Positions 1 through 64,000 of a stretch of DNA of 64,000 nucleotides are shown piece by piece; positions within the stretch are counted from its first letter, which is position 1, and each line of letters starts with the position of its first letter. Source of the DNA: a virus; the IMG/VR virus record IMGVR_UViG_3300038468_000190, positions 76,125 through 140,124 of that record. One strand, written 5' to 3'. A program made the position numbers and the translations under genes. The notes below the pieces were generated by a model. That model made no database searches and was not told where the DNA came from. It saw only the letters and a program-made list of their open reading frames with translations.

Positions 1-8790: not shown

Positions 8791-9228
8791 TTGGATCTCG
8801 ACAAGAGCGCGTCGGCGCGAGCTGACTTCATTCAGGCGACGGAGGCTGGTGAGCTTCACAGCCTCTTTGCGCGGAAGATTCAGTCACTCGTCGACGAAAA
8901 CGAGGCGCGGCAGAAGGAGAGCCCTCCGCGCCCGCCGCTCGGGATTGCCGAGATAGAGGTCGCGTCGTTTCTTCACGGCTTCATGATGGTGCTCTTCGTG
9001 TCGACCGACGCCGCGCTCTGGCCGCCGGGCTCGCTCCGGCGGCTCGTCGGTCGGTTCTGGCTAGCGGCGGACGCCGAGAGCCTTTCGGACTATCAGGAGG
9101 CCGCCATCGCGTCGCTTCGTAACGGCTCGAGCCTCCGGCACGTGAAGATGAGCCTCGCCGGAGGCATGTCCGGACGTGTCATGGTGTTCGTGGGCGCCGA
9201 ACGCATAGTCGAGCGCACAGTCGAGTAA
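8791..9228 (+). CDS. Divergent member of the AGAGDG domain family
   Basis: 'FIQATEAGEL', 'RFWLAADAESL' and 'SLAGGMSGRVM' align loosely with the family. Confidence 0.45.
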   Translation: MDLDKSASARADFIQATEAGELHSLFARKIQSLVDENEARQKESPPRPPLGIAEIEVASFLHGFMMVLFVSTDAALWPPGSLRRLVGRFWLAADAESLSDYQEAAIASLRNGSSLRHVKMSLAGGMSGRVMVFVGAERIVERTVE

Positions 9229-9278
9229 AGGGAAAATATTTCGCACATCGCGCCCGGGCGCGAGGGAGAATAGGCCAC

Positions 9279-10175
9279 ATGACGACGTTCGGAACCATCG
9301 TACCCGATTTCGACGAGCCCGAAGAAGAACCCACGGTGCTGTTCATCGAGAGCGCGGATCCAGTCGATCTCGAGACCCGCGTGAACGCCGCGCTCGCGGC
9401 CATGGATCCCGAGGCTTCCGTCGTCACGAACATCACTCTCGCCGGAGCCGGCGACGGTCATACGTTCGTGGTGCTCATCGAAAGCATCTCGCCGGTCGGC
9501 ACGCCGAACGGCCTTGTCGCCGGCAGTTTTGGCGGAGTCGCCTCAAGTCTTGTCCGCTGCTACCTCGGCGGTAGCGACGAAGAGCTCGCAAAAGCGCGCC
9601 TACGTGCCGGGGTGCCACCGCCGATCGTTACGGGAGACCCGCCGCTCACAGTCCCCTACGTGCTCGTCGACGAGCAGGTCGCGGGCGGCGCCAAGGGCCA
9701 GCGCTTCATGGGGCTCGAGATCTATACGGTCGTCTCGATCCCGCAGGGTATCTTCCTCCGACCGCGCGTCCTCGGCGTCGGCACCACCAACCAGGCGCTC
9801 GGCGCCGGACAGACGATCCTTACGTTCGCGAGCATCGAGAACGAAGCGAAGTTCAGCCTCCTGTCGCCGCAAGAGATTAACTACACCGGAAACCAGGCCT
9901 TCATCGTGCTCGTCGAAGCCAGCGTCTCGGTGACCCAGAACGGCGCGGGCGATTTCACCGTGGCGATCGTGAAGGATCCCACCGGGACGCCGGAAGTGGT
10001 CGCGAGCATGACCAGTCACACGGGAGCCGGAGAAACCGACACCGTCGCCGTGTTCGGCTACTCGGATATCTTCCCGCCGCTGATCCAGGACACCAAGTTC
10101 GGGCTCATCGTGACATCGACGGCCGGCGTCTCCGCGGGAGCGCAGCTCCGGATTACCGCCGAGCTCGCGCCCTAG
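9279..10175 (+). CDS. AGAGDG-domain protein with C-terminal beta-rich (C1q/BclA-CTD-like) domain; putative fibre or spike
   Basis: '[12 protein letters not shown]', 'VRCYLGGSDEEL', 'QVAGGAKGQRFMG', then a beta-strand-rich C-terminus. Confidence 0.6.
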   Translation: MTTFGTIVPDFDEPEEEPTVLFIESADPVDLETRVNAALAAMDPEASVVTNITLAGAGDGHTFVVLIESISPVGTPNGLVAGSFGGVASSLVRCYLGGSDEELAKARLRAGVPPPIVTGDPPLTVPYVLVDEQVAGGAKGQRFMGLEIYTVVSIPQGIFLRPRVLGVGTTNQALGAGQTILTFASIENEAKFSLLSPQEINYTGNQAFIVLVEASVSVTQNGAGDFTVAIVKDPTGTPEVVASMTSHTGAGETDTVAVFGYSDIFPPLIQDTKFGLIVTSTAGVSAGAQLRITAELAP

Positions 10176-10408
10176 ACCGTTCGGGGCGGGCGGCTCAGTC
10201 CGTTTCGAAGCGGCGAGTGCCGGTTTTGCCAAAAGCCGCAGGGAGAGCTCTGCTCCGTCGACGTCCCCTCACTGGAGCCGTGGCAGTAGTAGATGTCGTA
10301 GGACGAGCCGTAGCAGTCGCCACTACAGTTCGGGCAGATCCAGAGGCGCCTCCCCCCGGCAACCGTGTAGTCCATCACGAAGGCGTCCCGGAAGGGAGCC
10401 TTGTTCAC
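10172..10408 (-). CDS. Small Cys-rich hypothetical protein
   Basis: GTGA-coupled; CPNC...CH...C. Confidence 0.45.
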   Translation of the reverse strand: MNKAPFRDAFVMDYTVAGGRRLWICPNCSGDCYGSSYDIYYCHGSSEGTSTEQSSPCGFWQNRHSPLRNGLSRPPRTV

Positions 10409-10578
10409 GGACGCTTCTCCTGGGCGTTCTCGATGAGCTCGCAGATCACGCTGTTCTTGCTCACGATCTTGCCGCCCGCGATGCGGCTCGAGACGAGCCT
10501 GAGGACCTTCTGGTGAAGGTGCGGGGGCATACGAAGGATCATCGCGTGGCGGTCCTTGGGCCTCGACTTTTTGGCCAT
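10405..10578 (-). CDS. Arc/ribbon-helix-helix DNA-binding protein (57 aa, not in ORF track)
   Basis: Translated by hand as MAKKSRPKDRHAMILRMPPHLHQKVLRLVSSRIAGGKIVSKNSVICELIENAQEKRP. 'LRMP..LH...S.N..I.ELIE' is an Arc-like pattern. Confidence 0.7.
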   Translation of the reverse strand: MAKKSRPKDRHAMILRMPPHLHQKVLRLVSSRIAGGKIVSKNSVICELIENAQEKRP

Positions 10579-10594
10579 CTGGGAGCGATTTACA

Positions 10595-10614
10595 TAGCAC
10601 TGATATCAGTGCTA
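10595..10614. promoter_or_regulatory. Perfect 20-bp palindromic operator upstream of the RHH gene
   Basis: TAGCACTGATATCAGTGCTA, 16 nt upstream of the ATG at 10578. Confidence 0.7.
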
Positions 10615-10629
10615 GCCAAGGGCCCTCTC

Positions 10630-10998
10630 TCAGCGCTTTTTCGCCGTCGGATCCTCGGGGCGAGGAAAGAGCGGATCCGTCGCCGGAGCCCGCGGAAAGG
10701 TCGCGCTCGATTTGCGGCGCAGGATGGGCTCGACGGGCGTGTCCTCGGTCGTCGTGGCGAGGGGCGGCGTCTGCACGCCCGTCAGGGCCTGGATGCGGAT
10801 ACGGGTCATCCGCATATCGAGCTCGATGTGCTGCAGGGCCTCGACGGCGTCCCGGAGCGCCTTCAAGTCGAGGCGCTCGAGGACCTCCAGGGCACGCAAG
10901 ATGTTGTTGCGGTCGATCTTCTGAAAAGTCTTTTCCATGCGATGCAGGGCATCGAGCGCGTCCTCGATCGATTGGACGAGGGCGGGATCCTTGTCCAT
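10630..10998 (-). CDS. Helical hypothetical protein
   Basis: 122-aa ORF with heptad repeats. Confidence 0.55.
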   Translation of the reverse strand: MDKDPALVQSIEDALDALHRMEKTFQKIDRNNILRALEVLERLDLKALRDAVEALQHIELDMRMTRIRIQALTGVQTPPLATTTEDTPVEPILRRKSSATFPRAPATDPLFPRPEDPTAKKR

Positions 10999-10999
10999 C

Positions 11000-11374
11000 C
11001 TAGATTTCGGGGCCTGGCCTCGGCGCCCCGCCCGGACTTCTGAGAAGCGACCACATCCAGATGGCCGCGCCTAACCCCACGAACGCGCTCAGCATGAGCT
11101 CGTTACCGAGAGCGCCGCGAAGCGCCCGGGTCGCGTAGTATCCCCCCACGAACGCGACCACGTCGCCCGTGTGGTTCTCGAGCGACTCGGGGCGCGTGTC
11201 GGGAAAGAGCGGCCGGACGAGCTTTTTGACGTCGTCCTCGACGAGCTCGAAGAGAACGTGCGAGCCGACCGCGACGGCGGGCGGGATCCGGGACGCCTCG
11301 AAGACCATGCCGAGCGCGGCGTGGCCGACCGAGTAGCGATCGAAGAAGCCGGGCATCTCGCCGTCTTTTGCCAT
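11000..11374 (-). CDS. Small membrane protein (DUF2585/VanZ-like motif set)
   Basis: 'DRYSVGHAALG', 'FELVED', 'ESLENHTGDV' and several hydrophobic segments. Confidence 0.55.
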   Translation of the reverse strand: MAKDGEMPGFFDRYSVGHAALGMVFEASRIPPAVAVGSHVLFELVEDDVKKLVRPLFPDTRPESLENHTGDVVAFVGGYYATRALRGALGNELMLSAFVGLGAAIWMWSLLRSPGGAPRPGPEI

Positions 11375-11952
11375 CAGCTGAGCCACCTCCAGACAGCGCC
11401 GCTCCAGCCCGCGTAGCCGGCGGCGTTCGGGTGAAGGCCGTCGGGACTTCTCGGGATGTCGAGCTCGGCCGATCTGAAATAGAACGGAACCCGGGACTCG
11501 ATGAGCTCGGAGACGCCGTGCTCCTCGAAGGGAAGGGTCGGCGGCCCGATCCACACGACCTCGGCGCCGCTCGCCCGAAGCTTCTCGAGGAGTTCGTCGA
11601 CGAAGGGCGCTTGTCTCTCGGCGGCGCCCCGGCCGAGCGCCTCGTCGTTCGTGCCGAGACTGACGAGGACGATGGTCGGGCGGAAGGATTCGAGCTCGCT
11701 CTCGAGCCAGTCGCTCCGAGCCCACTGGTCGATGCGGCTACCGGTGATGCCGCGGCCGGCATAGGCCTCGACGGCGCTCTCGCCGGCGAGCTCGCGCATG
11801 TGGGGGTCGAGCCCGACGGCCATGCTGTCGCCAACGAGCAAGACCCGGCTCTTTTCCGTGAGTTTGGGGCGACGCGTAGCGGCGGCGACGAGCCCCACCC
11901 CGAGCACGGTGAGGAGCCCGCCGAGGAGCCAACGTCTGTCCACGCTCGCCAT
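11374..11952 (-). CDS. SGNH/GDSL hydrolase with N-terminal TM anchor
   Basis: Blocks 'VLLVGDSM', 'LGTND', 'DGLHPN'. Confidence 0.9.
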   Translation of the reverse strand: MASVDRRWLLGGLLTVLGVGLVAAATRRPKLTEKSRVLLVGDSMAVGLDPHMRELAGESAVEAYAGRGITGSRIDQWARSDWLESELESFRPTIVLVSLGTNDEALGRGAAERQAPFVDELLEKLRASGAEVVWIGPPTLPFEEHGVSELIESRVPFYFRSAELDIPRSPDGLHPNAAGYAGWSGAVWRWLS

Positions 11953-12057
11953 GTTAGCATGGCCGCTCTCCGTGTAGAATCAGTGTAAAATGACGTGCTC
12001 TCGGCCCCCGGATGCTCGGGGCGCGAGGCGAGACCCGAGCGAAGAGACGGATCCCCC

Positions 12058-12276
12058 ATGGAACTCTTAGACGACATCCGCACACAGCTCAGCGAAACGA
12101 TTCGAGAGCTCACCGAAGATCTCGAAGAGCTCCGTAACGCCGTCGACATGGAAGAGGCGGTGACCGAAGATCTGGAAGAGCGCGTGAAGACGCACGGCGC
12201 AAGCCTCCTCGCCGCCACCGGCGCCTACCGCGCGCTCGAAGAAGCTTCGTCGGAGCTCGACGACGACGAGGACTGA
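12058..12276 (+). CDS. Small acidic coiled-coil protein
   Basis: Very Glu/Asp-rich 72 aa. Confidence 0.55.
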   Translation: MELLDDIRTQLSETIRELTEDLEELRNAVDMEEAVTEDLEERVKTHGASLLAATGAYRALEEASSELDDDED

Positions 12277-12921
12277 ATGCTGAATCCGTGCGGCGGCGCG
12301 CGCTGGGAGACCCTGCCGGGCGGTCTCATCGAGATCGAGGGACAAGGCACCCCGGCATTCGAGCCGGGGAGCGAGCGCTTCCGTCAGATGGAGCAATCGT
12401 GGCAGAACTGGCGCCCGCTCATCCTCTCGAACGCACGCGAGAACGGCATCCCCGCGCGCTGGATCCTCGCGACCATCTGTCAGGAGACGGGGCCATGGTC
12501 CGATGACCCGGACAAGCAAGCGGGCATCGTGTCGTTCGACGGGGGCGTCGGCGTCATGCAGATCACCGACAAGAGCCTCGGTAACCCCGCCGACATGCTG
12601 GACCCCGCCGTGAACATCGCCGTGGGCTCGGCCCTCCTCGGTAGGCTCGCGCGCCAGTACGACGGAGAACTCCCGGAAATCGCCGCGAGCTACAACGCCG
12701 GCCGCGTGCGCTGCGGCGCCTCCGGCAATCCCTGGGGCATGGTGATGACGGGCGACTACGTCGGCGGCGTCATCCGCTGGAACAACGCCGCGGTCCTCTA
12801 CATGAATCTCGAGCCGCCGCGCCTCATGCTCGGGCTCAGTCTCGGCGCCCTGGGGCTCGTTACGGCCGCCATGCTCGTCGGGCTCCTTCCGACCCCGAAG
12901 CCCCTCCGGAGGCTCCTTTGA
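12277..12921 (+). CDS. Lytic transglycosylase (SLT) with C-terminal TM anchor
   Basis: 'ILATICQET', 'GVGVMQI', 'DPAVNI..G', 'ASYNAG'. Confidence 0.9.
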   Translation: MLNPCGGARWETLPGGLIEIEGQGTPAFEPGSERFRQMEQSWQNWRPLILSNARENGIPARWILATICQETGPWSDDPDKQAGIVSFDGGVGVMQITDKSLGNPADMLDPAVNIAVGSALLGRLARQYDGELPEIAASYNAGRVRCGASGNPWGMVMTGDYVGGVIRWNNAAVLYMNLEPPRLMLGLSLGALGLVTAAMLVGLLPTPKPLRRLL

Positions 12922-13793
12922 GAAAGAAGGAGTGGGTCGAGACGCTCCTCGGTAAGCGCGAGGCCATCGAGAAAGCGATCGGATTTCCGCTCGGCGACAT
13001 GCTCGGCTGCGGCCACTGGGGCTGCGTCTTTCGGAGCACGGAGCCCTGGGTCGTGAAGCTCTCCATCGATCCGACGGAAGGGCCCATCTGGTCGAAGATC
13101 GTGGGCCTCGTGAGGGACGAAACGTGGGGCGACCGGGGCTTCGTAGAAGTCAAGAGCATCACGCGGCTCCTCCCCGACTTGAAGGTCGGAGGCCGGACGC
13201 GCAAAGTCTGGGTGATCGTGCGCGAGGCTGTCGAGCCCGTCTTTCGCGAGTACTCGCTCCGGGAGCTCGGCGAGAAGGGCCGGGGCACGATCATGAGGAC
13301 GAGCCGCTTCACAAGCGAGATCCTCGGGCTACCGGGCCCGATAGGCCAGTTCGATCGGTATGTCACCCAGGGGAGCCACGAGCAGAAGGACTTCGCGAGC
13401 GGACTCGTCGGGCTCTACAAGTACCGGGACCTCGCGACCATGTGGCACATGCTCGCCGAGCCCCGGCGGAGCCGCCTCTGGGGCGAGCGCATGGAGTTTC
13501 TGAAGCAGCGAACGCACAGGGAGGCGAAGCGTCCCGTCATCGCGGAGCGGATCGAGCAGGTCTTGAATTACTACTTTCACGGCCCCCACATGGCGCCGCT
13601 CGGCGAGTCGCTCTCGATGCTCGCCGTTCACGAGGTCTACCTCCGCGACGTCCACAACATGAACATCGGCTGGCACGTCGGCCGGAGCGACGACGACTGG
13701 ACGCGCGTCGTCGTCTTCGATCCGGGCCACACGCCGACCGGAGCCGAAGACATCGAAAGCGTCCTCCTCCAGAACCCAAGGGAGGCGCTCTAG
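12918..13793 (+). CDS. Protein kinase-like protein
   Basis: Gly-loop 'LGCGHWGCVF', 'WVVKLS', catalytic 'RDVHNMNIG', 'FDPG'. Confidence 0.75.
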   Translation: MRKKEWVETLLGKREAIEKAIGFPLGDMLGCGHWGCVFRSTEPWVVKLSIDPTEGPIWSKIVGLVRDETWGDRGFVEVKSITRLLPDLKVGGRTRKVWVIVREAVEPVFREYSLRELGEKGRGTIMRTSRFTSEILGLPGPIGQFDRYVTQGSHEQKDFASGLVGLYKYRDLATMWHMLAEPRRSRLWGERMEFLKQRTHREAKRPVIAERIEQVLNYYFHGPHMAPLGESLSMLAVHEVYLRDVHNMNIGWHVGRSDDDWTRVVVFDPGHTPTGAEDIESVLLQNPREAL

Positions 13794-14752
13794 TGGGAAA
13801 CTACGCGCTCGGCATCGTCGTCAATCCGAAACTCAAGGTACCCGTCCTGGTCCTCGCCGAGGGGGCCGACATCACGATCACGGCGATGGACGCTGAGGGG
13901 TACGAAGATCTCGGCTCGGGCTACTACGGCATGAGCGACTCGATTGCCCAGATGCTGGGCCTGCCGCGCTCGCACACGCCCCACGGCGTCACCGTCGAGG
14001 GTCAGGGCTACGGCACGTGCCTCTACACGGCGCTCTGCCTCGGCGCCCACCAGAACTTCGAGGCGCACGAGGGCCATCCGAATCGCTACCGCATCCAGAG
14101 CTACGGGCCCGACGGCGACGGCATTTGCTCGACGACCGACGATCGATCGAGCGAGGCCGACGAGTGGTGGCGGCGCGCCCGGAGGCTCGGGCTCGCGCGA
14201 GAAGTCGAGGAAGAGCAAGAAGAGGAGGACGTCGACGTCACGAGTAACTTCGACAGTCTCATCGAAGGCGAGAGCGTCGACGACGGCGTCGTCTCCCGCG
14301 TGAACACCATCAGCGTCGACGTCTCGAAGTCGGTCTCGGGCGACGTCTACCTCTGGGACAGCGCCTCGGGGCACCACCTCGTCGTCGCCGACTTCACGAT
14401 CCCGATGGCGTCCGGCGCCGAGGCGAGCGCGCTCTGGCAGCGCATCGGCGAGCCGAAGCTCGTGACGGAGGTGTCGCTCGAGCTCATCCTCGCGCTCGAT
14501 GTCCGGGGGCTCGACATCTCCGGAATAAACCTCCTCGGGCTTTTAGCGAGGGAGGCCGGGGCGAGCGACGAGGCCCTCCACGATTTCCGCTTCCGGTGGG
14601 AGGCGGGTCTCGATCCGTCGGCGCCCGTCACGCAGATGCAGCTCGCCTTCAAGAAGAACTCTTCGGAGGCGCGCCACGCGGCGCGCGCCGTCCGAGAGGC
14701 GGCCGAGTACAGGAGAGACGCCGGCTGGGAAGCGCTCGAGAGCTTGCCCTAA
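13793..14752 (+). CDS. GNAT-like acetyltransferase fold protein
   Basis: Acetyl-CoA-binding-like 'VEGQGYGTCLY' and 'RSSEADEWWRR'; GTG overlapping the upstream TAG. Confidence 0.5.
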   Translation: MGNYALGIVVNPKLKVPVLVLAEGADITITAMDAEGYEDLGSGYYGMSDSIAQMLGLPRSHTPHGVTVEGQGYGTCLYTALCLGAHQNFEAHEGHPNRYRIQSYGPDGDGICSTTDDRSSEADEWWRRARRLGLAREVEEEQEEEDVDVTSNFDSLIEGESVDDGVVSRVNTISVDVSKSVSGDVYLWDSASGHHLVVADFTIPMASGAEASALWQRIGEPKLVTEVSLELILALDVRGLDISGINLLGLLAREAGASDEALHDFRFRWEAGLDPSAPVTQMQLAFKKNSSEARHAARAVREAAEYRRDAGWEALESLP

Positions 14753-15156
14753 CGCTTCATGACGAGCGCGCCGAGGAGCGCGCCGACCGCGAACGCCACC
14801 CCCACGAAGGGCACCATGGACGGGCCTTTGCAGACCGGTAGGGCGTTGATCGCGTGATCCATCGCGGTCTGCGTGGCGTCCGGGACGCCCGGCGCGTAGG
14901 CCGCGTTGATGGCGTCACACTGGGCTTTCGGCATCGCGGTGTGGTCGGTATTCAGGCAGTCCATGAGCTCCTGCGAGAGACAGTCCGGAAGGGCCGCGGT
15001 GGCCGGTCCGAGCACACTGGCAGCGCCGAGTCCGTAGAGCACGACAGACAGGTTATCGCTTTTTGCTTGGCCGGGAAAGCATGAGATCTTCGAAGAACTC
15101 GTAGTCGAGCCATTCGTAGTAAAGAGAGCCGCAGAAGGGGCAGTGGCTCTTGGCAT
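14749..15156 (-). CDS. Cys-containing protein with C-terminal TM helix (start uncertain, probably ~15040)
   Basis: 'VPFVGVAFAVGALLGALVMKR' C-terminus. Confidence 0.45.
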   Translation of the reverse strand: MPRATAPSAALFTTNGSTTSSSKISCFPGQAKSDNLSVVLYGLGAASVLGPATAALPDCLSQELMDCLNTDHTAMPKAQCDAINAAYAPGVPDATQTAMDHAINALPVCKGPSMVPFVGVAFAVGALLGALVMKR

Positions 15157-15234
15157 GGGGCCCGGGCCGGAGCAGAAAGTGCCGGTCGCACTTTCCGCAT
15201 CGAAACCGGCCGAGCTCCCGGGCCGCGCCTGTCC

Positions 15235-15588
15235 TCAAATCCGAAAGAGGGTCGCGCCCTTGTGCCATCCGACGGGCTTTACTCCCTCCGAGGGGTCGTG
15301 GCAGTGCCACATGACGACGAGCCCGAGCATGGCCCCGTCGTCGTCGACGAAGGTGTCCGTCGCGCCCATGGGGAGCGACAGGGCCGCCCTCGCGCGCGCG
15401 GACGCCGTCCCGCTCACCGGCCCCGAGTAGAGCGTCCAGCCGCCTGGGACAGCCGGCTGGGGGCTCGGGGGCGGCGTCTTACAGATGGGCATCTCGTCCT
15501 CGATCGGCGCTCGGAGGAGATACGCGAGCGCCGCCGCGCCCGCCGCCGCGATCCCTCCGCCGAAAAATAGGAGCGCTCGCCTCTGCAT
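15235..15588 (-). CDS. Membrane-anchored hypothetical protein
   Basis: N-terminal 'MQRRALLFFGGGIAAAGAAALAYLL'. Confidence 0.6.
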   Translation of the reverse strand: MQRRALLFFGGGIAAAGAAALAYLLRAPIEDEMPICKTPPPSPQPAVPGGWTLYSGPVSGTASARARAALSLPMGATDTFVDDDGAMLGLVVMWHCHDPSEGVKPVGWHKGATLFRI

Positions 15589-16562
15589 CAGCGGAAATGC
15601 CTCCCCAGGTTTTCGAGGAGCTCCGTTTCCCTGATGGGCGGCTCGTAGGGCGTCGCCATCGCACCCGGGTCGAGAATGACCATGGAGAGCGGCCGCACGT
15701 CGCCCTCGATCTCCGCGTGGACGCGCCAGCCGACGTTCAAGAGGTGAAGGTCCTGAAAGACCAGGTCGCCGTACTGGACGGCGCTGAGCAAGGTCTGCCC
15801 AATGATGTCGCCGTAGCGGTTCACGTAGCCGTGGCCGCGCATCTTCTCGATGGCGGCGAGCATTTCCTGAAACGCCCTGTCGGCGATGTCCTCGACCTCT
15901 TCTTTCGAGAGGCCGTCGTACGCGCGGCGCATGAGCTTACCGCGCCAGGAATGGAAGATGAGCGCGTGCCGCCGGTAGTCCTGGAGCGACATCAGGACGA
16001 TGAAGAGCTCGCGCATCCGGACCTTCAGGTCTTGAGGAAACGTCGAGAGCGCGTCGCTCATCGCCGAGAGCGACGGTTCTTTCGGGTCGATGCCGGCCCG
16101 CTCGAGAATGGCCGGCGTCATACCGAGCCTGCGGAGCGTTTCCTCGGTCGCGAAGTCCGGGCGCCGGAGCACGGGCTCCGCCGCCTCGCGCACGATGCCA
16201 TAGACGGGCATCTCTTCGCTTCCGAAGATGACGTCCGGGTGGATCCGAACGACATCACGAACACGAAGGAACGCGTCGAGCTCTGCCGAGACCTCGGAAT
16301 CGCCGAGGAGCTCGGCCATGTAGGCCCAGATGGGGCCCTCGGTCCGGTCGCGGGTGAGCTTGACGACCCAGGGCGGCTCGGAGTCGAAGACGCAGCCCCA
16401 GAGCCCGCAGCCGAGGAGTTCTCCCATCGGGACAGCCATCGTCCGCCGAAACCGGTCGAGGTTTGCCTCGAGAAAGGAGGACCAGGCGCGCTTGGCCGCA
16501 AGCTCCTCGGTGAGCCCCTTGTCGAGCTCGATGGAGGTCATGGGCGCGCGGTTACGACGCAC
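15588..16562 (-). CDS. Protein kinase-like protein (paralog of 12918..13793)
   Basis: 'LLGCGLWGCVF', 'WVVKLTRDRTEGPIW', 'QDLHLLNVGW', 'ILDPG'. Confidence 0.75.
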   Translation of the reverse strand: MRRNRAPMTSIELDKGLTEELAAKRAWSSFLEANLDRFRRTMAVPMGELLGCGLWGCVFDSEPPWVVKLTRDRTEGPIWAYMAELLGDSEVSAELDAFLRVRDVVRIHPDVIFGSEEMPVYGIVREAAEPVLRRPDFATEETLRRLGMTPAILERAGIDPKEPSLSAMSDALSTFPQDLKVRMRELFIVLMSLQDYRRHALIFHSWRGKLMRRAYDGLSKEEVEDIADRAFQEMLAAIEKMRGHGYVNRYGDIIGQTLLSAVQYGDLVFQDLHLLNVGWRVHAEIEGDVRPLSMVILDPGAMATPYEPPIRETELLENLGRHFR

Positions 16563-16731
16563 CCGAAGGATTCTAAGTGAGGTCCCGGCCGGAATCGAGT
16601 GGGATCGGTTCGGGTCCCTGACGAGCTAGATCATCCATGGCGGTCGGCTGACGAAAACGCGCGAGCACCCGATTTCCTCTTCCTGACGAACGGCAATAAT
16701 CACTGGAAGCACGCCTGCTGCTGGTTGCGGC

Positions 16732-17776
16732 CTGACGAACGCCATCGGTCACCGTAGGCCTTCCACGCGATGAATCAGATCCTTGCCGAGTGGTCGCACC
16801 CTCTGACGAACGCCATCGGTCACCATAGGCCTTCCGAGCGAGAGCGTTGTGCAGGCGGCCGCGGTGATGCGAGCTGACGAACGCCATCCGTCACCCGGAG
16901 CCCTTGCGAGTAATATTGAGTGGCATGCCCGCGGGGACCTGAGTACTGACGAACGCCATCCGTCACCGTAGGCCTTCCGAGCTCGATGCGCCGGTTGCGC
17001 CTGTCGAGCCCGTGGGACTGACGAACGCCATCCGTCACCGTAGGCCTTATACGAGTCGCCCGAAAACATGGGCGCCGATGGGTGATCGAACTCTGACGAA
17101 CGCCATCGGTCACCGTAGGCCTTCCGATGGCGAACGACAGGCGTCCGCACCCCGGACCGAACTGCTGACGAACGCCATCGGTCACCGGAGCCCTTTGCGA
17201 GGTCGAGATCGAAATACGCTCGCCTCGTCCGAACTCTGACGAACGCCATCGGTCACCGGAGCCCTTGCGAGTCGCCACCGCCGTCGAGAACGGCGAGCTC
17301 CGGAGCACCTGACGAACGCCATCCGTCACCGTAGGCCTTCCGAGAAGCAGTGCGGCGTCTGGTACAGCCAGCGCGCAACCCTGACGAACGCCATCCGTCA
17401 CCGTAGGCCTTCCGAGCAGTAGCCGCGCCGGATGGATGGCGCTAACATTCGCACTGACGAACGCCATCCGTCACCGTAGGCCTTCCGAGTTTCCAACGGA
17501 GAGACTTGTACGGACAGAAAATGTCTGACGAACGCCATCCGTCACCGTAGGCCTTCCGAGTTCTCCGCCTGCGGGACTTCCGGCACGCGATCCATCTGAC
17601 GAACGCCATCCGTCACCGTAGGCCTTCCGAGCCGGAGGGCGGAGGGAATGATTCCGGAGAGACTCTCCTGACGAACGCCATCCGTCACCGTAGGCCTTCC
17701 GAGCTTTCTTTTTCGCCTCTTTAGACCTCTGCGCGTCTTCCTGACGAACGCCATCCGTCACCGTAGGCCTTCCGAG
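16732..17776 (-). CRISPR. CRISPR array: 15 repeats (36-bp consensus) and 14 unique 34-37-bp spacers
   Basis: Consensus on + is CTGACGAACGCCATCCGTCACCGTAGGCCTTCCGAG. Repeat starts are 16732, 16803, 16874, 16946, 17018, 17093, 17165, 17236, 17309, 17381, 17454, 17525, 17596, 17668, 17741. Degenerate stubs lie at ~16618, 16648 and 16683. On the minus strand the repeat ends in the hairpin UGACGGA-UGGCG-UUCGUCA. Confidence 0.97.
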
Positions 17777-19650
17777 CCGTCCCCTCGGAGCCGAGTGACT
17801 CCGAGGCTTTGCGGTGCGGTTTGCGAGCGGTGCAGATCGTCGGCTCTGCACTCGGCCGTAACTCGTGGAAGTTGTTCGTCGTCGGCTCTCGCGTCGCTGG
17901 ACCTCTCGAATGGGCTAGGGTGATCGATAGCATTCGGCCCCGAAGGGCCATCCGGTTGGTTCGCGGCGCCGGTAATGGCTCCGTTCCCCGTTCCACGCTT
18001 GTGGCGTGTCCGGTTCCGAGGGCGATCCGGCGGCGTGGAGGCCGAAGCCTCCTCCGCCGTGGTTCCGGTTCCACTCGGCATTGTCCGAAGGGCGGAGCCC
18101 TCCGGGTTTCCCCCGGCGAGTCCCGCCGGAGTTACTGGTGCGCCCGAAGGCGACCTGTAGTCTCGAAGATTCTTGGCGCTGTTCACTTCGCGGTCCTCGG
18201 TGTGGCCGCACGCGGGGCAGTGGAAATCCGGGTAGCCCGGATCCGTGTCCCTGACGTTACCGCACACCGAGCAGCGCCGCGAGCTCGCGAATTCTTTCTC
18301 CGCGAACTCCGTCGTGCCGCCGGCCCATCCCTGCTTGTATTCGATGCGCCGGCGGATGTCGCCCATGCGGGCAAACTGCACCCAGCCCGAGACGCGCTTT
18401 CGCGTCTGCTCGCCCGCCTCGGTTTTGCCGGCACGGGCCTTCATGTCCGCCACGAACGCGTCCCTCATGACGAGCGTCCCGGCGCCCGTGTCGACGACGG
18501 CGCGCGCGGCGCGGCCGGCAATGTAATCGCGGAGCTCGGTCGCGCGGCGCGAGTAGAGCGCCGCCTGAGCCTTGGCCCGGCGCCAGCCGTTCGACTGGAT
18601 GCGGTCTTTGCGCGGAGTGGTCTTCGGGTAGGCCTTGTGCCGGCGCGCCATGCGCCGCTGCCAGAGCGCGATCTTCCGCTCGTAGGCCGCGAGGCGCTTC
18701 TCTTCTCGGATGCCGACGATGTCCACCTCGCCGCCGCTCGTCACGACGAGATGCCGGACGCCGACCTCGACGCCGACGCGCTTGTCCGTCCGCGTCACGG
18801 GTCGCTCCCGGAGGGCTCTGCCGGCTCCACGGGGCCCAGGACTCGGCCGCGGCACAGTCCCCCTGAGCGAGACGTACCAGCGCCCGCCCCATTCGCGAAG
18901 GCCGACGGCGGAGCACTGCCCGCCCCCTATGAACCGATGCGAACCCTCCTCGGTCGACGGAAGATAGCCGCGCTCCTTGAGCTTCACCCAGCCGACGCCT
19001 GGGATCTTGATCGCCCGCTCCGTCACGCGAAGCGCGCTCGGCTGGTCGGCGTGCCAGCGGCGGTTATCGCCGGACCGAAAGCGGGGCTCTCCGAGTTCGC
19101 AGCCGGGCGCTCCGCGGCGAGCGTCACACTCGGAGTGATCGCCGCGCGCGTGCTTCTTCAGCCGGCGCCAGAAGTGCTTGTAGGCATTGCCGACGTCGGC
19201 GGCCGCTTCCCGAACGGCGAAGGCACTCACCTCCGTCAGCCAGCGGAGCTCGGCCGAAGCGTGCTTAACCGCCGTGAGCTCCTTGTGCAGGGCATCGGCG
19301 TTCGGCATGGACTCGGGCTCCGCGTACGGGAGCCTCACCTGAAACTTCCAGAGCGTCCGTGGCGCCGCGCCGCGCTTGGCGCGCTTGGCCAGGCGCTCCG
19401 CGGGCTCTCCGAAGACGAGGGCGTGAAGGCCGAGCCCGAGCCACCACGCGGCGAGCCCGGTAGCGTGATCGAAGCCGGCAAGGGCCCGAAGGCCGCTAGC
19501 GACAGAGTAGATGCCGTACTCGGCGCGCCAGCGCTCGAGAGTCCAGTTGTACGCCACGCGTGCCGCTGCGATGTGCCGCGCGAGCAGGCGCCGTTGCTCG
19601 ACAGTGGGGTCGAGCTCGGTGCGGTAGGCGCGATCGATCATGTCGGTCAT
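17758..19650 (-). CDS. tnpB: TnpB/Cas12f-like RNA-guided protein with substituted RuvC catalytic residues (predicted nuclease-dead), CRISPR-associated
   Basis: N-terminal 'RAYRTELDPTVEQRRLLARHIAAARVAYNW', 'IKIPGVGWVKL', RuvC-I 'VGVEVGV', RuvC-II 'LVMRDA', Zn finger 'SSRRCSVCG...FHCPACG', RuvC-III 'DREVNSAKNL'. Confidence 0.92.
   Translation of the reverse strand: MTDMIDRAYRTELDPTVEQRRLLARHIAAARVAYNWTLERWRAEYGIYSVASGLRALAGFDHATGLAAWWLGLGLHALVFGEPAERLAKRAKRGAAPRTLWKFQVRLPYAEPESMPNADALHKELTAVKHASAELRWLTEVSAFAVREAAADVGNAYKHFWRRLKKHARGDHSECDARRGAPGCELGEPRFRSGDNRRWHADQPSALRVTERAIKIPGVGWVKLKERGYLPSTEEGSHRFIGGGQCSAVGLREWGGRWYVSLRGTVPRPSPGPRGAGRALRERPVTRTDKRVGVEVGVRHLVVTSGGEVDIVGIREEKRLAAYERKIALWQRRMARRHKAYPKTTPRKDRIQSNGWRRAKAQAALYSRRATELRDYIAGRAARAVVDTGAGTLVMRDAFVADMKARAGKTEAGEQTRKRVSGWVQFARMGDIRRRIEYKQGWAGGTTEFAEKEFASSRRCSVCGNVRDTDPGYPDFHCPACGHTEDREVNSAKNLRDYRSPSGAPVTPAGLAGGNPEGSALRTMPSGTGTTAEEASASTPPDRPRNRTRHKRGTGNGAITGAANQPDGPSGPNAIDHPSPFERSSDARADDEQLPRVTAECRADDLHRSQTAPQSLGVTRLRGDGSEGLR
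17777..18160 (-). ncRNA. Putative structured RNA scaffold/leader (omega/tracr-like) between the RuvC-III motif and the array
   Basis: Three cUUCGg tetraloop hairpins on the minus strand (17936-17949, 18037-18052, 18141-18152), a GGGGAAACCC hairpin (~18104-18113), and stems at 17783-17806 and 17830-17851. Confidence 0.6.
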
Positions 19651-19652
19651 GG

Positions 19653-19904
19653 TCAAGGGGTCTTCGGGACGGCGCACTCGATGATAAGGGCGTTCGGGGA
19701 CTCGCGGTAGGTGCAGGCGCGGGCGTTCGGGGAGGGCTTGGGACCGTCGCCGATGGTCCAGTGAGCCAGGAGGCAGAAGCCGACAAATGCGACGGCGCCC
19801 AAAAGCCAGAGGAATGGCCCGGGGACGCCCTTACGCGCGGCGACGATCACGCCGACCGTACACACGATGGAGAGCGCGACGTTCATGTGCTCGAAGAACG
19901 TCAC
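19653..19904 (-). CDS. Small membrane protein
   Basis: Two hydrophobic segments; GTGA coupling. Confidence 0.5.
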   Translation of the reverse strand: MTFFEHMNVALSIVCTVGVIVAARKGVPGPFLWLLGAVAFVGFCLLAHWTIGDGPKPSPNARACTYRESPNALIIECAVPKTP

Positions 19905-20815
19905 GGCGCCTTGCCTTTCACGAGCTCGAGGAGGCGCTGGGAGTTGTGCTCGAGCTCGAGCAGGCGCAGGGCGTTGTGCTCGTAGAGGAAGGCGATGTCC
20001 TTCTCGAAGAGCGGTATCGCCACGCGCGGCTGCGCTGCGCTGGGCGGATCCTGAAGTGCCGCTCCCAGAGGAAACCGGCAGACCGCAGGCCATCGCTCGT
20101 CGTTGATGTGCTCCGGAAGCATCATCGCCGGCACGAGCCCGAACGACCCGTCCAAAATCTCGGGATACGGCTCGACGCCAGCCGGCCAGTTCTCGTCACG
20201 CGTGTTCGGCATGAGAACGGGACAGCGCCGCTCCGTCTCGCGCATCCGCTGGTCGACCCTGCCGACGATGCGCCCATGCGGAGCGCGGAGTAGATGGAGC
20301 CCGAAGTGCGAGCGGATAGCCTGGGCGACGCCGCGCTCGATGTCGTCTAGCGGGGAGCGCCCGTCGTAGACTCCGCGGCTCCGTCGAAGCGTCGTTTTGA
20401 GAGGCCCGGACAGATCTCCGATGTACGCCTCCTGAGCGTCGTGAAGGAGCGCCTCGAGCTGGAGCGCGTAGTCGTCCGGATGCTCGAGGCTCACGACGAG
20501 CCACACCCAGAGCGAATGCTCAGCGACGGAGTAGCCCTTACCGGTGTGTCCGACGAAGCGGTTCAGGTGGGCGAGCGAGTGCGCAATATCCTTCAGGCGG
20601 ACGTCGCCCGGCTTCGGGCTCAAGAGATCGAAGCCGACCCCACTGAACGTCTCGATGATGGTCATGGGCTTCGGCCGCGTCTCGGCGAGGAGCGCCTCCG
20701 CCGCCTCGCGCCAGGTGGCGAAGTCGTCGCCGCCGACCGTGAGGCCTTCCATGGGCGTGAGCTCCTCGAGAGCTGTCTCGAGAAGGTCGAGGGCGGTTTT
20801 GAGGTGGTCGGTCAT
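19901..20815 (-). CDS. HD-domain 5'-deoxynucleotidase (YfbR/YfdR-like)
   Basis: 'DIAHSLAHLNRFVGHT...YSVAEHS', 'LLHDAQEAYIGDL..PLK'. Confidence 0.85.
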   Translation of the reverse strand: MTDHLKTALDLLETALEELTPMEGLTVGGDDFATWREAAEALLAETRPKPMTIIETFSGVGFDLLSPKPGDVRLKDIAHSLAHLNRFVGHTGKGYSVAEHSLWVWLVVSLEHPDDYALQLEALLHDAQEAYIGDLSGPLKTTLRRSRGVYDGRSPLDDIERGVAQAIRSHFGLHLLRAPHGRIVGRVDQRMRETERRCPVLMPNTRDENWPAGVEPYPEILDGSFGLVPAMMLPEHINDERWPAVCRFPLGAALQDPPSAAQPRVAIPLFEKDIAFLYEHNALRLLELEHNSQRLLELVKGKAP

Positions 20816-21084
20816 CGGTGATAGTTCGCGAAGTCTCGAATGGCCCTCCGGAGCATGACCCCCTCGAGCCCGCAATGGCCGCACGTGTCGGCGAGGGTCG
20901 CGTCGGACGCGTATCCTGCGAGCGCCCGCAAAAACCTCTGGAGCATGCGAAGGTGGTCGATGAAGCTGTGGTAGGTGTTCGTGATGTCCCGGAGTTCCTG
21001 GACCTGACGGTCGATGCTCCGCGCGAAGTCGGTCTTGTGATCCTCGTACTGGGGATCGAAGTCGGTGGGGCCGGGGCGGCTCAT
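20812..21084 (-). CDS. Hypothetical protein
   Basis: ATGA-coupled 90 aa. Confidence 0.55.
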   Translation of the reverse strand: MSRPGPTDFDPQYEDHKTDFARSIDRQVQELRDITNTYHSFIDHLRMLQRFLRALAGYASDATLADTCGHCGLEGVMLRRAIRDFANYHR

Positions 21085-21725
21085 GACTCGAGGCTCTGTT
21101 TAAATGCCGCGAGACGCTTCCGGTCCTGCATCTTAAAGCGGCGTATTTCGACGCTGGGCGCCACCGAGCGGAGAAGCGCCTCGGCTTCTTTCATTCGGCC
21201 ATCGAGCACTCTGGCGGCGCCCATCGTGCCCCGTCGCCAAGTCTGCACGCACCTCATCAGCGCCACGAACAGCGCTCGGCGCTCTACCTTGATGTCCGGG
21301 TCCACCTCGGGCTCGCCGCTACCAGGGGCCGCGTACGAGTCAGGGTCGATCGCGGTGCTCAGCAGGGAGTACGCCTCCTGCGCAATCGTGAGAGTGCGGA
21401 TATGCTCTTGCAGAAGTTCTGCCCGCGTTAGCCCCTCTAGCCATTCTCTCGAGTCGTCCGGATCGGCGGCGCCGCACCAGAGCACCTTGGCAGCCTCACG
21501 CATTGCGTAGGCCAGATCGATCTCGGATAGAAGCTCGTGGGCCACGTCGTGAAAATCAACGCGGTCCACGCCATTTAGTTGGAGGATCGCATCCGCGAGC
21601 GCCTGCGCGTCGTCGGGCCTGCCGTAGTCGTCCAGCGTGACAGCTAGTCCGTTGGTGTAGGCATTGTCGGCTTTGCGCTTGGTCGGCCGCAGCTGCACTT
21701 TCTTGGCCCGCCTGGTCTTCCTCAT
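21081..21725 (-). CDS. Hypothetical protein
   Basis: ATGA-coupled 214 aa. Confidence 0.55.
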   Translation of the reverse strand: MRKTRRAKKVQLRPTKRKADNAYTNGLAVTLDDYGRPDDAQALADAILQLNGVDRVDFHDVAHELLSEIDLAYAMREAAKVLWCGAADPDDSREWLEGLTRAELLQEHIRTLTIAQEAYSLLSTAIDPDSYAAPGSGEPEVDPDIKVERRALFVALMRCVQTWRRGTMGAARVLDGRMKEAEALLRSVAPSVEIRRFKMQDRKRLAAFKQSLES

Positions 21726-22117
21726 GTCTTGAATGCTTTCTCTGCTCGCCGCCTCCGGAGCTCGTGGGCGCGAGCCCAGCCCGAGTCCGTGAGCCAGAAC
21801 CTCGGATTCGCCCCCGTGCCGCGCCACTCGAGAAGCCCCGCGGCGACCAAGTCGTCGACCGCGTCCCAGTCGTCGTGTCCCTGGATCTGCGATCCATCGC
21901 GGAGCGTCGTCGAGTACTTGCCCGACCAGGTCCCGCCGCTCGGCACCATGAACTGTGGATGGCGTTCGGGGTTACAGCTCAGGCGTCGAAGGTCCGGGTA
22001 TCCCCTACTGTCGACACACACGGTCTCGATGTAGAGAACCAGGCTGTCGTGGTTTTTCCCGAACAACTCCGGCAGGACTCGATCGATCCTGTCCGGGGGC
22101 GCTTGTCGGCGCTCCAT
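21722..22117 (-). CDS. Phage-type hypothetical protein
   Basis: 131 aa with an AAGGAG RBS; 'GHDDWDAVDDLVAAGLL'. Confidence 0.65.
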   Translation of the reverse strand: MERRQAPPDRIDRVLPELFGKNHDSLVLYIETVCVDSRGYPDLRRLSCNPERHPQFMVPSGGTWSGKYSTTLRDGSQIQGHDDWDAVDDLVAAGLLEWRGTGANPRFWLTDSGWARAHELRRRRAEKAFKT

Positions 22118-22384
22118 CGTGGTAGCTCCTTGTTGTAGGAGCGAGCCTACTCGTCTCGGTCGGCCCGCGCAAACTCTTGGACGTCCCTCCAGAACCGTTT
22201 AGTCACCGGATCGGTCGAGGCCCGGATGATTTTCTCGCACTCCAGGTCGAAGCCCTCCGGATCCGTGAGGAGGATCGTCCGTAGCTCGTCGGCCGTCACA
22301 CGGGCGGAGGAGGGGTCTCTCGCCAAGCGGGTATCCATAAGTGTGGCCGGAAAGTGGGCCGGCTGGGAAGGGGGGAAGGGATGT

Positions 22385-22678
22385 TCAGAGGGTGTAGTAG
22401 TTCTCGATGAGCTCGAGGAGCCGGCGTCGCCAGTCGATGGGAGCAAGGAGCCACGTCTCCCCTCCGGGCGCCGAGCCCATGTCGTAGAGCGCCTCGTGGA
22501 TGCGGCGCGCCAAAAGGTGCGGATCGGGAAGCCTGTGTGCCTCGAGCCGCTCTACCTTCGCGTGGAGCTCCGCAATGATCCGCTTGTCGAAGGCCGCCTC
22601 CTCGCGGAGCGTCTTGTTCTCGAGCTCGAGAGCCCTGAGCCGGCGCTCTCGCTCTGCGTCGGGGGTCGTGTCAATCAC
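22385..22678 (-). CDS. Coiled-coil hypothetical protein
   Basis: 97-aa ORF coupled to the FkbM gene. Confidence 0.5.
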   Translation of the reverse strand: MIDTTPDAERERRLRALELENKTLREEAAFDKRIIAELHAKVERLEAHRLPDPHLLARRIHEALYDMGSAPGGETWLLAPIDWRRRLLELIENYYTL

Positions 22679-23450
22679 CGGAAACCTCGCGGGGCATACA
22701 GAGCAGGGTCTCAGCCTCGCCTACGGCGTTTAGCCCCTCCTGGTCGAGCACGGGACCGAGGTGGCCGGTGTGGCGGATCTCCTGAATCGTGTGCGTCTTG
22801 TCGAGAAGGAGCATGTACTCCTCGCTGAGAGAGCCGTGGTGCTCGAGAAAGAGGATCGGCTTCTGCCCGAGCAGGAGCCCCGCTCCGCGGAGGACTTCAT
22901 GCTCGTGCCCCTCGACGTCGATCTTGATGATCGCTCCACGGGCGTCGCAAGCCGGGGTCACATCGCTGTTGCCCATGACCATGAAGTCGAGCGTCTCTCC
23001 GCGGACGCTCACGGTTTGCGCTCCACCGCGGGTCTGCTCTACGGTCCCGCCGCCGAGCTCGTGGTCGCGATACGAGAGGACCAGAGCCGCGGGCTCCTGC
23101 GTCGCTGCGCACTGAAACGTCGTTACGCGGCGCCTGTAACCGTTGACGTCAAGAGTCTTTTGCAGGAGCCCGTAGAGGCGAGGATGCGGCTCGATGGCGA
23201 CGACCCGCCGGTCGCCGATACGGCATCCTAGCAAGGTGTACCAACCGAAGTTCGCGCCGACGTCGATGAGCGGCCCCGTCGGATACCGGCGGAGCGCCGA
23301 TGCAAAAGCGCTCGTGACCCAGGGCTCCCAGTCGCCCTCGGTCAAGAGGTGCGGCGCGAGCGAGGTGTCGCGGGTGTCGACGTAGATCTTGTCGCCGTGC
23401 CGCGTCGTCGTGAGCGCGGTGAAGTCGCCGCAGTAGTGGGAAATGTTCAT
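22671..23450 (-). CDS. FkbM family SAM-dependent methyltransferase
   Basis: 'LIDVGANFGWYT', 'VVAIEP', 'IKIDVEGHEHEVLRGA'. Confidence 0.9.
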   Translation of the reverse strand: MNISHYCGDFTALTTTRHGDKIYVDTRDTSLAPHLLTEGDWEPWVTSAFASALRRYPTGPLIDVGANFGWYTLLGCRIGDRRVVAIEPHPRLYGLLQKTLDVNGYRRRVTTFQCAATQEPAALVLSYRDHELGGGTVEQTRGGAQTVSVRGETLDFMVMGNSDVTPACDARGAIIKIDVEGHEHEVLRGAGLLLGQKPILFLEHHGSLSEEYMLLLDKTHTIQEIRHTGHLGPVLDQEGLNAVGEAETLLCMPREVSGD

Positions 23451-23689
23451 GGGGACTCCGGGGGTTTCGTTTCGGCCGAGGCAAGTAGCGCGTCCCTCCA
23501 CGCTTCCCAGGCTCGGAGCTGCACCGAGACGAGGTTCAGCATGGGCAAGAGCTGCTTGATCCAGGCCTGGTGTTTTCTGAGCGTCTCGTAGTGGATGTCC
23601 AGGCGCTGCTCGTTGGCGTGCTGCCAGTAGAGGAGCGCGACCGTGTTGAAGAGCGACGCGAGGAAGGTGACGAGCAGCATCCAGCTCAT
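23447..23689 (-). CDS. Small membrane protein
   Basis: N-terminal TM helix; ATGA coupling. Confidence 0.55.
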   Translation of the reverse strand: MSWMLLVTFLASLFNTVALLYWQHANEQRLDIHYETLRKHQAWIKQLLPMLNLVSVQLRAWEAWRDALLASAETKPPESP

Positions 23690-23992
23690 GGCAGGGGCTT
23701 TCTGGCTGGGGCCGGCGCGAGCGCGATCTCGTCGAGCAGGTGGGCGACGAGCATGAGGTCGTGCTCGTCGTCGGGGCGTACCGAGCGGCGCCTAGCCACC
23801 CGGCGGAAGCGTGTTGGCGCTCTGGTGGATTGCCACGCCCGCGAGCCCCGGCGCCTGGGTTTCGAGCAGGTGGGCGACGAGGGCGACCTCGCGCGCATCG
23901 ACCGGGCCGACCGACTGCCGCCGCGCCACGCGCTGCAGCGCAGTAGCGTTCTCGCGGATGGCAACGGCCCGTGACGGCGGGTGCGGGTTCAT
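23686..23992 (-). pseudogene. Two-repeat small gene interrupted by a +1 frameshift at ~23805
   Basis: Repeat 1 'AIRENATALQRVARRQSVGPVDAREVALVAHLLE' aligns with repeat 2 'AIHQSANTL/RRVARRRSVRPDDEHDLMLVAHLLD' only if one C is skipped after CTT. Confidence 0.6.
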
Positions 23993-24393
23993 GGAGTGAC
24001 TCCTTTCTCGCGGAGCGCGCGAGCCTCGTAGGGCTCCTCGGCGATGACGCGGAGCAAGCGCTCGGAGATGTCGACGTAGAAGGTCGACGCGACTTCGTAG
24101 AGCGACGGGCCTACCGGCAAGAGCCGGAGCTCGGTGCGTAGCGCTCCAGTAAAGATCGTCTGATCGCGGTCCCCGGTGATCGCGATGCGGCTCTCTGCCC
24201 AGGAGCCCACGATGGGATCCTTGCTCTTCGGCTCGAGGGGCCCGCCGGCGCATCCGGTCGCGAGGAGGAGCGCGAGCGCGAGCATGGCTCCGGACGCCCC
24301 CGGCCCGAACTCCATGAGGCCTTGCCCGTCTCCGAAGCGAGACGGATCGAGGTACTCACGGCGGTCGATGTTCACGATGAGGAAGCGCTGCAT
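23989..24393 (-). CDS. Phage-type hypothetical protein
   Basis: 'IVNIDRREYLDP..FGDG..LMEF...GSWA..RI.I.GD'. Confidence 0.65.
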   Translation of the reverse strand: MQRFLIVNIDRREYLDPSRFGDGQGLMEFGPGASGAMLALALLLATGCAGGPLEPKSKDPIVGSWAESRIAITGDRDQTIFTGALRTELRLLPVGPSLYEVASTFYVDISERLLRVIAEEPYEARALREKGVTP

Positions 24394-24682
24394 GCATGCG
24401 ACCGAGGGCGACTTGGTTCTGTGGTGCCGGCGAAACTCCGCCTCCAGGCGAGCACAGCATCCAGGAAGAAGTGCGCTCTGCCAGGATTGTCCCAAACGAA
24501 GGAGCCCTCGTTACTCACTAAGTCGTTGGCCGATTGCAGGACATCCTCTATCGCATCCCACTGCTCCTGGCGCAGCGACGTGGAGATTATTGCGTGCTCG
24601 TTCTTGGTTACCTGCTTTTTCTTGGTCAATGAGATCTTCCGTCTCGTGCCGCGGTGCGCACGGTTTCTGATTCGGGAATGCT

Positions 24683-25237
24683 TCACGTTTTTCCCTTAGT
24701 ATTTTGTGGGGCTCCACCCACACGGTCCACTCGTGCGTTTTGCGATTCCTGTGCTGCCGCCTGCCAGTAGTGGCGCCCCAAGGCTTGCGAGAGCGACTCG
24801 GATGTCGCACCTGACTCGCACTGCGGGAGCCTCGCGAGCGAGTGGACTCCGTACTGTCCGGAGAACCGCGCCCCGACCGAAGAGTCAGCCCGATGAATGA
24901 CCCCATCGAGATAAGCATAGCGCTCTCCGAGTACGACGCCGTCGAGCATCGCGGCCATGTCACGAACCCAGTGATCAATGATCGTGACAGATGATTCCAT
25001 TCCAAAACGCCTGATGTCACCGAGAGCGATCTCTCGGAGAGAGCACGGAGCCTCGACCGCCACCGCAAATGTGAATGCCTTCCTACACGTCGTGCATGAA
25101 AAAAGCCAACCGCATCCGCACCAGGGGCAGTCCATTTGCATCGGGGCGGCGATCATCGCTTCTTCCGTCGGGCAGACACAGAATGAAATCGGATGCGGTC
25201 CTGGGGCTCTTGTTAGGTAAAGACTTTTCTGGGTCAA
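24683..25237 (-). CDS. Cys-rich hypothetical protein
   Basis: 'MDCPWCGCGWLFSCTTCRKAFTFA'. Confidence 0.6.
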   Translation of the reverse strand: MTQKSLYLTRAPGPHPISFCVCPTEEAMIAAPMQMDCPWCGCGWLFSCTTCRKAFTFAVAVEAPCSLREIALGDIRRFGMESSVTIIDHWVRDMAAMLDGVVLGERYAYLDGVIHRADSSVGARFSGQYGVHSLARLPQCESGATSESLSQALGRHYWQAAAQESQNARVDRVGGAPQNTKGKT

Positions 25238-25306
25238 CGGATTGCCTCTTTCTTGTCAGGGTAGTTTCGGACAGCCGCCTTCTGATGCTTCACGGTACTC
25301 ATGCGA

Positions 25307-25600
25307 TTATTTTCTGCCCCGCTCACGTAGAAGTCGAATCCAAAAGTAGACAGCGGCGACCGGAATCGCCGCGAACATGATGAGCATGTGCGCGCGTGCG
25401 CTGAACCACGCAACCGTCCATTCGGACGTAAAAAGCACCATGCCCCAAACGAGAACCGTCATGACGGTCCAGACGAACACGTTCGCCTCGAGCTTGTAGC
25501 GCTCGTTCTTGATCCACTGCCCGCACGTAGGGCATTGGGTCATAGAAGCAGGTGCGCGCCTGACCGGCTCCGTTGGAGTTGTCGTTTCCTGATGCTTCAT
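25307..25600 (-). CDS. Small membrane protein with zinc ribbon
   Basis: CPTC plus two TM segments; AAGGAG RBS. Confidence 0.55.
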   Translation of the reverse strand: MKHQETTTPTEPVRRAPASMTQCPTCGQWIKNERYKLEANVFVWTVMTVLVWGMVLFTSEWTVAWFSARAHMLIMFAAIPVAAVYFWIRLLRERGRK

Positions 25601-25936
25601 GAGGGCTCCTTTGAACGTCCGTCGCTGGGAGTCATGGCTCGTTCGTCCACTTCTCGAGACGCCGCAGCCGCTCGAACTCGAGATCGAGATGGCCGTTGTA
25701 CTCGTAGTTGCAGCGGTACCCGTCCGGGAACCGGTACCAGACGACACCTACGTCAGATCGGTACTGGCGCCCGTCCGAAAGCTCGAGCTCGTGCTCCCCG
25801 TCGATTGTCCGGATAGCGATTGCCCTCGGAAGTCCCGTCGGGCGAGCCTGCCGCCGCGGCCATAGCTCGTAAAGCTCACGCGCGAAACTGCCGATTACGA
25901 TCCCGGCGATGAGCGTGATAGCGGCAACCGACATGC

Positions 25937-26515
25937 CTACGTGCCCGCCTTGCAGTAGAACGACGTCTGTGACGGACTGGTCGGGTACACGCAGCCGCAC
26001 GCGTCGTCGCTCGTGCAGCACACACCGAAGCCGATGTTGCACGTCGTGTCGCAGACGACGCCGCCACAGCACGGGCCGTGAATGCACGGGTCTTCGACGT
26101 AGCCGCCGGTGCCCGCGCCGGCCGTTCCGCCTGCGCCTCCGGTCGCGCCGCCGGAGCCGATAAGCCCTCCTGTCGAAGCTCCGGCGCTCCCGCCCGTGTC
26201 GACCGTGGGAGCCCCGCCAGTCGCGCCCCCCGCCGCAGGGACGCCCGCGCTGCCTCCTGGCGAGGCGCCGCCCGTCGGTTGCAGGATGCCGCCGGTACCG
26301 GCTCCGCCTGTCGCGAGCGCTCCGGCAGTGCCGGCGCCGCCCGTGTCCGCGAGCGCGCCGCCCGTTTCGGGGGCGCCGCCGGTTTCTGGACTGCCGCCAG
26401 TGTCCGAGCCGCCGGTTTCTGTGGGGGCGCTCCCGGCGCCCGCGACGCCGGCCGCAGTCGAAAAGGCGTCGCTGCAGGCCACGCAGCCGAGCGCGACGAC
26501 AATGAGGGTTCTCAC
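25937..26515 (-). CDS. Gly/Thr-rich lipoprotein with Cys-rich C-terminal domain
   Basis: Signal/lipobox 'MRTLIVVALGCVACS', TGG repeats and a C-terminal cluster of about 9 Cys. Confidence 0.7.
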   Translation of the reverse strand: MRTLIVVALGCVACSDAFSTAAGVAGAGSAPTETGGSDTGGSPETGGAPETGGALADTGGAGTAGALATGGAGTGGILQPTGGASPGGSAGVPAAGGATGGAPTVDTGGSAGASTGGLIGSGGATGGAGGTAGAGTGGYVEDPCIHGPCCGGVVCDTTCNIGFGVCCTSDDACGCVYPTSPSQTSFYCKAGT

Positions 26516-29500
26516 GAGGGGCTCCTTTTGATGGGGATCACGACCCCGAACGACAGGCACCCGAACCGGATGTCGTCGTCGGTCTTGCCCGGCTCGAACG
26601 TCTCGTCCGTACCGAAGATATCTATGATACCAAACCCGCGCGGGATCGAGGAATACCACTCCCCCGGAAAAAGCCAGAGCTCGTGCGTGCCGCCCTCGTC
26701 CACGTCTTCGTAGCGGGCTCCGCGGCGGCGTGCGCCGGGGCCCGCGCTTTCCTCGTCGACCTCTCGAAGCGCCGACCAGCATCGGCACCCGCGCTCCTTG
26801 AGCTCTTGCCGTGACGCGGAAGAGAGGGCCTCCCAGTCGTCCGGACTGGACGGCGGCGCGGCAGGCCCGGGCTCGCCCGCGGGCCGCGTAAACTGCGGCG
26901 TCGTGACGATGACCTCGTCGTCGTCTTTCGCGCCGATGGCGTCCCGCACGGCGTCCGCGAAAGGGGCGACGCCCCGCTTTGGAAGTTTGCCGGTTGCCAT
27001 TCAGAGATCTCCTTGGACTAGCCGGTCGCGAAAGCGCCGGCCCATCTCGAAACCGCGGCGCCCGGAGCGCGTGTAGGCAGGCAGGTCACGTCGTCCATCG
27101 AATCCCGCAACGAAGGCTCGGACGAAGATGGGGCCGATGTGGCTCTCCGCCATAGTAACGGGCCCGAACGAGGCTCCGATTGCTTGTGAGCAGCCAAACA
27201 GGGCTCCGATAGGACAGCACTCTCGCGACTCCTCCGAGAACGTGACTCCTGGCCGGATGGTCCAGCCGGCCCTGCGACGATCTGCGCAGGCGACCGCGAT
27301 GGCCTCCTCGAGCTCGCTGAGGGCCTCGGGCGACAGCTTGTCCTCGGTATTCTCGTCAGGTCTCATGGCCACCAGGGCTCCTTGACCCAGGCAAGGAAGG
27401 CCGCGCGGTGCGCGGAGTCCCACACGCCGAGGGCTTCGTGCATGTCGAACTTCTGCCCGTTCTCGTAGGGGTTCCAGACGGAGACGAGAAACCGGAGGCT
27501 GCAGAGGGCGCCGTGACCGAAGCCGCCGCGCCTGATAGCGCGGAGGAGCGGCCGGGCGTCCGTCCAGGGGCAGACGAGCGAACGGGCGCACTTGTCGACC
27601 TCTGGAAACGAGAGCGCGAGGGCGGTCATGCGTTCGTGAGGGGTCATGGTCACGTCCAGAAGAGGTGCGTCCCGCCGACCGCGGCGATGCGATCCATGAT
27701 CGCGGCCACGCGTACGGCGTCGGCAGCCACGCCCGTGTACGGGGCGTCATCGCGCTCGCGGATGAGCCGCTCGAGCTCGGCGTCGTAGCCGGGCACCACG
27801 AACGCGCACGAGAAGTTTCGGACGAGCGAGCCGTCCCACTTCCACATGTAGGGCTTCGCGCCGTGACGGTCGGCTCCGTAGAGATTGATGCTCCCGAGCC
27901 AGCATTCGCCGTGGTCTTCGGCCATCGCCTCGATGACTCGACGGCACGAGTCGTTCAGGTCGGTGTCGGCCTCGACGGGCCAGCCGTCACCCTCGCGTAC
28001 GCTCTTCACGAACGCGACCGTGTGCTCGGCGCGGGCCTCTTGGGTCTTGGTCATGGGTCTCCTATGTGCGCCTCCGCGAAGTCGATTGCGAGGGTGTTCG
28101 TTTGATCCAGAGAGCCCGGTCTCGGTTGCGGCGCCGGACGCGGGTCTCGAGCCTTTTGCACGCGACCCCAAGATCGCTCACGAACTCGTCGTCGAAGATC
28201 TCGGGTTCCCGCTGCAAGTCGTCCACGAATGCGTCTCCCATGGGACTACCAAGGACCCACAGGATGTGGGAGAGGGCCCGCGCACGCGTCATCAGAAAAC
28301 TACCTCGCCGCAGTGCGCGCAGGTGCCCCTGCGGACGAGAGTCCCGACGCGCATGACGAGCGGCACGTCGTGCCGGCCGCGCGCGCACCAGACGTCGGCC
28401 CAGTGCGTGGCGCGCGGACACGTGGAGTCGATCTTGTGGCGCGCGCCGATGCGGCAGGCGAGACATTCTCCGCGCGCCGCGGCCCGGAGCTCTTCCTCGA
28501 TGTCGATGCGCAGGGCGCGGTCTAAGTCGAGCTTCATTCAAGAACCCTCCCGAAGTCGACCCGAAGATACCGACGGGCATCTTCCAGCGTCACGTCGAAA
28601 AAGAAGTGATGGTTCCACTTACCGGAGTAAGGATTCAAATGGAGGACGCCAAGCGTCTTGGCTGCCTCCACGTCCTCGAATCGGGTGAACACGGAGGCCC
28701 CCGCTCCGGCGATGTTGGGTCGGACGGAGATCCATAGGTCCCCCGCCCTGGTCCGGAGCTTGTACGGGTACATGCGCCCCACGGTCTTCTCGGCTCCGAG
28801 ACTCTCGACGAACTTCACGAGCTCCGCTGCATAGCCAGCGTTGGCCAGCTCCCAGTTCTTTTTGCGCCGAGGAGCCCGGCGTTCGGGTTTGGTCATGGGG
28901 TCAGACCTCCTCGATATCGAGCGTCGACAGGATGTCCGAGCGCAGCGACCACGCCTCGTCGCCGCCATCCTCGTAGAGCCGACGGAGAAGGACGTGGAGC
29001 TCGTCCGGGTGCACGCGGACCTCGCCCGTCGTGTGGTCGGCGCTTGAGCGCTCGGTCAGCGCTTCCAGGTGCGAGTCGATGCCCTGATTCCAGGCCGCCG
29101 CGATAGCGCGCCACTCGTCTTTGCAGCGGATCGTCATCGGGTATCCGTCCGGACACTGGTCGGCACAGGCCTTTTTGATGACCTCGTCTGGGCAGGTTCC
29201 GAAGCTGTAGCGGCTCATGATTGCCTCGCTGGAAAGCCGTGGAGCTTGAGCACGAGATCCTTTGCGGGATCGGCCGGCTCCGCTCCGGACTGGTAGCGGA
29301 AGAGTGCGGCGTTGAGGTCGCCGTGCATGTACTCGCGCGCGGTCGTCCCGATCTTGTTCACTGGACGCTCGAGAGCCGCCTCGTGTGCCGCGGCGTCGGC
29401 GATCATCGCTTCCGCCGCGCGTCGAGCCTTCGCTCGGACGCGTTCGGGGTAGCTCTCGCCGCTGAATGACTCGAGCGGCGCACAGGCGCCGTAGCCGACC

Positions 29501-32500
29501 AAGGCCTCGACTTTGACGAGGTCGCTTGGTGGGCCATGCTCGATCTCGTCGTAGCCGACGGAGTCGAGCGCGCGCCGGATCTGTTCGTCCGAGAGCTCGG
29601 ACAGGTTCACCGAGCACGTCTCGGCGTAGTACTCCGCCCAGCCGTCCCGCCGACAGGCGCCCTCGCCGCAGGCGTCGAACATGTTCGTGAAGCGGATCAC
29701 GAACCACGTCCCGTCCGGCGCCTGGCGCGTCCACAGGCCGTGGTAGCCCGCCCAGTCGACGTCGGAGCCGATGTCCGTCCAGCCTTTCATGGTTGTCCTT
29801 GTGGTGCGACGCGGATCTCCTCGAGCGTCGCCAGCGTGCGCGACAGGGACGCGTTCAGGTCGTCGAGCGCTTCGTCTTCGAGCTCGGTGCGGAGGTCAGC
29901 CCAGATGGCTTTCTCGGATTCGTAAGAGCAGCCGCCGAGGGATGCGGTGCCACGAAAGCCTTTCCAGGCCGCCGTCACGAGCACGCTGCCCCAGGCGGCA
30001 TAGTTTCCGTGGGCGAGCTCGCGCCGGATCCAGGCGTAGCATTCTTGGTCGACTGAGTCGTCGCCACTCGCCATGGCGTTGCCTTCGATGGGCAGGTCGT
30101 CCACCTCGAGCGTATACGTAAACTCGACCTCGTCGAGTCGCGTGAGCTTGCGAAGCGTCATGACACACCTTCGCCGGCAAGCGTGAAGTCGACGTGTCCG
30201 CGCGCGAGCAAGGTCTCCACAGGGTCTTCCACTTGGTAGTTTGGAAACCACCAGATACGGCCGCGCACCGTCGGTGCGCCAGCGTCCGAGAACGTGAGGT
30301 CATCGGTGACGATGGGCGCTGAGGTCAGGGCCCCGATCCATTCGGGAGCCACGTAGCTCCACCCGATGCCAAAGTAGCCGTCGAGCAGTCCGCTCCAACG
30401 GTCGCCACGCATGGCTTGCAGATCCTCCAAGTCGTCGTTCGGGCCGATGGAGAACCGTAGGTTCCCGTTTGGGAGCACGTCGAGCGTCATGACACACCTT
30501 CTCCGTTCGGGCATCCGGGCATGCCGCAATTGCACCCGGCGTCGCTCCGCGGCGCGGGAATGTTGAGAGCGTTCCTGAGAACCTGGGTCTCTGCGGCCGT
30601 TAGCAGGAAGTAGCGGACGGCGTCGTGGAACGCATCGATGTAGGGGCGACGCTCCGGGCCGCGCTCTCGGTCCTCCCAGTAGTGGACGAACGCGAGCGCC
30701 GCCTTGATCTTCTTCGGGTTCATGGAGCCGCCTTACGCCGCACCATCAATGCCCGCCGAGTCGGTTTCAGATACATGGACATGAGGTTCGCGACCGTATC
30801 CTCGTCTTGCCGACTGAGCCGCTCCCTGTACTTCCGAATTGCCTCATCATAGGCCTTGCGGCGGGCGCCGCGCACCCCGTCGCCCACAAGGGCGACCTCG
30901 CGCTGGAGCGCAAACTCAGTGGCCTCAAAAACGGCGCGGTTCAATGGGCCCTCTCGCCGCTCATGGCGAGACCCCTTCCGCTCCCGGGCAGAGCTCGAAC
31001 CTGTAGCGCCAGTTTGCGAAGGCCTGGCCGTTCGAGAAATACCACGTGAAGCGATGCCCGTATTCGCCGGGCGCGCAGTTCAGGTTGAGGCCCTCGACCC
31101 GCTTGTTGTCAAACCGAGTGACGGCCCAGTCCGGCCCCCACAGCAAGGGGCCGACCTTGACGCCTCCCACCATGTGGGAGTCGAAGTGTCCGCCGAGGGC
31201 CATTACGCCTAGCTGAAGACTCGTACCGACGGTTCTACGCTCGGGGATGTTCATGTTCAGCCTTCTTGGCTTCGTCGATCGGCGTGTGCAGCGCCGCGTC
31301 GAAGACTTCTGCGATGTAGTCCTTGATCTCGTTGCGGTTCCGCCCCCCGATCGTGAGCCGGAACCCGAACGCGAGCGACGGGCGCACCACCACGCGGTGC
31401 GTGGTCCAGCCGTCGTAGAAGCCGTGTTCGTTCATGTGATGAAAGTCGACGTCGAACACGAGGCTTTCCCCGGTGCTCTTGATGTCGTCGAGCTTGGTGC
31501 CGTTGTCGAAGCCGGAACCGCTCGGAAGGTAGCGCTTGACGAGCTCGGCCGCGCGCGCCTCGTGATATCGATCGTGCCACTCGTCGTTGCCGCTGCGACG
31601 GCAGTTGTCCCGCGCGATGAGGATAGACGCCAGTACTTGGTACAGGGGTTTCGGGGTCACGTCAGTAGCCTCCTCTGAAGTGCTTGAGCCGGTACTCGTG
31701 AAACGGTCGCAAGTGTTCGCGTGCCCACTCGCGGGCGAGCCGTCGAGTTTTGAACGCTCCTCGACTGAGGACAGAGAAGGGTCCCGTTCGCTCCGTCGGA
31801 TGCCAGGGGGTCGGCAGATCCGACCACGGGAGAAGGATCGTGAAGTAGCCCCGGTTCGCCTTACGGCGCAGGCGCGCGAGCTTGCGCCGCGTGACTTTGT
31901 AGGTTCGATTGGGCATCGGCTAGTAGCGGATGACGCTCCCCCGTTCGAGTTTCTTGATCTCCGCCGGGCGAAGTTTGCGACACGGTGTGCCGCCTTGTCG
32001 TCGGGGCCCCACGTGCTTGGTGCAGTAGGCGAACCCCCGGTTGTCGACGTGCGACACGGGATCCCTACACGAGAGATCCATGTCGCACTGTAGTTTGCGG
32101 GCGGTCATGCGAGACCCCCGGCGAACGGTTCGAAAGCCCACTGCCCGGACCCCTGCAGCGTCGGCGCGTGCTTACAGTGGCCATGGTGTACTTGTCCCAT
32201 GCTGGCGAGGTGCGCCGCGCAGATCGGGAACCGGCGAGTTTCGCCGTGGAGAGTGAACGCGGCGACTCCGATCGCTTCGTTCTGGTCGGGTGTGGGGCGA
32301 CCGTTGCAGTCGATCCACTGGATCTGACACGTAGGGCGTTCGGGAGCGTTCACGCGGCCGCCTTTCCGCTGCGAAGAGTGTACTCCCCGACGAACGGCGT
32401 GCCCGGCTGGCGCTGGACGCCCACGTTGACCCCGCCCCGCGGCTGGCCAGCGGCGCGGCGCACTACGGCGCGGCCGAGCACCGCATACACGGCGCCGTCG

Positions 32501-32841
32501 CCCGGGCGTTCTGCGACGCCGCGGAGGTACTCGCGAGCGCGCTCGCGTTCGGACGGAGCGGCGACGGGGGCCGCGGCATGCGCCGGGAGCTCCGGACGCT
32601 TGGCGAGCGCGCGATCGATCGCGCCTTGTAGGTCCCGGACGTGCGCCGGGCCGACCCGGACGACGCCACCTAGCTCGGCTGCGAGACTCGTCGCGGCGCG
32701 CGCCGTCACTGCGAGCACGATCGCGATGCGCCGGTCGCCCGCGGAGTCGTTTACGGTCGCGCTCCAGGCCGCGATCTGCCGCCCGTTCTCGAGGGCTACG
32801 CGGATCGCCCGCGCTTGCTCTGAATCGAATTTGTTGACCAT
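26512..32841 (-). other. Leftward cluster of ~20 short, translationally coupled phage hypothetical genes
   Basis: Examples: 26512..27000, 27363..27653, 27650..28054, 28292..28537, 28534..28896, 28901..29218, 29215..29790, 29787..30161, 30158..30490, 30487..30723, 30720..30944, 30961..31254, 31235..31660, 31662..31916, 32350..32841. Most have ATGA/GTGA overlaps. Confidence 0.75.
30154..30501. repeat. 19-bp exact direct repeat at both junctions of gene 30158..30490
   Basis: AGCGTCATGACACACCTTC at 30154-30172 and 30483-30501. Confidence 0.85.
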
Positions 32842-32933
32842 TGCCGTTTCCCTTTTTGAGCCCGGCTGCCCGGGTTTTGCGCCCTAGCGGCCGAGGAACG
32901 GCCCCCGCCGGGGTGCTCCGGCTGCCTCGAGAC

Positions 32934-33006
32934 GACGTTACGAATAATCTACCATGCATAACGTCTCACTGGTAGACGTTACGATAACTGTGCTTATCAT
33001 AACGTC
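32934..33006. promoter_or_regulatory. Two tandem 32-bp inverted-repeat sites; the second is a dif/lox-like 13-6-13 site
   Basis: GACGTTA-N18-TAACGTC at 32934-32965 and 32975-33006. The second reads GACGTTACGATAA-CTGTGC-TTATCATAACGTC. AT-rich island at the strand-switch point. Confidence 0.75.
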
Positions 33007-33389
33007 GGTCCCTGGCGCCGGCGTGCGCCGGGGGCCGTTCCCCGGGCCCGGGGCTGTTCCTGGGCTCCTAGGGCGCAAACGGCGACCGTCGGAAAGGACG
33101 GCCGGCACGCGAAAGGGAAGATGATGACGTTTTCGGATGCGGAATTCGCCGCGTTTCTCCGAGAGGAGCTCCGCGCGTATGAAGAGGGCGAACACATTCC
33201 GCCCTGGCTCTCGCGCGACGAGGCGATCGAGCAGACTGAACGCGAGCTCAAGCGGCTCGCACGGCAGAGCGAACGCTAAGCGGGGGCGCGTTCCGCGCCT
33301 GCTGGGCTCGCAAAGGGAAGATTCGTCTACGTCCGCTGGTGGCGGATACCAAGCTCCCGGACGTAGCGCAGTTTTGAAAGGGAAGAACG

Positions 33390-35712
33390 ATGCGGAAAAC
33401 GTACCCGGAATGGATCTGGCGCACATACGACGTCAGGCCAACGTGGGCCTACGAGGCCACGATAGAGGAGTGGGCGAGCCACGCGTACGCGACGGTCGCC
33501 AGGGGCCTACGGCCCGCGTGGTTTCTGGCAGAGCTCCACTCGCACGCCAACGTCTCGCGGGGGACCCGATGACGCGCACATTCGTTCTCACGAACCGCCA
33601 CGACCAGCGCGGGATCCAGATCGGGATCCGTCCCCTCTGCGTGGTCGCGTTTCACTTCTGGCGCCGCTACCGCGGATCGCTCGGATGGACGCTGACTTTC
33701 GCGTTCGGGCGCGGCGCGGGCTGCCGATGGGGTCGCACGCTGTACTTCTCGCGCGGCGCGAAGGGTGGCCAGCGCTACCTCTACAAGGCCGCGGGCTTTC
33801 GCGCCGGCTTCACCCAGAACGCCAACGAGACCCCCTACTCTTTCGGCTCTTGATCATGTCCGACCTCCTCGACACGTTCGCCCAAGACTTGGCGCACGCC
33901 GCCATGGCGGCGCACTACGGCGAGGCCGACCGGATCGACGATCCGCTGCTTCGCGCCGCGGGCGAGATCTACCTCGCGTTCGAGAGCGGCCACGTAAGCG
34001 CGCCGCACCCGCACGCGTCCAACGGCCGGCTCAGGTTCGCCGTCTATGTGAGGCCCCGATGAGTGAATTCACCGATTCAATCGAGCGCGAGCTTCGCGGC
34101 TGCGAAGCGTTCAGCGTCGGGTCGTGCCCCGGCTGCTCGGAGTGCGGGCTCGGCGAGGATCCCAGCGACACGGATCGCGAGCTCGCCGAGGAGTCACGCT
34201 TCTCCTGGCGCGCATGCGACTCGTGCGGGAGCACGTTCGGGGGCGACCGGCACCCGGCGCACTACCTCGACGACGAGCGCGCGATCGTCCACGTCCACGT
34301 CTGCACCGATTGTCTCTTCTTCCACGCGAACGGCGACGAGCCGGACGACTGGAGCAAGCACCCATGAACAAGGAACTAGAAGCACTTCTTCTGTCCGCCG
34401 CGAAAGCGCTCGACCTCGGCGTCGTCGGCGTAAACCCCGAGCGCGCCTGTGACTGGGGTGTCCCCATGGGGGTCCTGGTACTCGAGGGCCAGACGATCCC
34501 GGGCCACTCGAAGAAAGCCCGCACGGCGGGCTACTACACGCCCTATTCCGCATGGCGTCCCCCGTCCGGCAAGTGCTTGTTCGTGGACCACGTCGAGCAC
34601 GGCGACGGCAAGAGTCACTACCAGATCTTCCTCCTGTCGGAGGACACGACGGGCTACGGGGCGTTCAACGGGCGGCACGACGGGTTCTCCCTGTCGGAGA
34701 TGAAGGCGTACCTCCGCGGCGTCGCCGACGGCGCGGACATGATTCCAAAACCACGAAAGGGACGACGATGACCGGCGCTGAGGTCACGCGCATCGCACAG
34801 AAACTCGTGGCTGACATGGGTTACGAGGCTGCGTTACAGGACGTCCGGCGCCGGATTCGGTACATGCAAGGGGCGCACCCGAGCTACGGCGCATTCTGGG
34901 AGTCTGTTTTGTTAGAGCTCCTGGCGGCCCGCGTTGTCTGCCACGCCATGCGCCACCTGTCCCCGACTCCGGAGCTCAAGGCGAGCGGCCGGTGCCCGAA
35001 ACTCTTCGAACGAAAGGATCTCCCGTGAGCGACGTTCGCATCGAAACAGGCGGACGCCTGTCGTCGATGGTTCTGATTACGCCGGTGTCCTACGTCGGGC
35101 GCCAGTGGATCGACGAAAACCTACAGGTCGAGGGCTGGCAATGGCTCGGCCGGAGCCTCGCCGTCGACAAGCGATACGCTGCGCCCATCGTGGACGGCAT
35201 GATCGGTGACGGGCTAGACGTGGAGGCCTCCTGATGAATCGCCTCATCCTCACCGAAAACGACCTCGCAACGCTCGTCAATGCGCTCCACGAGGCCGCCG
35301 GCCAATGCCGGCTGGACGCTGAGCAATTCCCGGCGCTGCGAAAAGCCTCACTCGAGTCCGCTGAGCAGTACGAGCTCTTGGAAGAGAAGCTCGCCGAGGC
35401 CGACTCCATCATCGTGGAGCGGAGCCCATGAGCGCCGCGGCAACCGTCTGGTGCGCCGACTGTGGCGACGCGTACGACGCGCCGCTCGGCTGCTGCCCAA
35501 ACTGCGAGTGCGTAGAGAGGCTCACCGAGCGCACGAAGATCATCGTCACACTCGAAGTCGCCGGCAGTCCCGACGACGCCATGACGGCGGTCGACCAGGC
35601 CCTGGACGAGGGCGTACTGCAAGACTTTCTGAATCAGCACGACATCGAAGACGTCGGTCCCGTGCACGTGCTCACCGCGGTCGCCCGCTTCGACGGATCG
35701 GAGAACACATGA
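33390..35712 (+). other. Rightward cluster of short coupled phage hypothetical genes
   Basis: 33390..33572, 33569..33853, 33856..34062, 34059..34367 (Cys-rich), 34364..34771, 34768..35028, 35025..35234, 35234..35431, 35428..35712. Confidence 0.7.
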
Positions 35713-37250
35713 CACCCAGCCAGAAAACGAACGTCGACATTTCGGCCTTGCTCCGCGCGCGAAACACGCTTGTCTGGATCACGTCGCGGGAGGAGGTGCG
35801 CGTCGAGCGCGCCATCATCGAGGCGGCCGGCGCGGCGAAGTTCGAGACGCGGTTTTGGGACTGCGCGACGGGTCTCACGGCTTCGGACGGCAAGGTCCTC
35901 GCCAACATCCCGAACGCCTACTCCGTGCTCGAGAGGATCCGCGACGACAAGGCGCGCATGCTCTACGTCCTCCGCGACATCCCGGCGTGGTTCGATCCGC
36001 AGGTCGTCCGGATGCTCCGCTCGCTCGCCAGGAGCCTCCCCGGCGCGCCGAGGGACGAAGCGCGGGCCATCATCATCCTCACGCCGCGCGGCGAGGTACC
36101 GCCCGAGCTCGCCGGCCATGCGACGGTCATCGACTATCCGCTGCCTGCCCGCGACGAGATCGCCGAGGTGCTCGAGACGGCGCTCGGGGGATTGCCGGAC
36201 GAATTCCGAGCCGCCGCGACCCCCACGAACGGCCTCCGAGAGCAAGCGATCGACGCCGCCGTCGGCCTCACCGCCGAGGAGGCCAGTAACTGCTACGCGA
36301 AGAGCCTCGTCACGACGAAGCGGATCGATCCCGCGCAAGTCTCCTCGGAGAAGCGCCGGGTCATCGCTCGAGAGAAAGTCCTCACCTGGTACGATCCGGA
36401 GCCCCGCGGGCTCGACGCGGTCGGCGGCCTCGAGCTTTTGAAGGACTGGCTCAAGGCGCGCCGCTCGGCGTTCTCGCAAAAGGCGAGAGACTTCGGCCTG
36501 CCCGAGCCGAAGGGGTGCCTGCTCGTGGGCGTCCCCGGCGGTGGGAAGAGCCTCACGGCCAAAGCCATCGCGACCGCGTGGGGCATGCCACTCCTGCGCT
36601 TGGACCTCGGCGCGCTACGGTCGAAGTACGTGGGCGAGAGCGAGGGCAACATCCGAAAGGCCCTGGCGGTCGCCGAGACCGTGGCGCCGTGCGTGCTCTG
36701 GCTCGACGAGATCGAAAAGGCCCTGGCGGGCGCGACGGGCGCTCAGGGCGACGGCGGCGTCTCAGCGGACGCGCTCGGCGCGGTGCTCTCCTGGATGCAG
36801 GAGCGCCAGGCGCCGGTGTTCGTGGTGGCGACCGCGAACAAGGTGAGTGACCTCCCGCCGGAGCTTCTCCGGAAGGGCCGTTTCGACGAGCTCTTTTTCG
36901 TGGACCTACCGACCCCAGCCGAACGCAAGGCAATCCTCCGGACGACCCTCGCGGCCTTCAAGCGGAGCCCGGACGGCATCGACGAGGACGCCGTCGCGCG
37001 GGCGACGCAGAGCTTCACCGGCGCCGAGATCGCGGCCATCGTGCCCGAGGCGATGTTCGTGGCGTTCGGGGAGGGGGAGCGCGCGATCCAGACCGAAGAT
37101 CTCCTCGCCGCCGCAGCGCGCGTCGTGCCGCTCGCCGAGACCGCAAAGGAACAACTCGCCGAGCTCCGCGCCTGGGCCAAGGGCAAGGCGCGGCCCGCCG
37201 CGACGCCCGTCGCCGAAGCGCCTCGTAAGCCACGGGAGCTCGACCTCTGA
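35709..37250 (+). CDS. AAA+ ATPase, Ycf46-like
   Basis: Walker A 'GVPGGGKS', Walker B 'VLWLDEIEK', 'VVATAN', SRH 'LPPELLRKGRFDELFFVDLP'; N-terminal 'WITSREEVRVE'. Confidence 0.9.
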   Translation: MTPSQKTNVDISALLRARNTLVWITSREEVRVERAIIEAAGAAKFETRFWDCATGLTASDGKVLANIPNAYSVLERIRDDKARMLYVLRDIPAWFDPQVVRMLRSLARSLPGAPRDEARAIIILTPRGEVPPELAGHATVIDYPLPARDEIAEVLETALGGLPDEFRAAATPTNGLREQAIDAAVGLTAEEASNCYAKSLVTTKRIDPAQVSSEKRRVIAREKVLTWYDPEPRGLDAVGGLELLKDWLKARRSAFSQKARDFGLPEPKGCLLVGVPGGGKSLTAKAIATAWGMPLLRLDLGALRSKYVGESEGNIRKALAVAETVAPCVLWLDEIEKALAGATGAQGDGGVSADALGAVLSWMQERQAPVFVVATANKVSDLPPELLRKGRFDELFFVDLPTPAERKAILRTTLAAFKRSPDGIDEDAVARATQSFTGAEIAAIVPEAMFVAFGEGERAIQTEDLLAAAARVVPLAETAKEQLAELRAWAKGKARPAATPVAEAPRKPRELDL

Positions 37251-37281
37251 GCTCCGCAGAACAACAAGGGAAGAACCGACC

Positions 37282-38028
37282 ATGACCACGACATCGCTCC
37301 TCAAACCAGGGTTTCTCGTCAGTCTGAAGACGTCGCTACAGGGCGGCGTCTCCTACCATCGGGTCGACCTCGACGCCGACCGGCCCGAGGGCGACCCCGC
37401 GGCCATCGCGCGCTGGGAGACCACGCGCCGCATCGACGACCCCGACGAGCACAAGCGCGCGACCAAGGCGCGGAGCGCCGCGAGCTCGCTCATTCGAGCG
37501 GTCTGCACGCATACGGCGTTCGGGCTCTTGTGCCCGGAGTCCAAAGCGGCCGAGCTCGACGAGGCGATCCAGGGCGCGCAAGCGCTCATCGACGCTCACA
37601 ACCAGGCGGCGCACTCGACCCACGTCCGGGTCTACGTGCTCCGCGGCCGCATCGCCTCGACCGACGAGGAGGCCGTCAGGGCCCTGTCGAGCGAGGTCCG
37701 AGAGGTGCTCGAGGAGATGCAGGCCGGCATCCGTCGGGTCGACGTCACGGCGATTCGAGAGGCGGCCACTCGAGCCCGAAAGCTCGGCGCGATTCTCGAC
37801 GCCGACCAGGCCGCCAAGGTGAACCGCGCCGTCGAGGCGGCGAGAGACGCCGCCAAGCAGATCGTCAAGCGCATCGACGTCGAGGGCGCGGAGGCCGTGC
37901 GCGCCGTGGCCGAGGGCATGAGCGGGCCGATCGAGCAGGCGCGGTTTTCGTTCCTCGAGATCGAGGAGAGCATCGCCACGCCCGTCCACGTGCCGGCCCA
38001 AGCGGCCCGTGATCTCGAGGTGCAGTGA
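37282..38028 (+). CDS. Helical hypothetical protein linked to the AAA ATPase (DUF3150-like)
   Basis: 248 aa directly downstream of the ATPase. Confidence 0.6.
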   Translation: MTTTSLLKPGFLVSLKTSLQGGVSYHRVDLDADRPEGDPAAIARWETTRRIDDPDEHKRATKARSAASSLIRAVCTHTAFGLLCPESKAAELDEAIQGAQALIDAHNQAAHSTHVRVYVLRGRIASTDEEAVRALSSEVREVLEEMQAGIRRVDVTAIREAATRARKLGAILDADQAAKVNRAVEAARDAAKQIVKRIDVEGAEAVRAVAEGMSGPIEQARFSFLEIEESIATPVHVPAQAARDLEVQ

Positions 38029-38031
38029 GCC

Positions 38032-38367
38032 ATGCCCTGCGACACGGTACGTCTCTCGCCCGGCCAGACCCTGGCCGAGCGGATGGCCCAAGTGAAGGCG
38101 GCCCTTCAGCGTCTCGAGCAGAAACTCCAGAGCGGCGCCGTGCGCCTCGGCATCGGCCCGAACGGCGCCGTGGTCTTCCAGGGCTGGGCGGACAGGGACG
38201 GCGTGACCGACGTCTGCGCGTACCGCTCGCTCGCCGCGGAAAACTCCTGGGCGCTTCGCCAGGCCGTCGCTCGCGCCGAGCAATTCAGCGGGCGCAAGGT
38301 CAACGTGAACGCCGTCGCCGCGGGCGTGCACTCGCACGACGGCGGCCGGTCATGGGACAAGCACTGA
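38032..38367 (+). CDS. Hypothetical protein (AAA module)
   Basis: 111 aa, 'MPCDT...RDGVTDVCAYR...GVHSHDGG'. Confidence 0.65.
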   Translation: MPCDTVRLSPGQTLAERMAQVKAALQRLEQKLQSGAVRLGIGPNGAVVFQGWADRDGVTDVCAYRSLAAENSWALRQAVARAEQFSGRKVNVNAVAAGVHSHDGGRSWDKH

Positions 38368-40044
38368 TGGCAAACGATATCGAGTACGCCTACGACGGGG
38401 AATTCTGTCTGGAGATCCAGAAACGCCACAACTGGCCCTGGTACATCGGCGTCGGTCCGTGGCGCAAAGAGCTGGAGGGGCGCGTGGCCATCCGGATACC
38501 GACCGGTGGCATCGCGTCCGGCACCATGCTCGTGCCGCGCCCTGAGTACGACAGCTTGCCCGACGCGATCAAAGCGAAGCTCGGGCCTCCCAAGGAAGCG
38601 CTCGAGGATACGCGCGAGCAGGCCGACGCGGCCGAAGCACTGGGCCGGGCACTGGTCGCGCTCAGCCGACGAAGAACACGGAGACGCTGAGAGCATGAAA
38701 GCAGAGATCATCGACCTCGGAGGCGGCGAACGCGTCGTCATCGGCAAGATCAAGCCGCTCGGCGCGCGGGAGTTTTGCCGCGAGCTCCACCGCGGCGAGA
38801 GCGGGAAGTTCGCAAACATGCACGTCCTACTCACTCGGGATGAGCTCGCCGAGCTCGGCGAGGCGGTTCGGGCTCTTCTCGAGGCGGCCAGCCCTGTTCC
38901 CTACGGCCCGAGGATCCCGGTCGACGAAGCCGAGCTCCGGCGCCGGTGCCAAGAGTGCGGAGCCCCCGCGACCTTCATGCGGACCGATACAATCGTCGGC
39001 GGGGGGCACCGCAGGACCGTCTACTGGTGCGATGAACATGACGACGGCAGAGCCGAGATGGAGCCGTGATGACAAACGAGGAACGTATTGAACGCGCCGA
39101 GCGGTACGTCGTGAAGCTCCTGACGTCCCAGTACCGGGACCGCATCTCGAACCTCGAGAGCAAGAACATCGGCCGGCAGTCCAAGGTGCAGAAACGATGG
39201 ATCGCCGAAGCGAAGGCGGCGCTACAAGCCGCAGAAGACGACGCCCGGATCATCTTCCGGGAAGTGATCGAGGGCAGACTGGAGCCGTGATGCAAGCGAA
39301 CAAGGACCACCTCCTCCACATCGGAGAACTACTCGGCATCGTCTTCGGCGGCAGGCCCAATACGGTGCAAGTGCTGTCGGCAATCGCTGCCAAGATCCGA
39401 GACATCCACGTGGCGATCATCCGGCTCTACCCGGACGACACCATGCTCGGCGGGCACCCGGCCGACTGCAAGCGGCGCATCGATAGGCTGCTCGCCGCGG
39501 GCGCGACCAAGGCCGCTCGAAAAGGCCTCCTGTGACCACCGCGCCGCGGAAGAACGGCTTCTTTGGTGGCCACCTACTCTGGACGTGAACCATGGCAAAA
39601 CGCAAAGCAGTGCTCCGCGTCACGGTGGAGTTCGACGATCGGGCAACGAGCGAGGTGCTCTTGTGCGGAGCACTCGACGACTTCCTGCGAACCGCACCTG
39701 GCAAGCTCGCCGAGCCCGGCACGCCGATCTACGCAGTCTTCGGGCCGTTCGAGGTAGCCGTACCCGACTGGGCGCCGAATCCGACGGTGGCCAAGCCCGA
39801 GAGCTTATGTGCCGTGCGGGACTGCGGACGCGCCGGCGTGAACGCGACGTGCCCCTACGACGGCTCGAGTCACGGCCACGGCCGCGTCCACTACGAGTGT
39901 CACAAGCGCTGGGTCCCGTGGACCGAGCTCGAGTTCGAGGACCTCGCCGTCGGCGGCTGGCGGCTCATCTGCCGGGAGCACCTCGACCAAATGAACTCCG
40001 AGATCCAACAAGAGCAGGCCCAGAGGGCCGAGAGCACCACGTAA
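38367..40044 (+). other. Coupled hypothetical genes
   Basis: 38367..38690, 38695..39069, 39066..39290, ~39290..39535, 39592..40044. Confidence 0.65.
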
Positions 40045-40488
40045 ATGTCCGACAACCGCTCAGCCTCGGAGCTCATCAAAGAGCTCCGAGACCAGATTGC
40101 CGCGCTCCCTTCCGACAAGGAAGGTTTCGGGCGCGACGTCGCGCTCAGCCTCATGGATCTCATCCTCGAACGCGTCGGCGCCTGGCCTCCGTTCCCTGCG
40201 TCCGGCGAACGCCCCGGCATCGAGTTCAGTCTCGGGCTTTACCGGCACTACAAAGGGGGTTTCTATACGGCGCTCGGGCTCGTCTTCCATCACGAGAGCC
40301 GGCAGCCGATGGTCCGGTACATCTGCCACGAGACCGGCACCGAGAGCGTGCGCTCGCTTTACGGTCACCCCGGCGATCCCGACGGCTGGAAGGACCGCGT
40401 CGAGTGGGAGGACGGCGGAATGCTGCCGCGCTTTTGCTATGCGGGTCCGCCGGGACACGCTGAGATCGTCCGCGTCCTCCTCCCCTGA
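40045..40488 (+). CDS. DUF1653-domain protein
   Basis: 'GLYRHYKGGFY...HHESRQPMVRY...RF'. Confidence 0.75.
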   Translation: MSDNRSASELIKELRDQIAALPSDKEGFGRDVALSLMDLILERVGAWPPFPASGERPGIEFSLGLYRHYKGGFYTALGLVFHHESRQPMVRYICHETGTESVRSLYGHPGDPDGWKDRVEWEDGGMLPRFCYAGPPGHAEIVRVLLP

Positions 40489-40823
40489 AACCCTTTGGGG
40501 GCTCCCGGCCTGGGTTAGCCGGCGGTGCGGTTCCTTCCCTCTTCCTCACCGTCCGCCCCGGCCGGGGGCTTCCCATCTAGCCCGCACGAAAGGACACTTC
40601 TACCCATGCACCGCCTGACCCCCGTGAACGCCGTTCTCGCGGGCGCGCTCGCGCGCGTGATGCCGCGTGGCGAGGGCAAGGTCGACTGGCTCGACGTCGC
40701 CGATGAGTTCGTCCTGGCGACGGCGCACACGCTCACCATCCTCGACAAGAAAGACTACGACCGCTGGGACGGCGAGCTTCGCCGGGCCAAGGAGTACCTC
40801 CGAGCCCTGGGAGTCCAGATGCC

Positions 40824-41354
40824 ATGACGACCAACATCCGCGAGGATCACGCCGTTTCGTTCGTGGAGCTCGTAGAGAAGCTCGTCGAGCTCGCCGTCCG
40901 GGACTCGATCGGCCCCGGCCAGTGCATCGCTGCGCTCAAGGTCGCGGCGGCGTCGCTCTCTCTCGAGCTCCCGACCGAGGTCGTCCGGGCAGGCCGGGCC
41001 TTCGGCAAGGACTTCGCGACCGAAACCCCGGAGGGGGCACTTCGCGGCATGGCGCGCCGCGCGCTCGACGAGAGCGAGAAGGCGATCCCGGAGACCCTGC
41101 CCGACCAAGCGCTCAAGGACCTCGTACGGCGCGCCACGAACGCCATCACCGCCATCGACCAGAAAGACGGCCTCGGGACGCTCATCGTGCTTCACATGGC
41201 GTCGCACATTTCGATGGCCATCATGAAATCGCAGAGCACGGAGGACGAGCTCGCGATGAAGCTCACGAAGTTTCTGACGGCGCGCCGGATGATTGCCCGG
41301 ATCGAAATGGACGTGCAACAAATCGGGCATATGACCCGAGGAGGAGACGCATGA
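40824..41354 (+). CDS. Helical hypothetical protein
   Basis: 176-aa ATGA-coupled ORF. Confidence 0.6.
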   Translation: MTTNIREDHAVSFVELVEKLVELAVRDSIGPGQCIAALKVAAASLSLELPTEVVRAGRAFGKDFATETPEGALRGMARRALDESEKAIPETLPDQALKDLVRRATNAITAIDQKDGLGTLIVLHMASHISMAIMKSQSTEDELAMKLTKFLTARRMIARIEMDVQQIGHMTRGGDA

Positions 41355-41728
41355 CCGTCGCCGCCAAGGACGCCGTGGCCGGCAAGATCTACCGTCTGAC
41401 GCGCGAGAGCGGCACGACGTACTACAAGATCTGCGACGCGGCCTCGGTCAGGCGCCTCGAGAAGCGCCTGTCGACGCAAAGCATCCAGAGCATGAAGCCG
41501 GCGGACAGGTTCGCGTGGGCGGCCATCGGCCGCTGCCGGAGCCGCGGGCACGTCCTGTCCGTGCGCATCCTCCGCTACCGTGACGACGGCGGCAGGCCCC
41601 ACGAGGCCAAGGCGTACGTCGACTTTCCTCCGGACTACGTGCTCCGCGAGGTCGAGCGTCCGCCGGGCTACAGCGCCGGACGGCGGCGCGGACTGGACAA
41701 CGGCGGGGCGGAGGCGGAAGATTCATGA
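41351..41728 (+). CDS. Hypothetical protein
   Basis: GGAGG RBS and ATGA coupling. Confidence 0.55.
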   Translation: MTVAAKDAVAGKIYRLTRESGTTYYKICDAASVRRLEKRLSTQSIQSMKPADRFAWAAIGRCRSRGHVLSVRILRYRDDGGRPHEAKAYVDFPPDYVLREVERPPGYSAGRRRGLDNGGAEAEDS

Positions 41729-42183
41729 CGACCATGGATGATCCGACACATCCGGACGAAGGCGGAGATGTCGTCACGGACGACACGACGGTCGGTGAGC
41801 TACAGAAATGGCTAGCCGATCACCATGTGACGCTCCGCTTTCGGCTCGTGCCGATATTCCCGCTCGCTCCCGTCGCCTCGCTCACGAAGAAAATCAACGA
41901 GGCTATTAGCCTCCGACGCCACTATCTGACATTCAAACGGAACCGCACATGACCGGCCCGGTCGAGCTCGTAAGTTTCCGACGGCCACGGCTGCCATGTC
42001 GGCGTACGACGCCGACCTCATCGCTCGCGGCTGGCTCATCGACGAAACGGCAGCGCGTCCGGACAGGGAGACCAGCCGGGTCCGGCGGTGCCTTCACGGC
42101 GTGCCGCAGGACACTTGGTGTGCCGACTGCGGCCGAGACGAATTCCTCGAATCACCGTCCGAGCCCGGACAGGAGCCCCTAGC

Positions 42184-42714
42184 ATGACCCGCTCCACGTA
42201 CATCACCGTGCCCGCCGACACGCGCCGCTTCTCCTGGCGAAGCCCGAACGGCAAGACCGGCTCCTTCCGCCCGAACGGCCCGATGACGCTCGAAGGGCGG
42301 CGCGCAGACTTCGCGGAAAACCCCACCGGCTGGTCGAGCCGTGCGCCGATCTACGCCGCGCGCATCTTCGTCGGGTTCAACGTGGGGCCGAGGCCGCGCT
42401 GGACGATGAGCGACGTCGTCCAGATCGTGAAACGCGTGCGTAAGCGCCAGGTCGGCTCCCCGGACGCGACGTTCCTCTATCAGCGCGGGCTCTACACGAG
42501 CAAGGAGGACCGGTCGGTCGTCGACGAGAAGGGCGCGCAGATCATCATCCTGAACCTCTCGGGCGCGACCGTGAAGGAGTTCCGAGCGCAGATGATCGAG
42601 CTCGGTGAAGAGATTGCGGAGAAGCTCCGTCAGGAAGAGGTGATCGTCGAGATCCAGAAAGGCGGCGTCTCCAAAGAGACGATCGGGATCACGCCCGTCA
42701 GGAGAGCAGGATGA
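42184..42714 (+). CDS. Hypothetical protein (DUF3574-like alpha/beta pattern)
   Basis: 'ARIFVGFNVG', 'GLY', 'IAEKLRQEEVIV'. Confidence 0.55.
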   Translation: MTRSTYITVPADTRRFSWRSPNGKTGSFRPNGPMTLEGRRADFAENPTGWSSRAPIYAARIFVGFNVGPRPRWTMSDVVQIVKRVRKRQVGSPDATFLYQRGLYTSKEDRSVVDEKGAQIIILNLSGATVKEFRAQMIELGEEIAEKLRQEEVIVEIQKGGVSKETIGITPVRRAG

Positions 42715-44376
42715 GCGCCGAGGAACTCCTCAGGGACGTGCTCGCGTCGGTCGAGCTCGCCGAGGTAGACCCCCGCCGCGTCGTGGTGCGCTCGTTCCAG
42801 CTCGGGCTTCTCGCCGCAGTCGAAGAGTGCGAACGCCTCGCCGCGTCGTCTCCGGCTCTGAAGGATGACGTGCTGAAGCTCGCCGTGCGACTCCGGCATC
42901 GGGCGAAGGAAGCGCGTCTTTGATCCCCAAGACAAAGCTCTTATTCAACGGCGATGATGGCAGGAAACCGCAAACCGAGGCGCGCCGTTACGTGTACCGG
43001 ATCCTCCGCACGATGCTCGACCATGAACTCCAGGACCGCGACGGATGGATGTTCGGTGGTGTCGAGCGGGAGCCCGATGTTCGCCGACTGACGAAAGCAG
43101 TCGAGGCGGTCAAGAAAGAGCTGCTTCGCAAGGTGGCTAGGTGAGCGAAGAAAGCGAGCGTGCGCCGTGAAGCAGTCGGAGCTACGTGGCCCGGACTACC
43201 GGATCAAGAAAGAGAGGGTTCATTGACCCAGCCAATCGGCACGCAACGGTTTTGGATCTCCTGGTGGGGAGGTGACGGAGAAGACTGCCGCCCATGCTAT
43301 GTCGACCTCGCTCCGGAGTTTCCGTGGTGGTGCTCCGGGGAGCGCGAAGGAGACCCGCCATTCTCGCTCTGCGCCGTGGTTGACGCGCTTAATGAAGAGT
43401 GCGCGCTGACCATGGTGCGCAAGTTCTGGCTCGAAGCAGACCTGATATTCTGCAAACCGAAACCGGATGGGTGGATGCCAGAACCGACGCGCTTTCCGCC
43501 GAAGGTGAGCGTGCTGGAGAAACCTGCGGTGCGACCGTGAAGCAATCAGGAAAAGGCAGATCAGGCGCCGCCATGAGATTTCTTGCGTTTCTTCCTGCGC
43601 TCGGCATCGCTGCGTTCTTTATCGGAGTCTTCTACGGACGCTCGGTAGAACGCGAGCGCGAGGCGCCTCTGCTCAAGGCCTTGACGGACCGCATGCGCGT
43701 CTCCGAAGACAAGCTCGCGGCGTGCTCGTCGAAGCTCCTCACGGAAACCCGCGGCGCCGACGCGATGCTCGAGTGGTACGAGCAGTGCCTCGACGGCCGC
43801 ACGTGCACCACGGCCGGCCCGGGCCTCGAGCTCTGGCGGCACTTCAAGCCGCCGACGCTTCCGCACCACTCGCTCGAGCCATCGACCGATCTGCCCGTTG
43901 CCAAGAATCCTCCGGTGCAACCGTGAAGCACGGAGGCCACGTAGTCCCGTCGCTTGTGGATCTGGAGGAAAATCCGGACGCAATCGCCGAAGCCGTGTTC
44001 GAGATGGTGCTCGCGGCTCTGCCGCCGGAAGTGCTCGCGGCTATAGGCCCGGAAGTGCTGGACCGCTTGCGCCAGAATCATCTCGCTCGAGTTAGGGACG
44101 CCCGACCCAGGGCGCGCAAATGAAAGGTGCCCTCATGAAAGCCAAGCGAGTCGCACGTAAGCCGTTGACACGTGCGGAAGCCGAACAGTGGGCCGTCGAC
44201 TGTGAGAGACGCGCAGCGGAATACTACAAATGGTCATGCCATAACAGCGACTTCACCCCGGACCTAGACCCGCTCGCTGCACGAGACCGCCGCCATTCGG
44301 AGGAGCTACGCGCCGAGGCAGCGCGGTGGCGCAGAATCGGCGAGGCCCTCGGTCGTTAAAGAGAGAAAGGACCCTT

Positions 44377-44571
44377 ATGAAAGCCAAGCAGTTCGTACGT
44401 GACCACGTGCTCCCAGCCGGGGGCGAGCTCCTGAAGAAGGACGGTGACCACCACGTCTACCGCTTCCCGAACGGCCGCGTGATGGTCGTGCCGATGGGCG
44501 GTAAGCACAGCGAGGCCAGGCCCTACCTTGTCCGGCGTCTTGAAAAGCTCCTCACCGGCGCGGGCACATGA
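44377..44571 (+). CDS. hicA: HicA-family toxin-like small protein
   Basis: 'GGELLKKDGDHHVYRFPNGRVMVVPMGGKH' matches the HicA dsRBD-like pattern; AAGGA RBS. Confidence 0.65.
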   Translation: MKAKQFVRDHVLPAGGELLKKDGDHHVYRFPNGRVMVVPMGGKHSEARPYLVRRLEKLLTGAGT

Positions 44572-44661
44572 CGCTCGTCGTCGCCGGGGTGGTCATCTTC
44601 TCGCTCGGCTTCGTCTTCGGCTTTGTCATCGCAGAAGCGCTCCCCCGCGACTGAGCGGCAT

Positions 44662-45096
44662 TCACCGAAGACTCCGTAGCATCCCACGGAACGCGTCGTT
44701 CGAGAGAGCCCTGACCCCGAAAAGATCTGTCCTCCGGTCTCTCACGATGCGACCCGCCCTTGCGCCGCTCATGCCGGTCAGCATGTGGATCGCGAGCGCC
44801 GCGACGAGCGCCGAGCGGTTTCGTCCCATGTTGCAGCTGATGAGCACGCGGCGGCCTACCGAGACGTCGTGAGCGACGGCGCTCGCCGCTCGCCAAGCTT
44901 CTCGCCAATCCTCGTCACTCGGCCGCCCCGTGTCATTGAACGGGAACCGCCGTACGATGACACCAGGGAAGCCGTAGGCTGGCGGCTGGTACTCGAGACT
45001 CGTGAGCACGATGACGTCGAAGCGCCCGCCGTAGTATCCGGGCTCGGGGGCACTGCCGACCCAGATCCCACGGTAGACTTCTGTTGCGTCGAGCAC
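44662..45096 (-). CDS. Dual-specificity / tyrosine protein phosphatase
   Basis: CX5R motif 'VLISCNMGRNRSA'; 'IWVGS', 'FPFND'. Confidence 0.88.
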   Translation of the reverse strand: MLDATEVYRGIWVGSAPEPGYYGGRFDVIVLTSLEYQPPAYGFPGVIVRRFPFNDTGRPSDEDWREAWRAASAVAHDVSVGRRVLISCNMGRNRSALVAALAIHMLTGMSGARAGRIVRDRRTDLFGVRALSNDAFRGMLRSLR

Positions 45097-45160
45097 GACA
45101 GTCGACTTTAACCCAAAAGGGTCCTAGGAATCGAGCCTCCGCGATATTATCGTAACGTAG

Positions 45161-48100
45161 ATGTTCTCGGAGAACCGTCCCGAGCTCGCCCTGCTTCGCG
45201 GCAAGCGCGGCCCCGACGTGCTCGAAAAGTGGACGGCTGTCTTCGGCGAGGGGCGCCAGGATACGACCGCGCGCTACCGGGAGATCCTCGATCGCATTGC
45301 GCGCCCTACCGCCGGCGAGGGGCCGTACGTCGGCCGTTACTCCAAGGAGACGGGGCGCGCGTACGGGCACGCCATCGCCGAGTTTTTCGAGTGGTGCGCA
45401 CGGCAGCATCGCCGGCCCGTCCTACCCCGCGAGGTCAGCCGGCGAGACGCCGAGGACTACGTCGCCTGGCTCGCCGATCGGCCCTTCAGCCTCGAAGAGG
45501 AGCGCCTCCGAGACGGCGACGCCGAGGGCCGGCTTACCATTTACGAGGCCGTGAAGAAGCTCGGCTCGGCCGATCTCTCGAGCATCCGGGCGGAGCTTCC
45601 CGAGCGGCTCGGAAAGAACAAGGCCGCGCTCGCGCACGAGCTCGGGCGGATGGTCCTTCACGATCTCCTCGTCCGGAGCCCGACGCTCGACGAGCTCAGA
45701 AAAACCGATCCGCAGATCGGCATCCGTCACTTCTCCGTGCCGATGCCCGGCGGCGGCGCCATGGATCTCGACGACGTCTTCGTCTACTCGACGCCGGAGC
45801 CCCGCGGCCTCAGCCGTTCGACGATCGCGCTCCGGCTCTCCGCCCTCTCGCGCTTCTGGCAGGAGCTCTGCCGCGGCGATCCGGAGACGCCGCCGCTCGT
45901 ACGGTTCAACGTGTTCGACGAGATCTTGTCGCGCGTCTCGCGGGGGCTCGCGGCCGATAAGCGCGCCGCGCGCGCGCGTAAGGCCCGGCTTACGCCCGAG
46001 CTCGTCTCGCGCCTGCTCAATGCGGCTGACGGCCAGACGCTCGTAGAGAAGCGCGACGCGGCGCTGTTTTGGTTCGTGGTGCTGATGGGCTCGCGCGTCA
46101 GCGAGGCGCGGCTCATCCTCCGGGACAAGCCCCGCGACGTCCACCACGCGCCGGGCTGGCTCGAGCCGCTCTCGACGCCGGTCGTCGTCGAGCTCGTCCG
46201 AAAGGGCGGCGTCCACCATCGCTTGCCCTATCCGCCGTACGCCCTCCGAGCGCTCTACGCGTTTCAGACCGAGCTCGAGCGCCACGCCGCGCCCCGCGGG
46301 AGCCAATCCGAAGATCCGCGCTCGCCCGGCTACGTCCAGCCGCGCTCGCCCAAGTGGCGCTACAAGGCGCTAGCCGAAGAGCCCGACGCGCCGCTCTTTC
46401 CTCCGGTCGTCTTCTGGGGCGCAAACTCCCCCGAGCTCTACGAGGAGCAGAAACCGAATCCCCTTCGGCCCGACTACCGCCGGCCGATGAGCGCGGCCGG
46501 CGTCCGGGCGATCTTGAAGAAGATCGCCAAGAAGGCCGGGCTCTCGCCGGAAGAAGAGCGCGCCGTCCACAGCCACGCCTTCCGGCACTTCGCGGCGACG
46601 GCCATGGCCCGTCGCGGTAAGCCCCTCCGCGAAATCAAGACCCTCCTCGGCCACTCGAGCATCACCGTCACCGAGGGCTACGTCGAGGACGAGACCGACT
46701 TGGCCGCGCTTTCCGGTCAGAACGAAATTCTTGACTACATCGCGACCGGCGAGACGGCGCCTGGCGCGCCCGCCCCCGCGCCCGCGCGCGTGGCGCCACG
46801 AGCGCCTCCAGAAGCGCCGCCGGCTCCCCCTCGGGTCATCGAGACGGTCGGCGTCAGAGCCCCTGAGAGGCGCCCCGAAGAGCCGGGATTGCCCGCCGAG
46901 TCGCCCACCGCCCGGAAGGGCCCCGAGACGCACGAGGTCGGAAGGGGCCTCGTCGCCGTCTCGGAAAAGGGGCCGCTCCCTCCCGACCGATTCCCCGGAA
47001 AGCCCGACGTCTCGGCGGGCTCGCCCTACTACGCCTACGCCGACATCGGCTCGGAAGACGCGGCCGACAGAGAGCCCATTCACTTCACCAGGGTAGGGCC
47101 CGCTCGAGCCTCCACGCGCGCGACGCTCTACGAGAAGGCCGGCAAGAAGATGGTCCAGGAGGATCCGTTTCTCGCCCGCCACTACGATCCGTGGCCGCTC
47201 GGCTACGGGATTGGCGAGACGTCGCTCCTTCCGTGGTTTGCGCGCGGCGCTGCCTCGAAGCACGGCGACGTCGTCGTCGACGTCCGCACGCGTACGGGCG
47301 AAAAGAAGAAGGCCGTCGTCCCGCCGCTTCCCGTCTTCGCCCCCGAGCAGCTCTACTCCGAGCTCAAGGCGAAGACGCTCTTCTCGCGGGTCGAAGCGAT
47401 GCGCGAGCGGTTCCTCAAAGAGGAGCCGACGAAGGCGTTCGGGCTCGACAGGTGGTGGGGCGCCTTTCAGGAAATCAGTAAGGGCCTCTCGGCTGGCACG
47501 AAGGGGAAGTTTCGATTCGTGCCGTTCGAGTCGGCGGGGGCGGTCGGTAAGGACGTCCGCGCCCACGACGACGAGTACCTCGCCGCCTGGCTCGAAAAGA
47601 ACGCCGGCCGCTACACGACGACCGTGAGGGCCTTCGAGAGCATCGAGCGGCCGCGCGGCGGGGCGCGCGACGAAGAAGAATGGGCCGCCTTCCGGGAGGC
47701 GTTTGCAAAGGCGTCGCTCGTCGGCGTGAGCCCGGCGGAGGAACTGCCGGACTGGTTTATCTTGGACGATCCCGTCAAAGACATCTGGAAGCAAAACCCG
47801 GAGGAGTGGGAGTGGTTTTCGAAATGGATCGGCGCCGTGACGGGCCAGAAGCTCACGAGCGCGCGAAAGGACGAGCGCGCCTCCGAAGTCCGGCTCGCCG
47901 AAGAAACGCGCCGCACGCGGATCGACGAAGCCCGCGAGCTCCTCAAGGCCTACTTCGAAAGCGTCGAGACCCTGCACCGCGCGGGGCGCGCGCGCGACAA
48001 GGACGAGGCCGACAGGGAGCGCGAGACGATTGCCCTTCTCACCGAGCGCCTGGGAGCCCTCGGCGTCAGGGATCCGAAGACGGCCAAAGAGCTCCCCCGC

Positions 48101-49000
48101 ACGCTCTCGGCGCGGATCGAGACGCTCCTCTCCGAAGCATTCCCCGAAGCCGGCGTCGAGCTCGTCGACCCGAACGTCCTCGAGAGCTCGCTCTTCGACA
48201 AGGAGTCATTTCGGATTGACAGGTTCGAGCACACGATTGTCCACACGGAAGCTTTCCGCGCGGAGTTTGCCGAGCGCTACGACGGGCGGGACTCGGAGTG
48301 CGTGATGCGCCGCGCGGCGCGCGGAATGTGGGAGCACGTGAAGCGCCATGGCATTCCGATCCAGCGCGGCACCGAGCGGTCGAGCGAGTACAGCCTTCTC
48401 TACTCGGTCATGCTCTCGTACATCGCCTGGATCGTCCCCTGCCCGCCGGACATCGAGAAGCGCATGACCGAAGTCACCAAGGGCGAGCTCACCGGCGAGG
48501 AGGCGCGCCTTCGCTACCTCGGAGCGTTCCGGAAGGCGTCCGCGCGGCTTCTTCGCGTGACGCGTGACCACGACGAGGAAGAGCTTCTCGAAGCCGCGAT
48601 GGACGAAGGGCTCGACGCGATGGGCGCGGCCGAAGTCCTCGAAGCCTCCCTCGTCGAGGACAGCCTCCGGGCCGCCGTAGCGCTACCGAGCGCGCCGGTC
48701 ACCGAAGCTCTGGCCCGCACGGCCGTAGAATCCGGCGCCGTCGCGGTCAGTAGCCGCCGCCCCGCCGTCATCGTGGCGCGACGCGTGGGCCGGCAGGTCG
48801 TTCGCGACGTGCCGGTGCCGGCTGCTACCTACTTCTCGGTCGGCGACGACGACGAGGATGCCGAGCTCGCGCCGAATGCGCCTCCCCGGCGCTACCTGAC
48901 GCCGAATGCTCTTCGCGCGGGCCTCGCCTCCATGCGCCGGCCCGAAGAGACGATGCCGTCCGTCCTCCGTATGATGACGGCGATGACGATCGGCTTTTAG
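45161..49000 (+). CDS. Giant (1279 aa) tyrosine recombinase with long C-terminal extension
   Basis: 'RDAALFWFVVLMGSRVSEA', 'RKGG', 'HSHAFRHFAAT', 'LLGHSSITVTEGY' give a complete R-K-H-R-H-Y set; SAM-like 'STIALRLSALSRFW'. Confidence 0.9.
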   Translation: MFSENRPELALLRGKRGPDVLEKWTAVFGEGRQDTTARYREILDRIARPTAGEGPYVGRYSKETGRAYGHAIAEFFEWCARQHRRPVLPREVSRRDAEDYVAWLADRPFSLEEERLRDGDAEGRLTIYEAVKKLGSADLSSIRAELPERLGKNKAALAHELGRMVLHDLLVRSPTLDELRKTDPQIGIRHFSVPMPGGGAMDLDDVFVYSTPEPRGLSRSTIALRLSALSRFWQELCRGDPETPPLVRFNVFDEILSRVSRGLAADKRAARARKARLTPELVSRLLNAADGQTLVEKRDAALFWFVVLMGSRVSEARLILRDKPRDVHHAPGWLEPLSTPVVVELVRKGGVHHRLPYPPYALRALYAFQTELERHAAPRGSQSEDPRSPGYVQPRSPKWRYKALAEEPDAPLFPPVVFWGANSPELYEEQKPNPLRPDYRRPMSAAGVRAILKKIAKKAGLSPEEERAVHSHAFRHFAATAMARRGKPLREIKTLLGHSSITVTEGYVEDETDLAALSGQNEILDYIATGETAPGAPAPAPARVAPRAPPEAPPAPPRVIETVGVRAPERRPEEPGLPAESPTARKGPETHEVGRGLVAVSEKGPLPPDRFPGKPDVSAGSPYYAYADIGSEDAADREPIHFTRVGPARASTRATLYEKAGKKMVQEDPFLARHYDPWPLGYGIGETSLLPWFARGAASKHGDVVVDVRTRTGEKKKAVVPPLPVFAPEQLYSELKAKTLFSRVEAMRERFLKEEPTKAFGLDRWWGAFQEISKGLSAGTKGKFRFVPFESAGAVGKDVRAHDDEYLAAWLEKNAGRYTTTVRAFESIERPRGGARDEEEWAAFREAFAKASLVGVSPAEELPDWFILDDPVKDIWKQNPEEWEWFSKWIGAVTGQKLTSARKDERASEVRLAEETRRTRIDEARELLKAYFESVETLHRAGRARDKDEADRERETIALLTERLGALGVRDPKTAKELPRTLSARIETLLSEAFPEAGVELVDPNVLESSLFDKESFRIDRFEHTIVHTEAFRAEFAERYDGRDSECVMRRAARGMWEHVKRHGIPIQRGTERSSEYSLLYSVMLSYIAWIVPCPPDIEKRMTEVTKGELTGEEARLRYLGAFRKASARLLRVTRDHDEEELLEAAMDEGLDAMGAAEVLEASLVEDSLRAAVALPSAPVTEALARTAVESGAVAVSSRRPAVIVARRVGRQVVRDVPVPAATYFSVGDDDEDAELAPNAPPRRYLTPNALRAGLASMRRPEETMPSVLRMMTAMTIGF

Positions 49001-49482
49001 CGATTGCCGAGCACCGTGAACGCGCTCGCGAGGTCCTCGAAGTAGAGGCCGTTCGCGATGGTCTGGATGAGGAGGTAATCGTCACCGCTTCCAGGCGTCG
49101 CATCGATCGGCGTCCGCTTGTAGATTCCGACGACCAGCCCCGTGAACTCCCGGCTCGTCCCGCCGGCAGGATCGGTGCTCCCGTCACTCACGCCAGTCGC
49201 GTCGATGCGCAGGACCACGTTTCCGAGAAACTCGGTGACCGTATCGTTTTCCGGATCCTCGATGACGTCGAGGTTCAGCGCGGCCACGGTGCCGGCCTGC
49301 ACGTCCTGAACGAGCGCATTGTCCCAGAGCACCGTGCGCGTCTCCTGGGGATCGTTCTGGCTCGAGGCCTCGGCGATCACGTTACCGAAGCGCGGGCCCT
49401 GAGGCTGAAGGGTCGGCTGAAGAGTCGCCGAGAGCGACGTCTTCTGGATCCGGGCAGCCACTACCTTGAGTACGTCCGCCAT
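48997..49482 (-). CDS. Putative structural protein (paralog of 49486..49947)
   Basis: Shared 'LQPQGP/LNPQPP', 'EFTGLVVGIY/EYVGEVVDVY', 'LLI.T.ANGLY.E'. Confidence 0.6.
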   Translation of the reverse strand: MADVLKVVAARIQKTSLSATLQPTLQPQGPRFGNVIAEASSQNDPQETRTVLWDNALVQDVQAGTVAALNLDVIEDPENDTVTEFLGNVVLRIDATGVSDGSTDPAGGTSREFTGLVVGIYKRTPIDATPGSGDDYLLIQTIANGLYFEDLASAFTVLGNR

Positions 49483-49485
49483 AGT

Positions 49486-49947
49486 TCACCGGTTCGGGAC
49501 GAGCGCGATGTGCGTGATGGGCATCTCGTAGTAGAGGCCGTTCGCGGTGCGGATGAGAAGACGCGCGATGCCGCCGTTTATGACGTAGACGTCGACGACC
49601 TCGCCCACGTATTCGTTCGAGAACTGGACCGTGATGTCAGGGACATCCGGGTCGCTCGCCTGCTTCAGGCCGACCACGACCTTGTCCATGAACGCCTGCC
49701 TCGTCAGCACATCCGGAGGCGTCACGAGATCGAGCGCGTCTTCCCGCACGCCGCTCGCCATGAGGGCGCTCGCGTTGATCGCCCACGTGATGCCGTTATC
49801 CGCAACGGTCGCGATGATGAGGTTCGGGGCGCCGGCGACGATCCGCGTCACGACCGCGAGGACCGGCGGCTGGGGATTCAGGTGGCCGGCGCCGAGGGTA
49901 GAGCTCGTAAGCTTCGGTCGTACCCGGTCGCCGACGGCGATGGCCAT
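49486..49947 (-). CDS. Putative structural protein (paralog of 48997..49482)
   Basis: See paralog; TAGCCT -10 box 7 nt upstream. Confidence 0.6.
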   Translation of the reverse strand: MAIAVGDRVRPKLTSSTLGAGHLNPQPPVLAVVTRIVAGAPNLIIATVADNGITWAINASALMASGVREDALDLVTPPDVLTRQAFMDKVVVGLKQASDPDVPDITVQFSNEYVGEVVDVYVINGGIARLLIRTANGLYYEMPITHIALVPNR

Positions 49948-49991
49948 GCCAGAGAGGCTAACCGCCCGGGGGCCGCCCGGTCAAGCGGCTC

Positions 49992-50624
49992 TCACGATCG
50001 GCGCAAATACCTGCGTTCGTCATCGAACATCATGCTGTGCTCGATGAGCTTTACCGCCCGGTGCTCGCCCGAGAGGGCCTCGATGATGAGCGCTCGGGCA
50101 ATCGCCGTCGGCGTCGTGCCAATGGCCGCCGCCCGGCGCTTCAGGGCACGGTTTGCGCCCTGCGTGATCGTCGCGCGCTCGAGAAACGGCGACCGCTCCG
50201 CGGGCTTTCCCATCTTGTAGCGCTTGCCCTTCCAGTACCAGAAGGAGAGCGCGCCGGGCTCCTTGTCACCCATCAGGTACTCCTGAATCAGAGCCCGAAG
50301 AAGCACCGGCCCGCGGAGCTCCCGATACGCGCACTCCTCGAGCCACGCCTTGTGCACCGGCGGCGGCATGAACAAGTGAAACTGGTAGTAACGCTTGAAC
50401 CGCCCGCTCTCGTCCGGACGCGCCGACGTGATCCTGAGGCCGTTCTTCGACTTTTGGATCTTCGCCTCGGCGCGCGCTTCGAGAAGGAGCTCCGCTTGCA
50501 CGCCGAGCCGCTCGGCGAGCGCGTCGATCTCGTCGTCCCTCGCGGGGAGCGTCGCCCACTTCGTTCCGAGGAGGCGCTCGAGAAGCCAGCTCCTGAACGA
50601 ATAGACGCGCTCCCAGCCGCTCAC
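49992..50624 (-). CDS. Putative DNA-binding protein with two RHH-like units
   Basis: 'LFMPPPVHKAW...LLRALIQEYL' and 'ITQGANRALKRRAAAIGTTPTAIARALI'. Confidence 0.5.
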   Translation of the reverse strand: MSGWERVYSFRSWLLERLLGTKWATLPARDDEIDALAERLGVQAELLLEARAEAKIQKSKNGLRITSARPDESGRFKRYYQFHLFMPPPVHKAWLEECAYRELRGPVLLRALIQEYLMGDKEPGALSFWYWKGKRYKMGKPAERSPFLERATITQGANRALKRRAAAIGTTPTAIARALIIEALSGEHRAVKLIEHSMMFDDERRYLRRS

Positions 50625-50965
50625 GACGCCGTCGTGTCCTCTTTCATCTTGATGTGCGTGCAGTAGACAACGTCCTCGGGATGGATCGCAATCACCGCCG
50701 CCTCGCCCGGCTCTGGGATCGGAGCCCGCAAGAGGAGCATGAGTTTGCCCTCTTCCTCTCCCGGGGCGATCGACAAGATCCCCTTCAGGTACTCGCTCGC
50801 CCTGACCCCCGAACCGTCGCGCGCGATCGTCGGATCGTACGAGAACTGCACCCCCATGTACGGGTAGCGGAGCTGCAGCATCACGGGCTTTCGGTCAAAC
50901 TCGAGCCAGCCAGTCGGACCTCGTTCAGTTTCGGACATGTGCGATTTCTCCTTCGGTTGACACAC
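50621..50965 (-). CDS. Hypothetical protein
   Basis: ORF coupled to its neighbours. Confidence 0.5.
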   Translation of the reverse strand: MCQPKEKSHMSETERGPTGWLEFDRKPVMLQLRYPYMGVQFSYDPTIARDGSGVRASEYLKGILSIAPGEEEGKLMLLLRAPIPEPGEAAVIAIHPEDVVYCTHIKMKEDTTAS

Positions 50966-51599
50966 CGGTCGGAGTGACCAGTGTCACGACGCCGATCGCC
51001 GCGAGTATCTTCATTGGGGCGCGGCTTCCTAGCACACGCTCGAGGTCCGCATCACGGACTTCTCCCCTCGAGTGAAGGAGCGCCACGAGCCTCCAAAAAC
51101 GGATCCGGTGCGCCCGGATGATCGCGCGCGCGTAGCCGTAGGCAGCCCGTAGGAGCTCCGACTCCTCGGCCGTGAGCGGCTCCACGAACATCTTCGAGAA
51201 CGGCACCGTCACGGCCGGGGCCGAAACCTTCGGCTCGTAGCCGGCGGCGATGAGAGCGGCGGAGAGGGCCCGAGCCTTGTCGAGATCGGAGGCTGCCGGG
51301 CCACTCCGAAACCGGCCGAAAACCTGGAGCTCTCCAGCAATCCCCGCGAGGAGAACGACGAGCTCGGCCCACTGCGCCGCTGAAATGTCCGGGACCGGCC
51401 TCCCCGCGCAGAGCGTCTTGCCGCTGTCGTCCTCGCAAAGAACGGTCACCGTGCCGACGTGCGTCGCTCCCCAGGCAACGATCGCGTGCCCCGCTTCGTG
51501 CGCCGAGACGCGGCCACGCATGCTTTGGAGAGGGTGGAGCTCCGAGGAGCGCTCGGTCGGCGGCCTAGCTTTTCTCCGGAACCAATCCCAGATGTTCAC
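50925..51599 (-). CDS. Stand-alone M41 (FtsH-protease-domain-like) metallopeptidase
   Basis: 'SAHEAGHAIVA', 'LLAGIAGE', 'AASDLDKA'. Confidence 0.8.
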   Translation of the reverse strand: MNIWDWFRRKARPPTERSSELHPLQSMRGRVSAHEAGHAIVAWGATHVGTVTVLCEDDSGKTLCAGRPVPDISAAQWAELVVLLAGIAGELQVFGRFRSGPAASDLDKARALSAALIAAGYEPKVSAPAVTVPFSKMFVEPLTAEESELLRAAYGYARAIIRAHRIRFWRLVALLHSRGEVRDADLERVLGSRAPMKILAAIGVVTLVTPTGVSTEGEIAHVRN

Positions 51600-52520
51600 G
51601 GCTGCCTTACCGCCGTGCCAGGCGCGAGCCCATCCAGCGGATCACCGTCTCCCCGCTCGATCGCTTCCTCCCGTAACCGGATGGCCTCGGCAAGGTAACG
51701 CGCCGACTCGAGGGCGGCTGCCTCGTCGTTCGGGCGGAAGGCGAGCTCGGCGCACGCGAAGCGCTGCACCGACAGATACCTGAGGCTCGGCTTCTTGTCG
51801 TTCTCCTGGCCCGGGCGGTACTCGCGCCAGATCGCGTCGCGCGTTTTCTTCCTGAGCGCGAACCAGTGGGCCCTGCACGCGAACATCTTCGGCGGGACCT
51901 GCCGGCTGCAGCCCGGCGCGTGGCAGGTGTGGCTCACCAGTCCTCCTCCGGACATTTGCACACCACTCGACCCGACGGCTCGCGAAAACATCCGGACCTG
52001 TCCCAGCCCGGCGGATCAGCGGCATTGAGAACGACGTCGTCGATCTCGAGTGAGCCTCCGATGCCCGGCGCTCTCAGGATTGATCCGTCCGGGGCCCTGA
52101 CGCCAATCCACATCGTGCCCAAGAGCCCGCACACGAAGATGCCCTTGTCGGTCTCGAGAAGAACGTCCTCGTGGCATACGTAGCCGTCCGCATCCTTCAT
52201 CCAGTCTCGTAGCGTTTTGCCGACGGCAAACCACTCGAGCGGACTCGTGCCGCCGGTCGTCGTGGCGATCATGTCTCGAATCAGCTCGCCGTCCGTTTTC
52301 TCGCTCATCGCTCCAAGTGCTCCCGTAAGAGACGTCTTTCCATCTCTTCTCTCGACGCCGCCTGCGCCATGGCGAGCACCGCCGCGAACTCCGGAATGGT
52401 CATCGTGACCGCGGGCTGCGAAAACCCCATCGGAATAAGACTCACTCGCGCCGGATCTCCGTCGGGAAATCCCATGGAGAGCGACACGGTGTAATGATTG
52501 ACCTTCCCTAGCTCCTTCAT
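51596..52520 (-). other. Three small hypothetical genes
   Basis: 51596..~51937 ('HTCHAPGC...MFACRAHWFAL'), 51934..52308, 52305..52520. Confidence 0.6.
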
Positions 52521-53632
52521 GGTCCCGTCCTTTCCGCGCCGATCATGGCCCTGAGCGCGGGCTCGTTCTTCTTCGGCCAGCTCCATGCTGCTCCGATCGC
52601 CAGGGCGTTCTTCTCGGCCGCTTCGGAGAGCCAGGTCCACCGGTCGTAGGCTTCCTTGATCCCAGCCGCGATGGCCTCGAGCGTGACGGACGGCGCCGTC
52701 GCTCCCGGGAAGTCGTCGAGCGGCATGCTTGCGCCGTGCTTCACCTCGACCATCCCTGGTAGCGCAATCGCTGCGTACTCCGAGTGCCCCGTGCACGTCG
52801 TGATCGCGACGGGCGTGCCGGTCGCCAGGGCCTCGAGCGGCACCATCCCGAACCCCTCTGCCCGCGACGGCTGACAGACGAGGTGCATCGAATTGTAGAG
52901 CGCCGCGATCATGCGCTGCCCGAGCGTGAGCCCGGGGCTTACCGTGACGTCGTCCTCGGTGAGCGCGTAGTCGGCCGCCCACCAGCGCACCTTCGAGCAG
53001 TGGGTCGGATTCATGACGACGTAAAGGCGCGCCGTCGCCGGGATGGCGCGCTTGTCCTTCAGGATCTTCCACGCACCGAGAAGGAGCTTCGTGCTCTTCC
53101 TCTCCGCCTCCGTGCTCGACATGTGAAGCACGTTGAAGAGACCTTGCGCGTAGTCTTTCCGCGTTGCCTCGAGCCTCGGCGCAAACGGGCGGTGCACGTT
53201 CGAGAAGACGCCGTGCGGCGCGACGAGGACACGCTTGTCGGGCCACGCTTTCGAGAGGACCTTTGCCCCCCACGCGCTCGGTGTGAGCAGGCCCCCGGTC
53301 AGCAACCCGCGCGGCAAGATGTCGCTCGGCTTCGTGACGGCCTCTATGAAACCGTGCGGGATCGTTTCGCTGTTCGGGGCAAGAAGGAGCCAGTGCTCCT
53401 CGTGGCCGCCCGCTCGGTGCGCCCGAAGCAGGCCCTCCGGCGCCCCGATGTTCAAGGAGAGCCTCGCCGCCTCGCCGCCCGAGAGCCACTTCGCTATCGC
53501 CTCGGGCTCGCCATCGAGCGGATAGAGCCCAGCGAGCTCGCCCATCGCGACAAGGCTCTCCGTCATCCCGCGCGTCACCTGTGAAAACGAGCTCTCGCCG
53601 CTCGCGTAGCCGTAGAGCCTGACGGAGTTCAT
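52517..53632 (-). CDS. Glycosyltransferase family 4 (GT-B)
   Basis: 'PSRAEGFGMVPLEALATGTPV', 'TPSAW', 'PHGV', 'ERKS'. Confidence 0.9.
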   Translation of the reverse strand: MNSVRLYGYASGESSFSQVTRGMTESLVAMGELAGLYPLDGEPEAIAKWLSGGEAARLSLNIGAPEGLLRAHRAGGHEEHWLLLAPNSETIPHGFIEAVTKPSDILPRGLLTGGLLTPSAWGAKVLSKAWPDKRVLVAPHGVFSNVHRPFAPRLEATRKDYAQGLFNVLHMSSTEAERKSTKLLLGAWKILKDKRAIPATARLYVVMNPTHCSKVRWWAADYALTEDDVTVSPGLTLGQRMIAALYNSMHLVCQPSRAEGFGMVPLEALATGTPVAITTCTGHSEYAAIALPGMVEVKHGASMPLDDFPGATAPSVTLEAIAAGIKEAYDRWTWLSEAAEKNALAIGAAWSWPKKNEPALRAMIGAERTGP

Positions 53633-53945
53633 GCGGAGCCCCGCGACGTCATCGTGCGGACGGCGACCTCGATCATCTCGGCCGGCAAGATCTTTCTGGC
53701 GCACGATCCGCAGAGCACCGTGAGCGCGACGAAGCCGAGCCCCGGAGGGCTCGTCACCGTCGTGAAGAAGTCGTTCTCCCAGGCTTGCCGCCGAAGATCT
53801 TCTACGTCGAACGGTATCGTGATGATGAGGCGCCTGTCACAGGCGACCGGCGGCTCGGAGTGCGGACCCGCGCAGTGGAGGTCGAGATAGACTTTGGGCT
53901 TCTCGACCTCCCCGCGGGTCTTTTTGCTGCGGCGCTCTCGGCGGT

Positions 53946-54332
53946 TCACTCGTAGGATTTCTTCATCGCCGTCGCCGAGTAGCCGACGTTGCTCGAGATG
54001 AACTGGCTCATCCACTCCCACTGGTTCAGGACGAAGCAGCGAACGAGCGCCTCGTCGAGCTCCACGAACTCCTCCTGATGGAGCTCCAGCATCCGGATGG
54101 CCGCGTCGTACTCCTTCGTGTTGTCCGCCGGGAGCATGAGCCCGAATGAAAGGTGCGCGATCTTGCCGCTCGCGAGCTCGTCGAGCTTCGCCGACAGGGC
54201 CAGCTTCGCCTTCTCGATGTAGCCCACGCGAGCCTCTTTCACGATCTGCTGGTGCTCCTCGCGATTGATCCGCAGTGCCGAGAGGACCTCGTCTTTGCGC
54301 GCCTTGATCTTCATGTTGTTCTGTCCGTACAT
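53946..54332 (-). CDS. Phage-type hypothetical protein
   Basis: 'LRINREEH...EYDAAIRMLE...LNQWEW'. Confidence 0.65.
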   Translation of the reverse strand: MYGQNNMKIKARKDEVLSALRINREEHQQIVKEARVGYIEKAKLALSAKLDELASGKIAHLSFGLMLPADNTKEYDAAIRMLELHQEEFVELDEALVRCFVLNQWEWMSQFISSNVGYSATAMKKSYE

Positions 54333-54717
54333 GTTCTTGTTTCTCCGTTTCTTCGGGTGTCTTTGTCTCATACCCTCGGCATCCAGACGCTCCTGAATTC
54401 GCAGGCGCCGCTCCGCGGCAGTCGCAACGATGGTCCTCATATGAGCCCGTAGTCGCCGCTCGGCGGCATAGGCTGCACCATGCGTCCCATGCCCTGGCCG
54501 AGCTTCGAGAGGATCCACATAAGCAGAACCGCGTCCTCCGCCTCGATGCGGATCGGTTCGCTCCCGCCAGGGCGCGACAGAAGCACGTATGACGGATATG
54601 CCGGTAGCTCGATGCCTGGAGGAAGCGGCGGCCCCCCTGCTCGCTGGGCTATTGTTTCGCTCACAAGCGTCACCGACATCCGATCGGTCTCTACGTTCCA
54701 CTGTCGCTTGTTGCTTG

Positions 54718-56106
54718 TCACCCGAAACTCCCTTGCTGTAAGAGCGCTGCCCTCGACTCGGGCGTCACGATCGACTCGATGCTCTTCACCATCATCCTGC
54801 CGACGACGTGCTCGCCGAATTCTCCGTAGAGCCCCGGGCTCTGCATGCGCACGGTCGGCGGCTCCGCGGCGCGGAGCGCGGCCATGATATTGGGGACAGT
54901 CGGGTTGACGCACCACGTAGCGTTCGGCTCCCAGCCGTAGCCCGCGTGCACCGAATCCAAGGCAGGGTGCAGCATGAGCCCGGACGGGCTGATGGCGACG
55001 TCGCCGCGCCGGGGCTCGGCGTAGTCCTCGGCGCCGCCCCAGCCGGTGAAAACGAGGCGATTGCCGGCGACCTTCGCATCGAAGGCCGGCAGATCCCACG
55101 CTTCGCCGTGCGAGCACGTCACGTAGACGTTGTTCATGCGGTGGACCTCAGCGAGCTGCGGGTCGGAGATCTTCTTCGTCACGATGCGAAGACGCTCGGC
55201 GTAGTTCGCATCCGTCCAGCCGTTCGAGATGACGGCGGGATCAGAGAGCCAGCTTCGGATGCTCTCGCCGGGCGTCGGGTAGTCCTTCCAGCTCCCCCAC
55301 TCGCTCGTCTTCAAAAAGAGCGAGGCCCGGTCCCGCCTCGTGAAGCCGAGGAGAAAGGCGCCGATGAGCGCGTGGTAGTTTTTCCGGGGCTCCCATTTGC
55401 CGATGGCGTAGAAGCGCTTGCCGCTCGGAACCGACTCCGATCCGCGCGGCGCCGCGATGTGCGCCGTCGGGCTCATGTCCGGCGCAAACGGGCATGGGAT
55501 GACGTCGACCCGTTTCACGCCGGCCTTCTTGAAGACGTTAGCGTTCATGCGGCAGGGGACCCACACCCGACCGCAACGGTTCAGGACCTCCACGAGCTCC
55601 GGATGCACCGTGCTCCGCTCCCACGACGTGTAGACGATCGTCGAACGGTACACGTTGAGCTCGTGCTCGAAGTCCACCATGCGCGCGCCCGGCGGACAGA
55701 TGACGTTCTCGGCGTAGTGGTGGTTGTGGAGGATGATCTGCCGAATAGCGACGGGCGACGACGAGAAGCTTGTAGCGCGGAGGTAGTCCATCTGCCGGCG
55801 CACTTCCGGATCGATCTCGTCGTCGAGCATCATGCGGTTCAAGGGGACAGACCGGAGCGCGACTGCCACGCCCGCGCGAGAGAGAGCCCGCGCGGCCGCG
55901 CGCGCATGGCGCGCGAGCCCATCGGCCGCAGGCTGCCAGGGCGCTTGGTAGATGACGCCGAGAGGCAGGAGCGCCTCCCTGCCGGGCGCCACGATCTCCC
56001 GAGCGAGCTCGGCCGGCGTCGGCTCCGGGGGCTTTCCGTCGCCGTCGAGAATCGACGAGGGCGAGAGGTAGCCCTCGAGCGACTGGAAGCCCTCCGGAAG
56101 CGTCAC
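54718..56106 (-). CDS. Glycosyltransferase family 4 (GT-B)
   Basis: 'YTSWE', 'VWVPC..N..VF', 'KWEPRKN', 'SHGEAWDLPAFDA'. Confidence 0.88.
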   Translation of the reverse strand: MTLPEGFQSLEGYLSPSSILDGDGKPPEPTPAELAREIVAPGREALLPLGVIYQAPWQPAADGLARHARAAARALSRAGVAVALRSVPLNRMMLDDEIDPEVRRQMDYLRATSFSSSPVAIRQIILHNHHYAENVICPPGARMVDFEHELNVYRSTIVYTSWERSTVHPELVEVLNRCGRVWVPCRMNANVFKKAGVKRVDVIPCPFAPDMSPTAHIAAPRGSESVPSGKRFYAIGKWEPRKNYHALIGAFLLGFTRRDRASLFLKTSEWGSWKDYPTPGESIRSWLSDPAVISNGWTDANYAERLRIVTKKISDPQLAEVHRMNNVYVTCSHGEAWDLPAFDAKVAGNRLVFTGWGGAEDYAEPRRGDVAISPSGLMLHPALDSVHAGYGWEPNATWCVNPTVPNIMAALRAAEPPTVRMQSPGLYGEFGEHVVGRMMVKSIESIVTPESRAALLQQGSFG

Positions 56107-56372
56107 GTGGGCTCGGGTTCGCTCTCGGGCTCCGGATCGTCGTCTTCCTCTGGCTCGTCTTCCTCGTCGTCCTCGTACGGCCTGGTCTCGGTCCGCAGCG
56201 TCATCGCGACGAGATTCTTGCCGGCCTTTTCCCGCTGCTCTTGAAACCACTTCTCGAACGCGTTCCACCACGCCGGCACCTCGCCCGTCGGCGGGTACTC
56301 GCCGTAGCTGTCGGCGAACGCGTCCAGGCACTCCGCTCGCGTCACCCACTCGAACTCGTGTTTTCTTGCCAT
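56103..56372 (-). CDS. Small protein with acidic tail
   Basis: 'EDDEEDEPEEDDDPE'. Confidence 0.55.
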   Translation of the reverse strand: MARKHEFEWVTRAECLDAFADSYGEYPPTGEVPAWWNAFEKWFQEQREKAGKNLVAMTLRTETRPYEDDEEDEPEEDDDPEPESEPEPT

Positions 56373-56540
56373 CCTACCGCTCCTTTTTCCGCGCTCGTCT
56401 CTCGCGCTTGCGCTCGTTACGGGATTTCGTGACTGCCGGGTGCGCCCGGAACATCAGGGTCTCGGTGTGCGTCGGCTCGACCTGCCTCCTCAGAACGACG
56501 TCGACGGCCTCGACCCGATCGACAAGGCGCTTCTTGAGAC

Positions 56541-56834
56541 TCATCCCTCTTCGACGACGCCGACGATGTCGTCTTCGTTCATGACCATGCGCCGTTCGTT
56601 GTCCTGCTCGAACTCGAAGCCCGAGTACTTACCGAAGATCACCCTGTCGCCGACCTTGATCTGCGGCTCTCGCCGGCCGCCGTTCGGTAGGGCCTTGCCG
56701 GGCCCGGTGAAGAGCACGACGCCGCGCGTGACCGGCTCCTTTGCGTTGTCGGGGATGATGATCCCGCCAGCCGTCTTCGAGTCGGCCTCGTCGCGCTTGA
56801 CGATCACACGGTCGTTCATGGGTCGGATTTTCAT
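56541..56834 (-). CDS. groES: Co-chaperonin GroES
   Basis: 'MKIRPMNDRVIVKR...KTAGGIIIPDNAKE...GPGK...KVGDRVIFGKYSG...MNEDDIVGVV'. Confidence 0.97.
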   Translation of the reverse strand: MKIRPMNDRVIVKRDEADSKTAGGIIIPDNAKEPVTRGVVLFTGPGKALPNGGRREPQIKVGDRVIFGKYSGFEFEQDNERRMVMNEDDIVGVVEEG

Positions 56835-57018
56835 TTTCCTTTTGTCCTTTTGGGGCCGGACTCCCGGCTCGAGTAGTAATCGGCGCTTCGATTGGCAAGC
56901 CACTCGATCGTCGAGTGCTCCCTCACGCTATAGAGCGGCGCCTTGCCGAGGACCGCGCGCACCGCATCGACCACGGCGCGGTTACGGCGCTGCGTCTCGC
57001 TGATCTGCCCCGCCTTCA

Positions 57019-57618
57019 TCATGCGGGCCACACCTTGCTGTCGTCGATACGCACGGCCCAGTTACAGTTGAAGTTACTGCAGCGGAGGATCTCCTCGCAC
57101 GTCACCGTGCCGCAGATCCGGATCCAGCGCTCCGTCCCCCACGCCACGAGACGGACCAGGGTGCCCGCCTTGCGCGTGTCCAAAAACCACTTGCGGTGGC
57201 TTTTGCGAACGAGCATCTGCGACCGGGCCGCCGACTCGCCACGCTCGACACACCGCGGACAGACCAAAACGAAAAACTCTTCCTGATCCGGCGAGACCAG
57301 GATCTCGCCTACGCATTCCTGCCAGACCGTCTTGTCCCTCAGCATGTAGTAGAAGACGAGCTTCGGCGCGTCCGAATCCATGAGCCGAAGGCTGTGCAGG
57401 CGCGACGACACGAAGCCGTCCTGAGTCATCTGATCGCCGGCTTGCGCAGCCTGCATCTGCTTGTCTTGGTGCGCGCGGCCGAGCTCCGTCATACGCTGCT
57501 CCTCTGCGCGCTGCTTGTCGTAGGAGCTCGGGGTCGTGCCGCCCTTGATGATGATCTCGGGCAGCCCCCCGAGCGTCGACGGCGGGTCCTTCAGGTCGGA
57601 CATGAATCGGGATATCAC
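57019..57618 (-). CDS. Cys-containing hypothetical protein
   Basis: CPRC and a C-terminal C..C..C..C cluster. Confidence 0.6.
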   Translation of the reverse strand: MISRFMSDLKDPPSTLGGLPEIIIKGGTTPSSYDKQRAEEQRMTELGRAHQDKQMQAAQAGDQMTQDGFVSSRLHSLRLMDSDAPKLVFYYMLRDKTVWQECVGEILVSPDQEEFFVLVCPRCVERGESAARSQMLVRKSHRKWFLDTRKAGTLVRLVAWGTERWIRICGTVTCEEILRCSNFNCNWAVRIDDSKVWPA

Positions 57619-57647
57619 TGCTAGCTCGACGTGCTAGCCTTGTCAAG

Positions 57648-57980
57648 ATGCCCGGGCCGCCGCCGCCGAAACTTCCGATCTGTCGTCCGGACGCACTCGA
57701 CGAGAACGTCGAGAGCGTGCTCCTAAAGACCCTCCATGTAGCGCACGCCGCGCTCCTCGAAGATCTGCTCTGGCTCATCGGCAATGACGCCCTCACCGCC
57801 GGCCATACCTTCACTAGCTACCGCGAGATGCTCCACGAGCATCTCTTAGAGGCTCGCCGCCAGAGCGACCAATGCGACGAGGGGCCGAGCTGCCATCTTC
57901 GAAAGCTGCTTTCCCGGCTCGACCTCGAACGTCCTCGCCTGGCTCGCTACAAGGTGCGCCTCAAGCCGCGTCGCGGCTAG
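57648..57980 (+). CDS. Hypothetical protein
   Basis: 110 aa; TAGCCT -10 box 7 nt upstream of the ATG. Confidence 0.5.
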   Translation: MPGPPPPKLPICRPDALDENVESVLLKTLHVAHAALLEDLLWLIGNDALTAGHTFTSYREMLHEHLLEARRQSDQCDEGPSCHLRKLLSRLDLERPRLARYKVRLKPRRG

Positions 57981-58279
57981 CGACGAAGCGCGCGCGCGGT
58001 CATCGCGAACGCCGTGATCCCGACGCTCCCCCAGATGAGCGGCCCCCAGCCGTACTCCTTGGCCGCCTCCTTGAGGCTCACGCCGAGGAGCGGGAGGCCG
58101 ACCGCGAGGCCCACGATTCCGACAGCTGGCTTTTGTTCGACGGCTCGATCGAACATTTCTTTTTCCCGGAGCGCGCGCACGGCCTCGTAAGCGAGGACGC
58201 CTCCCCCGAACACGGCCGCGAAGGCGAGGAACGCCTCCTGGCGTTCGGTATCGGTTCCGGGGATGACGTCGTCCGTCAT
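57977..58279 (-). CDS. Small three-TM membrane protein
   Basis: Three hydrophobic segments in 100 aa (holin-like topology). Confidence 0.6.
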   Translation of the reverse strand: MTDDVIPGTDTERQEAFLAFAAVFGGGVLAYEAVRALREKEMFDRAVEQKPAVGIVGLAVGLPLLGVSLKEAAKEYGWGPLIWGSVGITAFAMTARALRR

Positions 58280-58304
58280 GGCTCTTTCCGAGTGTACCAG
58301 GGTT

Positions 58305-60770
58305 TCACGGAGTCGACCGCACCCACCAGGCGTCCACCCGAAAGCCGTTGCCAGTGTTGTCGGTTCCGGGCTGCACGTATTTGATGCTGAGCCACTGTCC
58401 TCCGGTCATCTCGACCGGATTCGTCAGAACCTCGGCGGAATTCGTCGCGTGGACCAGGACGGCTGAGAGCGCCGTGTCCGTCGCCATGTCGAGCCGGAGC
58501 GTGAACGTGAGATCGTCCGTCGTCATGGCGGTATTCACACGCACTCTCAGGCCGAGCGCCACCCACTTGTCGGTCGAGGCGCCCGGCACCTGAAGGGCGA
58601 CGTTCAGTTCGGTTGCGTTCAGTCCCTGGCCGGCCGCAGCCGTCGGACAATAGCGTGTGACCGCCGCCGCGGCGGGTCCAGAGAAACCCCATTGCCAGCC
58701 GCCCGAGAGATTCGGGTAGGTGAGGACGACGTTCGCCCAGAGGCCCGTGACGCCGAGCCCAGTCCAATCGACGGGGCCGCCAGGAATGGACGGCTTGGCG
58801 CCGAGCGTCCACGCGCTCGCCTTGTTGAAGGCGATGGCCGACGTGCCGAAGGCGTTATTGAGTCCCCAGATGAGATTGAAGATCGAGTCCGTCCGGACGA
58901 ACGCGCCGCCTTCGAGCCCGATGGCGTTATTGCCCGTGCAGTCGACGAACTGCATGTCGTTGTTGGCTTCGGTCGGCGCCTGATAGATGCCGCCATTTTC
59001 GATCGAGAGCCGCACGTTGTCCCAGCACGAGCCTTCGAGCTGCTGGATAAGCCCGTGGCTTGCGACGAGCAGGACGCCGGCATTTCCCGTGTCCGTCGTG
59101 TAGACGCACATCCGATTGATCTGTTTCTGGTTTTCGATGAAGACCTGCCCCGTCGTGGTTTCGTACTGGCAGACGCTCGTCGTGCACTCGCCGTCGCGAA
59201 ACATGATGTCGCCGCCCGCGCCACTGCCGACGAGCTTGCATGCATAGAGGATCATCTCGCCCGCTTCGTGACTCGAACCTTGGACGCGGTGCGCGCTCAC
59301 CTTGTTGTCATACGGATTGACCTGGCAGTCGCGGATCACCATCCTGCCGCCGCCCGTGATCTGAATGTTCAGGGTGCCGAGGTTCGAGTTGAAGGTCTGC
59401 TTCTCGTAGGTATCGCCTACGGCCGGGTTGAGATTGGAAACGGTCAGCGTCGTCAGCGGGTCGGCGATGAAGCCCCAACGCGTGACGTTGACGGTCCCGC
59501 CGACGCCAGCCGAGACGACCCGTGTCACGTAGGCGATGGCGCCCGTCGCAGCGCCACTGGTCACCTGGAGCCGTTGCCGATCTATGGCGGCCGCCCCCGT
59601 AGCGACGACTGTGCCGCGTTGGGCGCCAGCGTTCGTCGCGGCAGCCCCGGCCAGGGTCGGTAAAAGCCCCGCGGCAAACGTGTCGGCAACGCCAGTGAGT
59701 GGTGCCCCTTGAACGAGAAGTGTGCCGGTATTCGGAGCAGCGAGTCCCGTATCTCGAAGTTCGATCTGCAAATCGAAGACGTCGCCCGAGTAGTCACCCG
59801 GACCGAGCGTCACGGTGACCGCGTGGTCGATGACGGCGCCACGAAGGCGGTTACAGAGTTCGCGAATCGTCTTCAGAGGCGTGAGCGCGGTGGTGCCGTC
59901 GTTGCCGTCGTTACCCGCGCCGAAGTCCAAAAACCACGTCGTCTCGTATTGAGCGGCGAGATTTCGCACGTACTGCCGCGTGAAGATCGCTCCGGCGGGT
60001 CCTGCCGGTGCGACAGCGTTTGCGACATCGGCCGCTGCTAAGAGGGCGGCACTCGGCGACTTTTCGAGCTGGAAGAGGTCGTTATTGACGCCCACGGAAG
60101 CGAGCGCGAAGTCCGGCTGTGAGCTCGCATCGAAGGCGGCGAGCGCTGCGACGTTCGGGAATGCGAGCGCGCCCCCCGTGGGGCCCGTCGGACCGGTCTG
60201 ACCCGTTGCGCCCGTACTCGTCGCCGATCCGGGCACGCCCGTCGGACCCGTCGTGCCTGTCGGTCCCGTCGGACCCGTAGCTCCCGTGTTCGTGGCGCTC
60301 CCGGCGACTCCCGTGGGGCCGGTCGCGCCCGTCGGGCCCGTCGGGCCCGTCGATCCCGTTGGACCTGTCCTGCCCGTATCATCGACGAGCCCGGAGACGA
60401 TCATGCCCATGAAGAGCTGACCCTTGCTCGCGCCGGCGACCTGCACGTCGCTCACCCGACCCGACGTCGGTCGCGCGTGGCTCTCCGCGACGGAGAGTGC
60501 CTCGGCCTCGCTTGCCGCGTAGCAGCGGACCGACGGCGGCGTCGCAAACCCGCCGCTCACGTCGGCCGAGAGTCCTGCCTCGATCGTCACCGTGAACGCC
60601 ACTCCATCGCCCGCGCCAGCGAGCGTGATCCCGATGACGACGTAGTTTGCCGGAAGGGCGGTCAGAGCGGCGTTTACGCGGGCTTCGAGGTCGGTAGGCT
60701 CCGAGCTCTCGACCGAGCGACTTATGAGCGACGTCGCGCCCGTGACGACGACGCTGCCGTAGCGGGACAT
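58305..60770 (-). CDS. Collagen-like fibre/spike protein with beta-helix-like domain
   Basis: N-terminal AGAGDG domain, (GxT)n repeats, tailspike-type '[24 protein letters not shown]', beta-rich body. Confidence 0.8.
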
Positions 60771-60773
60771 CTC

Positions 60774-64000: not shown

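Follow-up and report, generated by a model that had tools for sequence, protein, structure and literature searches.

A phage-borne TnpB-like effector with a CRISPR array, a candidate tail-encoded tracrRNA and an altered RuvC site

Organization of the locus

The 64,000-nt stretch of DNA analysed here (the window) carries on its minus strand an effector gene, a putative structured RNA that overlaps the 3′ part of the ORF and a CRISPR array whose first repeat contains the stop codon of the gene. The features are as follows (coordinates are those of the window).

17758–19650 (−): effector gene, 630 aa from an ATG at 19650, with the TGA stop falling within the first repeat; TnpB-fold core at residues 1–505, then a disordered tail
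17758–19677 (−): longer version of the ORF, 639 aa from an alternative GTG at 19677
19312–19518 (−): family-specific insertion of ~65 aa in the REC region, following the first helix; modelled at low confidence
18766–18768 (−): RuvC-I position, Glu, E304 (P0001); Asp in TnpB, mostly E in the family, otherwise D, and S once
18463–18465 (−): RuvC-II position, Arg, R405, at a predicted beta-strand end; Glu in TnpB, invariant Arg in the family
18208–18273 (−): CxxC...CxxC Zn ribbon of the TNB domain, 4/4 Cys invariant
18187–18189 (−): RuvC-III position, Glu, E497, in the motif DRExN; DRDxN in TnpB, E or D in the family
17777–18168 (−): predicted structured tracrRNA/omega-RNA-like scaffold overlapping the ORF tail, with helices that co-vary across 10 loci
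17905–17936 (−): anti-repeat, imperfectly complementary to positions 1–32 of the repeat; lies upstream of the first repeat, with the distance between them conserved
17817–17830 (−): scaffold motif CCGCTCGCAAACCG, conserved in 10 aligned tails
16683–17776 (−): CRISPR array of 15 repeats of 36 nt and a degenerate 16th, newest end gene-proximal
17776 down to 16732 (−): the 15 well-formed 36-nt repeats
16683–16718 (−): the degenerate 16th repeat
17345–17380 (−): spacer 6
16982–17017 (−): spacer 11

The initial annotation of this DNA had described a TnpB-fold core directly upstream of a 15-repeat array, with an intact HTH and Zn finger, and each of these elements was recovered: the gene at 17758–19650 (−) is followed by the 36-nt repeats, Pfam matched HTH_OrfB_IS605 along with a weak OrfB_IS605 and the Cas12f1-like TNB Zn-ribbon, and the four cysteines of the ribbon do not vary across the family. 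The NCBIfam model guided_TnpB (NF040570) scored 139 bits against a cut-off of 100, which places the protein in the TnpB/OMEGA family, and the IS-specific models NF038280 and NF038281 scored far under their cut-offs. In the AF2 model, the core had a pLDDT >90, the best folds were TnpB and Cas12f and the top structural matches were TnpBs (TM 0.78–0.79 by target), while the C-terminal tail of ~125 aa was disordered (pLDDT about 35). Apart from the catalytic triad, the RuvC fold is intact and modelled at high confidence; together, Pfam, NCBIfam and AF2 describe what is expected of a type V effector, one protein that combines a Zn ribbon with a split RuvC fold like that of TnpB. The ~65-aa insertion previously noted after the N-terminal helix corresponds to the low-confidence segment 55–110 of the model and breaks every match to an ordinary TnpB into two stretches.

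The tail of the ORF lacks codon periodicity (GC by codon position.68/.67/.67 vs.70/.55/.86 in the core). Compensatory changes were found in 36 of its 54 consensus pairs (shuffles 18.7±2.5; slid 9–19), and at 18037–18052 a UUCG loop is swapped for GCAA on a retained stem. The anti-repeat sits at a fixed position in the tails and co-varies with the repeat of each locus: on an alignment-based score taken over the full repeat, repeat-to-tail complementarity was 31–47 for cognate tails, with a non-cognate maximum of 31 (permutation p = 2.5e-5); when RNAduplex energies were used instead, with 22 nt of the repeat as query, cognate and non-cognate tails could not be told apart. Because the anti-repeat can pair with almost all of the 36-nt repeat, and because this full-length element co-varies with the repeat of its own locus, the predicted structured RNA of about 390 nt can be assigned as the tracrRNA. 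The description of the system as ‘minimal’ therefore fails on the RNA side, which holds a tracrRNA-like scaffold and an anti-repeat inside the ORF tail. Rfam returned nothing over 16400–19800, and a promoter/terminator scan gave no signal above chance; the effector gene, scaffold RNA and array are best read as a single transcription unit.

The array holds 14 spacers of 35–39 nt. Repeat conservation sits in the 3′ half, and the distal repeats decay. Arrays of sister phages have trailer spacers in common and differ at the gene-proximal end.

The whole virus record from which the window derives is 140,124 bp long (CheckV 100 %), and one relative of this ~140-kb soil phage carries direct terminal repeats; these data and the IMG/VR origin support the claim that the system is phage-borne. 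Cas1, Cas2, Cas4 and a Y1 TnpA were not found anywhere in the 140,124-bp record, which extends an absence first noted for the 64 kb. The effector gene is single-copy in the record and has no IS ends, and the phage neighbourhoods around the effector genes of the family are syntenic. Among GenBank phages, a 25-kb Megablast query had no match, and the effector as a tblastn query had only TnpBs (≤28 % identity).

The effector family and its RuvC site

Homologues of the effector, about 57 in number, form one clade (SH-aLRT 100, stem 0.51) nested in D/E/D TnpBs, in a tree that took in the 57 family members and outgroup TnpBs with no Cas12n sequence placed. The TnpB-to-Cas12 transition proposed in the initial annotation is supported with regard to its starting point, the clade branching from D/E/D TnpBs and not from any solved Cas12. 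Among the nearest D/E/D sister TnpBs (P0082, P0085 and P0087), the available contigs stop shortly past the gene. The family is small, with only 23 representatives at E<=1e-30 among 1.84 billion proteins and none found in 185,579 species genomes, and the contigs carrying its members are mostly phage-like. Between the effector core and an 80 %-identical homologue, identity by codon position was.86/.90/.63, and of the codons that differ 137 do so synonymously and 88 non-synonymously; the protein core is under purifying selection.

A survey of homologues for adjacent arrays, suggested earlier as a check, found an array starting at the end of the ORF in 9/11 family loci with readable downstream DNA, the two relatives without one being L043 and L045. 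The copy in L045 is chromosomal, and a DUF4215 gene next to it gives a hint of Myxococcota. Such a conserved association of effector and array is a mark of type V systems, and it supports the view that the two form a conserved unit.

The altered RuvC triad was confirmed codon by codon, with E304, R405 and E497 aligning to the D, E and D of the ISDra2 and ISFba1 TnpBs and likewise to those of 12–32 outgroup TnpBs. Every family member has the RuvC-II Arg and no outgroup protein does. The family pattern, E/D(/S)-R-E/D, is thus not the canonical D-E-D triad, which the accepted subtypes V-K and V-M also lack. As the E-for-D exchanges at RuvC-I and RuvC-III are conservative, two carboxylates would be left in the site; no family-specific invariant acidic residue was found elsewhere in the protein in the alignment of family and outgroup. 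The RuvC changes are family-wide and selected. With an invariant Arg in place of the metal-binding Glu, flanked by E/D, the effector most likely binds its DNA target but does not cleave it by the canonical two-metal route, and we consider loss of nuclease activity somewhat the better reading of these residues.

Spacer targets and the proposed function

Two of the 14 spacers match the phage’s own genome, with mismatches near the spacer 5′ end (positions 2–7). Spacer 6 matches a secreted-protein gene at 33/36 positions (record 53449–53484; mismatches 2, 4 and 7), and spacer 11 matches a collagen-like fibre gene at 35/36 (record 70472–70507; mismatch 7), as well as, partially, collagen-like genes of the relative G001. 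Spacer 11 lies in repetitive collagen-like sequence common to the phage lineage. The complete relative G001 carries a self-match of its own (35/38), in which the first 15 positions are perfect. The remaining 12/14 spacers had no match in the sequences searched; spacers 1, 2 and 3 had none as exact words in IMG/VR, and comparison of the array with G001 and a second relative, G002, gave only partial collagen-repeat matches. No common PAM was visible in four protospacer flanks, which were G/C-rich and inconsistent. The matched guides hit genes of the phage lineage, in keeping with the part of the initial annotation that foresaw silencing of competing elements; no host target was found among the matched spacers, and the part that named host genes was not borne out. 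Mismatches on the seed side of the self-matches indicate no more than that a perfect match is harmful, and fit a cutter and a binder alike.

The locus is best explained as a functional type V CRISPR system encoded by the phage and belonging to a small clade descended from ordinary TnpB. We regard it as probable that the system is Cas12n-like, that it binds DNA without cutting it and that sibling phages are what it is directed against. As the matched guides hit genes of the phage’s own lineage and an invariant Arg occupies the cutting site, the effector probably acts on rival phages by silencing and not by cutting. In the proposed mechanism, tracr:repeat duplexes would be processed by the effector or by an RNase of the host, most obviously RNase III, yielding crRNAs made of the 3′ part of the repeat and the spacer. 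The ribonucleoprotein would then locate matching DNA, where the bound effector may block transcription or replication in the manner of Cas12m. The targets would be closely related phages, with superinfection exclusion as the outcome, and the resident genome would be spared via mismatches near the spacer 5′ end. New spacers would join at the gene-proximal end without a phage Cas1 or Cas2.

A functionless pairing of a dead IS with an orphan array, which would account for the missing adaptation genes and transposase and for the two relatives without arrays, is refuted by conservation: the core is under purifying selection, the same residues are kept across 57 members, the gene–tracr–array order is conserved with co-varying anti-repeats and the single-copy gene has no IS ends. 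The initial annotation had named homologues with random decay and no arrays as evidence against its own reading, and the family, with arrays at 9/11 loci, looks otherwise. It is very unlikely that the system serves mainly as a multiplexed TldR-like self-regulator, tuning the phage’s own structural and secreted-protein genes via partly matched guides. Such a role would suit the altered RuvC site, the three near-perfect self-matches in two independent phage genomes, all within virion or secreted-protein genes, and the precedent of TldRs, transcriptional repressors derived from TnpB and encoded by phages (PMC13622181). However, the leader-end spacer turnover between sister phages is unexpected for fixed regulatory guides, most spacers lack a self-match, and the self-matches lie within coding regions, on either strand, and not in promoters; one of the three, that of spacer 11, falls in the collagen-like repeats that the lineage shares.

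The question of cutting is the closer one. An active nuclease with a non-canonical centre, made up of the E/D at RuvC-I and RuvC-III, the conserved first Asp of DRE and the Arg, perhaps nicking or working with one metal, would destroy rival phage DNA, as other Cas12 systems carried by phages do. Altae-Tran 2023 noted that conserved RuvC-II replacements may mark rearranged yet active sites, and read an invariant replacement, as something selected, as retained activity in RIIr clades (PMC10691335). Acidic residues are kept at RuvC-I and RuvC-III in all members but one, the Zn ribbon and the remaining RuvC fold are intact in a high-confidence model, the self-matching spacers are mismatched, as expected if perfect matches were lethal, and the phage-borne Cas12r depends on its RuvC (10.64898/2026.04.20.719267). 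Nevertheless, rearranged clades gain an alternative Glu, whereas this family has no specific invariant acid, and a guanidinium placed where the metals are bridged would be expected to neutralise both carboxylates. G001 tolerates a 35/38 self-match with its first 15 positions perfect. In addition, Cas12m2 reverted to DED still did not cut, and altered triads go with a deeper loss of activity (PMC10442227). On balance, we consider an active nuclease unlikely and continue to favour binding without cutting.

A fuller version of the binding reading holds that a separate TnpB-to-CRISPR transition took place on ~120–140-kb soil phages, with the RuvC-II Glu-to-Arg change giving rise to a natural ‘dCas12’ with a folded part of about 500 residues, a tail-encoded tracrRNA and an array that gains spacers without phage adaptation genes and silences sibling phages; taken as a whole, this is possible but falls somewhat short of an even chance. 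If the effector does bind without cutting, it would be among the few natural nuclease-dead CRISPR effectors, which include Cas12k, some Cas12m and dCas12f-sigma, and would be a virus-carried example serving virus-against-virus conflict. Its approximately 500 folded residues and native multiplex arrays would then make it an attractive scaffold for programmable repression. The locus also makes one ask by what route spacers are added to an array when the element has no Cas1–Cas2.

Relation to known systems

The closest architectural parallel is Cas12n (V-N, formerly V-U4; RdCas12n and AcCas12n), likewise a compact effector and recent TnpB derivative. Its disordered C-terminal tail is overlapped by its tracrRNA, a previously described layout that the phage effector matches in that the DNA coding for the tail also encodes the putative tracrRNA; the Cas12n array too lies directly downstream, with no adaptation genes nearby and dual-RNA guidance (PMC12216341). 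However, Cas12n has an active DED RuvC in place of E/D-R-E/D, whereas the phage family has the ~65-aa N-terminal insertion and sits on phage-like contigs. Cas12n is further defined by RNA-guided dsDNA cleavage at an A-rich PAM; the flanks of the matched protospacers here are G/C-rich and inconsistent. The family is also no closer to Cas12n in sequence, with RdCas12n (9j09) at E 4.5e-11 vs 1e-15 to 1e-16 for TnpBs, and with the PADLOC Cas12u4 model giving 136–174 bits for the family and 207–310 for ordinary TnpBs. These scores favour TnpBs over membership in Cas12n.

With the TnpBs of IS200/IS605 (ISDra2, ISFba1), the effector shares its best structural matches, a guided_TnpB score above the cut-off, a DRDxN-type RuvC-III and a guide-RNA scaffold (omega/reRNA) overlapping the ORF at its 3′ end. 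It differs in lacking TnpA, in being single-copy and not mobile, in the RuvC-II Glu-to-Arg change, in a folded part about 100 aa larger and in a scaffold that leads into a repeat-spacer array, with the anti-repeat as a separate element, instead of into a single guide. Residence in a mobile IS (IS200/IS605 or IS607) was rejected on the lack of a Y1 TnpA, the single copy, the array that follows and the syntenic phage surroundings. Whatever its activity, the locus offers a snapshot of an omega RNA split into tracrRNA and array, as the anti-repeat, scaffold and first repeat still stand in omega RNA order.

Cas12m (V-M) is the best functional analogue, being a compact effector with a non-canonical triad (HDD, HEK or HQK) that silences by binding; Cas12m2, with HDD, does so without cutting (PMC10442227). 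It is nevertheless an unrelated branch (phmmer E 0.52 to UnCas12m4a; Foldseek TM 0.37–0.41) with other substitutions and, separating RuvC-I from RuvC-II, a large REC2 insert, and it needs no tracrRNA, whereas the phage locus has an anti-repeat; we therefore did not assign the effector to Cas12m. TldRs are also TnpB derivatives with a disabled RuvC, some of them prophage-encoded, that act as RNA-guided repressors (PMC13622181). Each has one fixed guide, directed to the promoter of a host gene or to the sequence just past it, and no array is mentioned for them; the phage family keeps the RuvC-III/Zn-ribbon region and has many guides that turn over. The 15-repeat array, the spacer turnover and matched targets that are phage genes argue against membership in TldR. 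The TranC and V-U6-45 groups (Altae-Tran 2023) resemble the phage system in pairing TnpB-like effectors with short arrays and in splitting the omega RNA into tracrRNA and crRNA; some of these groups occur in phages, and the catalytic site is altered in certain of the V-U groups (PMC10691335; 10.64898/2026.03.27.714800). By their description, the TranC clades with a recovered PAM act as nucleases, and no RuvC-II Arg is mentioned for them.

Two further candidates are unlikely. MvCas12m of myxophage MV-1 (10.64898/2026.09.14.751636) keeps D305/E463/D555 and has a Cas12m-like spacing of 158/92, against 101/92 here, while Cas12r of Thermus phages, judged on features alone, has 29-bp repeats and no tracrRNA and is RuvC-dependent.

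Effector clade and its RuvC site

The initial annotation, which described a TnpB-like effector with an altered RuvC triad directly upstream of a co-oriented 15-repeat array, was borne out in all details, with the array on the 3′ side of the gene:

17758–19677, minus strand: effector ORF (gene called from the ATG at 19650, 630 aa)
directly 3′ of the effector, minus strand: CRISPR array of 15 repeats of 36 nt (CTCGGAAGGCCTACGGTGACGGATGGCGTTCGTCAG) plus a degenerate 16th repeat, with 14 spacers of 35–39 nt
17905–17936: anti-repeat

The effector carries the Pfam domains HTH_OrfB_IS605, OrfB_IS605 (weak match) and a Cas12f1-like TNB Zn ribbon, and scores above the NCBIfam guided_TnpB cut-off. Its AF2 model (core pLDDT above 90) is closest to the structures of ISFba1 and ISDra2 TnpB, with Cas12f, Cas12p, Cas12m and RdCas12n as lower-ranked matches. 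Pairwise alignments with the same two TnpBs placed E304, R405 and E497 opposite the D, E and D of the triad, exactly on the codons originally proposed (18766–18768, 18463–18465 and 18187–18189). The reported lack of tnpA, cas1, cas2 and cas4 holds for the entire record: no Cas1, Cas2, Cas4 or Y1 TnpA was found across its 140 kb.

A word-indexed search returned ~48 homologues at 34–80 % identity, followed by a gap, with ordinary TnpBs at ≤30 %; among 1.84 billion representatives searched exhaustively with phmmer, only 23 had E≤1e-30. In a maximum-likelihood tree, 57 family members form a single clade of their own nested among D/E/D TnpBs (SH-aLRT 100, stem 0.51). RuvC-II is Arg in all members and Glu in all outgroups; at RuvC-I most have E, fewer have D and one has S, and RuvC-III is E or D. 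The PADLOC Cas12u4 model matches the family at 136–174 bits vs 207–310 bits for ordinary TnpBs; because ordinary TnpBs score higher on it, the match is no evidence of V-U4 membership.

The possibility of a decaying insertion sequence, raised initially, is not what the homologues show: the altered triad is fixed throughout the clade, and the effector core is under plain purifying selection, with codon-position identities of.86/.90/.63 and 137 synonymous vs 88 non-synonymous codon differences when compared with L128, a homologue of 80 % identity. A search of 185,579 prokaryote species (one genome each) yielded no member. Family members sit on 85–140 kb contigs with phage genes, and direct terminal repeats occur on one of these, the relative phage G001 (136,226 bp); one member, however, lies on a 912-kb contig. 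Genes around the effector are partly syntenic among the family phages.

The ORF tail, the repeat and the array

Past RuvC-III, the ORF continues for ~125 codons that are disordered in the AF2 model. GC by codon position is.68/.67/.67 in this tail vs.70/.55/.86 in the core, the tail having no GC3 periodicity. Relative to L128, its DNA is ~90 % identical, with 14 synonymous and 37 non-synonymous differences and indels in lengths that are not multiples of three, and it evolves without protein-level constraint. The same comparison revealed a UUCG-to-GCAA loop swap with the stem retained (18037–18052) and a C-G to G-C exchange (17936–17949). Ten aligned tails, from loci with effectors 35–80 % identical to that of the window, contain conserved blocks (e.g. 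CCGCTCGCAAACCG, 17817–17830), and RNAalifold predicted 54 pairs. Paired cells amounted to 83.7 %, vs 71.0±1.1 % in shuffled alignments (0/500 as high) and 31–44 % when partners were slid; compensatory changes occurred in 36 of the 54 pairs, vs 18.7±2.5 and 9–19, respectively.

The key helix pairs a tail segment with the first repeat. When complementarity was scored across the entire repeat for eight loci whose repeats differ, cognate combinations reached 31–47 and non-cognate ones a mean of 23.8 (maximum 31), the observed sum being attained by the true repeat–tail assignment alone (p=2.5e-5). The anti-repeat site ends 124–135 nt upstream of the first repeat in 7/8 loci. In the window, the anti-repeat occupies 17905–17936, and the locus thus encodes a tracrRNA-like scaffold in the omega-RNA position; the scaffold had no match in Rfam.

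The conserved part of the repeat is its 3′ half, and repeats decay at the gene-distal end of the array. A survey of homologues for adjacent arrays, suggested initially, found one in 9 of the 11 family loci with downstream sequence, always starting at the ORF end, 353–465 nt past the RuvC-III motif. Effector, tracr and array form a conserved unit under selection. The two loci lacking an array are L043, which has also lost the tail, and L045, on the 912-kb contig. At L043:6001–7473 (JGI 3300031949, a 48-kb contig; a 115-kb ENA contig carries the same gene), the phage is a syntenic relative, and its 490-aa, 52 % identical protein P0008 ends straight after RuvC-III; ordinary genes follow at once with neither RNA tail nor array. 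P0008 is an orphan effector supplied in trans or else part of a system being lost. At L045:6001–7779, on the chromosome-sized ENA/NCBI contig, RuvC-II of P0049 is Arg; the locus includes the beginning of the scaffold RNA but lacks the conserved 3′ motif. Its neighbours are a reverse transcriptase (RVT_1) and a DUF4215 protein, the latter a hint at a Myxococcota host lineage, in which DUF4215 proteins are common.

Spacer targets and mode of action

Sister arrays (L002 vs L044, L047 vs L054) have trailer spacers in common and differ at the gene-proximal end, which indicates polarised spacer turnover. L003 and L056, from near-identical phages (121.5- and 138.5-kb contigs), have all seven L003 spacers in common; L056 has ~180 nt extra between spacers 3 and 4, so roughly two repeat-spacer units have been gained or lost inside the array. 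Two of the 14 window spacers match their own phage genome: spacer 11 a collagen-like fibre gene (35/36, mismatch at position 7) and spacer 6 a secreted-protein gene (33/36, mismatches at positions 2, 4 and 7). In the complete relative G001, one spacer matches that phage's own genome at 35/38 (positions 16, 36 and 38 mismatched) and the corresponding homologous region in the window's phage at 31/38. Hence the spacers with matches come from the phage lineage itself, and their targets lie within it. No shared PAM was visible in the four protospacer flanks, and three newer spacers had no exact match in IMG/VR. The simplest reading of these matches is sibling-phage conflict, with the mismatches protecting the resident copy; self-regulation of the phage seems improbable.

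We favour, with some reserve, an effector that acts by binding only. Two-metal cleavage would have been lost and interference would proceed through binding, for which Cas12m2 is a precedent (PMC10442227); guides may mature via the ~32-bp tracr:repeat duplex, and spacers might be taken up by host machinery. The main competing explanation, a rearranged RuvC site that is still an active nuclease, would agree with Altae-Tran 2023, which favours activity for conserved RuvC-II replacements that come with another, compensating Glu (PMC10691335). At the sequence level, no such Glu is seen in the family, nor any other invariant acidic residue specific to it, and we regard an active site as rather unlikely. 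Type V systems carried by phages are already known, as are repeated TnpB-to-Cas12 transitions, nuclease-dead derivatives and layouts with the tracrRNA in the tail; new are their combination and the invariant Arg in a clade mostly on phage-like contigs, of which we found no prior description in the literature searched. The family may be identical to an unnamed V-U6-45 or TranC clade.

Phage genome and gene neighbourhood

CheckV rated the 140,124-bp IMG/VR record, of which the window is bases 76125–140124 (G+C ~66 %), as 100 % complete; the window has no DNA-level match to GenBank phages. Alongside an Amidase_2/PG-binding lysin, an AAA ATPase and an FkbM methyltransferase, the window encodes:

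45161–48997, plus strand: 1279-aa ORF with Phage_integrase catalytic and SAM-like N-terminal domains, unusually long by tyrosine recombinase standards
52520–53836, minus strand: glycosyltransferase, also matching Pfam GT4-conflict (family 4 GT in conflict systems)
54721–56373: second glycosyltransferase, adjoining the first
58308–60773, minus strand (with record 69552–70940, plus strand, which lies outside the window): several collagen-like (G-x-y) fibre genes
19901–20884, minus strand: 327-aa ORF directly upstream of the effector

The collagen-like fibre genes carry long tandem repeats of 9/18/27 nt, and tandem repeats span 60175–63877; spacer 11, which falls within one such gene, also matches paralogous repeats weakly. 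The 327-aa ORF has HD-phosphohydrolase-like motifs by eye (H..HD..E..GD), with no Pfam match at E≤0.001, and is not kept beside the effector in other family loci. Within it, at 19921–19982, a stretch of 30 nt is directly duplicated in tandem (90 % identity).

Follow-up and report, generated by a model that had tools for sequence, protein, structure and literature searches.

A segment of about 410 nt, running from the RuvC-III motif of a TnpB-like effector to the first repeat of the adjacent CRISPR array, is very probably a tracrRNA-type guide-scaffold gene that lies on the strand of the effector and inside the open tail of its reading frame. The segment was found in the window, by which is meant the whole 64,000-nt stretch of viral DNA analyzed here. 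This reading is drawn from sequence comparisons, in which conservation of the region, structural covariation, covariation between the anti-repeat and the repeat, nucleotide-level constraint and a maintained open frame are all shown. The 5' multi-helix scaffold, which extends from 18025-18160 on to about 17941, is presumed to be the effector-binding part, and the anti-repeat would form an imperfect duplex of ~28 bp with each repeat. Pairing with repeat 1 would be possible in cis, and the primary transcript would then be an omega-RNA look-alike with spacer 1 as its guide. For the later repeats, the scaffold RNA would have to work in trans. Ribosomes would traverse the whole RNA gene without a change of frame and terminate inside repeat 1, thereby adding a disordered tail to the protein. 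We infer that the RNA is stable, bound by the effector and processed, and likewise where its 5' and 3' ends lie.

Organization of the locus and the effector family

The features of the locus are collected in Table 1. In profile searches, the folded core of the effector matches the NCBIfam guided_TnpB family (1.9e-40) and the Pfam family Cas12f1-like_TNB (5e-15), and its top structural matches in Foldseek are ISFba1 TnpB and ISDra2 TnpB. The zinc ribbon and the RuvC-III motif end at 18187, and the AF2 pLDDT is high as far as residue ~511. The catalytic alignment places E304, R405 and D495 of the window's effector at the RuvC positions. An intact D-E-D site is absent: E304 occupies the RuvC-I position in the window, and R405 occupies the usual position of the RuvC-II Glu, an Arg that is invariant across 26 homologs. 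The phage effector family is probably nuclease-dead. The neighboring ORFs of the effector show no match to a Cas family, and no match to the Cas1 family was found anywhere in the 140-kb phage record. The repeats of the array degenerate toward its distal end, and two of the spacers match the phage's own genome at 95-97%.

The family is small, comprising 23 clusters with E values of 1e-30 or lower in a collection of 1.84 billion representative proteins. The cluster representatives were retrieved with the core alone as query, and 16 of 21 carry tails of at least 93 residues, compared with 10-45 residues in ordinary TnpB matches. The long-tail architecture is a trait of the family. The tail is absent from locus L047, which has no array within 3 kb, and from three other short-tailed relatives.

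Table 1 Features of the effector–array locus (positions in the window)
Feature	Position	Strand	Basis or remark
TnpB-like effector ORF	17758..19677	-	639 aa; stop TGA 17758-17760 in repeat 1
Effector folded core (HTH/WED/REC, RuvC, zinc-ribbon TNB)	18187..19677	-	Profile, fold and catalytic alignments
Open tail, probable tracrRNA gene and leader	17758..18186	-	~135 codons and stop; frame 0; nucleotide-level constraint
5' scaffold module	18025..18160	-	4-5 helices; UUCG hairpins 1 and 2, GAAA-capped stem; alignment A4
Middle scaffold	17934..18024	-	UUCG hairpin 3 (17936-17949) and helices before the anti-repeat; alignments A2, A3
Anti-repeat, 36 nt	17905..17940	-	Gap-free complement of repeat positions 1-31
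Conserved structured module	17777..17904	-	Alignment A5, single-transcript fold
Repeat 1	17741..17776	-	Holds the ORF stop TGA 17758-17760
CRISPR array	16680..17776	-	~15 repeats of 36 nt, spacers 35-37 nt; repeat listing

Anti-repeat and its partner repeat

An earlier note on this DNA had found no clear anti-repeat, but a 36-nt element situated 128 nt upstream of repeat 1 pairs gap-free at 28 of the 36 repeat positions and leaves the final 4-5 repeat bases unpaired. Comparison was made with a set of 18 non-redundant related phage or metagenome loci, among which the repeats differ widely. The position of the anti-repeat is kept at 124-136 nt before repeat 1 throughout this set, save in L044 (172 nt). 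When each anti-repeat was paired in fixed register with the repeat of its own locus, a mean of 26.8 of 35 positions paired, compared with 17.9 ± 3.9 for foreign repeats, and none of 5000 permutations reached the own-pair mean. Most positions of the duplex show 3-6 pair types among the loci. Consistently, RNAalifold independently predicts the same helix between the anti-repeat and the repeat. Identification of the anti-repeat depends on this covariation across loci because the duplex energy by itself is not striking: the background percentile of the -40.4 kcal/mol value is between 0.1 and 1, which is unremarkable alone in a GC-rich window. Scanning single loci by duplex energy was rejected as a way to find anti-repeats, since a GC-rich chance site outscored the true anti-repeat in three loci.

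Conservation and structure extend to the module that separates the anti-repeat from repeat 1. It contains a 13-nt motif at 17818-17830, of which 10 positions never vary among 15 loci, a hairpin at 17830-17851 that covaries and has a conserved loop of 8 nt, and a terminal hairpin at 17783-17806. In its alignment, 72% of the cells are paired, compared with 26-41% in slid controls, and 36 cells are changed on both sides versus 19.7, a count that none of 500 shuffles reaches. The module may be a leader, the 3' portion of the tracrRNA or the 'loop' of a single guide formed in cis. A pseudoknot linking the unpaired 3' end of the repeat to either the 8-nt loop or the 5' scaffold was sought by inspection, but no consistent covariation was seen. 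The 13-nt motif was also considered as a relic 'repeat 0' that pairs with the anti-repeat and was set aside, since matching is confined to the 4 invariant base pairs.

The transcript could also be a structured leader that acts in cis only, namely an omega-RNA-like single guide in which a single RNA comprises the scaffold, anti-repeat, linker, repeat 1 and spacer 1 while the other units of the array are processed or used differently or are unused. In the single-transcript fold, the anti-repeat indeed pairs with repeat 1 with pair probabilities of 0.87-1.0 and encloses the linker module as a multiloop, and the conservation and structure of this linker are unlike those of a mere intergenic spacer. 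However, most of the homologous arrays keep 4-16 well-kept repeats with varied spacers, and the seven repeats nearest the effector in the window are identical. Such well-kept repeats fit a system in which all units are used, for which trans pairing is needed, and restriction to cis is therefore improbable. The cis and trans modes are not mutually exclusive.

Reading frame and RNA constraint in the tail

The sequence confirms the earlier observation that the ORF continues for ~135 low-complexity codons beyond RuvC-III and ends within the first repeat, and in most homologous loci the stop falls at the same repeat position. The pattern of substitution changes along this ORF. Between the window and L114, the substitution rates at codon positions 1/2/3 are 0.15/0.10/0.35 in the core and 0.16/0.12/0.15 in the tail; between L002 and L117, the corresponding numbers of substitutions are 2/2/36 in the core and 2/1/1 in the tail. 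Thus, the third-position excess seen in the core is absent from the tail, and the drop starts exactly at the end of RuvC-III. The tail peptide is basic, with abundant Gly, Pro and Ser, and the AF2 pLDDT is ~30 over residues 512-639. Its amino-acid sequence is not itself conserved, and the peptide is disordered. Covariation of the anti-repeat and the helices, the flat distribution of substitutions over the codon positions and the low pLDDT together argue that the tail is a tracrRNA gene and not a protein domain. Furthermore, the ORF of L041 stops early, and the same scaffold, detected by the covariance model R1 at an E value of 7e-4, lies ~680 nt beyond and is followed by the anti-repeat and the array. 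This indicates that the RNA is separable from the ORF.

The reading frame is nevertheless maintained. In 19 of 21 loci no stop interrupts frame 0 ahead of repeat 1, whereas frames 1 and 2 contain 0-9 stops. The tails have 13 different lengths, every one of which is in phase, and the conserved motif keeps a constant phase at 13 different offsets. L003 has this motif in a different frame and yet keeps an open ORF. Maintenance of an open, in-phase frame implies that translation of the tail matters as well in some way, and this lies outside the tracrRNA explanation.

The open frame, the constant phase of the motif and the basic composition rich in Gly, Pro and Ser would be compatible with a functional extension of the protein, for example a disordered region that binds RNA or a partner, in which case the RNA structure would be secondary. 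However, a third-position excess is missing, and the helices covary at the expense of the peptide. Moreover, L003 carries the motif in another frame, L041 retains the RNA without the ORF, the pLDDT is low, and the equivalent tail of Cas12n is reported to be dispensable on truncation. A functional protein tail is hence highly improbable.

It is conceivable, although doubtful, that selection holds the frame open because translation up to repeat 1 is functional. Translation might allow co-translational loading in cis, with the finished protein binding the scaffold while the RNA folds again in the wake of the ribosome, or might protect the array transcript from premature termination. Unit 1 would then serve as an omega-RNA in cis and the later units in trans with the same scaffold, so that the locus would represent a living intermediate whose nuclease-dead effector binds its target but does not cut it.

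Folding and covariation of the scaffold

The capped hairpins described in the earlier note were all recovered: three are capped by UUCG (18141-18152, 18037-18052 and 17936-17949) and one stem is capped by GAAA (about 18102-18116). The repeated GGAAC motifs are likewise present, with 5 copies in 429 nt compared with a window-wide density of 0.49 per kb per strand, and the 6-nt UUCG-loop word occurs 4 times in the same 429 nt compared with 0.76 per kb. The folding energy of 17758-18200 is -204.2 kcal/mol, compared with -178.6 ± 7.0 kcal/mol for 100 dinucleotide shuffles (z -3.66), none of which folds as well.

In support of the structured RNA that had been proposed, the helices of the scaffold carry compensatory changes across homologous loci in excess of both shuffled and slid controls. 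In the alignment of the 5' scaffold, 85.3% of the cells are paired, compared with 73.6% in shuffled and 32-51% in slid controls, and 23 of 38 pairs show compensatory change, which is matched by none of 500 shuffles. Model R1 recovers this scaffold in the distant loci L041, L003 and L044, all of which are outside its training set. The scaffold begins no farther than about 25 nt from RuvC-III, and the RNA-level constraint sets in there as well. The middle scaffold holds an insertion that is specific to the window and L114 and contains additional GGAAC copies, and in the helix just ahead of the anti-repeat each pair has 5-8 compensatory changes (alignment columns 305-311 with 344-350). Abundant G-U pairs in the covarying helices fix the transcribed strand.

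GC-rich sequence (66% here) folds well and contains few stop codons, but chance hairpins in non-coding or read-through DNA are already refuted by the z score, by covariation above all shuffled and slid controls and by conservation of the tail in sequence and position among loci with no more than 36-50% protein identity.

An Rfam scan of 14000-22000 at E values up to 10 gave no match in the tail, and model R1 found no second copy in the window. A promoter scan gave no promoter-like site, and the sole terminator-like site in a terminator scan is a repeat hairpin.

Implications

For annotation, about 130 codons in this family would be read as an RNA gene. The tracrRNA and its anti-repeat would supply the missing parts for reconstituting a very rare, phage-only TnpB-like CRISPR family, and they bear on the split of omega-RNA into tracrRNA and crRNA. 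An open frame over the RNA gene, combined with the replacement of the RuvC-II Glu by Arg, suggests a testable link among translation, biogenesis of the guide and targeting by binding alone during conflict between phages.

Relation to TnpB omega-RNA

The arrangement resembles that of the TnpB omega-RNA (reRNA) of IS200/IS605 and IS607 elements in that the scaffold begins within the 3'-terminal part of the nuclease ORF, in the same orientation, and the cis transcript is predicted to fold as a scaffold followed by a guide. In contrast to omega-RNA, the guide is not fused to the scaffold; an array of ~15 units would supply guides through the 28-bp duplex, and only unit 1 can mimic a fused guide. 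Neither TnpA nor transposon ends were noticed in passing near the locus. The first ~35 residues of the tail align with the C-termini of TnpB proteins, reaching residue ~401 of ISDra2 TnpB and, with the IS607 TnpB model, query residue 542. When model R1 was compared with about 100 loci of TnpB and its relatives, significant matches occurred solely in members of the family. At the 3' end of the L005 TnpB gene, which is the expected place, the match is marginal (E 0.29 in 526 kb and 0.048 in 86 kb), and the remaining TnpB matches are at noise level. From the position of the RNA, the match of ~35 residues to TnpB C-termini and published precedent, we infer that the tracrRNA descends from a TnpB omega-RNA. 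The earlier note had proposed a retained scaffold of omega-RNA origin; the tracrRNA-type structured RNA stands, with its anti-repeat covarying over 18 loci, while the marginal R1 match leaves the omega-RNA origin as a suggestion.

Comparison with other type V systems

TranC and type V-U systems have TnpB-sized effectors and short arrays, and they are thought to have been born of a split of omega-RNA into tracrRNA and crRNA. The present system likewise combines a TnpB-sized protein with an array and lacks Cas1, Cas2 and Cas4. However, the tracrRNA of the tested TranC clades is reported to lie outside the C-terminal region, and the effector matches LaTranC weakly (E 0.03). The multi-stem scaffold and the long repeat:anti-repeat duplex, placed between the effector and the array, are reminiscent of Cas12f, but the tracrRNA of Cas12f is intergenic and its protein has no unstructured tail. 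Like TldR, Cas12m and Cas12k, which are RNA-guided binders that do not cleave DNA, the effector is TnpB-derived with a RuvC site that is impaired or absent, here as judged from its residues. TldR differs in having a single, fused guide, and Cas12m and Cas12r both work without a tracrRNA. Cas12p and Cas12r are also phage-encoded miniature type V systems. Unlike the present effector, Cas12p has an active RuvC site, interacts with thioredoxin and differs in the end of its repeat. The Cas12p 'hacker', Cas12r and Cas-delta were set aside as different systems.

Among these systems, the type V-N effector Cas12n (formerly V-U4 or c2c9) provides a precedent, since its tracrRNA overlaps the ORF, its C-terminal tail is disordered, its anti-repeat is located close to where the tail ends, and its array is downstream (PMC12216341; bioRxiv 10.64898/2026.03.27.714800, section 6). 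With this precedent, and with TranC published as an intermediate between TnpB and CRISPR, the novelty of the arrangement had been overstated. Both the present system and Cas12n have a miniature TnpB-like effector, a disordered tail whose DNA would encode the tracrRNA and an array downstream. The match of the effector to RdCas12n (9J09) has an E value of 4.5e-11, covers only the RuvC/TNB half (residues 251-504) and ranks 36 in Foldseek, and it is weaker than the matches to plain TnpB proteins (1e-16 to 1e-18, ranks 1-3). The present family also differs from Cas12n in being phage-borne rather than actinobacterial, in having an invariant Arg in place of the RuvC-II Glu, in an ORF that spans the entire RNA region of ~410 nt and ends inside repeat 1, and in an additional conserved module of 128 nt after the anti-repeat. 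It would be a second, independent lineage beside Cas12n that keeps the ORF-overlapping layout of TnpB and omega-RNA next to a true array. A guide-scaffold RNA embedded in an ORF is already known from TnpB and Cas12n; the setting here is a rare, phage-borne and probably nuclease-dead family.

An anti-repeat in the effector tail

After the zinc ribbon and RuvC-III motif, the effector ORF runs on for ~135 further codons of read-through tail and stops, as the earlier note had described, inside the CRISPR repeat nearest the effector (repeat 1). The statement of the same note that this tail holds no clear anti-repeat is overturned by pairing across homologous loci, which places a predicted anti-repeat upstream of the array. 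The best repeat:tail duplex in the window, at this same site, has 29 bp and -40.4 kcal/mol, unremarkable values for DNA this rich in GC; it is the cross-locus comparison, not the single-window duplex, that is decisive. A gap-free antiparallel complement of the own repeat is found in 18/18 non-redundant loci, pairing at 19-31 positions and ending 124-136 nt upstream of repeat 1 (in locus L044, 172 nt). In a common register, own repeat:anti-repeat pairs average 26.8/35 compared with 17.9 (sd 3.9) for foreign ones, and none of 5000 permutations reached the observed pairing total. Most positions of the duplex show three to six pair types across loci, and RNAalifold, run on a plain MAFFT alignment, predicts this long-range helix too, with compensatory changes in it. 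The final four or five repeat bases lie outside anti-repeat coverage. In some distal repeats, the 5' half is a linked variant whose pairing with the anti-repeat is poorer than that of the main repeat type.

Features of the locus and its homologs
Feature	Position	Strand	Remark
Effector ORF, 639 codons	17758-19677	minus	CRISPR array directly downstream
RuvC-I residue E304	18766-18768	minus	Asp or Glu across family
RuvC-II position R405	18463-18465	minus	Glu in RdCas12n and ISFba1 TnpB
RuvC-III residue D495	18193-18195	minus	Asp retained
End of zinc ribbon and RuvC-III motif	18187
5' module	18025-18160
UUCG hairpins	18141-18152; 18037-18052; 17936-17949
Scaffold insertion	17984-18024		~40 nt
Anti-repeat	17905-17940
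Module after anti-repeat	17813-17908		interval of pairing comparison
TGA stop	17758-17760
Repeat 1	17741-17776
CRISPR array		minus	~15 repeats of 36 nt, spacers 35-37 nt
Variant repeats	17165-17271; 16874-16909
Self-matching spacers	16977-17018; 17345-17376		targets in whole phage record G000:C1:70471-70512 and 53449-53480, outside window
FkbM-family methyltransferase ORF	22671-23501	minus	Pfam 1.1e-14
Locus L041	4303-5422		tracr scaffold at 4980-5110, then anti-repeat and array
Locus L047	3001-7434		490 aa homolog
Recurrent spacers	L122:4680-4900; L039:4895-5230

Structure and constraint

The hairpins on which the earlier note had based an RNA scaffold are indeed there: three UUCG hairpins, a GAAA-capped stem and five GGAAC copies are present and enriched, and the tail is 3.7 standard deviations better folded than dinucleotide shuffles. 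Conserved covarying helices recur in the scaffold across homologous loci. In the 5' module, 85% of cells are paired compared with 74% shuffled and 32-51% slid, and both-sided changes in 23 of 38 pairs were reached by none of 500 shuffles. The module after the anti-repeat (72% paired compared with 26-41% slid) contains a hairpin with a covarying stem and a conserved 8-nt loop, then a 13-nt motif with 10 invariant bases. A covariance model of the 5' module finds the element in distant loci outside its training set (L041, L003/L043 and L044). Because G-U pairs are frequent, the RNA strand is the effector's strand. An insertion with extra GGAAC copies is common to the window and its 80% relative L114. 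At helix tips where other loci carry GNRA-type loops, these two carry UUCG loops, which is a lineage-specific remodelling.

Substitutions were compared between the core (the last 900 nt up to the RuvC-III end) and the tail. Between L002 and L117, the core has 2/2/36 substitutions at codon positions 1/2/3, a coding signature, whereas the tail has a flat 2/1/1. Between the window and L114, the rates are 0.15/0.10/0.35 in the core and a flat 0.16/0.12/0.15 in the tail, and the pattern switches exactly at the RuvC-III end. AlphaFold pLDDT is high before residue 512 and ~30 for residues 512-639. The ORF of L041 ends 36 codons past RuvC-III, and scaffold, anti-repeat and array follow ~680 nt further on, so that the RNA does not depend on the ORF; the two are uncoupled in this one lineage.

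No stop occurs in frame 0 ahead of repeat 1 in 19 of the 21 loci; L044 has one 6 nt short of the repeat, and L041 is the exception. Frames 1 and 2 have 0-9 stops (averages about 2.4 and 3.7). The spacing between RuvC-III and the invariant motif takes 13 different values, all of them in one phase, an agreement with a chance probability of about (1/3)^12. Locus L003 has the motif in a different frame and its ORF nevertheless remains open, which points to selection maintaining an open frame rather than a given peptide. We suggest that the open frame may couple translation to guide biogenesis, cis loading of the protein or array read-through.

Effector and distribution

The effector is a TnpB-like protein, encoded in the window, which forms the terminal 64 kb of a virus record of 140,124 bp (complete per CheckV). 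It matches NCBIfam guided_TnpB (1.9e-40) and Pfam Cas12f1-like TNB (5e-15), and the nearest solved structures by sequence and fold are ISFba1 and ISDra2 TnpB, then Cas12f, Cas12p, LaTranC and RdCas12n. Arg at the RuvC-II Glu position is invariant in 26 homologs. Given the unusual RuvC site (E304, R405 and D495), it is plausible that the family binds DNA without cutting. A family search found no Cas1 in the entire phage record, and the ORFs neighbouring the effector have no Cas family match. An FkbM-family methyltransferase is encoded 3 kb upstream; the other ORFs nearby have no Pfam match.

Close homologs (36-82% identity) are confined to viral and metagenome contigs, where the neighbouring genes are of phage type and include ThyX, PolA-UDG, methyltransferases and lysozyme; the best matches in 185,579 prokaryote species genomes are ordinary TnpBs with at most 30% identity. 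Searching exhaustively with only the core as query gave 23 clusters at E 1e-30 or better. At least 93 residues follow RuvC-III in 16 of 21 near-full-length cluster representatives, compared with 10-45 in ordinary TnpB hits. The array starts 340-480 nt after RuvC-III in nearly every locus with enough downstream DNA, and the repeats share their 3' end and diverge widely elsewhere. The 52%-identical homolog of L047 stops 20 codons after RuvC-III, and the 3 kb downstream of it gave neither a scaffold hit nor direct repeats. This effector may act alone or may use an RNA encoded at another site.

Guide layout and spacers

When 18160-17705 is folded as a single transcript, the anti-repeat pairs with repeat 1 (probabilities 0.87-1.0), the module downstream of the anti-repeat is enclosed as a multiloop, and spacer 1 remains as a 3' guide. 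This transcript would have the layout of an omega-RNA, and later repeats would pair in trans, in a tracrRNA plus crRNA layout. Two spacers match their own phage genome (95% and 97%), one of them also matching repeated copies nearby (70171-70294). Either the targets are in sibling phages, or self-targeting is tolerated or used by a non-cutting effector. Identical spacers recur, three in a row in L122 and at positions 1 and 5 of the L039 array, a pattern that indicates duplicated array units, not new acquisition, and that fits with the absence of Cas1 and Cas2.

Comparison with known systems

TnpB omega-RNAs overlap the end of tnpB. The scaffold may derive from such an RNA, as proposed. The first ~35 tail residues, and only these, align with TnpB C-termini; a covariance-model search of TnpB loci for homology between the scaffold and omega-RNAs gave no significant hit, the best being marginal. 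Cas12n is reported to have a disordered C-terminal tail and a tracrRNA overlapping its ORF (PMC12216341; bioRxiv 10.64898/2026.03.27.714800), and published TnpB-to-CRISPR intermediates include TranC and the V-U groups. With these precedents, the principle is not new. Four traits are specific to the present family: it is rare, confined to phages and at least as far from Cas12n as from TnpBs; it has a changed residue at RuvC-II; it keeps its ORF open across all ~410 nt of the RNA region and into repeat 1; and a further conserved, structured module follows its anti-repeat.

Follow-up and report, generated by a model that had tools for sequence, protein, structure and literature searches.

Two adjacent 32-bp imperfect palindromes occupy an intergenic region from which two blocks of viral genes diverge, and an arm of the second palindrome recurs, inverted, at the very start of a gene some 12 kb away that encodes a giant tyrosine recombinase. 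One sequence-specific protein probably recognises all of these arms, and the recombinase is the most likely binder. Our preferred interpretation, which we hold tentatively and at somewhat less than even confidence, is that the giant recombinase binds every arm, with the second palindrome (subsite 2) as a crossover core and the first (subsite 1) as an accessory subsite, that occupancy of the arms would repress the promoters there, and that the lone arm at the recombinase gene would serve autorepression. A dedicated regulator is a serious rival to the recombinase in this role.

The window, by which we mean the whole 64,000-nucleotide stretch analyzed, forms the final 64 kb of one virus record, which is 140,124 bp long and has a GC content of 66%. 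This genome (G000) was compared with five related viral genomes (G001 to G005) and with more distant or metagenomic relatives (L-numbers); two relatives, 138 and 136 kb long, have been classed as complete genomes with terminal repeats. The last ∼250 bases of the record (window 63598-64000) match genome positions 183-437 (within genome 1-437), both in a gene encoding a collagen-like Gly-X-Y repeat, so that the assembly broke inside this repeat and the record is probably circular or permuted and not truly linear. Gene calls based on GC3 place minus-strand genes from ∼13.8 kb to 32841 and plus-strand genes from 33121 to ∼43 kb; the strand switch described in the first-pass annotation is thus borne out, and the palindromes sit within a 279-bp divergent intergenic region (Table 1). 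The 163-aa product of the first leftward gene has homologs in G001, G002, G005, and G004 (78-35% identity) and an N-terminal α/β domain with a predicted fold at pLDDT ∼90, for which Foldseek and a wide VIA-align search gave no significant fold match (best Z score 5; T7 Gp2 at Z 4.7) and the fold searches gave no match to a DNA-binding fold. On the other side of the switch, G001 holds an unrelated ORF where G000 has the 52-aa first rightward gene. Elsewhere in the window, an AAA+ ATPase is encoded at 35280-37250 on the plus strand (phrog_8638, E 7e-158) with ∼69% DNA identity to AAA-ATPase genes of Mycobacterium phages such as YungJamal, Firecracker, and Catdawg, the sole similarity to isolated phages found within the searched stretch 30001-38000. 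A 639-aa ORF (17758-19677, minus strand) matches PHROG transposase families (phrog_506, E 5e-53), and an 81-aa ORF (44326-44571, plus strand) has a weak match to HicA toxins (E 0.004) that falls under the cut-off.

Both palindromes have the form GACGTTA-N18-TAACGTC, with positions and sequences as originally annotated; their starts are 41 bp apart and they are 72% identical when compared as direct repeats. Subsite 2 has 13-nt arms, 12/13 symmetric (92% complementary), around an asymmetric 6-nt spacer, and its inner core reads ATAA-N6-TTAT(G), in agreement with the lox/dif-like geometry first ascribed to it. The 12-mer arm, ACGTTACGATAA, is present at 32976(+) and 45147(-), with a one-mismatch copy at 32994(-); 0.05 matches are expected from shuffled sequence, and none of 100 shuffles reached three. 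The exact and inverted recurrence of 32976-32987 at 45147-45158, 2 nt before the recombinase ATG, was likewise confirmed, and a motif scan of all 140,124 bp, proposed with the original observation, found the arm at the switch site and the recombinase start and no further copy of the 12-mer. Both loci are among the most AT-rich spots of the genome. As a control, random 25-nt windows of this GC-rich genome were found to share an exact 12-mer with sequence elsewhere in 58% of trials; raw recurrence of a 12-mer is therefore not evidence on its own, and the significance rests on the rarity of the AT-rich arm, the position of its sole extra copy at the recombinase start, and its recurrence in relatives.

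Table 1. Positions (window numbering) of the palindromes, their arms, the predicted promoters, and the neighboring genes
Feature	Coordinates	Strand	Description
First leftward gene, 163 aa	32350..32841	-	Gene call; adjoins the site in 4/5 related viral genomes
Left GC-rich mirror-repeat arm	32876..32910	.	5' leader of leftward operon; inverted repeats I1, I2
Subsite 1	32934..32965	.	Imperfect palindrome; outer-left arm H1 32934-32947, weaker inner arm H2 32954-32965
Predicted rightward σ70-like promoter, in subsite 2	32973..33000	+	TAGACG, 16 bp, TATCAT; promoter scan
Subsite 2, candidate core site	32975..33006	.	H3 32975-32987, spacer CTGTGC 32988-32993, H4 32994-33006
Right GC-rich mirror-repeat arm	33026..33079	.	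5' leader of rightward operon; inverted repeats
First rightward gene, 52 aa	33121..33279	+	Gene call
Cys-X5-Arg phosphatase-like protein, 144 aa	44662..45096	-	Divergent from recombinase gene; DSPc E 1.4e-4, phrog_10650
Predicted recombinase promoter	45125..45153	+	-35-like TAGGAA 45125-45130, 17 bp, -10 TATCGT 45148-45153; read by eye
Lone arm	45147..45159	+	Exact reverse complement of H3 over 12 nt; overlaps -10 to start codon
Giant tyrosine recombinase, 1279 aa	45161..49000	+	Sole Phage_integrase-family gene in genome
210-aa partner gene of recombinase	49992..50624	-	Near recombinase in L019-L021, L027, L028, L031, L039

The AT-rich center is flanked by GC-rich inverted repeats (I1 and I2, with 30-nt and 20-nt arms), the left side of which is 87-90% complementary to 33026-33079, and for this reason the leaders of the two divergent transcripts would be nearly the same and would contain a CCC-N-GTTCC motif. 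The right leader is nearly identical to that of G001 over ∼60 nt. The motif, written CCC-N-GTTCC(T), is mirrored on either side of the AT-rich center, is kept in all six viral genomes and in L028 (40-400), comes to 10-13 nt from start codons in G003 and G005, and has one similar copy beyond the window, at genome position 67415; a role as an RNA element or as a second binding site is conceivable. An Rfam search gave nothing above threshold within 32000-34000, and σ54 and ECF-type readings of the GC-rich flanks were dropped on inspection by eye as their spacing did not fit.

The site is conserved across relatives, as the original proposal implied it should be: G001-G005 keep the layout, and L028 and L039 repeat its logic. 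Every one of the six genomes has two ∼32-bp imperfect palindromes of the form ACGTTAC-N16/17-GTAACGT with starts 41-43 bp apart, and all four arms carry a (G/A)TAACG core; the outer arms H1 and H4 are the best conserved, and the CGTTA core of H1 is invariant in the six. The inner ends of the second palindrome lie 6 bp apart in each genome, around a spacer whose sequence differs each time. Throughout G001-G005, the motif TTA(T/G)NN(T)AACG was found only at the divergent intergenic region and at the recombinase start, and the two are 9-15 kb apart with conserved gene order. Two other readings of the site were rejected. An invertible switch was suspected from a central element of G001 that seemed inverted relative to G000, and realignment places the CTGTAC/CTGTGC spacer identically, with no inversion; a protelomerase target was rejected because the spacers CTGTGC, CGTCAC, CTACAC, and GCTGAC are not self-complementary.

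Beyond this close group, the recombinase gene of L028 (product 40% identical) is preceded, 8.8 kb upstream, by a palindrome in which 13-bp arms (11/13 symmetric) surround a 6-bp spacer and which CCCCGTTCC motifs follow; an exact second copy of its 12-mer arm, in opposite orientation, stops 6 nt short of the recombinase ATG. In L039, whose recombinase shows 42% identity within the N-terminal 528 aa, two 9-bp arms and a 5-bp gap make up a perfect palindrome, which fills the 17-bp spacer of a TTGACT/CAGAAT promoter ahead of a GroES-like operon, and the palindrome 9-mer recurs over the recombinase -10, 4 kb downstream. Arm identity among the six close genomes is 10.8/12 within a genome against 10.2/12 between genomes (permutation p 0.058), and because covariation is weak here the case rests on L028 and L039. 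Within the same recombinase family, a putative autoregulatory layout of a different kind is found in L027 (7733-7875, before a 40%-identical recombinase), where three direct copies of GTAGA(Y)(K)GC lie within two ∼24-nt repeats and the last overlaps the -10. The rest of the L006 contig (48 kb) contains no related palindrome, the expected position falling off the contig. A scan of viral contigs with the palindrome pattern recovered the site of G002 itself and two unrelated AT-rich phage contigs, in which no relative of the giant recombinase was found. The unrelated AT-rich phage L074 (IMGVR_UViG_3300012983_000036) carries a perfect 13-6-13 palindrome at 878-905 with the spacer TGTATA, as in Escherichia coli dif; this may be a dif mimic, and the record, which is 45% complete, yielded no relative of the giant recombinase.

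Across the 140 kb, PF00589 matches the recombinase alone. Pfam analysis places the match at residues 276-510 (E 7e-17), with SAM-like N-terminal domains also present, and the catalytic residues R312, K348, H472, R475, H498, and Y507 are invariant in seven homologs, as befits a tyrosine recombinase. Its best NCBIfam matches are the XerA, XerC, and XerD models, all far under their cut-offs (top score 70.5 bits against an XerA cut-off of 220), and only the last ∼70 residues of the catalytic domain align, which places the protein outside XerA, XerC, XerD, and XerS. The C-terminal region of ∼700 aa is conserved among relatives, and fold searches with this region (689 aa) gave no significant match, nor did the Atlas return anything. 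The divergently transcribed phosphatase-like gene shares a 64-bp promoter region with the recombinase gene and also lies beside it in L019, L020, L026, L028, and L042. Searches of the genome for HTH_3 and HTH_17, and for ParB_N and ParA-like (AAA_31) domains, returned no matches.

The 12-nt arm copy at the recombinase gene stops 2 nt before the ATG at 45161 and overlaps TATTAT at 45145-45150, as the first-pass annotation had it; the overlap stands, and comparison with the relatives favors as the -10, over TATTAT, the hexamer TATCGT at 45148-45153, 7 nt upstream of the ATG. The pattern CTAGRAA-N17-TANNNT-N6-8-ATG is kept before the recombinase orthologs of G000-G005, and in ∼20 metagenomic relatives the recombinase ATG is preceded, at 6-10 nt, by a -10-like hexamer and not by a Shine-Dalgarno sequence. 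Because the conserved predicted promoter ends 6-8 nt before the ATG, the recombinase mRNA is probably leaderless, or nearly so. Autoregulation through a half site and an operator shared with the divergent promoters had been put forward as alternatives, and the link between arm and recombinase start, where the arm lies over the -10 to +1 of this predicted promoter, exceeds chance and fits either option.

Cumulative GC skew has its minimum at genome 38-40 kb and a plateau maximum at 100-121 kb, and the site, at genome 109.1 kb, lies opposite the minimum; the sign of the skew depends on the genome arm rather than on the strand of the genes. Each genome has one full palindrome, and when its placement was compared in G000, G001, and G002, which are close relatives, the site lay on a broad plateau in G000, at the maximum in G001, and 15 kb from the maximum in G002, where the latter falls at the recombinase gene. 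As far as three close relatives and a broad plateau can indicate, the position would fit a resolution site in the terminus zone. At genome 38-46 kb, the skew minimum is accompanied by a second gene divergence near 46 kb, a consensus-like TTGACA/TATAAT pair at 45763, and two weak RHH_1 matches (35059-35157 and 44722-44802); this region may be the replication origin region.

From these observations we infer the arm binder, the strand exchange, the repression, and the transcription starts of the following model. Two recombinase monomers would bind the 13-bp arms of subsite 2 across the asymmetric 6-bp spacer and so form the crossover core, and subsite 1, four helical turns away, would act as an accessory subsite, as in the IRS of Tn4430, the res of Tn3, or the rst of Tn4651. 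Two copies of the site, paired on a dimeric or concatemeric circular genome, would allow resolution to monomers. Occupied arms would cover the -35 and -10 of the divergent early promoters and repress both, and a single monomer at the lone arm (45147-45159) would block the -10 to +1 of the predicted leaderless recombinase promoter, giving autorepression. We favor a recombinase site because, in G000 and its five relatives, the arm motif is confined to the switch and the recombinase start, because the same logic recurs with different arms in L028 and L039, and because the arm length, the fixed 6-bp spacer of freely varying sequence, and the single-arm copies are typical of tyrosine-recombinase sites. 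The arms of G001, in which the shared GGTAACGT part looks like a binding motif rather than a common -10, point the same way, as do the presence of a sole PF00589 gene with intact catalytic residues and no HTH_3 or HTH_17 match, the location of the site on the skew-maximum plateau, and the existence of promoter-carrying resolution sites autoregulated by their recombinase (PMC7157771).

The nearest functional parallels are promoter-bearing resolution sites that their own recombinase represses, namely Tn3 res, Tn4430/Tn5401 IRS, and Tn4651 rst. In Tn4430 (TnpI/IRS) and Tn5401, a core of two inverted motifs is combined with single accessory motifs that have a 9-bp core in common, the cleavage stagger is 6 bp, and the IRS of Tn4430 carries promoters whose expression is modulated by the TnpI recombinase (PMC2847244, PMC7157771). 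The phage system resembles these in having a tyrosine recombinase and inverted core motifs with extra single motifs of common sequence, the four arms of its two subsites, 41-43 bp apart, sharing the (G/A)TAACG core throughout. However, the IRS lies directly upstream of tnpI and TnpI is small, whereas the phage enzyme has 1279 aa with a tail of ∼700 aa. Tn3 res and Tn4651 rst contain several imperfect palindromes in a divergent promoter region, where binding of the recombinase represses both sides, and the rst has two inverted-repeat pairs between divergent genes and is served by a tyrosine recombinase with a helper protein (PMC2847244, PMC7157771). The Tn3 resolvase, in contrast, is a serine recombinase, and in both transposons the recombinase gene flanks the site, whereas here the 163-aa and 52-aa ORFs do so. 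The main difference from all of these resolution sites is the distance, the full site lying 12.2 kb from the recombinase gene (9-15 kb in relatives), with one arm at the gene.

In dif sites, a 6-bp central region separates two arms of partial dyad symmetry, with an ATAA/TTAT core on the inside (PMC3025954, PMC5357621), and the arm length, 6-bp spacer, and single-arm copies seen here all have precedents among tyrosine-recombinase sites (PMC2847244, PMC5357621). Subsite 2 resembles dif (as used by XerC/D, XerS/difSL, XerH/difH, and XerA) in arm geometry, kept in G001-G005 and L028, and in the presence of one full copy per replicon, which in G000 and G001, though not in G002, lies in the zone of the GC-skew maximum; the recombinase is closest to Xer models, and single-Xer systems are genetically linked to their site. 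The arms, however, are 13 bp long here against 11 bp in dif and their outer sequence is unrelated, the phage recombinase is four times the length of Xer and far under the Xer cut-offs, and the second subsite and lone arm have no counterpart at dif. Cre/loxP of P1 is a case in which a large phage cyclizes its genome and resolves dimers by means of a tyrosine recombinase that it encodes, acting at one palindromic site whose arms are 13 bp long; loxP has an 8-bp spacer and no accessory subsite and adjoins cre, and P1 is a plasmid prophage with a partition system. Compared with loxP and FRT, the phage site has arms of equal length (13 bp) but a spacer of 6 bp instead of 8 bp, and its layout is not that of a simple site; a partition system like that of P1 was not found in the phage genome.

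Several observations stand against a recombinase site. Known self-encoded resolution systems keep gene and site adjacent, but here they are 12 kb apart; the arms are conserved more than they covary in the six close genomes (p ∼0.06); ParA and ParB, which would point to a plasmid-like prophage in need of dimer resolution, were not found; and the skew maximum of G002 is at the recombinase gene. The palindrome of L039, with its 5-bp gap and its place exactly between -35 and -10, looks like a classical operator, and many uncharacterized neighboring ORFs, including that of the recombinase-linked 210-aa partner, could encode the true binder.

The rival that survives best is a serious one, which we consider possible though less likely than the recombinase: the palindromes and lone arm would be operators of a dedicated regulator, encoded by the phage (for example the 210-aa or 163-aa protein) or by the host, that co-regulates the divergent early operons and the recombinase gene without strand exchange. 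Subsite 2 appears to cover both hexamers of a predicted σ70-like promoter; these match at 9/12 positions, their 16-bp separation falls within 16-18 bp, and in a scan of 32000-46000 (shuffles average 1.1) this was the only promoter-like match in 14 kb, with rightward transcription predicted to start near 33007. An adjacent palindrome pair between divergent operons is a classical phage-switch layout, and the promoter-filling palindrome of L039 also suits an operator. Operators of the λ OR/OL type are adjacent palindromes over divergent promoters, typically of 14-20 bp, bound by helix-turn-helix dimers encoded alongside. The palindromes here differ from these in their length of 32 bp, in a genome where no HTH_3 or HTH_17 gene was found, and in the single extra arm at the recombinase gene. 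A palindrome of 32 bp with 13-bp arms is long for a dimeric repressor, and a half-site on its own makes a poor target for a dimer; a single arm is nevertheless what the recombinase gene carries in every lineage. Among candidate regulators, the 210-aa protein, a putative alternative binder or helper and the best such candidate, accompanies the recombinase in all lineages, and the Atlas gave a weak lead from it to ribbon-helix-helix clusters, but that lead gained no support from Pfam, a PDB profile search, or a six-frame RHH_1 search; more generally, HTH_3, HTH_17, and RHH domains lack support in the candidate genes, and the 163-aa protein has no DNA-binding fold match. In L027, L031, and L039, the 210-aa gene lies directly upstream of the recombinase in the same operon.

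A second rival dispenses with a dedicated binder and takes the shared 12-mer as a promoter consensus (-10 and downstream bases) of three transcription units. The well-conserved copies H1, H4, and the lone arm do face their downstream genes in G000-G005, the arms contain TANNNT hexamers, and the recombinase copy is at a leaderless distance from the ATG in ∼20 relatives. We nevertheless regard this explanation as improbable, as it needs two registers. In G001, all four switch arms read TTG(T/C)GG or TTGGG against TTATGG in the recombinase copy, so that TTATNN provides no -10 there; these arms lack TANNNT in the register of the recombinase copy and yet retain GGTAACGT, which argues that the shared part is a binding motif and not a common -10. 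In the alternative register, TAACGT would end only 2-5 nt before the recombinase ATG and therefore cannot serve as its -10. Relatives with recombinase identity of at least 46% have a conserved AACG after the -10 that completes the arm, whereas more distant relatives keep the -10 (TAGAAT or TAGACT) without the TAACG part, and the arm would thus combine a promoter element with something clade-specific. The arm of L028 is flipped relative to its gene, and the exact 6-bp spacing of the inverted arms is left unexplained by a promoter motif. A common DNA-binding protein would explain the G001 arms, the TAACGT register, and the flipped L028 arm more simply than a pure promoter motif does.

Very unlikely, in our estimation, is that subsite 2 mimics dif for the XerC/XerD of the host, for dimer resolution of the cer/psi type or for IMEX-type integration at the host dif. 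In its geometry, subsite 2 agrees with dif at the inner ATAA-N6-TTATG core and the 6-bp central region, the right arms of G003-G005 have nine bases in common with the XerD arm of E. coli dif, and the site is within the skew-maximum zone. When G000-G002 were scanned with E. coli, Bacillus subtilis, and Frankia dif as references, the site ranked no higher than background: arm-only matches reached 15-16/22 by background in G000 and G001, with subsite 2 absent among the matches listed, and in G002 subsite 2 merely tied at 15/22. The idea of a canonical dif thus fell away, since three references fail to single the site out; with dif it has in common only the inner ATAA/TTATG core, and it appears dif-like in geometry only. 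Furthermore, the outer arm GTAACGT is conserved in the phage lineage and found again at the gene for the phage recombinase, over which a host Xer would have no cause to exert control. An att role in integration, another suggestion of the first-pass annotation, found no support either, as only two MAG contigs among 185,579 species genomes encode a relative, with no integrated copies and no split attL/attR site seen in the two. Because ParA and ParB were not found and relatives are nearly absent from species genomes, neither a plasmid-prophage lifestyle nor chromosomal integration is supported.

Least probable of all, a replication origin with iteron-like arms, whose initiator also represses its own gene, would suit one of the most AT-rich spots of a 66% GC genome, with GC-rich inverted repeats around it, genes diverging from it, repeated arms plus a copy at a gene start reminiscent of iteron/operator logic, and a 700-aa C-terminal region of the recombinase without known fold, but the cumulative skew is maximal at the site, its minimum and a second gene divergence are at genome 38-46 kb, and no initiator, helicase-loader, or DnaA-box signature was seen.

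If the recombinase binds the arms, the 32-bp core site and its enzyme would form a compact pair from an unexplored family of very large tyrosine recombinases, in an unusual layout in which 12 kb separate the gene from a site lying within divergent promoters, and the gene itself carries just one, autoregulatory arm. The pair could then also serve as a new tool for site-specific recombination, its site having 13-bp arms and a 6-bp spacer, and the principle of res and IRS, by which a recombination site doubles as an operator, would reach beyond transposons to large phage genomes. If a different protein is the binder, the element would be the operator set of an early genetic switch in a phage group with almost no annotated genes. 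More speculatively, and with considerable doubt, giant tyrosine recombinases of ∼1,250-1,500 aa with an Xer-like catalytic part, from GC-rich phages of ∼140 kb, may constitute a previously undescribed family that acts both as genome-dimer resolvase and as master repressor of divergent early operons through a two-subsite res/dif-like site in the terminus zone; limiting itself through a single arm on a leaderless promoter, such an enzyme would couple genome-copy topology to early expression.
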